From: Octopus sinensis
Taxonomy: Eukaryota
Direction: 5' to 3'
DNA length: 64,000 nt
Assembly: GCF_006345805.1 (NCBI RefSeq)
Contig: NC_043008.1
Span: 12,958,001 to 13,022,000, forward strand
The notes beneath the pieces are model-generated. The model ran no database searches. It saw nothing but the letters and a program-made list of their open reading frames with translations, and was not told the origin of the DNA. The position numbers and the translations under genes are program-made. The first letter of the stretch is position 1. Each line of letters begins with the position of its first letter. Shown here one piece after another: positions 1 to 64,000 of the stretch.

Positions 1-18
1 TCTCCAGTTATAGCTGCA

Positions 19-22
19 ACAC

Positions 23-76
<54 letters not shown>

Positions 77-505
77 CACATACACATACACACACGTACA
101 TACATACATACATATATGCATATATACATACATATATGCATGAATGCATGTATACATACAGGCATGCATACATGCATACATCTAGCCTTGTCACAAACTT
201 TTCTAATTTTAATATATTATTATTATTCCTTTTACCAAATTTTCCCTGCGAGAATATATACATATGCAAAAATTCATTCATACATACATACATACATACA
301 TACATACATACATAATACGTACATATATATTTATACTTGTGTGTATATATTAATATATATATATATGTATGCATGTATACACATATGTATATATGTGTAT
401 GTGTGTGTATGTGAACGTGTCTGAAACATTTACCACACACCGCCCACAAATATTTATATACCCCCATGTGCTATGGACACGGCGTAAATATTTATACAAA
501 TATAT

Positions 506-589
<84 letters not shown>

Positions 590-620
590 TATATATACAT
601 ATACATATACATATACGAAT
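19..620. repeat. Compound microsatellite block (CA)n/(TACA)n/(TA)n
   Basis: Directly visible di- and tetranucleotide runs; overlapping ORFs are HT/YI-repeat translations. Confidence 0.95.
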
Positions 621-2573
621 GTCAGAGCAATCATATTTTCCATACAAACACAGACGCAGGCACAAACAAAGACATCCTCACACACTCCGAATCCTCCACA
701 TACAGATACTCTTAAATACAATCTCACATGAACTCATAGTTGACTGCACACTGTCAGGAAATGCTTAAAACAGGAGGATAAAAATGTTTATTCAATATAA
801 CCATTTCAGCTTGAAGATGTAGCTTCTAATTTCGTAATGTTAATATCTTGATTTTCAAGCTGGTTGACTTCAAGGATATTTCGAGATGTTACCGAGGTTG
901 TTTGTGTTGTAAACCATATATTTCACCAGATCATTTGCTACGAAAATATGTCGCAACTTTTATGATATTACTGTAGTTGCAATCAATATCAGATATTCGT
1001 TTCTGTAGATAACGAAGCTAATATTCTTACTTGTCACGCCGACAGTAAATCGAAAAGATGAAAAGTCTTATTTTACGCTAATCTAAGTATTTTACTCGCA
1101 TTACACGGCATTACACGACATGATAGATAATACGCTATCTGTCGTTGTACATTTCTTATTGAAACGTTCAGAATGTATAACATATCAACAAGCTTGTTGA
1201 TCCTTAAATATATTCCCCAGATATTCAGACTGAAATATAAACAAGCTTGTTGTTGATATAGTAATTCTTTAGCTCCATATTAGTCGTATAATCCAGGAAT
1301 TCCAGCTGTGACCATCCTGTCTCCATACTGTCTGCAGAGACCCAAAACCATATTGTGTAACAACGTGTTTCCTATGTCGATAGGGTGTGATTTTAGGCAG
1401 ACTCTCCTGTTTCTTTCAGGGCAAAAGGACGCGTAGAGATTTTCCAGTTGGCTTCTTTTAGATTGTTGTTATTGATGGAAATCATTCCAGCAGTATCAAC
1501 TCTGTAATGTAATGTATCTGTTTACCACCGCATGGGGGAGCTAAATGCAGCGAGCTAAGAGAATCATAAACGAGTCGATGAAAACGCTTAGCGACGTATG
1601 ACCCCAACTCTTAATGTTTTAAATTTAAATTTTATCGAGGTCTCCTTTGCCTTTCAACCCCTCGGGACTTATAGAACGAAGCACCCATCAAATACTGATT
1701 GTAATGTAATCGATTTGTCCCCTCCCATCAAAATAGCTGTTATTGAATCCAGCAACAAGCCGGTAAGCTGTTCAGATAATGTAGTGATCTCAGGCACTTT
1801 TATACCATGGAGACTGGTCAACAAGTTTTGTGTCCTCGGTTTTAATGAAAAATAGCGTAGTTAATGACCTCCTAATATGCAACAAAACACGTCTTTTGGT
1901 CCGAAAAACAGGGTGGAGTGAGGTGGAAGACTCGGAAATTTCATCCCATTGATCTTTTCACCACCACGATTCTCATTAAGAGAAAATAAACTCTGATTTT
2001 TGGCATGGAATCAAATACCCCGTCCTCCTAATACGCTGCAAATCACTTCGTTTTGTCAGAAAAAGAGGGAGGTAGAGGAACCGGATCCCAGCCCCATATC
2101 CCTCAATCATTGGATATCTTAAAATTATATTTTACTTTGTATAATTTTTAGCTTTGTTTTTCTTTTTCCTTCATATCTGGCCATTGTTTCAGGCTTAGCT
2201 TTATGAGTGTTGGTTTCCTTTCAAGACTTCAAATATCTTCCGCTACATTTTCCCCCTTCTACGTTATCATTTGTACTGATTTCCCAATTATTAGAGGTGG
2301 AGATGTTTTCGAGAATTATCAGGGCATCTGTTAAAATACTTTGCAGTGTTTATTCTGATTTCCTGCCTCGAGATCAACTTTAAAAAGCAACCATTTCGTA
2401 AATTTAAATTTGAATTTCTAGTATCCTATTTCAGACCTCCCTGCTTCGCTGCCGGCGCTTGCTTAGTCAAATCTCTATACAATTACCTTTAATAAAGTTC
2501 TATATTTAAGAGATGGGTAATTATGTACATTATTTACATTTGACGGATATTTGTCCTCGTCTTGTTTGTTGTT

Positions 2574-2619
2574 AACACAACGTTTCGATTGATATACTCT
2601 CCAGCCTTCATCAGGTGTC
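2574..2619 (-). ncRNA. Minimal type-I hammerhead ribozyme motif
   Basis: Minus strand reads GACAC-CUGAUGA-A-GGCUG-gagaguauau-CAAUC-GAAA-CG-UU-GUGUU: full core, stem I GACAC/GUGUU, stem II with one mismatch, palindromic ACGU stem III as in Penelope-associated minimal HHRs. Confidence 0.75.
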
Positions 2620-2727
2620 TTGGGGAAATTTCGAACCTGGGTTCTCATCCCTATGGGCATATGGCTATTAACCCCAAGATTCCGATTCCGATCCCAGGTA
2701 GTGAACTGAATAATAATAATAATAATA

Positions 2728-2783
<56 letters not shown>

Positions 2784-2828
2784 TAATAATAATAATAATA
2801 ATATAATAATAATAATAATAATATAATA

Positions 2829-2870
<42 letters not shown>

Positions 2871-2876
2871 TAATTA

Positions 2877-3420
2877 TGCCAACATTATGGAATAACAACA
2901 GAAAAAAGATGGTATAGGCACACACCAGAAAAGGTCACAGAAAGCGAGAAAGCAACCATACTCTGGGATATACCGATACACACAGATAGAGAAATTAAGG
3001 CCAACAGACCAGATATAGTTGTCAGAGACCATGAAGAAAAAAATGCTTTCTAATTGATGTATCAATACCGGCAGATGACAACGTGTCTCTAAAAGAAATG
3101 GAGAAACTCTCAAAATACAAAGACCTGGAAATAGAGGTAACTAGAATGTGGAATCTGAAAACAGAAACAATTCCTATCATAGTAGGTGCATTAGGCATGA
3201 TAAAAAAATATTCAGACAAATACATAACAAAAACACCAGGACTTACAAACACATATAACGTACAGAAAATTGCACTACTAGGCACTGCACACATCCTACG
3301 CAGAACACTTTCCATACAATAACCATCAGAGCATCACAACAAATCACAGCACATACCCAAGGCACACAGAGCTGCGCTCGGTAGTGAAGTGAAAGCACGC
3401 TATAAAAATAAAACTCCTGA
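2877..3420 (+). mobile_element. 5'-truncated R4/Dong-clade non-LTR retrotransposon (RLE domain + 3' UTR) in (TAA)n
   Basis: Translates as ...ILWDIPIHTDREIKANRPDIVV...(frameshift)FLIDVSIP...KEMEKLSKYKDL...IPIIVGALG...QKIALLGTAHILRR, a PD-(D/E)xK restriction-like endonuclease C-terminus. Flanked by TAA repeats on both sides, the known Dong target. Confidence 0.85.
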
Positions 3421-3474
3421 ATAATAATGATAATAATAACAACAACAACAAAAACAACAACAACAACAACAATA

Positions 3475-3531
<57 letters not shown>

Positions 3532-3606
3532 TCAACAACAATAACAACAACAACTACAACATCAAAAAATACATTAGGAATGAGAAAACATGTTCGAAAT
3601 TTCCCC

Positions 3607-3654
3607 AAGATACCTGACGAAGGCTGGAGGGTATGTTAGCCGAAACGTTGTCTT
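3607..3654 (+). ncRNA. Minimal type-I hammerhead ribozyme motif
   Basis: AAGAUAC-CUGACGA-A-GGCUG-gaggguaugu-UAGCC-GAAA-CG-UU-GUCUU; intact core, 5-bp stem II (one G-U), palindromic stem III, imperfect stem I. Confidence 0.75.
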
Positions 3655-5393
3655 AACAACAAAGAAAATGAGGACCAATAACCGTCAAATGTAAATAATG
3701 TACAATTCTCTTACACACACATATATATATATATATATAAAATTATTTCTATATATAATTATATATATAGTTATAGTTATATATATTATATATATATATA
3801 TATAAAATTATTTCTATATATAATTATATATATAGTTATAGTTATATATATATATATATATATATATACTTCTAATTATATATATATACGTATATATATG
3901 TGTGTGTGCAAATATAATGTATGTCTGAGTGTGTGTGTTGTGTGTGTGCGCGTGTATGGTGGGGTTACGTTTGATTTTACATGTGCGCGTGTGTGTATGT
4001 AGATGTTTATATACTTTATACACATGCGCAAACATTGGAGAAATCACGTATGTGGAATGAAACATTCGTGTTTCAAGTCTACATGATGCGTTCAGTTGAA
4101 GATAATAGCTAAATATGAACAATTCCATCTCATTTAATTTTTCGCCAATGCTTTCTTTTGGGTGGGGGAGAAAACAATGATGGCGGCGGTGGTGGCGCCA
4201 GGTGTAAGATGTTTACAACCAATTTTTGTAGTAAAGTAAAAATTCAGCAAGTGGGTTGGTTCAACGCCAAGAAATATATATGTGCTGTTTATTGTAAACA
4301 AGAATCAAGATGAAGTTTTGTTTTTAGTTGCAGAAGAACTCTCTAAGCATGATGAATGAAACGGACTACCCCTCCACCTTCTCCTTTTCCTCCTCGTCAG
4401 CATTAGCATCAGCATCATCATCATCATCATCATTATCATTACCACCATCATTATAGTCCTCGTAGACTTCACCCTCAAAAGACCCGGCACTACTACCAGC
4501 GCCTCAACCACCACTACTACTATCATTATCATGATAGCCGTAGTGGCATAAGCAAATGTTAAAATTCCTCCTTTATGATATCTGCCAAAAACAACATCAA
4601 ATCACGCCTGTATATCATCTAGCAACAGGCATATCAATTTGTTTTTCAAAACACGCCGAAAAACATAAACGCAAATTTCATCAATCAACATCATCGATTT
4701 TTTTTTCTCCGTTCATATTGTTGTCGCGCTTTTATGAAGTATTTCGATTTTCAATTTTTCAAAGGGTCATTCATATTTCACAAAACGTCCCAAATATCAA
4801 AGTATCGACATATAACTCTTTTCATGTCACTTATTTTCAAAGGAGGGGTTGCAAATAATAAAAATTCAAAATGATTCAAAACTTGTGTTTGTTGATACAA
4901 TGGCATGTTTTGTTGATGTTGTAGAATTTACCATTTATATATATATATAGTGTAACTCACATTATTTTTGCGGTTGTACATGGAGACGGCTTGCTTATGC
5001 CTTCGAAATATAAAGGCTAAAGTCACAACCCTGAACGCGAGCAAAAATTTTATCTGATCATTGAATAGTCGGTCAGAAGGTTTAAGCTAAAAGCAACAAT
5101 TAACTTATATGCACAGTTAAAATGAGTCCTAATTCACATCACATGATATGTTCATGTATACATGCAAATTTTATATGTCTGCGTGATCTCGGCTGACCTG
5201 TGTCTTAAAAGCAACAATCGCGAAGAGAGTATAATGGAAGATTTAAATAATAAACTAATATACGACAATATCAAATTGGCACAATACAGGGAGACAATAT
5301 GTGCCGCCAATAAGAAGAATTACCAAAGTAACGTCAACAAGAGATTTCGCATATAAAAGCAGAAAGTGAAATATTAATTTTATATAGTATTCT

Positions 5394-5790
5394 AAGGCGG
5401 CGAACTGGCAGAATTCTTACCACTCCGGACGAAATGCTTGGCGGCATTTCGTCTGCCGCTACGTTCTGAGTTGAAAATCTTCCGAGGTCGACCTTGCCTG
5501 CCATACTTTCGGGGTCGATAAATTAAGTACCAGTTACGCACTGGTGTCAATATATTCGACTTAATCCGTTTGTCTTTCCTTGTTCGTCCCCTCTGTGTTT
5601 AGGCCCTTGTGGGTACTAAAGAAATAGGCATTTCGCCCCTCTTTACGTTCTGAGTTCAAATTCTGCCATGGTCGACTTTACATTTCATCCTTTCGGGGTT
5701 GATGAAACAAGTACCAGTTGAATACTGGGGTTGATCTAATCGATTTGTTCCCTCCAAGAAATTGCTTGCCTTTTGCCAAAGTCTGATACC
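5394..5790 (+). mobile_element. SINE family C (Meta-domain-like), dimeric
   Basis: Head AAGGCGGCGAACTGGCAGAAT, B-box-like GAGTTCAAATTC, central TTTCATCCTTTCGGGGTYGAT...AAGTACCAG resembling the MetaSINE/Sauria-SINE domain; the body occurs twice. Confidence 0.8.
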
Positions 5791-6425
5791 AATATGATAC
5801 AGAACTGTGTCAAACTCTATCACGACCGTGCAGTGACTGCTAACTTATTTTTGTTAAATGAAGAGAGTCAAATAATTTTAGTTAATTAGAATTACCGTAA
5901 GAAGGTAGAAAGGAGAACTGAGGTTCTATGAATATCGTTGATGAAATCACGAGGGCAAATGAGTAACAACTGCGAAATTTTAATCAACTGGAATTTTAAT
6001 TAACTATACCCTCTAAGGAGATTAAAACAATAAATTGAGAAAAAGTATTCTTTTAATCTAATCGTTGAGAAACATGAAGTCAACTTCGGAGAAAGTTCAT
6101 CTCGATAAACTTTCTGAATAAAGCTTTGCCAGTTCAGAATCTACTAGATCTTGTGATATTAAGAGGATTTAGCAGTCTACTGCTAGACGTATACCTTTTC
6201 AAGCTTGAAGTTTATTGGTCGTACCAGTGGTTCGTTAAAATTACTGACCGGGCCACTCTTTCAATCACATATATCACTTTTACCAGATGATTCACGTGGA
6301 GCAAAGTGGATTTAAATAACTTTCATAGAGACAATCGCACTTTGATCCCTCTATCGACCGAAAACTGAACCAATACTTTAATAATTAAGAGCTATAGGGT
6401 CAGTCATAATACAACACCTTATTTA

Positions 6426-6809
6426 TGGAAGCACTCTGTCGGTTACGACGACGAGGGTTCCGGTTGATCCGATCAACGGAACAGCCTGCTCGTGAAATTA
6501 ACGTGTAAGTGGCTGAGCACTCCACAGACACGTGCACCCTTAACGTAGTTCTCGGGGATATTCAGCGTGACACAGAGAGTGACAAGGCAGGCCCTTTGAA
6601 ATACAGGTACAACAGAAACAGGAAGTAAGAGTGAGAGAAAGTTGTGGTGAAAGAGTACAGTAGGGGTCACCACCATCCCCTGCCGGAGCCTCGTGGAGCT
6701 TTAGGTGTTTTCGCTCAATAAACACTCACAACGCCCGGTCTGGGATTCGAAACCGCGATCCTACGACCGCGAGTCCGCTGCCCTAACCACTGGGCCATTG
6801 CGCCTCCAC
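6426..6809 (-). mobile_element. SINE family A (tRNA-Arg-like head, ~385 bp), full length
   Basis: Minus strand begins GTGGAGGCGCAATGGCCCAGTGG (A box), anticodon-like TCG, B box GGTTTCGAATCCC. TSD-like ACCTYATTTAT on both sides; near-identical to four other copies in the window. Confidence 0.9.
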
Positions 6810-6949
6810 GACCTCATTTATACTGCTGAGCTGTTTGTTTTGACCGATAGCTAAACAATAACATTTCTATATTTGCTAAATACCACTCATCATATATATA
6901 TGCATAGCGAAAAGCCAGTTAATGCCCAAGTGACAGTGTGGGAAAGGTA

Positions 6950-7635
6950 GAGTTTTCCAGAACGATCTTCGTCTACTGAGAAGTAGAGTCCGGCTCAGAA
7001 TTTGTAGAACCATCGTTGACACTGGCTTACGCTTATTGTCTGAGCCCCCTATACTCCATTAATATTCCTCGTACTTCCCGTTGCGTTGTTGCCTTTATTG
7101 AACTCACAGAGAAAAATATGCTGAATATGTTTCTTTGTTCCTTCCATTATAGCTTTGAGATCTCTCCACTCTGAGCGGCAGATTTTAAAAAATAAAAACA
7201 CCGCCGGAGGTTGTTGTTGACAAACAACCGTAGTAATTGTATTCACCTCAATAGACGTCAGTGATTGGTTGAAATTGCCGGAATACGAGAAATTGAACAA
7301 CAAATATCTTACAAACTACAGAATCTTCTCAAGAACGCCAAAAGAAAAAGATGTTTTATGTGACACATTCTACCAGTATACGAAGTTTAAACGTGTTTAG
7401 TTACAAAAAATTATTTTAAAAATCTGCCGGTCAAAATGAAAAGATCCTAGCTTTGAAACAATAACTGTTAAAATCGAACTGCACACTTCAAAACTTCCAC
7501 AAAGATTAAGAAGAAGGTAAAATTACCACCTGCAGTTATAGAGTGTTGATGCAGGTAGTTTATTCCATCCCCTTCTGACATTTAGTTCATGCAACTGAAA
7601 AAAGAAAACCGCATTATTTTGGGGATTTCTCAATA
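6950..7635 (-). pseudogene. Decayed mariner transposase 5' end with TIR, split by a MITE
   Basis: Minus strand gives MEGTKKHIQHIFLCEFNKGNNAT...NINGV and TISVSQCQRWFYKF...DEDRSGK (mariner N-terminal HTH); TIR-like AAAACCGCATTATTTT...CAATA at ~7606-7635. Confidence 0.75.
7158..7447. mobile_element. Merlin-like MITE (290 bp)
   Basis: Imperfect TIRs AGATCTCTCCACTCTGAGCGGCAGATTTT / AAAATCTGCCGGTCAAAATGAAAAGATCC; exact 8-bp TSD TAGCTTTG at 7150-7157 and 7448-7455. (G)G...CC termini with an 8-bp TSD fit the Merlin superfamily. Confidence 0.75.
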
Positions 7636-7677
7636 CATATAAATATCTGTATGTATACATACATACATACATATATA

Positions 7678-7903
7678 TTTCTTTACTACCCACAAGGGGC
7701 TAAACACAGAGAGGACAAACAAGGACAGACAAATGGATTAAGTCGATTACATCGACCCCAGTGCGCAACTGGTACTTAATTTATCGACCCCGAAAGGATG
7801 AAAGGCAAAGTCGACCTCGGGGGAATTTGAACTCAGAAAGTAACAGCAGACGAAATACGGCTACGCATTTCGCCCGGCGTGCTAACGTTTCTGCCAGCTC
7901 ACC
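7678..7903 (-). mobile_element. SINE family C
   Basis: Reverse complement of the family C unit, including the TTTCTTTACTACCCACAAGGGGCTAAAC tail. Confidence 0.85.
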
Positions 7904-8651
7904 GTACATACATATAAGTGTATGTGCGCGTGTGCTATGTATAAACATATTGGTATGCATGCCTGGCTGGTTACTTGGTTTGTTACGCAAGAAGTTTAAT
8001 TTGTTTTGTCTAGAGATCTCTCTATTCTAATGCGAAGCCAAATTAATCAGAGTTTGCAATTATTTTGAAGAACAGAAACTCAAATTCAACAGCAAAGTTA
8101 ATTTATGCATGCAATAATTATACACTCGTTGGTTTGTGGATTAACTACTTGAATTTGAATAAAATTCTGTTAGTTATATTTAAAGCGGAAACCACTTACA
8201 GAATTAAACTAACGCAGCCGATGCTAATCTAATCGAAAAACAATGCCATTGTTTACGTATGAAGGTAATTCTTCATTTCCATACCACATCAGTCGAGCAT
8301 TTAGAACACAAGTAAAAATGCATAGATTCTAGATGAAAGATTTACTATTCTTCTAAGTATAACTGCATTTAGAGACGGCGGAATACATTATCTTGCGTAG
8401 GTTTCAGGATCGTATCTAAGTGGCTGGCAAATTGTGATGTCTATGTAAATGAGTATAGTCTAAGAGTAATGTAATTTTACACTTTGCAAGAAAAATGAGA
8501 ACTTGAAAAGAAATTATCAAATTCATAATTCGTTTCATGTTTATCTTGTTTACAGTTTTCAGTAATGGCGTAGTACAAAGTTGTAATTTAAGCTAATTAA
8601 CTGATCGAACCAAAGAAAATTTCGGCAAAGTTTTTGTATTCTCATGAGGAT

Positions 8652-9230
8652 ATTCTTTTCTACTCTACACACAAGGCGCGAAATTTTGGGGGAGGGGGCC
8701 AGTAGATTAGATCGACCCCAGTACGCAATCGGTACTTAATTTATCGACCTCGAAGGGATGAAAGGCAAAGCTGACCTCAGCGGAATTTGAACTCAGAACG
8801 TAACACCTGACGAAATACCTTTTTCTTTACTACCCACAAGGGGCTAAACACAGAGAGGACAAACAAGGACAGACAAACGGATTAAGTCAATTATATCGAC
8901 TCCAGTTCGTAACTGGTGCTTATTTAATCGACCTCGAAAGGATGAAGGGCAAAGTCGACCTCGGCGGAATTTGAACTCAGAACAAAACGGCAGGCGAAAT
9001 ACCGCTGAGCATTTCTCCCGGCGTGCTAATGTTTATGCCAGCTCGCCACCTTGAGATCAAGGATAATGGTTTCGAATTGTGACACGAGGCCAGCAGTAAC
9101 TGGGGCAGAGGGTAAGTCGATTACATCGATCGTAGTGATCAGATGGAAATTATTTTATTGACCTCAAGAGAATGAAAGAAAATGTCAGCCTTTCCGGAAT
9201 TTTACCTCAGATTGTAAAGAGCGACGAAAA
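8652..9230 (-). mobile_element. SINE family C multimer (about three units)
   Basis: Repeated CGACCTCGAARGGATGAARGGCAAAG...GGAATTTGAACTCAG blocks in the same orientation. Confidence 0.8.
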
Positions 9231-9369
9231 ATAGCTGAAAAACAGGAAAAAAAAAAACTAAATGCAGTAGAAAAGTACGAACGATTATGGTGGTGCCATG
9301 AAGTAAACACGCTTCAGATACACTCGTTTATTTATACAAACGTATCTGAGATGAAATCTGTCATAAATA

Positions 9370-9640
9370 ACAGTGACAAACGAAATATAAACCGCCGGAA
9401 GTTGTTGTTGACAAACAACAGCAGGAATTTTATTCAACTCAATACACGTCATTGATTGGTTGAAATAACCAAAATACGACAAATTTAACACGAAATAACT
9501 TCGTAAATATAAACTTTTCTCAGCAACACTAAGAGTAAAAGATGTTTTATATGACACATTCTACCCGTGTCCAAAGTTTGAAAGTGTTTAGTTACAAAAA
9601 AAAATATTTTAAAAATCTGTTGGTCAAAAGGAATAGATCC
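9370..9640. mobile_element. Second, 5'-decayed copy of the Merlin-like MITE
   Basis: Colinear similarity to 7195-7447 (ACCGCCGGAAGTTGTTGTTGACAAACAAC ... AAAAATCTGTTGGTCAAAAGGAATAGATCC). Confidence 0.75.
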
Positions 9641-9781
9641 TACTAAATTAATTATCTAGATCTAAACTGGGGATATAGTCAAAAGAGACCCATGACAACA
9701 AAGCACTTTTACAATATTCTAGTAAAGCTATTCACTTCTTTGCTAAGTTGTTTTTATTAGTAATTAATATAAAACCACGTT

Positions 9782-10170
9782 GAGGCGGTGAACTGGCAGA
9801 ATCGTTAGCACGCCGGGCTAAATGCTTAGTAGTATTTTGTCCGTCTTTAAGTTCTCGGTTCAAATTCCGTTGATTTCGACTGTCAGTTTCATCCTTTCTG
9901 AGTCGATAAAATAAGCACCAGTCGAGCATTTGGGTCGATGTAATGGACTGCCCCCTTTCCGGAATTTTCTGGTCCACCCCCGCTTAAGAACATGGCTTGC
10001 TGTGTTTACATCCCTTTAAGTTAGCAGTTCTTCGTAAGAAACCGATAGAGTAAGCATCAGGCCTAAAAATGAAAAATGCTCGGGTCGATTCATTCGATTG
10101 AAACTACTACAAAGCGGTGCCCCAGCATGGCCGCGGCCTAATGATTGAAACGCGCAAAAGACAAAAGAAG
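9782..10170 (+). mobile_element. SINE family C copy followed by the 3' half of SINE family B
   Basis: GAGGCGGTGAACTGGCAGAATCGTTAGC head at 9782; GCGGTGCCCCAGCATGGCCGC tail near 10115. Confidence 0.7.
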
Positions 10171-10572
10171 ATACTGGCCTACATAACGTTTATAATTATA
10201 TAATTCTTAACTAATAATTATTCAATGCCAAAAATAAAAATTGCTTTATTCTAGCAGAACTAACAGGCGTCACTCAAGATTTGAACATATAGAACGCGTT
10301 TTTGAGTATCTTAAACAATCTATGGTAATATTTGATGTGTTTTAGTATGAAATTATATTTGCATATATTTCATTTTAATGCAAATACATGCTAAAATTGA
10401 ATTTTACCAAGCTTCTATAATGTGTGAAAATTTTGAGTGTGTTTATAGACAGTTTTAATTTTATAACTTAAAAAGTTTAGTATCTTTAATTTTTTTTCGT
10501 ATATTTTTTTTGTTTTCTGGTAATTTTAAATTGATATACAACGGACAAAGTTAATGCAATTCTGAAAGCAGA

Positions 10573-11170
10573 ATGTTCTGTTCAAAAGGCGACGAGCTGG
10601 CAGAATCTTTAATGTATATTTCATCTGTCTATGTTTTGAGTTCAAATTCCGCCGCGGTCGACATTTCATTTCATCATTTCGGAGTCGATAAATCAGCATC
10701 TGTTACGCATTGGAATCGATATAGTTTGACTGTCCTTTTTTGTCTCCTCTATGTTTAGCCGCCTATCGGTAATAAAGGAATAAATATGTTCTGTCCAAAA
10801 GGCGGTGAGCTGGCAGAATCCTTACCACGCCAAGCGAAATACTTAAATTAAGTACCAGTTACGAACTGGGGATCGACTGACTCTCTCCCCAAAATTTCGG
10901 GCCTGTGCCTAGAATACAAAATAATGTATTTTGTTCAAAATGCAGCTAGCTGACAGAATCGTTATCATGCCGGGTGAAATGCTTAGTGGTATTTCGCCTG
11001 TCTTTACGTTCTGAGTTCAAATTCCACCGATGTCGACTTTGCCTTTGATCCTTTCGGGGTCGATAAATTAAGTACCAGTTGCGTACTGAGATCGATCTAA
11101 TCGACTGAGCCCATCCCCCAAAATTTCAGGCCTTGTGCCAAGAGTAGAAAATAATATATTCTGTTCAATA
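10573..11170 (+). mobile_element. Array of three family C SINEs separated by a repeated ~15-bp spacer
   Basis: Heads at ~10588, ~10801 and ~10941; ATGTTCTGTTCAAAA-like motif at 10573, 10786, 10926 and 11156. Confidence 0.8.
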
Positions 11171-11240
11171 AGAACTCTGATATTGTCAAAATCATTTGTT
11201 CTCCTATCTCATACCTTGATTCATAAATGATTATGCAACA

Positions 11241-14140
11241 TGTTAGTTAGTTAGTTAATTTGGCTCAAAAGCAAATAGCAAGGCCATGTAGGGGGACATG
11301 GAGTTAAGTACAGGGTGGTGTTCATGTAAAGAGTTCAGGCCACTTGAGGTCCAGGGAGGCTTTGAACAAAGCGGTCGTCGGCATCTTCACCATCTCGTCT
11401 GGCAGCTTGTTCCACGGATCCGCAACCCGGACGGAGAAAGCTCCTCTCCTTCGATGAAATCGTCGCAGGTAGAGCTTTTCGGAATGACCCCGCAGCCGAC
11501 GCTCCAGAGCAGGAGTGAAGAACAGCTCTTTCGAGAGGTTACACTTCCCGCTTATGATGTTGTGGGCGAGAATGAGATCACCACGGCGGCGGCGTTTTTC
11601 AAGAGAACAAAGGTCGAGCGTCCTCAGCCTTTCTTCGTAGGACAAATTTTTGAGACCATGAACCATGCGGGTAGCCAGCCTCTGGACTCTTTCTAGGTGC
11701 TGTATGTCTTTGAGGAGATAAGGAGAAGAGGCTTGAATCCCATACTCCAATATGGGTCTCACCAGCGTGACATAGAGTGGCAGGAATATGGCTGCTGTGA
11801 GCATTCCGAATGACCGTCGAATCAAAAACAGAATTCCGCGCGCTTTGTTGGCAGCATGGACGCACTGGGCCGAAGGCGAAAAGGAGGAATCCACCAAGAT
11901 ACCCAGGTCCTTTACCTGATCGGTCCTCTCCAGCAGCAGACGACCCGGCTCGAAATCAAGTTGAGTTGCAGGAGTAGAGCCGACAGGCAGATGACAGCAC
12001 TTTGACACGTTCAGACACAGGTCCCAATCGTTAGACCACTTCCAAATTTGGTGGAGGCATCGACGAAGATCCTCTATACTACCGCGAGGAGCGACCAGTT
12101 TGATATCGTCGGCAAATAGAAAGGTGTGTTGCGTGAGGTCGTCGGGCAAGTCATTTATGAAGACTAAGAACAACAAGGGCCCAAGCACTGAACCTTGAGG
12201 CACGCCACTGCTCGCACTGGAGACGTCGGACCGCGAACCATTAACTTGAACTTGGAAGGAGCGATCTGAGAGGAAGGCACCAACCCATCGTACAATATCC
12301 GGATGGAAACTATATGCTTGAAGCTTGACAAGTAGTAGGCGGTGGTTTACCGAGTCAAAAGCTTTGGCAAAGTCCAATAAAACGATGTCAACAGCATCAC
12401 TATCATCGAGGATGCGCGTCACTAATTCTTCCATTACTAGTAAGTTGGTCAAGCATGATCTCTTCGGCACGAAGCCGTGTTGGGAATCAGTGACATATTG
12501 AATAGTCGTGTTAAGGGCTCGCAGATGACCGGGGCCAACGCTTTGATAACCCGTGGGTGTATGCCGTCAGGGCCGTGACCCTTGTTGACATCGAGGCCTT
12601 GAATAACACGCTTGACTTGGTCCCGCGTGATGATCAATCGAAGCATTGGAGGTACCGATCTATCAAATGGAGGGGGTTCACGACCATCATCTTGTTTGAA
12701 AATAGTTGAAAAAGCCTCGGCAAATAATTGACTCTGTTGATAAGGGTCCTCAATCGATACGCCTGTTGAGTCTACCAACGTTGCAATCTGGTTGTTCAAG
12801 CGGGAATTCCGCTGGACATGGGCAAAGAAGGTTTTTGGATTGCTACTGGCATTTTCCGCGATTTTGTATTCATAACTGAAGCGTTCTTTCTTTTCAATTT
12901 TTACGGCTCGGTCTCGTTGAGTTTTGTACACCTCAAAAGCTGCAGTCGAATCCAGATTTTTGAATTCAGCCCAAGCAATATCTCTGAGTCGACGTTCTCG
13001 TTTAACCTTCTTCGTCACCCAGGGCTTGTGTTTCTTCCTCTTGGGAAGTCCAACGGGAACTGCCTGGTCAGTCAAACAGATTACATATGCTTTGAGGGAT
13101 GACCATAGTTCGTCAACTGAGGACAACGTCATCAGGGAACGCCAGTCCAGAAGCGCGGAAGCCTCGGTTAGAATTTCAAGATTAATTGCAGAGAAGACTC
13201 TACGTGGCAGCGAAGTAATCGTGGGCGTGGAAAAAGTTGTGTGCATGACGAACTTCAGGACCGCATGATCACTCTTGGCAAGAGGGGCGCACACAGATAC
13301 GTCTGACACTGATCTTGGATAGCGGGAGAATACCAGATCTAGCATAGATGGCTGCTGCCCAGACCGATGCCTTGTCGGATATTCAACATGTTGCGATAGA
13401 AAACAATCTTCAGACACGTCAAGAAGGGCCTGGCCGAACCGGGAAGATGTTGTACAAATTGATGCGGGCCAATCGATCGTGGGAGCGTTGAAGTCGCCTA
13501 GTACCATGCAGTCATGCGAAGCTGAAACGAATCTTATCGCTTCGAGTAGATGAGCATCGTCCTGGGGGTCGGCTAGAGGCGGCCTGTAGACAGCCAACAC
13601 GGGCAGGCAAAACTCAGATAGGCTCAGCTTGCAATAGACGGCATCGAATTTGGTTGTAGGTTGAGCATTTGTGGGTAGAATACCGCAGGACGGTTTGTGC
13701 TCAGACTTAACATACACAGCGACACCTCCGCCTCGCCTTTTTTCTCTGTCACATCTGAAAAGGACTCAGATCTCTGAGTCCTTTACTGCTAGAGTCAGCC
13801 AAGTCTCGGTGATAGCTATCACATCAGGGGAGTCGCGTAGGGCCAGTGTAAATAGTTCACTGAACTTTGGGAATAAGGAGCACGAGTTGGTGTAGACGAT
13901 GCTGAGCTGTGAAGTCTGAGGGGCGGGAGTTGGGGAACAAGCAGAATAAAGGGCATCAGAGATAGCATCGTTGACGGGGGTATCAACTTCACTTCGATTT
14001 GCCCTCACATCACTTTCCCTGTCAGCACTACAGCATGGGACCAGAGGTAGGACTTGATTATCTGTCCCTTGATTATCTATTAACATAGATCTGATCGTAA
14101 GGGAATGAGGTTTGTCGGCTCAACCCTGGCAGTATAGAGG
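11241..14140 (-). mobile_element. CR1-group LINE, 5'-truncated, with (TAAC)n 3' tail
   Basis: ORF2 APE+RT remnants; short 3' UTR ending in AATTAACTAACTAACTAACA on the minus strand; visibly more GC-rich than its flanks. The 5' boundary is approximate. Confidence 0.9.
11322..14086 (-). pseudogene. LINE ORF2 (AP endonuclease + reverse transcriptase), disrupted
   Basis: APE motifs YTNSCSL, ITETWL, GGGVAVYV, VYRPP, GDFNAP, LDLVF, SDHAVL. RT motifs GPDGIHP, QHGF..RSCLTNLL, DFAKAFD, GVPQGSVLGPLLF, FADDIK, KDLGILVD. In-frame stop at 13766 and a frameshifting deletion near 12490. Confidence 0.92.
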
Positions 14141-15633
14141 TACTATTTCTGAGAATCGTTGAGAGTTATTGAAAAAGACAGTCACCTAGAAACTGGAAAT
14201 GTTTCAACTGAAATGTAATACCTGATTTATTAACACGTCTGTTTAGCTCTCTAAATGTTATCTCTCTAATCATCTGTGTGTGTGTGTATAAACACAGGCA
14301 TAATTACATACACACAAACACATTTTATAAATCTTGAGTGTTAATGAATCTGTTTCGAAGTCACGTTGTCCAGCTAGAAGTCCCATCATACGGAAAACTG
14401 CCAAAATTTTTCTAGCATTATCTCTTGGCAGATGAAGGTTTGTGAGTAAATTTAATAGACAGAAACTTCGCAGAAAGGCGTTGATCAAATAGGAATAGAG
14501 AGATTGAAAAGAATTGTAATTTCGCTTCTTATTCGTACTTCCTAATAATAGCGATATTTTCCTTCTTCTCTCTCACCTAGATTCTTGAGGTTAGTTCCAA
14601 TTTCTTTTACCTCATACATTACCTATAATTTACTGACACTTACTATTGTCCAACTTAAGGGAGCTTTCTTAAGGAAATTAAACTCATCAATATCCACATT
14701 TTCCCGCCAACCTATTTCCCGTTCCGTTTTTTATTCCATTCTTTTCTCTCATATGTTTTTTGACTATATTAATACCCACAAACATCAATGCGTTTTTGCA
14801 GGTAACCCTATAAATTGTTCTGTTCAGTGTTCATATATTTTCTTTTCCTGCAGTTCATGCTTCCATCTTGAGAATATTTCTGATTGTCAACAAGGTTATC
14901 GATATCAAATTTCCTTTTCTTTTCACATGCTTTTTGCATTTCTCTTCAACGGAAAAGTGATTGTCTCCTGGTTACTTACAATAGCTGCATTCTCCGATTT
15001 CAAGGAAAATAGTTAGCCTTAGAATTACCTTTGTTCTGCTGGTTCTTTTAATTCTTGGTTGATCTTACCTTGCGTTCCTTGAATTCGTAAGTCCGGTACT
15101 ATCTCCCGGCATTCTTGCATTTTTTAAAATTTGTTTTGCTAATAGCAATTTCTTCGAAACGGCATCGATATCCTTCCTCAGAGGAACACCAGAGAAAATG
15201 AATATAACAAAAGTGGAACGGCACATTCGTCTTTCATAGAAATCGAACAAGGTATTAACAGATAAAACTTTTAATCTCTTGTGTCATGGACACTTAAAGA
15301 AATTAGAATAACAGAAAAACAATTTGTTTGAAACGATAAACAATTTCCCAATGGTACATTACTAGTTAATATAAAATTAAGTCAATCTACAGAACATAAA
15401 AGAGCATTTTCAAAAGATGCTGGCGTTGTCCAACACCAAATGATTTAATGACACATTGAGCCACATCCAAACAGAATTTTACAAAAACAATCAACTAAGG
15501 TGGTATTTGGAGTACTTTGACACAAATAGAGAACCCTTCATCTTATTTCTTTAAACTGTGTCTTATGATAATTGCTGTGCACTTTAAATCTACCCCTTAT
15601 ATCCTTGGAAAGACGTGTGCATGCATATATATA

Positions 15634-15692
<59 letters not shown>

Positions 15693-15845
15693 TGTGCATG
15701 CGTATATGTACGTGTGCATGTTTGTATATAAAAATAGGTGTTTGGATGTACTTCTGAAATTCACAATGCGTTCATCCATAGATATTATGTAGCGTGTCTT
15801 ATCTACTAGTTCTCTTCGTAATTTGTGAAACATGCCTTTTAATGC

Positions 15846-16052
15846 CCAGAGATGCACACATATCGTCAACCTCTAAGGGACATGGTCAACTGGTTATGGT
15901 TAAACACCAGAGAAACAAATCTGTGGTATTGAGCAGAATATTTGCTATAGCCCATCTTTTATACCAAGACAAAACGATTTACATGATAACACTTCCCATC
16001 AGTTAAGATCAGAAGCCATGAGTGCCACTGCCCGGTACTGCATCAGGGCATT
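15846..16052. mobile_element. Partial copy of the (TTA)n-associated interspersed repeat (family F)
   Basis: Matches 32994-33198 (CAGAGATGCAC...AAATCTGTGGTATTGAGCAGAATATTTGCT...GGTACTGCATCAGGGCATTTAT) and is followed by TCA/TTA repeats. Confidence 0.8.
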
Positions 16053-16089
16053 TATCATCATCATTATTATTATTATTATTATTATTATT

Positions 16090-16290
16090 ACTCTTCTCCT
16101 CTGGAAGCCATCTACCCGCAATGCCAGAGGGCGCACACTCTCCTACCCTGATGTAATCTCCAGGGATACAGGCATCCAGCAACAGGACCTCCGTAATGCC
16201 ATGATGGACTGTGAAGTCTGGCGTAGCATGGTAAATTCCATTGTCTCGACCACGGTCGAACAATGATGATGATGATGATTATTATTATCA
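16090..16290 (+). mobile_element. RTE/RTEX-type LINE 3' end with (GAT)n tail
   Basis: LLLWKPSTRNARGRTLSYPDVISRDTG...LRNAMMDCEVWR, a typical RTE-group C-terminus, then stop and (GAT)n. Confidence 0.75.
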
Positions 16291-16528
16291 TCATCATCAT
16301 TATCATCGTCTTATTCATCTTCAGCATCATTGATATGTTTAATGTCTATTTCGTAAGTTTCGTGCTGCCCTCGCATCTGCACATACACGTCGACGATTCT
16401 AAGGTGGACGCATCATTGCCTTATGCTATTGTGAAATTTCACATAACATCAAATATATTAATGCTATGTTATTTCAGCGCTATGTCACCAATGACTACTA
16501 TGTATCCGTGTGTCGTGTTCTATGTTTC

Positions 16529-16913
16529 TGGAAGCACTCCGTCGGTTACGACGACGAGGGTTCCGGTTGATCCGAATCAACGGAACAGCCTGCTCGTGAA
16601 ATTAACGTGTAAGTGGCTGAGCACTCCACAGACACGTGTACCCTTAACGTAGTTCTCGGGGATATTCAGCGTGACACAGAGAGTGACAAGGCCGACCCTT
16701 TGAAATACAGGTACAACAGAAACAGGAAGTAAGAGTGAGAGAAAGTTGTGGTGAAAGAGTACAGCAGGGATCACCACCATCCCCTGCCGGAGCCTCATGG
16801 AGCTTTAGGTGTTTTCGCTCAATAAACACTCACAATGCCCGGTCTGGGAATCGAAACCGCGATCCTATGACCGCAAGTCCGCTGCCCTAACCACTGGGCC
16901 ATTGCGCCTCCAC
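16529..16913 (-). mobile_element. SINE family A, full length
   Basis: Near-identical to 6426-6809; TSD TCTATGTTTCT on both sides. Confidence 0.92.
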
Positions 16914-17584
16914 TCTATGTTTCTATGTTATATGTGTCATACTATAACGTTCATTTTGTAGGCTCTGTTAGTTGATGCATTATTTCTTGTGCGTGGGGAG
17001 CATATTGTTCCAGGCTTACTACTGACGTACAAGTCCCTTGATCGTCTTACATTATAGGCCGATCATTTAAACTATGTGTTTCGTTGTTGACAGTTGGCAG
17101 TAAGCAAATCATTGAGACTACGTGTAACGTTATGGATTCTGGCACATATATGTCAGCTTTGTTCATAGTTTTAGCAGAACCACTGAATTAATTATTATAG
17201 ATTATCTTTTTCATCGCGTTTATGCCCTAACTGCCGCTTATATTTCAAAGTTTTGGATCCATATACTTCAAGGGGATTTTTGACCCCTTCCAGGTGAATT
17301 TGGTCTAAAGGGATCAAGATAATTATCGGCATCGATTGATATCTGGAAAACTTCTAAACAAAAAGAGTAACACATTGGCCGAAAGGCGGACGAGAGATAA
17401 TGAATGCCTCACTATCATCATCATCGTCATCATCATCGTCAACGTCATTGTCATCATCATCATCATCGTCATCGTCATCGTCATCATCATCATCGTCATC
17501 TTTATTATCATGTGTTCTGGTTTCTACTTTTGGAGTTTCAAGCAGACCGAGGAATACTTTGTATTTCATATTATTTAATGTAAA

Positions 17585-18440
17585 GATGGCGGCGAGCTGG
17601 TAGAATCGTTAGCGCGTCAGGTGAAATGCTTTGCCTCATTTTGTCTGCCGTTACGTTCTGATTTCAAATTCCACCGAGGTCGACTTTACCTGTAATCCTT
17701 TCGGGATCGATTAAATAAATTTGAATCCTTATTATACTTTCTAGTAATAAGTAAGCGTTGACCTGGCGGAATCGTTAGTACATCTGAGAAAATGCTTCCC
17801 GGTATTGCGTCCGTCTTTACGTTTCCAGTTCAAATCACGCCGAGGTCAACTTTGCCTTTCTTTCTTTCCTGGTCGATAAAAAGAGTACTAGTTATGTACT
17901 GGGGTTGATGAAATCGATTTACCCCTTCTCTTGTAATTATAGGCCTTGTGCCAACATTCAAAATCATTATCAGCCGCAGTATTAGTATTATAAGGCGATG
18001 GATGAGCAAATAAAACGTATGAAAAGGTCTTAACGTATTTCTCCTGGCATTTTACTCAGTTCTAAATCTTCCAAGGTCAGCTTGGCATTTCATGTATGCA
18101 TTCTAATGTGAAGTACTACTTAAGTATTTAGTGCTGATGCTATCGACTAAAGCTTTCCACTTGGTTCCTGGCTTAGTGCCTACGTCATAGGTAATTAGGA
18201 TGTTGAATTGGCATGTATTTGTGTCTAAATTTCGAACAATGATAATTATTAATCTGGAAAAGGCGGTGACCTCACAGAACCGCTACGGCACTGCGATATT
18301 TTTCTTAACTCTTTACGTTTGGCGTCATATGACACAAAGGTCAAATTTACATTTTATCTCCTCAGGATCGATAAAATAACATAGATCTCAATTACCGGGA
18401 TTAATTTTATCGACTAAACCCCTACAGAAAAGTATACTTC
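17585..18440 (+). mobile_element. Tandem array of about four increasingly decayed family C SINEs
   Basis: Heads near 17585, 17755, 17993 and 18260, each followed by GGTCRACTT..CCTTT..GTCGAT-like blocks. Confidence 0.7.
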
Positions 18441-19475
18441 CTTACTAGCAAAATCATAAAGGATTAATATTATTTTGTTGTTGTTTATGATAGTCTTGTC
18501 ATATTTATTTACTAGGGAGTTGGAATCCATCTTAAAATCGCATGCACAGTTTGACTGATTTTGAACCAATTATGGTTTTACATTCCACACAGTGGGTGTC
18601 ACTGAGTGACAATTACAGCTTCAGTTACAAAGCTATTCTTAAATGAGCCACATGTTTGACGGTGATAAGAAATCTGGGCATGCCTCCAGTGATAATATGT
18701 GTGGTGCACATCAACTTTGATTTGAAACTTTTCCAAGTTTTCGAAAGTGCTGATATAATAGGTAAAAGTGGAATAAAAGATATTTTCTTTGTAAGTTTTC
18801 ATTTTCAACTGTTATCCTGATTTATGGTACAATTATCACAGTGTATACACAAGAAATTTACTCTGGTCTTTCCGGTTCGTTGCGACAGAAAAGCTAATGT
18901 GAAAAAGAACCTGTTTAATTAAGGAGAATCTTTATATTTGAACAAAATTCTTTGCTGTATATTGTAACTTATATTACAGATCCTCATATAGTTTTGATTT
19001 TCTTCATTCCATTGTCGACAGAATAAATAGCAATTGAATGGTCGGACTAGAAAGGATGGCAAACAGCGTATATTTAAAGAGGCATATATGTGCCGGATCT
19101 GAACTGATGCCCGACATAAATACAAGTCGAGATTGTTAATGCAGTCCTGTTATAAGTGATGCGTAATATCCCACTACCATTTTCGGGTTAGATGGTCATG
19201 ATGGTAAGCACATCACAATCAGATTTCTCATGCGTATATTTAAAGAAAAATTTTTTCTCGTAAGGATACAAATCGGCCTATTATGATGATCTTAAGTCCT
19301 ATCAACGCTTTCTATACTCCGTTCGATGCCAAAAATCTAAAGCTAAATACGCTGAATAAATTATTCCTTGTCTTTTTCATCATCCACTGACTCCTACCAA
19401 AACTAGAACACAATACCCCGCCTTTTATTACCTTGTAAACACCACACCCTATTTATCTTCAAGACAAAACTCTCA

Positions 19476-19853
19476 AGGACTGGCTGTGTGGTAAATAGCT
19501 TGCTTACCAACCACATGGTTCATTCGCATTGCGTGGCACCTTGCACGAGTGTCTTCTACTATAGCCTCGGGCCGACCAAAACCTTGTGAGTGGATTTGGT
19601 AGACGGAAATTGAAAGATGCCCTATATATGTGAGTGTATATGTTTGTGTGCCTATGTTTGTCCCACCAACATCGCTTGACAACCGATGCTGGTGTGTTTA
19701 CGTCACTGTAACTTAGCAGTTCGGCAAAAGCGACCGATAGAATAAGTACTAGGCTTCCAAAGAATAAATCTGGGGATAGATTTGCTCGACTAAAATGCGG
19801 TGCTCCAGCATGGCCGCAGTCAAATGACTGAAACGAGTATAAGAGTAAAAGAG
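19476..19853 (+). mobile_element. SINE family B (tRNA head, CR1-like 3' tail)
   Basis: GGCTGTGTGGTAA...GGATTTGGTAGACGGAAA...GCGGTGCTCCAGCATGGCCGCAGTCAAATGACTGAAAC plus (GTAAAAGA)n tail. Confidence 0.85.
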
Positions 19854-20029
19854 TTTGTATTCCATGCTATACGCTGTATTCAAATTTAACTCCGCGAAGT
19901 AGCGTTTATGCTCAACTAGGTCACACTCTCTACGTATTCCATTTCCCTTCCCTCAATATTAGCATAAAAAAACCTTCAGTGCTTACCTCAAAGTATTTTT
20001 CCTACATATGTATCTATTGCTATGGATAC

Positions 20030-20148
20030 CTCAGTCACATGCAGTTCGGCATCAATAAAATTTTCTCCCTCATGGACATTAACACCATTTCTTCGCCATT
20101 TGAATTTATCGTGTTCAGCAGCTTCAAATTTTACGAAGCTTCCTGGAC
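20030..20148 (-). CDS. Candidate internal coding exon of an unidentified host gene
   Basis: Non-repetitive 119 nt between TTGTATTGACTGTCAG| and |GTATCC, open as (G)PGSFVKFEAAEHDKFKWRRNGVNVHEGENFIDAELHVTE; no homolog recognised and the donor is weak. Confidence 0.3.
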
Positions 20149-20955
20149 CTGACAGTCAATACAAAGGTCGTAAAAACATCCACTTCTTAACGGCCATTTC
20201 AAATATATGCCCGGAAAAGAAAAGCAAAATGAGAAAGAATTCTACAAACAGATTCCAAGCAAGTTAGTCTTCAACGATATGAATTTCCTCTGCAAAATAT
20301 CAACGCTATTCTGCGATATTTGTGTTTAATGTAAGGATTCGGCAAACAGACGCTGATAATCACAGCTCAACGCACACTTTAATGCGTTTGTATTAGACAA
20401 ACAAACCTATATACAGGTATATGTTTATGCGTAATAAATATGACATACTTTATCTCCTATTACGATCATGTTAAATCTACAGAAAATAAATCAAAACAAA
20501 TATTCTCTGAAAGCGAAAACACAAACAGATACGTTTATAGAATATGTATCTGTTACACGAGAAAATACGATTATATGCTTTAAATAATTATGAAAATGAT
20601 AATAGAAATATGTATGTAATGTATAGGTAACAGAAAGAACGATATGACGTGAAGTCTGTGTGCCTGTTGCTTATCATAAGATACTATACATCCGTTCTTC
20701 AGGGTATTATGTATTAGACATTTTAATATATGACCTTGTAAGTGTTTGTTTGTATATGAAGAGATAATAACTGAGCTTGTGTGTGTTTTATTTTGTTTCT
20801 CATGAATGTCGAAAATCACATGTATTTGCTGGTTGTTCACGTCACCATGTAAACGTGTGTGTATGTCTGTGTGTGTAATTATATCTCCGCCTACTGAAAC
20901 TCGCGTATGAGATATAATATAATCTTGTGTTTATCTACCTATCTGTCTATCCATG

Positions 20956-21280
20956 TGCGCATGGTTCAGTAGTTAGAATGTAGGGCTTACAATCATGAGG
21001 TAGTGAGATCGATTCCAGGACAAAGCTGGGTGTTGTGTTCTTGAGCAACACTCTCTATTTTACGCTGGTCTAACTTATTTAGCTGTAGAAATGAGTTGTG
21101 ATGTCACTGGTGCCAGTCTGTATCAGCCTTTGCCCTTCCCCGTACAACGTGGGTGACATGGAGTGGAGAGAGTCGCATATATGGGCCGGAGGTGGTCTGC
21201 CATAAAGAATCCTCGGAGGGTAACTTTCTGGGTGCAATCTCATGGTCATTCATGACCGAAAGGGGTTTTTACACTTTACA
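20956..21280 (+). mobile_element. SINE family E (tRNA head, CORE-like centre)
   Basis: A/B-box-like head, TTGTGTTCTTGAGCAA, AGCTGTAGAAATGAGTTG, tail GGTCATTCATGACCGAA; second copy at 55012-55335. Confidence 0.7.
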
Positions 21281-21384
21281 TATACATACACACTAACACA
21301 CACACACATACACACACATACACACACACACATACACACACATACACACATACATACATATATACATATATATATATAGAGAGA

Positions 21385-21582
21385 GAAAGTTTACGAAAAA
21401 AGACAAAAGACGAAGACAGGTGGTGTACAAAACAAACAGATGTATTAGTATAACGCCCGGGAATAGAAAAAGTCTTTTACGTTTCGAGCCTCCGCTCTTC
21501 TACAGAAAGGGACACAGAAAAAACAAGGAGAGAAACAAGGAGAGAAAAAAATGTGTGTGGTGGCTAACGATCTATCATGGCG
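21385..21582 (-). mobile_element. Short Penelope-like/retrozyme-like fragment carrying a variant hammerhead
   Basis: Contains the HHR-like motif at 21474-21509 in pyrimidine-rich minus-strand sequence next to a (TA)n tract. Confidence 0.5.
21474..21509 (-). ncRNA. Minimal hammerhead-like motif with core variant (CUGUAGA)
   Basis: CUUU-CUGUAGA-A-GAGC-ggag-GCUC-GAAA-CG-UA-AAAG: perfect stems I and II, palindromic ACGU stem III, A6 replaced by U. Confidence 0.6.
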
Positions 21583-21689
21583 ATGTACATTACTAGTATA
21601 TGAAGTAGACAGAAATAATAGGTTATATTCAATTATATGCCTTTCGATACATGCTTCTATTTTGTATATATATATATATATATATATAC

Positions 21690-22533
21690 CCAGGAAGATG
21701 AAGAAGGTAGAGGATATTTATGCAGTCTTGACAATGAACGATTGAAAGCAATTGTTGGACAAAACCCGCGTCAAAGTGTCAGAGAAATGTTTCGGGCATT
21801 TGGTGTCGATATCACAACAGTCTTATGCAATCTGTAGAAGAGTGATATGGTGAAAAAGCCCGATAAATGGGTACTGTATGAGATCAATGAAAGTTTAAAA
21901 GTTAGGCGTTTTGAAGTGTGCTTCATGCTCTTTCTGCGAAGCACCGATGATCATTTCCTCGACCGAACACTCACTTGTGAGGAAAAGTGGATCCTTTATG
22001 ATAACCGTAAACTATCAGTTCAGTAGTCAATAGCCTGATCGTAGTGAGTCCCCCAAATATTTCCTAAAGTCAAAGTTGCATCAGCAAAATATTATGGTAA
22101 CTGCCTGTTGATCTGCAATTTGTGGTGTCCGTTACAGCTTTCTGGAAGTCAATCAGAGCATTACAACAGAGAACAACCGCGATGAATTCGCTTAAATACT
22201 TGCTGGCTTGCAAAAAATGAGGCCTGCATTGGTGTAACGGCGTGACTCAATTCAGGACCATGATAATGCAAAGCGATTTGTTGCAAAAGTGACGCTGCAG
22301 AAACTCACAGACTTGGGATACGATAATTTACCACATCGTCCATATTCTTTTTCTCTTTCACCCACCGGCTCTCATTTTAAAGCATTGGAATCAGCACTTA
22401 AAGATTTCTTGGTAGAAATAACCTCGTTGGTCAATGGCAAAAATGCATAGATGTCCACGGCTCATACTTTGACTAATCAAAACATTTCTATTGTTAATTT
22501 TTTCAGAATAAAATTGTTTGTAAACAACCTAAT
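21690..22533 (+). pseudogene. Decayed mariner (DD34D) transposase with 3' TIR
   Basis: EDEEGRG...LKAIVGQNPRQSVREM, KWVLYE (WVPHEL-like), FLDR..TCEEKWILYDNRK, HDNA, LPHRPYSFSLSPT (YSPDLAP-like); several stops; TIR-like CAACCTAAT at the end. Confidence 0.9.
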
Positions 22534-22559
22534 CCATAAATAAAATGTTTAAACTAAGC

Positions 22560-22910
22560 ATTCATATATGCACATATGTGCAGGTGTGCGCATTATGTAT
22601 AGCTATATATGGTAGATATTTATAATTATTATATAGATACTTAATATATATAATCATATATAATCTCTCTCTTTCTATCTCTCGCTGTCTCCCTGTCTCT
22701 CTCCCTCTCACTCTTTGACAGTTATATAGATATAACATGCATATAGAATTATATAGAGTTACATGGATATGACATGCGTATAGACAACTATAACATGCAT
22801 ATCATATTTGAATATATATATATGTATAATATATATAATACTTACACGCAAACACACACGCACACACAAACACATAAATGTAATTTAATATAATATATAT
22901 TATATATATA

Positions 22911-22954
<44 letters not shown>

Positions 22955-23657
22955 GTGTGAGTGTGTATTTAAAATATATTAAATATATAATATATATAAA
23001 CGTATATAATATATAAAATATATATAAAAATATATATAGATTTATATATGAAATATATATGTATATACACTTAATGTGTTGTGTGTATAACAGTATATAA
23101 GTGTGTATGTATGGTGCACGTACTTATACAGGTCGCCGTATCTTAGTTAATACTTAATTATAAATAAATATATGGCATAAGAAACAACCTTCTCCCCACA
23201 AAAAATAATCAAAAAACAATCAAAAAAGATAAACATTAACAACGAATAAATATGTAAATTTGGCAGAAAGTCACATTTTTCTTCATTTTTTTTTCTTGTG
23301 GTGCATTGTAATGCGTAGAGTGGGCCTATGCTGGGACGGAATGTACGTAGAATTGGAACGATCTCAGACATTTAGTGGAAAGAGAGATTCTTGTCGTAAT
23401 TGTAGTAATTCTGGTTACCGTACATGACTCCCCGTCGTTGGGCCAAGACCTGGAGTTTGTTAGAAAAAAAACGCTGCCAATCTCACTCTTATAAACGCAC
23501 GCGTGCCAGTGTGTATATATATATGTACAATTAGATGCGTACGCACGAACGCTAAGGCACGCACGTATATATTGAATGACTATATACACATACACACACA
23601 TACAACCCCGTCCACACGCACACAGACGCACATATATATGTATCTATATATATACAT

Positions 23658-23735
<78 letters not shown>

Positions 23736-24145
23736 ATGTATATATATGTATATGTATCTATAAGCTGTTGGCTCTGTGTTTTTGTGGTAATTTTTGTATG
23801 TGTGTCTGTGTATATCTCTGTGTGTGTGCATGCGTGTGTGTGTATGTCTGTGTGCTGATATGTAACGTTATACGCCTGAGTATGTAGATCAAATCTAATT
23901 ACCTACATGCAATTAGATGGACAAACATGTACATATATAAGTAAATATATATACATACATATACATATACATACATTTATACACACTCACATATATATAT
24001 ATATATATATAATATATATATATAATATATATATATAATATATATATAAATATTAAATTATATATATGTATGTATATATATATTATATATATATGTATGT
24101 ATAAATATATGTACGTATATGTTTTAATATATATATATATATATT
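22560..24145. repeat. Degenerate (TA)n/(CA)n-rich region
   Basis: Visible runs at ~22800-23110 and ~23580-24145 around a short unique island. Confidence 0.85.
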
Positions 24146-24149
24146 GCTT

Positions 24150-24405
24150 TAATCCTTTTTTCTATATCAACCCTAAGGCCGTGGTCATGCTGGAGCACCG
24201 CCAATGTAATCACCTTGTAATTGGCCAATTCTATATAATTGGTTGATGGTGAAGGAGTGAACTTCGTCACTGTTGCCCTCTTTTGAGTTTCCTGCCTTGA
24301 AGAAGCTGGTTCGTCTAGGATTTTGTATAGCAAGAGGTCAAGTTTTTTCTTGAATGCATCTACCCCTACACCATGGAGATCCATAACCCCACACCATGGA
24401 GTGGA
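24150..24405 (-). mobile_element. CR1-group LINE (second family) 3' end
   Basis: DLHGVGVDAFKKKLDLLLYKILDEP...RA C-terminus, then 3' UTR GGCGGTGCTCCAGCATGACCAC. Confidence 0.75.
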
Positions 24406-24429
24406 GGTATAGATTATATATATATATAT

Positions 24430-25640
24430 ATATATATATAATACATATTTATAATGGATCTTTATAAGCGTAGATATTGTGAGCCACATGTAACAAATAC
24501 ATTGAAAGACCAAAGTTCGTAGATTAGTCACACAGGACTTTAAGAAAGACGCCCTGGGATATACACTAAGCTTTTATATCAAACCTAACAAATTGCTCCG
24601 GGGATCGAATGTTACTACTAATCCAATATGTTACGACTAATCTTCCAGTCTTCATGCATTTCCTATGTAGATTTATTGAAGGTAGCAAAATCTCACCACG
24701 TCAGACCACTACATATGCCTTCTGGATATATTTTTACACGTTCGTTTTTACCGAACCCAGAACCAATAGGGACTTAGAATCAAGCGTCAGTTATAAAAAT
24801 ATATATAAAACAGTATCGATGGGGGCAGTTGGCCATGAGCGAAGCTTCTATGGATATGCATGTCCGCGTTTACTTTTTCCATGATGTGGGCTCTGGTTGT
24901 TAACTCAAGATCTGCCCCGGCACCACAATTTCCAGTTACGGCACTGGTCGCAAAAGTATATAAGATGTCCTTCCCTCCGCCGTTAATCATTTTTAAGTAG
25001 ATAAAAATGTGGATAAAAGGGTTTTCAATTGTTACCAAACCCCTCGCTTTTCTTCTATCAGTGAATATATTGCACAGTGAGTCATCAGTCATCAGCCTTT
25101 TATAATCCTGTAGGTTGTATTTCAGGGAATTTACCTCATATACCTTACTGGATTGCGCAATCTCGTTGAAGATTCCTTTATGTTTAAAATGTATTTGCAG
25201 ATTATATGCTGATATTTTTAATTCGATTCACCTTTATTCAGATATAAGCTAGCTGCTGCTGTAGCTATCTCCCGAGAGCCCGAAGAAACCCTTGTTTGTT
25301 TACATGACAACGATTAATACCTAGGTAAGTTTGTAGTACTGTTAGATGATATCAAGTATATTGAGGAGTGAAAACGTTTGTGATCTCTGATTTTCCTTTA
25401 CGTGTAAAAGAGATAGAAATGATGTTGTTTTCAATATAGGTTGTGAATGAAGGAGATAAAATAACGGAAAAGGTTATGTGTTGGGTAGTGATGTAGGGAG
25501 TGGGTGGAAGAGAAGGCTGAGGGGAGAAATGGTTGGGAACAAGTCGTAAGTAGAACAAAGAAAAGGAAACTAAAATTAGAGTGAGGCAAAACCCGTTTGA
25601 AGCCATCGCAGTTAATTTACGTCACTTAATGCTTTGGGGA
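24430..25640 (-). mobile_element. Possible highly decayed Penelope-like remnant
   Basis: Weak GIY-YIG-like peptide (ILYTF...CGAGADLELTTRAH) and a pyrimidine-rich pLTR-like segment; poorly supported. Confidence 0.25.
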
Positions 25641-26280
25641 TATGAACATCGGTGCATCCTATTGATCTGGCTCTAGGAAGCTGACAGCTTCGGCGTAGTA
25701 CATTCAATTAGATCGTTTCTTTTGTTCGATCGTATTTCATGGAGTCGCATAAAATAACCTGATCAGAGCCAGTCACATAATAGAAAGAAAGGAAAATATT
25801 TTTTATTGTTAGAATTGTCGATTCAATACACAGTACTCTTACCCCAAATTTGCGAAATTGTGTTTATGTTAAGATTCATTACAACTAGAACTGCCATTGC
25901 GATCGATGGGAAGAAGAAATTGTTTATAGCGCTGAATAAAAGTTACCTTGAGAATTATCCGTTGCTTATTTTACGTTCTACTTCCGTGGAGGGGACTTTG
26001 ACTTCAACACTTCCTGGTACGATAAAATGAAAATTTTATTTCTCCTATCGGCCAAATTAACTGTACCCTTTCCAACATTATATTACCACGTGTCAATGTT
26101 AAGATCCTATTTATTAGAATTAATAAGGTGGCAGAATTACTAGCACGCCGGTTAAAATGCTTGGAGGTGCCGAGGTCGCTTTGATTCTTTCGGAGTGGAT
26201 AAAATATTTGGTACTTGAGTACTAGGACGATGTGATCATCTAGCCCCCACCCCACTTTAATTTCAGGCGTTGTGTCTTTT

Positions 26281-26710
26281 CAATTCTATATTTAAGAGAT
26301 GAGAAATTATGTACTTTATTTATATTATTTACATTATTTACATGAATATTTGTAATCTATTCTTTTGTTAAAACAGCGTTTCGGCTGATATATCTCCAGC
26401 CTTCCTCAGGTGTCTTGGGAAATTTCGAACTTGGATATATGGCATAGTGGTTAAGAGCGTGGGCTACTAACCCCCAGATTCCGAGTTCGATTCCAGGCAG
26501 TGACCTCAATAATAATAATAATAGTAATAGTAATAATAACAATAATAATAATAATAATTATAACAATAATGATTATAATTATAATATCGAAAGATACCAT
26601 AGGAATGATAACCCAGATTCTAAATTTCCCCAAGACATTTGATGAAGGCTGGAGGGTATAACAAAATGAGGACAAATATCCGTCAAATGTAAATAATGCA
26701 AATATTGTGT
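26281..26710. mobile_element. tRNA-(TAA)n-hammerhead element with inverted ends, locus 2
   Basis: Minus-strand arm with HHR at 26371-26414; plus-strand tRNA-like head 26440-26507 (TGGCATAGTGG A box, GAGTTCGATTCC B box); (TAA)n; plus-strand arm with a partly deleted HHR at ~26634-26660. Confidence 0.82.
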
Positions 26711-27487
26711 CTATAGTACAACGAATTACTGGAATTAACAGCAAAATAAATTGAATAATGGTATAACATCGGATTAAATGATATCCTGTATTTGTTTGAA
26801 TTTTGACGTATTGAGTTCAATTTCTTCTGATGAGTATGGATTAAACAATTAACAGTAAGTTAATGAGATCAATATTAAGATTTATTCATTCGCAACAAAC
26901 GTGTAACTTTGTGCTAATGTGAGAAATCATATCAGAATAATTCTTATGGTTATTTATTTGTTTAAGTCTGTTTGGAGTTCGGTGACAGAAGCGTTTTTGC
27001 GTTTCTAACGGTCCGATGAAGAGTTCAATTCATACGAAAATAGGGTGAGTGCTCCGTTCGTAAAATGCTTCTTTCTTTTTTTCGCTGGTATTTCTGCTAT
27101 GTACGATATCTCTGTGAGGCATAGGATATAAGTGTAACAACGAAGTGAGTACTAAATTGATTGACTACGTATGCGATCGAATGTCTATACAACCATGTAT
27201 ACATTTTCATATCCAGAAGATTACACATACACCTCTATTCTTAGACAACCACATAAATGTTGCACCACATGCACACACATACACACATATATACACACAC
27301 GTACACACAGATATACATATATATATACGTTTTATTATTATTTATTTATTTATTTATTATTTTGCACCTTACCTAATCATCGTTATATGTTTTATCGTAT
27401 ATTTAATCTTTCTATATGTAATCTTTCTAAATGGAATTATTTAATTTTTCATTATTGAATTGATAAAAGGTGTTTTTTTCTAATTTT

Positions 27488-27523
<36 letters not shown>

Positions 27524-27618
27524 ATATGATACCTATATATATATTATATTTTGTGAAATTTGATTTAGTATTTCCAAATTGAATTTTTCCCTGTAAGTTT
27601 GGAATAATATTCCCTCAT

Positions 27619-27692
<74 letters not shown>

Positions 27693-28122
27693 CACAAACC
27701 CGCACACACACACACACACACACATATGAAAACACGTGTCATAAACGAAGCAAAACAAAACAAAATTTTGTTCGAACGAATACAAAAAAAGAGAATAATT
27801 TCTTAATTTAAAATCCTCCAAAGCAATTATGTCCGGAGATAGATATAACAAGAAAAACAGTTTCAGGTTGTGAGCCCCATGAGATTATATTACGAGAAAC
27901 GTTTTATTCGAAGAACTCTAAGAAGTTTAGGTTTCAAAACGTTAACACTTAACAGACAGACCCGTCCACTAATGTCAATATCCAAGCTTTTGAAATACAT
28001 ACTTGACATTAAGGCCAGTATAGAATCTCTCAAGCAATATGTGTCTGCTAAAGCTGTCTGCACAGCACATAATGTAAAACACGGTAGGTTCTTCAAAAAC
28101 AACATTTTCAAAAATAATTCAA

Positions 28123-28163
<41 letters not shown>

Positions 28164-28225
28164 TAATAATAATAATAATAATAATAATGATAATAATAAT
28201 AATAATAACAATAATAATAGTAATA

Positions 28226-28622
28226 GGAAAAGCATCATTGTCAATAAAATCCGTGTCTCCACCCAATGCAAAAATGTGCGGGAATATTGGACGAAGGCTT
28301 GGGCAGAAGTAGTAACACACAGCTCCCTCGATTGATAGATTATCTCCTTAGTGAGCACACTTAGAATATCGAAATTGGGAGGGTGTCACGGTTGGAGAAT
28401 GTAAGATCTGCTCTCAGAAAATTGTGTGAATGGAAGTCTCCAGAATAGGATAAAATTCTTAAGTATTGGTTGAATATTTTTTCAAAAAAATGTCATGAAC
28501 TACTGACTAGACTCTACTGCGATGTTTTGCGGCAACCTAATAAAGTGTCCTCTTGGCTAGTTTATGGTATTACATTTTTACTTTTCAAAACTGAAGAAAC
28601 AAAGGAACCGAAATTCTATCGG
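28226..28622 (+). mobile_element. R4/Dong RT N-terminal fragment following (TAA)n
   Basis: WKSPE*DKILKYWL..F..CHELL...P..VSSWLVYGITFLLFK.EETKEPKFYR resembles R4-clade RT domains 0-1; directly downstream of the TAA tract at 28123-28225. Confidence 0.7.
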
Positions 28623-28639
28623 GGGTTGAACTCGTTTCA

Positions 28640-28985
28640 CTGTTTATATACAGATACACATATACGACAGGCTTCTTTCAGTTTTCCGTCGACCAAATCC
28701 CCTCACAAGCTTTTGGTCTGCTACAGTAAAAGACACTGAAGGTGCCACATGTGGGATGAACCCGGAATCAGACAACTGGGTGAGCATATGCACGGTGAAT
28801 AAACAATTTTCTTCAATTTTCGATTAGCCACACATCGCATGCATATACATCTATGTAGTAAGTAACCTTATAAATGTGCATGTGTGTGTGTCTATATATA
28901 TTATATACAAACACACACTTCTCAACACATATATGTATACTTACACACGTGGATAAGCAAGCTGTTTACTACACAGTCATGTTTT
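28640..28985 (-). mobile_element. SINE family B partial copy, interrupted by a 192-bp templated insertion
   Basis: GGCTTCTTTCAGTTTCCGTC...GAACCCGGAATC, resuming with TAAGCAAGCTGTTTACTACACAGTCA after 28960. Confidence 0.7.
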
Positions 28986-30180
28986 TCTGTTTCTTGAAAT
29001 TGTACTCCTAGCACTCAAAATATATTGATGAGCTCGGAGCTAGCTAGAGGATAGTTGTCATACTGTGAGAAAAACTCAGAACCACCACGTAAACTCAGCT
29101 TTCCGTCAAAGTTCAACAGCTTAGATAATCCCCGGAAAATACACCTTAGTTCAAATCCTTCAATCTTATTTTCCTTATGGTGCTAAAGTACGTGGAAACA
29201 TGTACTGAAATTTATTTATTCGATAATATACACAACTCACTCAAATAATTAAAACAATGTTGCTTTTGAAATCCGTATAACTGACGCAGTCACAGGATTT
29301 AGATATGGAAGATATAATATCAACATATATTAACGTCACGACGAGACTTTGCGTTTCAATCGCGAGTTAGTAAAACAAGTATATCTAATGATGTTTACTG
29401 AATCGATCACATCGCAACTTTACATAATTCTAGCAATATTTCAAAGGCATAAACTTGAATTCCTTACCAATTGCCATGTTGTGATAACTGCATACCTTTA
29501 AGCATTTACCTCGTGTCGTGACAAAAGAAATTGCCTGAATTCTATGTTAACTCCGATTAAGCAAAACTGCGATAAGATTAAAAGAAATTTAGTTAGCTCC
29601 TCTACTAAAATCGTGAAACCATGTGAAGAATATGGCAATATGTTCCAGCGGTTGTTGTTGCTACTGTTGTCAATGGTTCCGTTCGTGTGGTTGACTAAAA
29701 GAATTAAGAGATTAACAGAGACCTAAGATGTTCTCCTTAGGGAACAATATTTCATTGCAGGAATTGTATTTCGAAGACTACATTATACAGTATATAATAT
29801 GACTCACCGTCTTCAAAACGCACTAAGCAATATTTTTAGAGATGTCAATATATTTTTCGAATTATAAAACAGAATGTTGAAATATAATGTGGAATCGGAT
29901 TCTAAAAAGAAATTCTAGAATTAGATCTGAAAAGAAGGGACACAATTCCAAAGTTTTCAATCGACAACAGATTAGAGACACGTATACACAGACAACTGGG
30001 CGAGCATATGCACGGTGAATAAACAATTTTCTTCAATTTTCGATTAGCCACACATCGCATGCATATACATCTATGTAGTAAGTAAATTTATAAATATGCA
30101 TGTGTGTGTGTCTATATATATTATATACAAACACACACTTCTCAACACATATATGTATACTTACACACGTGGATAAGCAA
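28769..30180 (+). repeat. Dispersed 192-bp direct duplication (28769-28960 and 29989-30180)
   Basis: Direct comparison shows four substitutions over 192 nt. Confidence 0.95.
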
Positions 30181-30589
30181 ATAAGTGTGTATGCGTGTGT
30201 AAGTCTGAGTGTATGTATAAATATGCATAAACGCATATGTGTTCACACGTTTACATGCCTCTGTGTATATATATATATGTATCTATGCTTCTATGTATTT
30301 ACGTACACAAATCTCTGTATAAGTGATAGGAAATACGTAAAAATCTACACCACATTTGAAGAACAACCTTATTTCCTGAGGTAATATTCATCTTACAGAC
30401 AATTTCATGGGAAATAAATAAATGAATTTATATTAATGTAAAAGCAAATACATGGACAGATACATGAAAGTACGCAAACATAGCGCAAAAAACATGCACA
30501 CATTAACACACGAACACACAAATATACATACACACACAGCTAAGTATGTACGTATGCGTTGTATCTATATCTATCTAACTATCTCTTGA

Positions 30590-30676
30590 TATATATATTT
30601 ACATAGATATACCCATATACATTACACATAGACATATATAATTATTTACATATATACTCATGTAAAAACACATACG

Positions 30677-30716
<40 letters not shown>

Positions 30717-30787
30717 CATACATATATATACATATATATACATATATATATATATATACATACATATATATATATATATATACATAC

Positions 30788-30864
<77 letters not shown>

Positions 30865-31078
30865 TATATATGTGTACATAAACATACATAAACGTCAAGT
30901 GCTGTTGCTTTCATATGCCAATACGAGTGTACATGTGTAGAAATATACACTCATATTCGGGGAGACCGTGGGGATACACTTGAATTATATGTATAAATGT
31001 ATGTTGTTCTCAAACACTCCTACGTGCACACAGATGAGTGCGTGCACATATGATGATCTGTGTGTATGTGTGTCCATA

Positions 31079-31135
<57 letters not shown>

Positions 31136-31215
31136 ATGTACGTATATATATATATATATGTAATATATATATATATATGTGTGTATATATGCGCATATAT
31201 ATATAATACATATAC

Positions 31216-31258
<43 letters not shown>

Positions 31259-31323
31259 GGTATATAATTGTATTTATATATATATATTTATATATATATA
31301 TATGATTGAACATATGTGTATGC

Positions 31324-31367
<44 letters not shown>

Positions 31368-31431
31368 TTATATATATATATATATATATATATACATTTA
31401 TTTTCATATATATATATATATATACATTTAT

Positions 31432-31472
<41 letters not shown>

Positions 31473-31531
31473 GCCTAAATATACACATGCATATTTTCAT
31501 TTATATATTCATGAATACATGTTATATATAT

Positions 31532-31577
<46 letters not shown>

Positions 31578-31620
31578 ATATATATTATATATATATATGT
31601 TTATATATATATCAATATGC
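30590..31620. repeat. Long (TA)n/(TATG)n compound microsatellite
   Basis: Directly visible. Confidence 0.95.
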
Positions 31621-32013
31621 GAATGTACATAACCATTTCATCTGTGTTATTGATTTGTTCTTAGCTCTAATGGGAAAAAAGACATCGATATATTCTTTGC
31701 CCCTAAGATACGCAACGGGAAATCTGAACAGTACTTAATATGTGGAAAAGAATAACAGGATAACATGATAGAAATAACGGGAAAAAAATACCAACATAGG
31801 CATGTACAAAGGTTGTAAATAATAAGAGATACAGGAGCAAATACACTGAACATCCGGGGATGGAAGCTAATACACGCATGTTATGCGTGTATTTAAAATA
31901 ATTTATCTTCCCGTACATTTATTTCTCGAGTTCGTATTATTATTATTATGTTGTTGTTGAAGAAAATATCAAGAACATTTGTAAATTCGACAAAAGTTCA
32001 CATAGGTAATAAC

Positions 32014-32055
<42 letters not shown>

Positions 32056-32640
32056 CAGAAACATAAATGCACACGGCCATCTAGACATGTTTGTAGATAC
32101 AGATATAGATATAGGCTTAATAAAATGTAGACGTGTACTTTTGTACCAGTATTTAAGATAAATTTAGGGTGATATACAATGTCACAACTGATTAATGACG
32201 TCTATGTATAGTAGTCGGGTTATACAAATACGTGCTTTCATAACTGCGCCAAACACATTGCTTTGTGTTGCAAAAAATGGCTGCGACACACGCCCGGAGC
32301 AAGTCATTACAGGAGATGAGAGTAGGAAGATGAAACATAAATGCCCTCGCATATCCATACACTCATGCAGGCGTATGTATAGTCGATTATTTTGCCACCA
32401 GGACTCTCTTTGTATATATATATCAGGACTTCGTTACCGAACCAAAATATTAATAACCTGTCCTTCGAACTGATTACACGTGCGCTTCAGAGTAAAGTGC
32501 TAAGAGAGATCGATCAAGGAGTTCAGAAACTTCGCGGTTGCAAACATATTCCCAAAAGATTCTTGGAAATTCTAGAAAATTATCAAAAGCGTTCTTTACA
32601 TTATTTAAATTATTTACATTTTATTATTATTATTATTATT

Positions 32641-33194
32641 GAGTGAGAGAGCAGTTCATGCCATCAAAGTGACACTGGGGTAAAATATACGAAGCCCAAT
32701 ATACCCATCATGACTACCCGTCTGATAAGGGTACACCAGGCACATGCATCACAACCATATGTGCGCGACATTGTGATCTCGTATCAAGATAAACAGCACA
32801 TGACCTTGCAGGTGGGGCCCAGTTAGAATTTTCTTCAGGTCGAGTAGCCCATCCTGCTCAAAAGGTCCCTGAATAAGGGTTGCTTTAGGATGTTGAACGA
32901 AACACCCATGTTTCCAGAGGGGAATTATTCAAACTCCAAAGAATCCCTCTCAACACATGGCTATGATGCTCCCCCACTACTTCTGCTCGTGATCAGAGAT
33001 GCACGTATAGTCAGCCACTAAGGGACATGCTCAACTGGTTAAGGTCAAACAAGTGACAAGTAAATCTGTGGTATTGAGCAGAATATTTGCTGTAGCCCAT
33101 CTTTTATACCAAGACAAAACAATGTACATGATAACACTTCCAATTAGTTAAGATCAGAAGCCACGAGAGCCACTGCCTGGTACTGCATCAGGGC

Positions 33195-33198
<4 letters not shown>
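32641..33198. mobile_element. (TTA)n-associated interspersed repeat (family F), ~560 bp
   Basis: Bounded on both sides by TTA repeats; partial second copy at 15846-16052; no coding similarity recognised. Confidence 0.75.
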
Positions 33199-33238
<40 letters not shown>

Positions 33239-33370
33239 TCATTGCCTGGGATCGAAATCGGAATCTTGGGGTTAGTAGCCCGCGCTCATAACCACTAAGC
33301 CCACGGGCATATGGCGAATAGCATCGACACATACCTTAAGAATGAGAGCCCCGGTTCGAAATTTCCCCAA

Positions 33371-33416
33371 GATACCTGATGAAGGTTGGAGGGCATATCA
33401 GCCGAAAAGTTGTGTT
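33371..33416 (+). ncRNA. Minimal type-I hammerhead ribozyme motif
   Basis: GAUAC-CUGAUGA-A-GGUUG-gagggcauau-CAGCC-GAAA-AG-UU-GUGUU; stems I and II kept through G-U pairs, stem III palindrome broken by C>A. Confidence 0.7.
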
Positions 33417-35415
33417 AACAACAAACAAGATGAGGACAAATATCCGTCAAATGTAAATAATGTAAATATTGTACATAATTCCTCATCTCTTAAATATAGA
33501 ACTGTGAAAGCGTTCTTTATAAGCGATAAAACTCTAAGGCGGACGTGTTTTCAATGCTTCAAGTGTAAAATTAAATCTCTTTGCCATATGCACAAACGCA
33601 CACACTTAATTATACCCGCATATACATACACTCACACAAGCATTTATGTAGTCAATTACTTAACTCAACCTATATATATATATGTTAGGATTTCGCTACT
33701 GCACCGAGATATCAATGACTTAAACCTGATTATACATGCCCTTCAGAGGAAAGTGATAGGCGTGTACAGCAGAACGTTATGAGAATTAAGGGGAAAAGTA
33801 ATTAAGCAATCAATTTTATTAGCTCACTGCTATTTTTTACGCCATCAGATTCAGTGCACCTCTTGATGCTTCAAAATGAAGTGCATGCATACTTGGGAAA
33901 ACACTCATATATATATATATATGTATATAAAGAAGATAAGAAAATGGAGAAATACATGTAAATCAATTATCAATTACCAGATAATACTCAATCACATACT
34001 TTATTAAACCACCACATAAGAGACTGTAGGGTTAAATATAAAAAGCAGAACAAATCAGTGTACATAAATGAATGTACATAAAAAAGTGTACATAAAAGAG
34101 TAATATTGTATTTTGTTGGGGGTTGTGCGATTTCTGCGACACAGGCGCGGACCCGGTGGCGCTGCACCGGGGTTTGTGCGCCAGCGTTGCGCGGGCGCGT
34201 CTGTGCATGTGCATTAACGTGTGCACTCTCGCGCGCTGTGCTTGCGGACATTCGCGTGTACTTGTACGCGTGTTCTTGTGTGTATCTTCGTGATCGTGTG
34301 TGCGAGAGGGACGTGTGCGGGTGTGCCCGACCATGACCTCGTGTGTCCGTGCGAGGGCGTGCATGCACATGTATGTGCATGTGGGTGCATTCCGGCGTAT
34401 CCACTTATACTTACTATATTAGGTTTATCTTTGTGCCCTCCTTAATTTGTATTCCATTCTATTTATCTATTTATCTATACATGGATATATATATATATAT
34501 TCATATTTATTTATTTAATTATTTATTTTTGTATATTTGGCACTTACTAATCTATAATTAATTTAATTTATAATTAATAGACTTATTCTAAATTAATAGT
34601 AACCTCTGTAGGTGTGTGAAAATGTGTATGTGTACGTATGTATGTTTTTGTACATATAGGTACGAGTAGGATCGTGGGTGGATGTACGGATGTATGTTTT
34701 TATTACACATATGAGCACGCAGGTGCGTACTTGGATGTGTATATATGTATATGCGAATATTCATTCATGGGTGGATATAAATATAGGTTTTATTTGTACG
34801 TATGAGTGGGCAGATATATATTTAAATATATATATATATATATGTGTGTACGAAAGTTCCCTGACACAGTATAAGAAAGTGTATTAATATTTATGCGTAT
34901 ATGCGGATGTGCATGTGAGTGTGTGTGTCAGTGTTAGACACTGCTGCCTGTACTGATATGTCTATAAGCCATACGATGACAGACATGCACTCTGCAATTT
35001 ATTGAATGTGTAGAGATGTGTCGGGGTGTATTCATGTGTGTGTACATGTGTATGTGAGTTTCTGTGTGGATGTGTGGGTTTGAGGTTGGATGTGGATGTG
35101 TATGTTTTGCTTGTACGGTGTGGTGGAGGTCGGGTGGCTCTCAATTGACCAACCGTGAGGAAGATAGTGATAATTTTAAATTCAATTCCAATAGTGTATT
35201 TATGTCATCTGGAAAATTATTAACTGGAACCCGGACATACATATATACCGCTCTCGATCCTAATGTAAGCGTTATTAATAATATTATGAATGATAATAAT
35301 GATAACATTAATGGTATTGACAACGATAATGATGCTAACTTTAATGTTAAAAGTTTAACGCCAAAAGGTAACCTGCTGCTGTTTCTGACAATGACCGTCT
35401 TTCATACACCAATGC

Positions 35416-35494
<79 letters not shown>

Positions 35495-35512
35495 TATATA
35501 TATATATATATG

Positions 35513-35930
<418 letters not shown>

Positions 35931-36514
35931 ACACATATCTCTCTATTAATATGTATACATGTATGAATGCATGTATATATATATATGGAAACGTTCTTAA
36001 TAACCGACTGTTATTGGGAAACTTTCTAGGAATCACCGCAGAAATCAGAAGGATGAAAGGTAGGAAGATCCCAGCAAATTATCCTATCCGACGCTCTTAC
36101 AATTCTGGTAATCTAAGCGCCTCTGGCCAGGTTTTTGTTGTTTTCCTCGAACAGGTGGAAATCAGAATTTTCATTATCGGTACTTAAAATCGGAGCAAAA
36201 AGAAAGGGTGAAAATCCCACAAAGTATTTGGTACTGCTCTCTGACGAGTGCGCTCAGTTACGACACGTTGGTTACCTAATTGCTTAGTTGTTTTGTCTCT
36301 TAGTTACACAGGAACGCGCACACACACAAACATAAGTACGCACCACAAAAAAAAACACCATCGCGCACACACACAAACATAAGTACGCACCACAAAAAAA
36401 AACACCATCGCGCACACACACACGCACACACACACTTAAAATAACGCAAGCATATATCTATTGATCTTACGTTCTTCAGAATACGTATCCCATTCACAAT
36501 TTGACTATATAATG

Positions 36515-37660
36515 ATTTCAAATTTTGGCTGAAGAACAGAAACTTCAATGGAAGATATAAATCTTCTTATTTTATCAATCTCGAAGGGATGAAAGTGAAG
36601 TCGAAAACTGCAGGATTTGAATTCGGCCAAAATACCGCTAAGCATTTTATCTGGTGTGCTTAGGATTCTGCGAGCTCGCCGCCTCAAGTTGCCTATATGT
36701 TGATAAATAATTTTATCCACGTTAATTTACACATAGGTAAGTGAAAATTGAGAAAGTCACGTTAATCTTCGTCTCTTGTTGAGGTGAAAAATCATTCATG
36801 GCTAAAGTATATTCTTTTACTCCTTTACTTGTTTCAGTCATTTGACTGTGGGCATGCTGGGGCCAAATCGATCCCAGGACTTATTCTTTGTAAGCCTAGT
36901 ACTTATTTTATCTGTCTCAAAGGGATAAAAGGCCATGTCGGAATTTGAACTCAGAACGTAAATATAGACGAAATACCTATTTCTTTATTACCCACAAGGG
37001 GCTAAACACAGAGAGGACAAACAAGGAAAGACAAACCGATTAAGTCGATTATATTGTCCCCAGTGCGTAACTGATACTTAATTTATCGACCCCGAAATGA
37101 TGAAAGTCAAAGTCGACCTCGGCGGAATTTGAACTCAGAACGTAACGACAGACGACGAAATACTGCTAAACATTTCGCCCGGCGTGCTAACGATTCTGCC
37201 AGCTCGCCGCCTGTTCATATGGGGATATCCGCCTGTTCATATGGGGATATATAATATGAAACATAGAACTTTTGTTTCGTAGTCACGATACTGATCCCAC
37301 ATCATGGCCAAGTTTCTTTCACTATAACGCTCGACTTGACATATAACTTGTTGGCGAAGCTAGATAGATGGAAACTGTGTGAGGAGCTTATCGGGTGATA
37401 CGGCCTCTGTGTTCAATTCCAAGGTCCTTAATATCACATCATGTACATTTGTTTCAGTCCGAGAAATTAATTAAATTGTATGAGTCAGTGGAATACACAA
37501 GCATACACGCATTATTACATATAAGTTCCAAATTTAGGCACAAGGCCGATTACATTGACTCCAGTTCTCAACTGGTAATTAATTTATCGAGCCCGAAAGG
37601 ACGAAAGGCAAAAAAATCGACCAGTAGCATTTGGCGCGGTAACGATTCAGCTTGTTCGTT
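36515..37660 (-). mobile_element. Cluster of family C SINEs and a family B 3' end
   Basis: Family C at ~36515-36685, ~36920-37212 and ~37525-37660; family B tail (TTTTACT..GTTTCAGTCATTTGACTG) at ~36810-36910. Confidence 0.75.
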
Positions 37661-38371
37661 ATATATTAATTCAATAAACCAGTAGAACTAAAAAGTGGTG
37701 GCTAGTAATTGCCGTTGCAATGAATGTGATACGAAAACCCTTGAATTCGTGTGAAATTTGGGATATGACAATCCAAAGTTGTGGGTTCAAATCCTGGGAC
37801 ATATACTGGATAGTCTTGCATATAAATGCTATTCAATATCGCACTTCTCGAGTATTCGCAACAGCAATGAGAACCAGTCTGGTGAGGAAACTCTCTCTCT
37901 CTGTTTCTATCATCCTCTCACCCATCCTTTTTCCCTCTCTATGCAGCTCCAGTTCTGTTAATCTCCCCTCTTACTTTCTGTGTTTCTAACTCTGTTTCTC
38001 TTACCCTGTCAAACACACACTCTCTCTGTTTGTGTCATTATCTCTGTCCCCCCCTGCACTTCCCTTCTCTGGTCCTCTTTGTCTCACCTCTAACTCACCC
38101 TCTCTTTCACCCTTTCAACCACTCTCTCTACCCATCATTCTCTGTTAATCTCTCCGCCTCTTTCACTATCCTCTTTCTCTATTTCTATTTCTCTTCGTTT
38201 CTCATATATTCTCTATATCTCCCCTTTCACTTCTCCTCTCTCTATCTCTCTATCTATTTCTGTTTATCTTCTCCTCGCTCTCACCACTCTCACTCCCTCT
38301 CTCTGTATCTCTCTTTCTCACTCCCCTTTTCGGGCGTTATATAACTACATGAGCGGACCAAGGGTAAACCT

Positions 38372-38604
38372 ATTTCTTTACTACCCACAAGGGGCTAAAC
38401 TCAGAGGGGACAAACAAGGACAGACAAACGGTTTAAGTCGATTACATCGACCCCAGTCCGTAACTAGTACTTATTTAATCGACCCCGAAAGGATGAAAGG
38501 CAAAGTCGACCTCGACGGAATTTGAACTCAGAACGTAACGGCAGACGAAATACGGCGACGCATTTGGCCCGGCGTGCAAACGTTTCTGCCAGCTCGGCGC
38601 CTTT
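38372..38604 (-). mobile_element. SINE family C monomer with 17-bp TSD
   Basis: GGACCAAGGGTAAACCT at 38355-38371 and 38607-38623. Confidence 0.92.
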
Positions 38605-38759
38605 TTGGACCAAGGGTAAACCTGTCAGGCTGACCACTACATACTCTCCTACAACAATTAGCTAAATATTGGTCAATTCTCGTCTCTCAACAACACTTCC
38701 GAATTACATTGGTAGAACGAGTGCGGGCGGGTTTCTGTGAGTACGTGTGTATACTTGTA

Positions 38760-38906
38760 AGAGTGCGTCTCGGTATGTCATTTTAAATATGTATGTATTA
38801 TATGCGTATATGTATAAACATACACACACACACAAAAGCGCATATTTATACATACATCTATACAAGCACTTACGTATATACGCATACATACACACACACA
38901 CACACG

Positions 38907-38939
<33 letters not shown>

Positions 38940-39924
38940 GTCTGAAAAAGTATTTATGTATGTCTATATGTATGTATCTGTGTATATATATATATATATA
39001 TATGTGCATGTATGTATGTATGTATGTGTGTATGTATGTATGTTTGTATATATATATGTATGTGTGTATGAATGTATGTATGTATGTATGTATGTATGTA
39101 TGTATATAAGTATGTATGCATTATGTGTGTTTATGTATGTATGTGTGTATGTATGCATGTATGTACGTATGTATGTGTGTATGTATGTATGTGTGTATGT
39201 ATGTATGTATGCATGTATGTGTGTATGTAAGTATGAATGTATGTATGTGTGTATGTATATATGTATATATGCATGAAAATGTATGTATGTATGCATGTAT
39301 GTATGTATGTGTGTATGTATATATGTATGTATGTATAATTGTATGTATGTATGTATGTATGTATGTATGTATGTATGTATGTATGTATGTACGTATGTAT
39401 GTATGTGTGTATATATGTATGTATGCATGTATGTATGTATGTATGTATAACCTAGTCTCATATCTGAATATTTCAAATTTTCCAATTACACTGTAATGTT
39501 ATATATTGCACTTAACCATCGCTAATTTTACATTAAAACATCACCGTTGAGATGTATGGCCATCAAATGTGCTATAACAATTCCAGAGGAATATTACCCG
39601 GTACATAAAATTAATTTTCAATTACATAAAAAAAAAAGATATTCGAGAAACTAGGTTTATCTCGTGAAAACGACTTCCTGGAGGTTAAGCGCCATCAAAT
39701 ATTTTCCGTATTCGCTTTTTATCATAAATTCGGTTTTCACCATGACACCAGTGCTTCATTCATATATACATGGATATTTACACACACACACATACACATA
39801 TATATATATATGCATACACACACACACCACCTATAAATATAAACACATGTACACACATATACGTATACTTACATGCCTATGTATATGTGTCTTTATGTAC
39901 ATATATGTATATATGTAAATATAA

Positions 39925-39995
<71 letters not shown>

Positions 39996-40140
39996 TATAT
40001 ATATACATGTATATATATCTGTGTGTGTATGTTTGTGTATATGTATGCATAAACGTATGTATGTATGTATATATATATGTACTTCGTTTTTATATCTGGC
40101 ATAATAACACTATACGATTATATATATATGTATGTGTGTA
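38760..40140. repeat. (TATG)n/(TA)n/(CA)n microsatellite blocks
   Basis: Directly visible at ~38760-39450 and ~39770-40140. Confidence 0.95.
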
Positions 40141-40739
40141 AATATAGTGAAGCAAACAGGAAAAATGTAAGCGTATTGAGAGATGGGGAGAGAGAGAGAG
40201 CCAGACAGATAGAGACACACAAAGAGACAGATGGACGGAGGAGGAATTCACACACACTCGCGCACGCATATAAATGCGTTCTGGATTGAATGCATGTAAT
40301 GAAGGACATATGTATGTGAGTCTGCGTGATTGTGTTTTAAAGAAATTGCCAATACGATCGGAGTATGGTTTTCAGTAAAGAAATTCAGATGCTTTATATA
40401 AATATATATTTTTCTGTTATTGTAAAATTAATAATGTGATTTGAAATGAGTAATAATCTAAATACTGATGAAGATATTTCCTATGATAGAGATGAAGAGA
40501 ATATAAAAGTAAGGGAAACTGAGTGATATAAACATCGACAAAGAATAGTTCTGTGTAATATCTATAGATATTCTACGTTTCGTGGTCGTCTCTCTGAAAC
40601 CATTCCAGTTACATTGCTCATAGAAATTTTGCTCTCTTTCAAGCAAATCTGCTAACCTGGAGAAACAAAGGTAAATAGATCTTTGATATTTCGTTTTTGG
40701 ATTTGGTTTGCAAAATTCTTTATATGAGTTCGTGTGTTG

Positions 40740-40960
40740 AAGCATATTCTGTTGAGTCTGGGGAGAGTCATTTTCTTTTTATGCCTTATAATATTATTAG
40801 AGAGTCAAGATTACAGAAAAGGTTGCAAGACAGAACGAAAATTTTAGGAAAATTAAAATAAGAAAGAAGTGGAAATTTTACCGGTGAGTGTGTTATATTA
40901 TAAAGCACAAAAAGTAAATGACTCTCCCCAGACACCAAGAAAATATTTGATAGTATTTTG
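40740..40960. repeat. Inverted-repeat (MITE-like) remnant
   Basis: GTCTGGGAGAGTCATTTTCTTTTTATGCCTTATAATA (~40756-40793) pairs with TATTATAAAGCACAAAAAGTAAATGACTCTCCCCAGAC (~40896-40933). Confidence 0.65.
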
Positions 40961-41152
40961 TGAATTCTTGCTATTGATAATTGATGCAATTTGGTTCGTT
41001 AAAACATCGAACAGAATATTTGGAAGCAAATTATGTTTACTAGTATCGATATCGAGTGCAAATAAATAGTTAGAAAGCATGTGTTTTAGGGCTTCTGACT
41101 AACAAATTTGTCTTGCTCACTGTTTTATACGTTCCGCCGCGCCAGGAGGTTA

Positions 41153-41872
41153 GGCGTCGAAAGGACATCTAGGATACGCGAATCATAGAGCTACATATCT
41201 GTTGGCGGGAAAACTTTCGCGCGTGCTGTTCGTGTTGTAAGAAGAAAATACGTCTTGTGCAATGTCTAAAAAAAAAGTATTCTTCCGTAAGATCTAAATA
41301 CAATGCTATGGCAGTGTCAAAATGCTTTCTCCTAGTGAATCATTATTAGTTTTAAGGCAGAAACATGCAGTTAAAAACTTCCGCAACAAAAACAGTATCA
41401 CAATTAAAAATACAAATATACTGAAATAAAAAATTTTTGTAAGGCTGACGGGATCTCTTACACAAAGGATTTTGTCTGAATGACATCAATTTTTAGCGTG
41501 TAAAAATTAAGTCCAATGCTTTTTTTAACGCATGTCGTATACATCTTTACAGATTGTGCGGAGTTTTCAAAATGGCGTCATTCATTTCATTTACTATATT
41601 TTAGTGACATTTTTTCTTCTTTGTCTAGGGTTCATCATTGAGATTTTTACGTAACGTTACTTCGGTCAATCGACATTTAATTTTTGTTGCAGTTAAAATT
41701 TCCCGAACAAAAGTTCAATTTACAATATTTTATACACGTTCAAATTTGGATTACTGAATAATATTTTTTGCATTTAAAAAGCGTTGCCAATAGAAGGATT
41801 AGACAAAGGACCCATGGAGACAATATTCTTAATTAAGTGAACCTGTAAAAGTGCAGGATAAAACTCGACGCC
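41153..41872. mobile_element. Possible Kolobok-like non-autonomous element
   Basis: TTA|GGCGTCGA ... TCGACGCC|TTAA: short TIRs with a TTAA-like TSD. Only 8-9 bp match. Confidence 0.3.
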
Positions 41873-41998
41873 TTAAAATATTGCAGCACATGTTGGAATT
41901 CACATACGAAAACAATGATGCTTTTAATTTCATCCGAATTTAATCGTCTCCTTTAGAGACTAAATCCCAGGACTATAACAAATTCTATAGAGAACACT

Positions 41999-42250
41999 GT
42001 GGAGGCGCGTGGCTTAGTTGTTAGGGTGTCAGCATCATGATCGTAAGATTGTGGTTTCGATTCCTGGACCGGGCGACACGTTGTGTTCTTGAGCAAAACA
42101 CTTCATTTCATGTTGCTCCAGTCCACTCAGCTGGCAAAAATGAGTAACGCTGCGATGGACTGTCATTCCGTCCAGTTGGGGAACACATACGCCATAGAAA
42201 CCGGGAAACCGGACTCATGAGCCTGGGTAGGCTTTAAAAGGGCGCAAAAA
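41999..42250 (+). mobile_element. SINE family D (tRNA head, V-domain-like centre)
   Basis: A/B boxes, CTGCGATGGACTG..CCGTCCAG motif typical of V-SINEs; ATAGAGAACACT duplicated on both sides. Confidence 0.75.
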
Positions 42251-42396
42251 ATAGAGAACACTATTTTTGTTCCTTATCATATTGGTTTCAAATTTTTAGG
42301 ACAAGGCCAGCAAGTTCAGGGAAGAAGTGATACTTTGGTGTGCGATCTACACTTTATATTGTGATCTACAACAAGAAAAATTATACTTATCAAGAA

Positions 42397-42525
42397 CAGT
42401 CATATATTTAAGAAATGCGGAACTATGTACCTTATTTACATTATTTACATTATTTACATATACGGATATTTGTCCTTATCAAGATGAGAAAAAATATCCG
42501 TCAGATATAAATAATTATCATAAAC
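42397..42525. mobile_element. Collapsed remnant of the hammerhead element (two inverted ends fused)
   Basis: CAGTCATATATTTAAGAAATG...ACGGATATTTGTCCTTATC joined directly to GATGAGAAAAAATATCCGTC; the HHR and tRNA centre are missing. Confidence 0.7.
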
Positions 42526-42947
42526 AGCTTTTATACCTGTAGTTTGTTCGATTCGCTGACAAAATTAGTAAACTTGTTTCAAATTTGCTTCGTTTTAATT
42601 TCTTTTTAGTGATAAATGGATAAAACGTATAAAAATTTTAATTATCTGTATTTTTTATAATTTTCTAGCTGATATTCGTTTGATTTTCCCATAAAATTAG
42701 TTACCTTATTTCAAAACTGTTCATTTTAATGTTTTTTTTTATATATATAAAGGTATCAGAACGTAAGAATGATTTATTTAAACCGTAATAAATTAATGAA
42801 ATACGTAGATTGAATACTAAAATAGAATTTGACTCTGGTAGATCACGGTGACTACAAAGATCGCATACCAAAGTAGCACCTATATCCACATAAATGTATA
42901 TTAGTATTTATGTATATATATATATATATATATACATGCATACATAT

Positions 42948-42979
<32 letters not shown>

Positions 42980-43303
42980 GTACGTGTACAAATATATTCA
43001 TATGTATATGCATATATATATATATGTATATACACATGCATACACACACACACACACATATACATATATCAAAGTGTTTCTTGTTCACGAGTAAATTATA
43101 TTTCAATGTGAATACATACTAAATTTTACAGTTACGATTTTACACAATTACATCATTGAAACATGACTTGAAAATCTATCGCCTTCAAATATACAGTTAT
43201 AATTACAAAAGATATTATCTGAAACGTATAATGAATTTAATATTTACAGAAGTAAAAAAAGCTTTAGTGCAAGTTAATTTATATATATATATATTATATA
43301 TAT

Positions 43304-43362
<59 letters not shown>

Positions 43363-43542
43363 TCTTTTAACAAACATTAAAGAGAAGTTCGTGTTATATG
43401 GCATGAAATAACGTCATTCCACCTTATTTAAATTAATTCTTTTTATGCATAACATACATTGGCACACAAAAGCACATACTCACACATGCATGTTCCCAGA
43501 CATAAGCACGTGAGCACTATGTTTATTATACACACACACGCG

Positions 43543-43580
<38 letters not shown>

Positions 43581-43769
43581 ATATATATATGCCTCTTCCT
43601 GCGTATACGTGTAAATGTAATTGTTTTCACCAAATACATTACCGTTCATATCTGGTGATAGACGAAGCAGTACGGTAGTATTCAGCTACTCAAATATTAG
43701 ATTAATCCACAGCACCTTATTGCGGAAACAGCTGTAAGCTAATGCAGTTCATAAGATAATTATTGATTC

Positions 43770-43935
43770 CATTTTTCGTCTGTCTTTAGGATCTGAGTTC
43801 AAATTCTTACCGGGGTCGACTTTGCTTTCATCCTTTCTGATTCGATAATTAAGTACCAGTTGCGTATGGGGGTCGATCTAATCGACTGTCTCCCTCCCCC
43901 AAAATCTCGGGCCTTGTGACTAGAGTAGAAAAGAA
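43770..43935 (+). mobile_element. SINE family C partial
   Basis: GAGTTCAAATTC...GTCGACTTTGCTTTCATCCTTT...AAGTACCAG...GGGCCTTGTG. Confidence 0.8.
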
Positions 43936-44032
43936 TCATTTAATCCTTTGTCATTTTATTTCTTATTACTTCTCAGTAGTCGATTAACATTTTGTTCTGA
44001 ATCATAAATCTATTGAGTTCTACACCATATTA

Positions 44033-44447
44033 TTAGCATCGGAATCCCCATACGAAATATGTGTGTGCGTGTGTATATATATACGAGCAAAACGCACCAT
44101 TGGACTGTGCTGTGTTGTCAAACATTTAAACCAAATTTTCTCAAAACAACTTGTCCGACAGTTCCATTTTGTGGCATTATTTCCGGCCAGCCGGCTTTTT
44201 TTGCACAAACTGCACGTGCATTTTTCTCGCGTATGCGTAGTATCCCAACAGCTAATGTATTTGCGCATACAAATGCACGTTCCCACGGTTTTATCGATCG
44301 CATTCTCACCAAGACTTATACCAAGACTTATACACGCCCTGATACCGTCGGTATCTACATATCAAATTTGAGCGCAATCGGATGGATGATGCTCGAGACC
44401 CTAGAAGACACACAGACAGACAGACAGAACGGATTTTATATAATAGA
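44033..44447 (-). mobile_element. Non-autonomous Helitron (decayed 3' end)
   Basis: Minus strand starts A|TCTATTATATAAAATCCG, then (CTGT)n and CCGATT..AAATTTG; ends with an imperfect hairpin and CTAA (for CTAG) followed by T. Confidence 0.6.
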
Positions 44448-45188
44448 TATATATCGTTATTTACAAACAGCGAGACTCAAAAATTATGGCTTGCATATTT
44501 ATTTAGTAATACTTCCCGGTGGATTTGAATGCAAATACGCTCACAACTGTTGTATACATTACAGTACCAGCACAACATTTTACAACAACAGTGTGTTCGT
44601 AACACTCTTGGACTCATTTTTGCAAAGGAACAATCGACACTGCTGTTTCGGTATGCAGTGTCATCAAAGTCAGAAATGGACGGATCTATGTTTATAAATG
44701 AAAGGCAATGATCTTATTTATAAGTTCATCGAACAAACTCTTTTACCGATCAGTGTTGCTATATGCTACCTGATAATAAATCGTTATTTCTAACATGTAT
44801 AGCGATATTTGAAAAGTTGATTTGCATATTTATTCGTAACAATTTCCTGTACATTCGAATGCAAATATGCAAATATGCAAATATGCAAATATGCTAATGC
44901 CTTTGCTTGCCTTTCTGAAAAGTACTTTATATTATTTTTGTTCGTACAGTGAGAGGGATATTGTCTATGCGCAAGTTAGTTTTATGAGGTGATTTCAACT
45001 CTTTAATATTATTTGTTACAGTTATTAGTCATTTATCCGTTTCCAACATGGGATATGGCATTGAAAGATTCAGTCGGAAAAGTCAATCCCAAATCCTAAA
45101 TCATTTAAGGCCTGGTATTTATGTTTTCAATATAATTTGCCGAAGCGCTAACTTTTCTACGTATATATATATATATATATATACACAT

Positions 45189-45863
45189 GTGAAAGGTAAG
45201 CTGAGTTAAAAGTTAAAATAACCGTCTAAGGAATAGAAGTATCCATTATACTAACGGTATATTACGTATGATTAACCATGGGCACACGCATGCAACCATA
45301 TTATGCTCATAAATTAAAGGTAAAGTTCCTCCGACATCTGCGGAGGAAAAACGGGGCATTGCCGGTAACGGCACGTCCCGAAACCCCTTCGGTGGGATGT
45401 GTGCCACCGGAGGGAGGGAAGAAAATGACCTCGCCAGTGGGATGTGTACCACCGAGCGAGGGCGTTGAGGTCCCTCCTAGTGAAGGTGATGAAGAATGTA
45501 TGTTCTCTTACCTCTGGAGAGGGGCTATGGACAGTTATCTCGAGAACCAAATGGACAGTCGGATGCTGAGGGAACCGAATTGTATTGACAGCCCAGAGTG
45601 GCCTTCGCAGGTGGCTGCTCTGGTGCTGGAAAGAAGACATTGCAATATGATAATTGACTCGTGTAAAAACGAGAATTTCAGAATTCTACATTGGAATCCC
45701 AGATTTCGGTTGCAGTAATGCTTGCAAGTTGCACATTATTTGCTGGGGGAAGAATTATAGAATTTTATTGCCTCTTATTTGTGAATAAACTGTAATTTTG
45801 GTTGTATGGACTTTTTCGTCCAAAGAAATTGTATCTTTGAATGGTAAGAGAGTCGGTGTATCA
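45189..45863 (+). mobile_element. Solo-LTR-like, GC-richer insertion with structured core
   Basis: TG...CA ends, AATAAA at ~45784, four consecutive hairpins at 45326-45461; no TSD seen. Confidence 0.4.
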
Positions 45864-45975
45864 TTTTTTAATAATTTTATCTAGTTTCAGCTCACGAGCT
45901 GTGGCCATGCTGGGGCACCGCCATTCGGTGTTGCTACATGATTTTACTTCACAAATGTCCTGACCATGGTCAGTT
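45864..45975 (-). mobile_element. Very short CR1 (second family) 3' terminus
   Basis: Minus strand GGCGGTGCCCCAGCATGGCCACAGCTCGTGAGCTGAAAC plus A-rich tail. Confidence 0.6.
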
Positions 45976-45994
45976 CGATGAAATAAAGTATTTT

Positions 45995-46380
45995 CCTTAC
46001 CAAACACATGGTTCCGGGTCGAGTCCCACTGCGTGGTACCTTGGGCAAGTGTCTTCTACTAAGGCCTCCTCGTGCCGACCAAAGCCTTGTGAGTGGATTT
46101 GGTAGACGGAAACTGAAAGAAACTCCTCGTATATATGTATATGTGTATATATGTATGTGTATGTTTGCGTGTGTCTGTGTTTGTCCCGCCCCCAACAACG
46201 CTTGACAACCGATGCTGGTGTGTTTACGTCCACATAACTTAGCGGTTCGGCAAAAGAGACCGATAGAATAAGTACTAGGCATCTAAAGAATAAGTCCTGG
46301 GTCGATTTGCTCCACTAAAGGCGGTGCTCCAGCATGGCCACAGTCAAATGACTGTAACAAGCAAAAGAGTAAAAGAGTAT
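45995..46380 (+). mobile_element. SINE family B (5'-clipped)
   Basis: Colinear with 59830-60276. Confidence 0.88.
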
Positions 46381-47699
46381 AAGATAGTTCAAAAACAGGG
46401 TGCATACTCATATCATGTGGATGTAAGTACCCTCACCAAAAAGGATTAGAACTGAACCTTTGATTGGAACTGAACCACGTGATAGTAAATCTAGCTTCCT
46501 CACGACGCATGAGAAAAAGTATTTGCCTGGCAAATACACAGGAATCCGAAAACTTTGGTCACGAATGTTACTAGATTAATATCAAGCTGATGCCGACGTC
46601 CAGATCTGGATTGACCCCGAAAATCCTTCGTTAAAATTTGACCCATGTAGATTATCTTTATTAGAATTTCAGGTTAGAAAATCTTGTGCCTGGAAACCAT
46701 TTCCACCAAATTGTTTTAAATATAACGGTGAATTCTCGTACATAGAAGTTGGTTTAGCCTTGAAAACCCTAAAATACAGCTTGTATGTTGCCTACGAATG
46801 TCTGAAACAGAATTTATGCTTGTATTCGGTGTCTTCTTGAAGAGTAGTATGTGTAATATTATCGCATTTGGTAATACTCATTTTTGACAGGCATATAAAA
46901 TGTAAGGATAGGTTGCAAGAAACGCGTTTCGTGATTATAATGCCAATAATCATGGCACGAAGTAGAGATTAGTATTAATATATGATGATCCAAAGAGAAA
47001 GGGAACATGATAGTTGTAATTTACTTGATAATTAATATAATATTTCATTAAGGTAATTAAACAGAGATTCCAGTAATAGATCCGATAATGTCGAAACTAA
47101 TTTGCTTTCATACACAAACATAAGCACCATCTCACAGATTCACTCACGTGCTACACACACACACATATAAAATGTGTATGCATAGAAATGTATGTATGTA
47201 TGTACACCAAATCCAATGTTTACCACCTATGTATGTTATGTGGTATGTATATCAACTAAGGTATGCGCCAGAAATTAAAGCCAAAGTAAGCTTAGCTTCA
47301 TGCAAGAATATTACTAAATCATTTTCAGGGCTGTAATATATATATGTATGCATGAATGGATGGATGTGTGTATGTTTTTGCGTGTGATTACACATAAGCA
47401 GACACACACTCATATGCATATATAAGTAAGCGCATAACTGCAAAACAAGCTAGAAAAAAATTGCCCTTGAGATGAGGTATAGTAGAATGCGATTTATCAA
47501 AAGCAAATAATTCTTCACAAACTGTGTCTCACAGTTTAACGTTAGAGTTAGCTGACAACTTCGATCATATAGTCCGATTAACGATTATTAACTCAATCAC
47601 TGAGTAACAGTTTGTGAAGATGTTTCTCGCCTTTAATAAACAGTGTATATAAATACATTTAAATATATACATATATATCTTTCTGTTTTTTTTTCAATT

Positions 47700-48295
47700 T
47701 TCAGCTGAGCTATAGTGATGCTGGGGCACAAACGTTTTGCTATACTGTTATGATTGAGAACCTCCTCTCATACGAGGCATTTGGTAAATAAGGGAGTTTG
47801 ATGTCGTTGAACTCATTTGCGACTCCTGCCACAAGGTAGGTTCAAAACGGACTCTCGACAGGTAGAGATCCAAGTTGGATTTGAAAATATCTACATCTAC
47901 TTCATGTGGGTCCCTCAGGCTCTTTGGGAGAATATTAAACATCTGTGGGCCCTTGAAATCCAGGCTGTTGCAGCAACTGGTCCTGAAGCGGGACGGCATT
48001 GCTGTGATATTTGGCTATGTGCGGTGGTGACACGTTCTGGCATTTGTATAGCTTTTAATGACAAAATTTGGCACAATCACTTCCAGGATCTTCCAGATGT
48101 ATATTACTGCATATCTTTCCCGCCTTCGCTCCACGGAGCAGAGTCTTAGCTGCTTCAGCATTTCCCAGTAGATGAGCTGTTGCAATAAGACAGTCTTTTT
48201 TGTGAGGCTTCGCTGAATTGCTTCCAGGTCCGGTGTTAATTTTTTCACTGTGGGGAAACCATAGCTAGGAGCAGTACAGCTGGTGGCTGAGGAGG
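47700..48295 (-). mobile_element. CR1-group LINE (second family) 3' fragment
   Basis: DLEAIQRSLTKK...YWEMLKQLRLCSVERRRERYAVIYIWKIL..IVPN; NSLDFKGPQMFNILPKSLRD..VDIFKSNLD.YL. Confidence 0.85.
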
Positions 48296-48313
48296 AATGA
48301 CCGGTAGAGGCCC

Positions 48314-48368
<55 letters not shown>

Positions 48369-48519
48369 TCACACACAAAGATACACACGCATACACACGC
48401 ATATATTAAATATATATGTACGCATATGCATATATATGTGTGTGTGTGTGTGTGGATGTATATTTATAAACGCACGAGTGTTTACAGAGGTATGTTTATA
48501 TCGCCATCTATATTCAAAC

Positions 48520-48590
<71 letters not shown>

Positions 48591-49389
48591 ATATTATATA
48601 TATACACACACCCATTTGGATATGTAATTATATACAGGTATGTGTGCGTTTATGTGTGTCCGATGTGTGTGTGCATGTGTCCGTATGTGTGTGCATGTGT
48701 CCGTGCGTGTGTGCGTGACTAGCATGTACGTATATACACCCACCAAAATAGATGATCATACTATTGTCATACGATTAGATGATGATGATGATGAGGATGA
48801 TCACGACAATGATGACGATGATGACGACTCTGATGATGATGGGCATCGTCAGTGACATTTGCCACGCCATGCTCATCCAGGATGGTAAATATGAAGCACA
48901 CTTCGATTAGTGTAAAGAAACCAAAAATAAAATATTAACAAAAGCCTAATGCCGAAAAAAATACAAACAAACACGATATTTGTTGTTGTTATAACATGTT
49001 TGGTGTTAGTCGCAGAAACTAGTGTTGATGGCCTGAGAGAAATACAGTGCTGTAACAAAACAGAGGTCTCCTTCATTGCACAGTATCACAACGGTCGTTT
49101 GGCCTCAAGTGATTCCTGTTTATGATTATAAGAATAAGACCAAACTGTTTGGAAAAACATTCACCAATATTTTACAGCAATCACATCCTAAAAAAAGGTC
49201 GTTACAAAACAACGCACATGTACACACACACACGCAAACGCGCACACGCACAGAGAGAGAGAGAGAGAGAGACACACACACACATACACACACACACACA
49301 CACACATACACACACAAACACACATACACGCACACATTCCCCCATACAAACTTTCACACATTTTTAATACTAGCATATACAGATACATT

Positions 49390-49403
49390 TCACTTTGTGT
49401 AAC

Positions 49404-49435
<32 letters not shown>

Positions 49436-49456
49436 AAATGTATTATTAGTATTTAC

Positions 49457-49496
<40 letters not shown>

Positions 49497-49574
49497 TATA
49501 TATATATATGTATATATATATATATGTATATGTATGTATATATGTATATATGTATATATATATGTATATATATG

Positions 49575-49612
<38 letters not shown>

Positions 49613-49750
49613 TATATGTATATGTATGTATATATATGTATGTATATGTATGTATATATATATGCATGTATATGTATGTATGTATGTATATGTATATATA
49701 TATATGTATATGTATGTATGTATGTATGTATATTTATATGTATACTTATA
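49390..49750. repeat. (TA)n/(TATG)n microsatellite
   Basis: Directly visible. Confidence 0.95.
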
Positions 49751-50042
49751 TACCTGTAACTAGCTGTTTATTTTTCTACCAATATCTGTACGTAAATTTC
49801 TTGTGTATTTTTCTACTTCTGATGGTGTTATTTTTTCCATGCAGTTATATGTTTTCCAATATAAACACGCACTTCAGTTTAGATGCTCGAAGGACTCTAT
49901 AAGATAAGGCGCAACACTTGATTCCGAGTGCCCCAGCATCTTATAGCAGAAACCGCTATAAGCTAATTAAGTTGATTATGTGAAATTTCTCTCTTAACTC
50001 CTGTAATTTCATATATGATACAGAGGGAGACATAAAAAATCG

Positions 50043-50075
<33 letters not shown>

Positions 50076-50339
50076 TTGCTATTTTTATGCCTCCTTCTTT
50101 CAAGAAGATCTTGATATATTGTTGAATACTCAACGGTGATGAAGAGCAAAAAATAAAATTTGTAGCTGAGAAAAAACACTTCTGATGTAGAGAAGTGGAA
50201 GCCATCTAAATATTGGAAACTATTTATCTCTGTCATAATGTTAAGCCGACATTATAGCTGTTGACTAATGGTCTGTAAACATTTTAAAAACTGAAAGAAG
50301 GGACAATGGTCAGCAGGATGCACCACATTCCCATGCATC

Positions 50340-50940
50340 CATGCATCGGCATTCCTCTTATAATTACAGGAAAAAGTGATGAAAAATTGGACCGAGGCAT
50401 TGCAGGCTCAGCGCATGTTTGCGTGTCAGAGACTACGGCATGTCCAGTCCTCCATTTAGCGAATGTTGAAGAGAAATAGAGCACCCGATCAGTGGAACGC
50501 TTCGCTTTCACAGATTAAGGAAAAAGTATTCGCTCCAGCTTCCTTAGACGTGAATTCGATCAAGGTACAGCGGTCAGATGGTAATATAAATATGGGGGCT
50601 ATATAAGCATTCATCATCTCTGCCCGACCTTTCAAGGATAGGTTTCTCTCATCCCAGTTCTGGGGGAGATTGGCTAACCTCGCCAATTAGTCCTCGGAGA
50701 CAAGCGCCATCTCTTTTACTAAGACCTTGGCCAAAATTTTGAAATATGGGTTCAGCAGCGTTATCGGCCTGAAACTTTTGACTGGGTCCCCCTTGTTCGC
50801 GTCCTTTCTTACCAGAGCCACTGAAATGTGAATTCTCCCGTTCTGCCGCCAGTGGCGATGAATATCTCCAAACAAGTCAGGTATATGAAAGTACAGTTTA
50901 TAGGAGATACGATCCAAATCAGGACATTTGCACCCCTCAC
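50340..50940 (-). mobile_element. Tx1/L1-clade LINE ORF2 fragment, internally deleted
   Basis: KCPDLDRISYKLY...WRQNGRI...FRPITLLN..KILAKVL joined directly to W..RNLSLKGRA...N.YI, both L1/Tx1 signatures; the RT core between them is absent. Confidence 0.75.
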
Positions 50941-52728
50941 AGTTCAGCCATATTAAAATTTTTTAATATTTTGAAAAAATGTTTTCTATTCAAAATTTCA
51001 CCCCTTAGGATAGATAGCAATAATTTTTGCTCATTTTGACTTATAACAGTGAAAATAAGTCACTTGTACCCAGAGCGTTCGGGACACGTCTAGTTTCAGC
51101 GACAACAACAACAGTAATAATAATGGTAGTGTTGTCTACTAAAACCACAAGGCCTGACATTTTGCACGAGTGGACTGGTCGGTTACAGCAACCCAAGCAA
51201 ATATATCGACCCCGAGAGCTCACTTAAAAACAGGATAACAATAACATTGCAATTAAGTATTCCTACGACATGATATCAATAAAGCACATTGGACCAAACC
51301 AAAGAGACTCTGTATACATATCTTGAGCTCCATCAAGGTAATAATATTAACACAAGGCAACGCGAAAGATAACAAGTGCAGGTAGTTATACACCCAGCAA
51401 CGAGAGATATCTTAGAAGAATCAGAGGAATACATAAGAAACAGAGAATAAAGGAGTGGGGTTTATATGGAACTAGAGCTGAATGTTTATATAAAAGATAA
51501 CATTCAAGAAAGATTAGGAAAATGAAGAAATATAAGTCCTTGGAAGAAACAGATGCCATCTATGTAAATTTGATATATTTTGTAAGAAAAAGAATAAAGT
51601 GTAAAGTTTCAGGATAATGTAAAATTACAGATAATATGTACTGCTGTGGAATGAAAATCAAAATTCTACAGGTAATGTAGCAAAAAAATATTCATTCAAA
51701 ATGGAGAAGAATTCTCAATACAATATCGTGATAGCAAAATGTGAATGTATTACAAAAGTATGTATACGAAAATAACGAACAAATTTCCCCAAACTTTCCA
51801 GCACACAAACAATCCATAATTGCAATTTTTATTAACATTACTAATGATACCGCATCACTAATGTATATCTAAAGAGACTTTCAAATTGTACTCCTTGATT
51901 TCAGGACATGAAATTAATACAGCCCTGAACGGATGAAGATGTGTTACACGGCAATTTTTTCCCAAGGACCGAGAGGCATCTTTACCTACAAAGCTTATGG
52001 TGTAAACACTAAAGAAAAAAACAATCGATATTTGGTGTGTGGTATACCCCTATACACTAACATACTTAAGCTTCCAGTCCAACATAACGTCAAAACTATG
52101 GATTCGTGTGTCAAATTTGGGAACAGGTTATGCTCAGTATTATTCGAGCTTGAACTAAACTGTAAAGAAAACAACCTGAGAGAACAGTTCTTCTGTGGTT
52201 TATAAATGCACAAATATTTCAAGATTGCAAGAGTAATAAAGCCAGCAAAACAAAGCAAAATTACACATAACAGAGTATAACCAAGAATAGACAAAAACAA
52301 ATGAAAATATAACCAATGATTTTAGGGAGGTTTGATAAATTCTAAAATCTAAATGGTAAGCGGGGCGTCAAAATGCTTAATCTAACGAAACAAGAACATT
52401 TTGTTAAACAAGAGAGAAGAGAAATAATCATGAGAATAATTATATCAGTGCTAATCAACAAATGCAAAGCATGCGACCCAGAAATATTTGTAATAATCAC
52501 TAATTGATAAGAAACGTAAATGCATAAACAGAATCGATAGTGATATTGAAGGCAATGCATTATAAGAAAACGTATTGAAGAAGACGTGCAAACAATAATC
52601 GACTGATATATGAAGCGAACGCCTCACATAAAGAAAGGAGACATTAGAAATGGGTCTGGCATACACCTAAAGGAATTGATTTGTCACGACAGAAATATGT
52701 TTGATAATCAATGGTAATCTACTATTCA

Positions 52729-53099
52729 TCTCTCTATATATAAACGGCAGTTTGTCTGTGTGTGTTTCTGTGTGTCTGTTAGGTTGTACCCTCACTCTGA
52801 CCACGGCTTTCAACCGATTCTGATGAAACTTGACACACACATAGCCCAATGTCATAATTCAAAACTAACGCAGCGAAAATTTTGAAAAGTTCCCCCAGTT
52901 CTGAAAAAATTGATAAATTCGACATGGGGTCGAGAATCAGAAACACAAACCACAGACTGTCTAGGGGACGCAACTCAACCTTTTTAACTAAAAAAAAAAT
53001 TTACCATCATTTTTTTCCATTTTTTTGGCTATAACTCTCTAAAAATGCTTTATAGTTATTTCCCTTACAAACCCGAGCAACGCCGGGCGATACTGCTAG
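52729..53099 (+). mobile_element. Non-autonomous Helitron, intact termini
   Basis: A|TC 5' end, (GT)-rich subterminal tract, 3' hairpin CCCG-AGCAACGC-CGGG about 8 nt before CTAG|T; inserted between A and T with no TSD. Confidence 0.88.
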
Positions 53100-54452
53100 T
53101 TGAAAATAATAGCAACGGCGTCTTTAAATATATGTGTAGTACATGTCGAATATGTGATGATGTTGCAACTATTCCACACTGGTTAATTAATTGCAATAAC
53201 GCAATTTGAATTTCGGAGCCATTATAGAATCTAAAAATACATCTTATCTAACATTGTAATTGGTAGAATCTGAGATATATAGTATCGCAACTGAAAATAT
53301 TGGGAAACCATCTATAAGAGTATTCATAGCTCCATCTCAATGGAAAATGGAGGTTGTAAGAAACTAGGATGTGACATAATCCTGTGGAAGTTACAGGGGA
53401 AAGTTAAAATATTAATAATGTAAAACACTGCTGAGGAGTCCGGCAGCTGTAGTTCTAAAAGAATAATAAAAACCGAGTATGACATTTCATTGATACTGAA
53501 TGTCTTGAAAGCAGATGCTTATCATTTAAATTACAAACACTACAAAACAGAAGTGGCAAAAATGAGAAGAAAAAATTCAAGAGCGTTATGTATTTTAACA
53601 GGCGCTCTGCAACGGATAAATATAGAAATGAGATACAGAATATTTGCTATGCTTTTGCACGCCACAAAGGCTAGCGAAATGGAGTTCTTAATAATATAGG
53701 AACATTCCATATCAAAAGTTCTGTCAATATGGAAAAAAATATAACGAGAGATGTTCACAAATTAGCATCTCTCTGCTTTCTTAAGTCCACATTGACAGAT
53801 ATTTAACTCTACATCGCCTTGTGTTAATAATTCTTGACGCTTCCATTACGACATTATTATAGAGAGAAAACGACAAAATTGAAAGCTTGGATGAGCACTA
53901 AGGATATTTTACGTTTGAACAATAATATTGCAGGGAAGCAATTATAATATCTGGCAGTTGCTGAAACTTTTTCAGTCGTGCTTTGAGAATTGCCAATATA
54001 TATATATTTTTTCCCGTTTATTGCATAGTGATAATTGAGCTGTAATAGAGGCAAACACATTCTTATTGGCAAATAACGCAACGTGCAAATAACTCCGCAT
54101 ACGTAAAATAAGAAAAACACGTTGAATAATTCCTTGAAATTTACACTCTGTACGCAATCATGGAAATCATTACGAAGAATTTCAGCTGACTCAAAAGTAT
54201 GTGCCATAAATATTAACCTAAACCAAAACAGCAGAATATCACGAATATTTTCACGGTCAAATTAGGATCGATAGCTATAAGATACTAGTGAAAACGGAAA
54301 TACATATTTAGGCTCTGCTTTCATGTAGAATTGGTTTTGGATTATTATGGTTTGTTGGCATGTTTAGTGAAAGCATAATCTGACATGGATTTGAATTTTG
54401 AGTAAAGGAGGAAGTAAGGTCACGTTTTAGTTTCATATTCATACATTTCTCT

Positions 54453-55003
54453 AAGGCGGTAAGCTGGCAGAAACGTAAGCACGCCGGGCGAAATGCGTTG
54501 CCGTATTTCGTCTGCCGTTACTATTTGAGTTCAAACTCCGCCGAGGTCGCCTTTGCCTTTCATCCATTCGGGGTCGATAAATTAAGTACCAGTTACGCAC
54601 TGGGGTCGATATAATCGACTTAATCCGTTTGTCTGTCCTTGTTTGTCCCTTCTATGTTTAGCCCCCTGTGTATAGTAAAGAAATAGGTATTTCGTCAGCC
54701 GTTACGATCTGAGTTCAAACTCCGCTGAGGTCGCCTTTGTCTGTCATCCTTTCGGGGTCGATAAATTAAGTACCAGTTACGCACTGGGGTCGATATAATC
54801 GACTGAATCCATTTGTCTGTCCGTGTTTGTCTTCTCTGTGTTTAGCACTTTGTGGGTAGTAAAGAAATGGGCAAGATGGCAGTCGTTAACACGCCGGGTG
54901 AAATGCGTAACGGCATCTCTTCTGTTTGTATATCCTGAGTTCAAATTCTACCTAGGTCGACTTTGCCTTTCATCCACTCGAAGTCGATAAAATCAGTACC
55001 ACT
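54453..55003 (+). mobile_element. SINE family C multimer
   Basis: Full head at 54453, body repeated at ~54688, third decayed unit at ~54875. Confidence 0.88.
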
Positions 55004-55011
55004 TGAACACT

Positions 55012-55335
55012 TGAGATCCCCTACGGTCATGACTGACAGTGGGATTGCATCTAGAAAGTTACCCTCCCAGGCACAAGTCCGGGCAAGGTTGTTTATGGAA
55101 GACCAGCAGTTGTTCATGCACACCAGCCTCCCCACTTCACACCACCAATGTTATCTAAGGGAAAGGCAAAGGGGCCGATACAGCTTGGCACCTGTGACGT
55201 TGCAACTCATTTCTACAGCTGGGTGAACTGGAACAACGTGAAATAAAGTGTCTTGCTCAAGAACACAACATGCAGCCCGGTCCAGGATTCGAACTCACAA
55301 CCTGACGATCTAACCACTAAGCAATGCGCCTTCAC
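55012..55335 (-). mobile_element. SINE family E
   Basis: Reverse-complement similarity to 20956-21280. Confidence 0.75.
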
Positions 55336-56228
55336 TAGTGTCGTAGTAATTCACTTAACATGCACACCGAAATTATTGGCCTTGTGCTAAAAATCTCAAA
55401 CCGATACTCATAAAGATTTGAAAATTACTTGTATACTAAGGAAAACTATTTGTTATCTAAGGCCATTTGAATGTTGTTTGACCATGGTTGGTAATCAAGT
55501 TACTTTCCACACAGCCACTCCTGCGTTGTTCACAAATAATAATTTCTGAAATAAGATTTAATCACTGACTGTTTTTTTTTTACTTATTGCGGGACTCCGT
55601 TTCTCGGTGAGCATTTGGAACTCAGAACTCTAGTAATCCAAAACAAAGAAACGAAGCTAGACAGAGCTCTTCGTTTATGAAGAGTTTCCATTATTGCTAC
55701 AAGTAATAACGATTATCAAATATGAAACATTCGTAGTAGGCAAGTAAAACTTCTTTCTTATGACATGAGAAATTTTCAAAGTGAAGCTGACAAATAGAAT
55801 AGATTAATTAGACGAGCGAAAGTGCTGGAATTTATTCCCCGAAGCCAAGAAGTAAATTTAATGAATTATAATTCCATATGTATTCAGAAAATATTCTATG
55901 AGAGTGAAAAGTGCGAAATTCTGAGATTTGTGTTCCATGAAATGCCATGAGGGTTGAAGAAGAATTTAGTATATGACGTATATCGCCTGGAAGTAAGAAG
56001 CGCTCTGTTACAGTAAGTTATAGGAAGAATTTTGTACTTTTGATTTTGAAATTGTAAGCATTCTCATTGAATATAATGAGATGGGGGTCAGTTCTACTAC
56101 TAATTTCGTTTCTGATTTTCTCAGAGACAATGTGCGTTAATATAAGTTAAAATGTTCCTCATACAGAAACTCTTATATGCCTATACCTGTTTGTTAGAGT
56201 GTCTATGTGGATTATACCTGTAAATTTA

Positions 56229-56305
<77 letters not shown>

Positions 56306-56307
56306 AA

Positions 56308-56418
56308 GCGTAGGAGTGGCTGTGTGGTAAGTAGCTTGCTTACGAACGGCATGGTTCCGGGTTCAGTCCCACTGCGTGGCACCTTGGGCAAGTGTCTTCT
56401 ACTATAGACGGAAACTAT
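56308..56418 (+). mobile_element. SINE family B, truncated/deleted head
   Basis: GGAGTGGCTGTGTGGTAAGTAGCTTGC...GTCTTCTACTATAG then ACGGAAACT. Confidence 0.8.
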
Positions 56419-56859
56419 GATATATTTTTTTGGGTACTTATAGTTGAATTGACGAGCTTAGCCAAGCAATTCCAAGCGAATTCTGAAGAAAAAGGAAATG
56501 TTAAAGAAATGACGAACAAAAATGTATTTACACTTGGCATTTGCAGACTGAATGCAAATTAAAACACAAAGAAGACAGAATAATAATTGGAAATTTTTCA
56601 TCATTCAAATTATTTCGAAAATTAATAATTAGGAATTGTTCATTATTTTCAAATTGGAAATTCATTGCTCTTCATGATTTCAGGAATCAAAGTGAGAATC
56701 ATATTAAGATCCTAAATTCCCATGTGTAAAATTGAATCTTCTGCTTCGTCGTTTCTGTATCACATTTTTAATAATTAGAAACATCATCAAGAAGTTGCAT
56801 CTTATTTCTATTAATTAAAGTATTAACCAAGTGGTTGTAGGTAAAATCATTAGAGTATG

Positions 56860-57480
56860 AAAGAAAGCGCTTTCTGATATTTCTTTCGGCTCTTTACATA
56901 TTCAGTTCAAATCTCAGTGAGGTCACTTTGCATTTCATTTTTTCAGGGTCGATAAGCTAGAGTACCAATCATGTACAGGTGTCGATATCGAACCTGACTA
57001 ACCCATTTCCTCCTTTAAATTAATGGTCTTGTCCCGAAATTTGAAGCCAACAGTTGATTAACTGGCAGAATTGTTACTGCGCCGGGCAAAATGCTTAGCA
57101 GTGCTCCTTCCGTCTTTTTCCGTTCTGAGTTCAACTGCCACCGAGGTTGACTATCTTATTCATCCTTGAGGGTTCGGTAAGATGACTACCACACAAGCAC
57201 TGAGTTGAGTGGAATCGCTTAACACTTTCCCCATAATTTCAGGATGTATGTGAATAGTAGAAAGAATTATGATTAATATCAATGTAAATTGGTAGCAAGC
57301 ATATAAACTCCTTACAGTTTCGGGAAAATCGCTTGCGGGAGTTCTGGATCTTTGTTATGCATTTAAACTTTGTCATTCATCTGTTTGGATCGACAAAATA
57401 CGGTACCAGTAATGTACTAGAGTTGTTGGTGTCAACAAATTTCAAGCATCAAAACTGCAGGCCTTGGGGCTGAATTAGTA
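56860..57480 (+). mobile_element. Decayed tandem array of family C SINEs
   Basis: Three degenerate units with TTCAT..TT..GGRTCGA..AA..GTACCA blocks. Confidence 0.6.
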
Positions 57481-59394
57481 ACCGTTATATTCAATAAGCA
57501 ATGTATTATGTAACACTGGGAAACAGAATTTAAATATTTAGGCAATGATATGCTTCTAAAGTGGATTTGGGAAATATCATCAAATTCTAAATGGGAAGAT
57601 GCTTAAAGAGAAATAGATAGGCAATTTCATAACACTTTATTTTTAAATGATTAAAGGGGATAAATTACTTCAACATCTGTTTTTAAAATTCTTCCTATTC
57701 ACACTTGTACTTTTGGAAAATTGTGTTATAATCTCTGTGGCCTTACATGATAATTTCGTTGTTCGGGTCGCTGTTCCTAATAATTTCATTTAATGTATCA
57801 CATTTCTAAATATATTTTTTTCTTATTTTATAACAGAGAATGCCTTTATCTGATTATTTTCATTGTTTTCGAATCTATTTTTATAAATCAGATAATTCTT
57901 CCAAATAAAACAGAGGTGATTCATGAACATGCTTTCAAAATATATTATAGCTTCCACAACAGTGTACCAAATTTATTGGAATTCTTCGAACATTGTGCCT
58001 TCAAAAATTTAGAGGCCGCTTTCATTTTGCTTAAACTTACATCATTGTCAGCATGACAGTTGGTTTAGTACAAAACCAGCAATATTGAGGGGAGAACTCG
58101 GGTTGATGGATCACAGTAGTCAACTGGTACTTAGTCTCTTAACCTAAAACGGATGAAAGGTTAAACATTTGTTGTAGGCGTTTAAATGCACAATATAAAA
58201 TGCCGAAAAAGAAATGAAGCTGCTAAACAATTTTCCCAATGTGCTGACGGTTCTGTTAACTCGTTACCTTCATAGTGAATGAAGCTAGTGGTGGTTTTGA
58301 AACTATAGTCAACATATCATATTATCTCCGGATGTTTGGGTAATTATTTTCGCTGGAAGTAAGACTTCTATGTTGTTACTTTAACTTGGGGCCTTTGTTG
58401 GTTTAGTGATATAATTCAAGGGCAAAAAATAATAATTATATTTTCACACGAATGGTGATGTATAAATGCGCCAGGGGCAATCGTTTTCTAAAATTCTCGA
58501 AGATTATGACGTAGTATTACTCTATTTGGAATACATTTAAACGGATGGTCAAAAGTATTCAGAAAACCAATCTTCATAAATCGTTTGCGCCATCTTTTGT
58601 TCACTTAATGGCGTGAAAAAATAATGGAAATAATCGATAGTCGAATCCTTTTCAGGAATATTGATGGGCATCGATTTACTAAATGTCTCATAACAATTGG
58701 GCTTTACATGAAATTTCCATCTGTGATTCTTTCAAAGAAAAGAGTCAAACAATCCTTAAATGTTAAATCTTGGGTGGGATTTTTCGTTTTTACAACATAA
58801 TCCAATTGTTTCAGTTACTTTCGCCATTTTGTTTTGGTGCATTTACATAACGAATACTTGTAACTCTTCTAAGAGCAGAGTGGTGTTTACTATTTAGAAA
58901 TTACCGATGCAGCAAAAAAACTAGTGTATGTACACATGCACGCAATTATATGCCGTTACCTTTGCACACAGACATACACACTCACAAACACACAGGTACA
59001 CGTTCACACAGGCACTTACAAAATATACATGGAAAGCAATTCAGCATTTCGCAGTAGAACAATGTGCTTTTCACCCTTTAAATAAAACCTGCATGGCAAA
59101 CATTCGTATTGCTCTTATAGTTAGCATGTTTTTCACCATCGAGTTAATTGCTTATCTGGGGGCAACAGACATTTCATCCACATCTGTTTGTATTGAATTG
59201 ATTTTCAAATCTTTTCATTTACTTAAGGTTTTTTTTCTATTCCGTTTCGTTGAGGAAAAATGTTTTCCGTGTTGACTATAATATGTCAAATCTTTTCCAT
59301 ATGTTTTCAAATTTTAACATTCCCTATATTGATGCCAATATATTTTGTTTCCATATTATTTTATTCTTTAACTTGTTTCTGACATTTGACAAAT

Positions 59395-59655
59395 CGACTC
59401 CTGGACTTATTCTATCGGTCTGTTACTTATACTATCGGTCTGTTTTGCCAAACCTCTGAATTTCAGGGACGAAAACATACCAACACAGACACACAAACAC
59501 ACATATATGTAAATACGACGGGATTCTTTCGGTTTCCATCAACCAAATCCACTCACAAGGCTTTGGTCGGATCGAGGCTGTAGTAGGAGACACTTGCCCA
59601 GTGTGCCACGCAGTGGAACTGAACCCGGAACCATGTGGTTGAGAAGCAAGCTACT
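59395..59655 (-). mobile_element. SINE family B (partial)
   Basis: Reverse complement of the family B head and body. Confidence 0.8.
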
Positions 59656-59829
59656 TTATTTCAAAATTTTGCCATAAAGGCATGGCACAGAGTGGCTTGC
59701 AGTCTGGACAAAAACATTGATGAGATGAATGATGAAACACGGATGATATTAATGGGAGAAGACAAAAAACGCCCGCCGATTTTTTGCTTCTCTAAAACAT
59801 AATTTTATTTTTACATAATAAAAACAATA

Positions 59830-60000
59830 GGCGCAGGAGTGGCTGTGAGGTAAGTAGCTTGCTTACCAACCACATGGTTTCGGGTTCAGTCCCACTGCGT
59901 GGCACCTTGGGCAAGTGTCTTCTACTATAGCCTTGGGCCAACCAAACCCTTGTGAGTGGATTTGGTAGACGGAAACTGAAAGAAGCCCGTCGTATATATG

Positions 60001-60047
<47 letters not shown>

Positions 60048-60276
60048 GTATGTGTGTGTATATGTTTGTGTGTCTGCGTTTGTCCCCCCAAAATCGCTTG
60101 ACAACCGATGCTGGTGTGTTTGCGTCCCCGTCACTTAGCGGTTCGGCAAAAGTGACCGATAGAATAAGTACTGGGCTTACAAAGATTAAGTCCCGGGGTC
60201 GAGTTGCTCGACTAAAGGCAGTGCTCCAGCATGACCGCAGTCAAATAACTGAAACAAGTAAAAGAGTAAAAGAGTA
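59830..60276 (+). mobile_element. SINE family B, full length with internal (TA)n
   Basis: GGCGCAGGAGTGGCTGTG.GG A box, GGTTCAGTCCC B-box-like motif, (GTAAAAGA)n tail. Confidence 0.92.
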
Positions 60277-61241
60277 ATACGATGTATTAAAACTCTTAAT
60301 TAGTTCCGTAGTTCATTCTCAATTGAGGCTCTGAACCTCTTACAAACAATAAACACAAAACAACGCAAGAGACTGAGGCATTAAACCTCTTACTTTAATG
60401 TGATACACAATACGAGGCACTAACCCACTCAATTTTTCCGCCCCGCCGTCACCCGACCAGGCTGAATGCCACACTCAAATAACTCGATGGTGCTAGGTCG
60501 GGACTTTCCGGCAAAAAGCGAAATGTGTCCTCAGGGAAGGACTTTATTACCTCAAACTTTTTTTCCCTACATGACCTCTACACCTACCTGCGGAGGCCAA
60601 TCAGGGTTCTTGATACAGGTACTAATTCCTTCCCATCGACCTTTTGTATTAAACTTTATAATCATTTTTTTTAGATTTCCCTTCCCCTGTGGCACAGGAC
60701 TACAAATTCCTCCTCCACATAAAAAGAGTCCTCAAAACCCCTCACCGGTGGCACAATTCCCACTTACCGTACAACCACTCCTGTGCCTATATATGCTATA
60801 TATATACCGCATTATTTTATTCAAGTATTCTACCGTTGGATACTGACTTTGGCTCAGTCTATCGCCATCTCTCTCTTCTTCTAAATGCTAATGCATCCAT
60901 TAGTGTTATAAAACTTATAATGGTTACAACGACTGATATTCATGGTGATGGATATCAAGATCTAAAGTCACAGCGGCGTACAGTATCCTGATATAATTTT
61001 CTCTGATACAATACTGATATGCCGCGTACGTTATCGGTCTAATATCACATTAGTTCATTATAATCGCTTCTTGTATCACCTACACCAAATATTTTAGTTC
61101 GCTGAATCACTGTCAGCATTTATTTTGTAAAAGTTTAATAGACAAACATTCGAATAACGGAATTGAGTGATCCTTCAGTTCAATATTAAATGCCTTTTAT
61201 GTATTAGTTAACATCAAAACAAGCATTACTACACACACACT

Positions 61242-61626
61242 GTGGAGGCACAATGGCCCAGTGGTTAGGGCAGCGGACTCGCGGTCGTAGGATCGCAGTT
61301 TCGATTCCCAGACCGGGCGTTGTGAGTGTTTATTGAGCGAAAACACTTAAAACCTCCATGAGGCTCCGGCAGGGGATGGTGGTGATCCCTGCTGTACTCT
61401 TTCACCACAACTTTCTCTCACTCTTACTTCCTGTTTCTGTTGTACCTGTATTTCAAAGGGCCGGCCTTGTCACTCTCTGTGTCACGCTGAATATCCCCGA
61501 GAACTACGTTAAGGGTACACGTGTCTGTGGAGTGCTCAGCCACTTACACGTTAATTTCACGAGCAGGCTGTTCCGTTGATCGGATCAACTGGAACCCTCG
61601 TCGTCGTAACCGACGGAGTGCTTCCA
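61242..61626 (+). mobile_element. SINE family A, full length
   Basis: TSD ACTACACACACAC on both sides. Confidence 0.92.
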
Positions 61627-61982
61627 CCACTACACACACACACACACACACAAATATATAGGCACACACATATTTACACACACACACAGGCACACACATA
61701 CATATACGGTTATCACTCGCCATATCGCGATTCACCTATCGCGCCCTAATTACATCGCAGATTTTTTCTTGCTAATATAAATTTATATCGTGGATACCTA
61801 AGCATATCACGGGTTTCTGCGGCCGATAGATATTTATATTTCTTTAGATCTTAATTATTTCTGTGGTAAAATAAGCATTTTCAAGCCTAAAAATTAATAA
61901 ATTAATAAATTAATAAATTAATAAATTAATAAATAGAAATGCAGTGCAGTATTGCATTGTATAATATATTAATTAAAATATA

Positions 61983-62391
61983 GGCGCAGGAGTGGCTGTG
62001 TGGTAAGTAGCTTGTTTACCAACCACATGGTTCCTGGTTCAGTCCCACTGCGTGACACCTTGGGCAAGTGTCTTCTACTATAGTCTCGGGCCGACCAAAG
62101 CCTTGTGAGTGGATTTGGTAGACGGAAACTGAAAGAAGCCCGTCGTATATATGTATATATATATATATGCGTGTGTGTGTTTGTGCGTCTGTGTTTGTCC
62201 CCCTAGCATTGCTTGACAACCGATGCTGGTGTGTTTATGTCCTCGTTACTTAGCGGTTCGGCAAAAGAGACCCATAGAATAAGTACTGGGCTTACAAAAG
62301 AATAAGTCCGTGGTCAAGTTCCTCGATTAAAGGCGGTGCTCCAGCATGGCCGCAGTCAAATGACTGAAACAAGTAAAAGAGTAAAAGAGTA
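61983..62391 (+). mobile_element. SINE family B, full length
   Basis: Colinear with 59830-60276. Confidence 0.92.
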
Positions 62392-62584
62392 TATTAAAAG
62401 CAAATACGTAGTGTACCGGGAGTTATAAATGCAGAACACCACACTGTGGTGATCTGTATTTATAATAAATGAACATTACTCGCTCCGTTTCTAGCAGTTT
62501 CTAACAGGGTATTATTCTATGTAAATATCTTTGGTAATCTTAATAGACAAAATGAGTTCTTGTTTGCTCTTTTGTCTACAACTT

Positions 62585-62969
62585 TGGAAGCACTCCGTCG
62601 GTTACGACGACGAGGGTTCCGGTTGATCCGAATCAACGGAACAGCCTGCTCGTGAAATTAACGTGTAAGTGGCTGAGCACTCCACAGACAAGTGTACCCT
62701 TAACGTAGTTCTCGGGGATATTCAGCGTGACACAGAGAGTGACAAGGCCGGCCCTTTGAAATACAGGTACAACAGAAACAGGAAGTAAGAGTGAGAGAAA
62801 GTTGTGGTGAAAGAGTACAGCAGGGATCACCACCACCCCTGCCGGAGCCTCGTGGAGCTTTTAGGTGTTTTCGCTCAATAAACACTCACAACGCCCGGTC
62901 TGGGATTCGAAACCGTGATCCTACAACCGCGAGTCCACTGCCCTAACCACTGGGCCATTGCGCCTCCAC
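62585..62969 (-). mobile_element. SINE family A, full length
   Basis: TSD TTTGTCTACAACT on both sides. Confidence 0.93.
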
Positions 62970-63321
62970 TTTGTCTACAACTCCTGACCGCTTCGCTCAA
63001 CAACATAATTTCTTTTAATGAGGATAGAGATTATTGTGAAATTAAAAGTGTAGAAGGTTTAAATGTCTCCTTGGAAGATTCTTCTTCTGATATAGGAGAA
63101 TTTTCTTTAATTATCTCCACTTCTATGGTTTTGAAAGCATATACCTGTTTCCGATGTTGCCATGGCAGAGCTGATAGCTATTTTTAGTGAGTGTGTTATA
63201 TGATTCATGTGGAGTGTCTCCAAAATCTAATAGCCTAGAAAAAACTGTCAACATCCATTTTGTCGATATATCTCATGCTGCTGTTTACTGTCTCCTTTCC
63301 GCTATAATTTATATTTGATCA

Positions 63322-63709
63322 GTGGAGGCGCAATGGCCCAGTGGTTAGGGCAGCGGACTCGCGTTCATAGGATCGAGGTTTCGATTCCCAGACCGGGCGT
63401 TGTGAGTGTTTATTGAGCGAAAACACCTAAAAAGCTCCACGAGCCTCCGGCAGGGGATGGTGGTGATCCCTGCTGTACCCTTTCACCACAAATTCCTCTC
63501 ACTCTTACTTCCTGTTTCTGTTGTACCTTTATTTCAAAGGGGCCGGCCTTGTCACTCTCTGTGTCACGCTGAATGTCCCCGAGAACTACGTTAAGGGTAC
63601 ACGTGTCTGTGGAGTGCTCAGCCACTTACACGTTAATTTCACGAGCAGGCTGTTCCGTTGATTCGGATCAACCGGAACCCTCGTCGTCGTAACCGACGGA
63701 GTGCTTCCA
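63322..63709 (+). mobile_element. SINE family A, full length
   Basis: TSD ATATYTGATCA on both sides. Confidence 0.93.
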
Positions 63710-63967
63710 TATCTGATCATTTCACCAGCAACAGTTCGTTCCTTTCATACATTCCTTTGCAGAACAGGTACTCTTCAGATAATATGCTATTACTCCCCAA
63801 GTGTGAGTCGTGAAAATTGTAAGGCATGGATATAAGGCTTCTGGTAGGTTATTAACATGCAGATTACATGACTACAACTCTGAACGGGTTTTGTAATTTG
63901 GAAACTTAATGATATTTCTTTTCAGTTACAGTGAAGCATTGATTCTAATTTACTTAATAGTTCATTA

Positions 63968-64000
63968 GGCGCAGGAGTGGCTGTGTGGTAAGTAGCTTGC
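63968..64000 (+). mobile_element. SINE family B head (runs off the window)
   Basis: GGCGCAGGAGTGGCTGTGTGGTAAGTAGCTTGC. Confidence 0.85.

Follow-up and report, generated by a model that had tools for sequence, protein, structure and literature searches.

Results

Repeat loci in the window

The window analysed here, a 64-kb stretch of Octopus sinensis contig NC_043008.1 (positions 12,958,001 to 13,022,000), contains three loci at which a (TAA)n tract is accompanied by inverted arms, and this reproduces in outline a preliminary description of the DNA. The features are as follows.

2496..2656, minus strand: locus 1 inverted arm with tail
2574-2619, minus strand: locus 1 minus-arm hammerhead, core and palindrome kept, one stem II mismatch
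2655..2709, plus strand: locus 1 head, A-box region deleted
2877..3420, plus strand: 3' fragment of a different non-LTR element, nested in the locus 1 (TAA)n
3560..3702, plus strand: locus 1 forward arm without tail
3609-3654, plus strand: locus 1 forward-arm hammerhead, core kept, one stem I mismatch
26270..26277, no strand: locus 2 left target-site duplication, TTGTGTCT, 8 nt from the sequence and 7 nt by script
26281..26434, minus strand: locus 2 inverted arm with a 30-40-nt tail, arm positions 29-183
26370-26414, minus strand: locus 2 minus-arm hammerhead with U16.1>C, predicted inactive
26433..26507, plus strand: locus 2 tRNA-like head
26440-26450, plus strand: locus 2 A box, starting at tRNA position 8
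26483-26494, plus strand: locus 2 B box
26508..26585, plus strand: locus 2 (TAA)n tract, which belongs to the pseudo-LTR (pLTR)
26586..26704, plus strand: locus 2 forward arm without tail, the start of a Penelope ORF with its ATG at 26605-26607
26705..26712, no strand: locus 2 right target-site duplication copy, from the sequence and by script
32586..32598, no strand: locus 3 left target-site duplication, 13 nt, with its right copy at 33507-33519
32597..32621, minus strand: locus 3 arm remnant, arm positions 128-152
32640..33198, minus strand: nested 559-nt repeat (INS3) inserted in the locus 3 (TAA)n
33235..33301, minus strand: locus 3 head
33322..33504, plus strand: locus 3 full arm with tail, the inverted partner
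42396..42515, no strand: fourth, small inverted remnant, arm 108-183 on minus and 105-140 on plus

Several particulars of that description need correction. A hammerhead ribozyme had been placed at 26281-26710, but neither arm of locus 2 is an intact hammerhead: the U16.1>C change gives the minus arm a GCU triplet rather than GUU, and the plus arm carries C3>U together with a 27-nt deletion after 26659 that takes out the 3' strand of stem II, the GAAA, stem III and the cleavage site. Locus 1 had been credited with a tRNA-like head including an A box, most of which is gone, and locus 3 had been read as a head followed by a plus-strand arm, whereas its head lies on the minus strand and the plus arm is the inverted partner, in which C15.2>A disrupts the ACGU palindrome. 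Only the two arms of locus 1 retain both core and palindrome, each with one stem mismatch. The remnant at 42396-42515 consists of the 3' part of the arm only, arranged tail-to-tail, with neither head nor ribozyme. Over the whole window the hammerhead-core pattern occurs three times against 0.43 expected (none of 100 shuffles reaches three), and the full A- plus B-box pattern occurs once, at 26440-26494, against an expectation of 0.00.

An autonomous Penelope element

As judged from sequence, the head, (TAA)n tract and hammerhead arm together are the pLTR of an autonomous Penelope element in the same genome, the unit reading head-(TAA)n-arm-ORF (reverse transcriptase, GIY-YIG)-head-(TAA)n-arm over about 2.9 kb. 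The earlier proposal that a Penelope reverse transcriptase (RT) mobilises the repeat is supported. The proposal of an independent non-autonomous SINE did not survive, since head and arm make up both pLTRs of the autonomous element, with the same majority sequence and similar divergence (5.0-6.0%). The single ORF matches Pfam RVT_1, and its homologues, which are 40-68% identical, carry RVT_1/PF26215/PF28514, with PF01541 precomputed on 3 of 120 of them. Its translation contains YIDD and, at the C-terminus, CVYSIPCSCG..YKGET, which we take to be a GIY-YIG endonuclease; no linker zinc finger was seen by eye in the Penelope ORF, and the element is a putative member of the EN+ Penelope/Poseidon type rather than of Neptune/Nematis. 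A natural ORF of 551 aa at L109 matched no Pfam family, although close homologues carry RVT_1.

The order of the parts was read from individual loci. The RT/endonuclease ORF stops about 30 nt short of a head at L016, the head lies 3' of the ORF in 28 of 30 ORF-selected loci, and at least 14 of 30 5'-ORF loci have the arm directly adjoining the start of the ORF. At L171, L183 and L187 the 5' pLTR reaches the head and begins there, and both L187 and L167 have pLTR sequence at the two ends; one locus counts against, L185, where ORF 3' sequence lies upstream of its 5' arm. The ATG at arm position 21 shares its phase with an open frame of 783 codons, the arm amounting to the first ~54 ORF codons, with the hammerhead in codons 10-25 and the ATG ~30 nt upstream of it. 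Divergence at third codon positions in the arm shows only a slight excess (5.8% vs 4.0-5.2%). The majority sequence is the same for ORF-linked as for short copies, and their non-CpG divergence is 4.9-6.0%; present copies are ~5-6% diverged and mostly dead. L071:7387-7929 is a piece of another Penelope-like family, a distant one with 33% identity.

The tRNA-like head and the starts of copies

The majority sequence of the head retains an intact A and B box spaced as in a tRNA, the A box beginning at position 8, and the head is probably, as first proposed, a Pol III-type promoter. Its best match among the tRNAs of the genome is Ala(TGC), with a z of 8.5 among only 15 distinct tRNAs, so that the parent is not assignable. 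The linkage of head and arm claimed at the outset holds, a same-strand arm accompanying 29 of 29 head-selected heads, 25 of 26 pattern-sampled heads and 2 of 4 heads found in random DNA.

Most copies begin 2-8 nt before the head. Among 56 heads that were not head-selected, 28 have their 5' end at -10..+5 and 2 at -40..-11, while 9 extend more than 40 nt into the ORF and 17 end inside the head. Start-reaching heads that are not ORF-linked keep AC or AT at -2/-1 in 43 of 64 cases (AT being the CpG-decayed form of the master's AC), whereas positions -16..-9 are kept in only 3 of 64, which places the end a few bases before tRNA position 1. Such an end fits a Pol III start, unlike an RNase P cut; cleavage by RNase P at +1 was considered and is disfavoured, the ends retaining -2/-1. 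A 5-bp inverted repeat, TGCCC-AC-GGGCA, coincides exactly with the start of the head, where it might arrest or divert the RT. The 67 ORFs of distant Penelope-like elements (PLEs) from metagenomes had no A/B-box pair within 700-900 nt, a comparison that is weak because only 3 of these have a hammerhead pattern and most thus lack pLTRs.

A run of four T is the Pol III terminator. The preliminary description saw no such run before the ribozyme, and this extends to the whole unit, the sense strand of which has zero TTTT along its 2.9 kb. For the ORF body 4.1, 2.3 and 2.6 runs are expected under three nulls, and the probability of finding none is 0.01 with mononucleotide, 0.07 with dinucleotide (not significant) and 0.04 with codon shuffling. 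The absence is effectively one observation on one master sequence, and G4 runs are likewise absent from the sense strand of the unit. Individual copies contain 17 T4 runs against 90 expected, scattered like private mutations. The distant PLE ORFs that were long enough (67, from 80 loci) all have at least one T4, with 349 observed vs 233 expected, and ten RT-ORF stretches from the same genome, eleven rows less L071:5598-6662 (a T-rich low-complexity ORF with no Pfam RT match), have 26 vs 21.8 expected.

The hammerhead

Core CUGANGA...GAAA, stems I and II, a palindromic stem III and NUH were each tested; the majority sequence and both locus 1 arms have the proposed form of a minimal type-I Penelope hammerhead, and the arms of loci 2 and 3 do not. 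It occupies arm positions 50-95, with the cleavage site at position 90. Substitutions between copies had been thought to preserve the stems through G-U pairs, but pairing is kept in 63 of 160 changed cells (39%) vs 42% expected (p=0.52) across 179 arm matches not chosen by arm similarity, the expectation being taken from the flank mutation spectrum. The stem I and II substitutions are neutral mutation with no covariation signal. In the core 45 mismatches stand against the 57 expected from the flanks, so that excess conservation is not clear, and an intact hammerhead is kept in only 35 of 131 arms. Among non-CpG variants of the core only one is clearly shared between copies, at the freely variable hammerhead position N7 (19 of 135 vs a 1% background). 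Its U>A form occurs in 13 of 51 ORF-selected loci but in only 6 of 84 elsewhere, which indicates that short and long copies are not wholly identical pools.

Rfam gave no hammerhead or head call among the matches listed and ARAGORN gave no tRNA call; these minimal hammerheads and the tRNA-like head score below the models of both. Folding of six single arms gave z from -2.05 to +1.99, with a hammerhead-like minimum-energy structure in L197 only. A modelled dimer is predicted at -22.3 kcal/mol vs -12.0 per monomer without stem III, an alternative dimer being predicted at -28.0, and the hammerhead would have to act as a dimer or with assistance from protein. Two relatives, P0003 (56% identity across the RT-EN query) and P0135, differ in the residues of loop II but preserve TPD[DE]G and [PS]KR, the peptides that each half of the core ribozyme sequence imposes. 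The distant PLE protein P0120 starts MPDDGGWISRRNV, the same hammerhead imprint with its second half in another frame, and hammerheads are thus recognisable from PLE N-terminal peptides.

Insertion structure and copy number

The tail is present on one side only in 35 of 44 inverted-ended units, and direct repeats of at least 8 nt flank 19 of 43 units, compared with 1.3% of 1806 control pairs. The arms terminate 3' at position 183 (68 matches) and otherwise mostly at 140-157, that is, copies end at two arm sites ~35-40 nt apart. An inverted 5'-truncated partner and a one-sided 30-40-bp tail are typical of PLEs, according to the portion of the source available (Craig et al., PMC8557442). In the Poseidon element of Anolis both DNA strands are nicked and extended, reverse transcription begins internally at two sites ~111-118 nt into the ORF, and the tail is the sequence between these two starts (Frangieh et al., PMC11167929). 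The palindromic architecture that had been put forward as a novelty is thus already standard for PLEs (PMC11167929 and, in its accessible part, PMC8557442), and the inverted ends, one-sided tail and target duplications are the published signature of Penelope insertion.

Copy numbers were estimated for the 2.72-Gb genome in two ways. Forty arbitrarily chosen 10-kb stretches contained 4 heads, 2 arms and no ORF piece, which scales to ~27,000 heads. Exact 25-mers occur genome-wide 60 times for the ORF start, 639 for the endonuclease, 657 for the spacer, 1362 for the head start, 2488 for the head middle (both head words containing mutable CpG) and 4148 for the arm. The counts are flat from endonuclease to spacer and then rise at the head, after calibration in a 3-5-fold step within ~30 nt; the calibrated counts correspond to 30,000-60,000 arms, 9,000-25,000 heads and 2,000-5,000 ORF 3' ends. 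Short units are several-fold more numerous than ORF-linked ones.

Neighbouring repeats

The nested fragment at 2877..3420 presumably resembles an R4/Dong C-terminus and had zero Pfam match. Such R4/Dong-like 3' fragments, nested in (TAA)n at 2877-3420 and at L012, L092, L205 and L216, are 95-98% identical and hence younger than the Penelope burst, and the (TAA)n of the pLTR is a landing pad for the R4/Dong-like element. INS3 is a 559-nt non-coding repeat with sharp ends that lies in (TAA)n tracts at 32640-33198 and 15847-16053 of the window and at many other loci. It had no Rfam match and was present in 9 of 40 random 10-kb stretches, mostly at 81-96% identity, making it far more abundant than the Penelope pLTR; INS3 is possibly a non-autonomous microsatellite-targeting element. 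At 5' junctions or within (TAA)n, GC-rich stretches are joined to pLTR copies (oriented views, L009:~1080-1310 and L186:~1180-1230); they are possibly rDNA-like and may represent template switches. Seven tRNA-Cys genes are clustered in 2.5 kb at L147:493-3006, and the locus pairs L005/L006, L124/L126 and L128/L129, on different contigs or nearby, share flanks and are segmental or assembly duplicates.

Discussion

The novelty of this repeat is the tRNA-like A/B-box head carried in the pLTRs of an autonomous Penelope; its ribozyme and inverted ends are ordinary Penelope features. The explanation we favour, and consider rather probable, is that the pLTR contains a Pol III-type start and that the short copies are complete reverse transcripts of the first ~300 nt of the RNA. 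Transcription would start at the head and would probably depend on Pol III. By analogy with Anolis Poseidon, the Penelope protein would bind the arm at the ORF start and prime internally on both strands, and nicking of both strands combined with two RT starts in the arm would, by the same analogy, account for the opposed copies, the tail on one side only and the target duplication. When primed in the first arm, the copy would extend ~300 nt back to the 5' end of the RNA, giving the abundant short 'SINE-like' units, and priming in a downstream arm of a tandem RNA would give the ORF-bearing, mostly truncated copies. The head and (TAA)n would themselves go back to a captured tRNA-derived SINE lying between the stop and the start of the ORF. 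Cleavage by the hammerhead would detach the ATG from the ORF, and uncut RNA would be the message.

A bolder form of this explanation, which we put forward tentatively and hold to be possible but on balance doubtful, is that Pol III transcribes the entire 2.9 kb from the captured promoter, that TTTT terminators have been purged from the entire coding strand, that the SINE-like copies come from the same start and that the hammerhead just 3' of the ATG switches the RNA between message and template. Against a Pol III start, Pol III is considered insufficiently processive for autonomous elements, and Kojima argues that the autonomous partners must use Pol II, in the text available (PMC10886601); the Penelope element of D. 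virilis has a TATA-less internal promoter and an intron, as far as the accessible text goes (PMC2377424).

The numerical excess of short units over ORF-linked ones, their possession of both promoter boxes and both RT start sites, and the unequal frequency of the N7 variant between the two pools would also be expected of a true Penelope-dependent SINE, that is, of solo head-TAA-arm units transcribed by Pol III and re-amplified in trans through the Penelope protein. However, their majority sequence and age equal those of the autonomous pLTR, no arm position differs at p<0.02 in head-linked units, and the Anolis Poseidon template needs 50-60 nt of ORF beyond the RT start (PMC11167929), which solo copies lack. 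We judge such a SINE unlikely, and it can coexist with a Pol III-type start in the pLTR.

The pile-up of 5' ends at the head could have another origin if the head were an old SINE insertion carried passively in an element transcribed by Pol II, with the ends produced by a fold-back hairpin or by RNA processing. The inverted repeat TGCCC-AC-GGGCA stands at the boundary, and an inverted partner accompanies 42 of 76 short starts at their junction; the T4 statistics are modest, and the known Penelope promoter is Pol II-like in the part of the source available (PMC2377424). Yet the 34 of 76 starts with no detected inversion group at the same place, the retention of -2/-1 at the ends, which speaks against an RNase P cut at +1, the intact A and B boxes of the majority sequence and the lack of T4 depletion in the control ORF sets make this origin less likely again. 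Very improbable is a retrozyme-like rolling circle in which hammerhead cleavage and ligation provide circular RNA templates, as proposed for PLE hammerheads (PMC4209133, in the part available) and in keeping with the derivation of non-LTR retrozymes from pLTRs (bioRxiv 10.64898/2026.07.22.740005, likewise in part), since the cleavage site at arm 90 is not where copies end (their ends lie at arm 140-157/183 and the head start), a fixed 5' end is something a circle lacks, and the mapped loci are dispersed and tail-to-tail, with a head-to-tail short-unit array only at the duplicated locus L048.

To our knowledge, Pol II (or, in R2, Pol I read-through) is taken to be a requirement for autonomous retrotransposons, and Pol III promoters are taken to occur only in short non-coding parasites. 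If the pLTR does contain a Pol III-type start, this Penelope element, with its tRNA-type promoter and an ORF free of TTTT, would violate that rule and open it to direct testing. The element would also show a route from the RNA start of an autonomous element to a 'SINE', and tens of thousands of copies that are likely annotated as tRNA-SINEs would be Penelope pLTRs; if only the passive carriage of an old SINE insertion holds, the outcome is an annotation correction.

Among the papers listed by full-text search of the literature there was no Penelope element with a tRNA-derived pLTR, and repeat libraries, supplements or the 1994 SINE paper may hold the sequence. The Octopus tRNA SINEs OK, OR1 and OR2 of that paper, by Ohshima and Okada, reportedly have tRNA-derived heads and are likened to the present head by description only. 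The parallel with Anolis is not confined to the insertion structure: Poseidon_Ac of Anolis carolinensis (Penelope/Poseidon clade) also has an ORF with RT and C-terminal GIY-YIG, AT-rich targets, a hammerhead overlapping the ORF start and two 3' ends inside the ORF start that give the optional tail (PMC11167929). Its hammerhead, which overlaps the start codon, depends on protein, and insertion in vitro proceeds without it (PMC11167929). Unlike the octopus element, its pLTR has no tRNA-like head or (TAA)n described in the main text, and its ATG lies within the hammerhead rather than ~30 nt upstream (PMC11167929).

The ribozyme resembles the minimal type-I hammerheads of metazoan pLTRs in its 5-bp helix I, the unpaired base before helix II, G10.1-C11.1, the palindromic 15.2-16.2 and the lack of a loop III, as these are given in the accessible text, which, unlike the case here, does not mention a tRNA-like head (PMC4209133). 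A tRNA- or 5S-derived Pol III promoter within a terminal repeat, with a SINE insertion as its proposed origin, is known from Helenus, Ajax and Cassandra (TRIMp3), which according to the available text are non-autonomous LTR elements of <1.3 kb, whereas the present element is an autonomous Penelope of 2.9 kb (PMC10886601). The order of a Pol III promoter followed by a type-I hammerhead is shared with the SINE-like Sm-alpha and Sj-alpha elements of Schistosoma, which are described, in the part of the source available, as tandem satellites with canonical hammerheads and no linked ORF (PMC6765202); unlike these, the octopus units are dispersed, inverted-ended and identical to the pLTR of an autonomous element.
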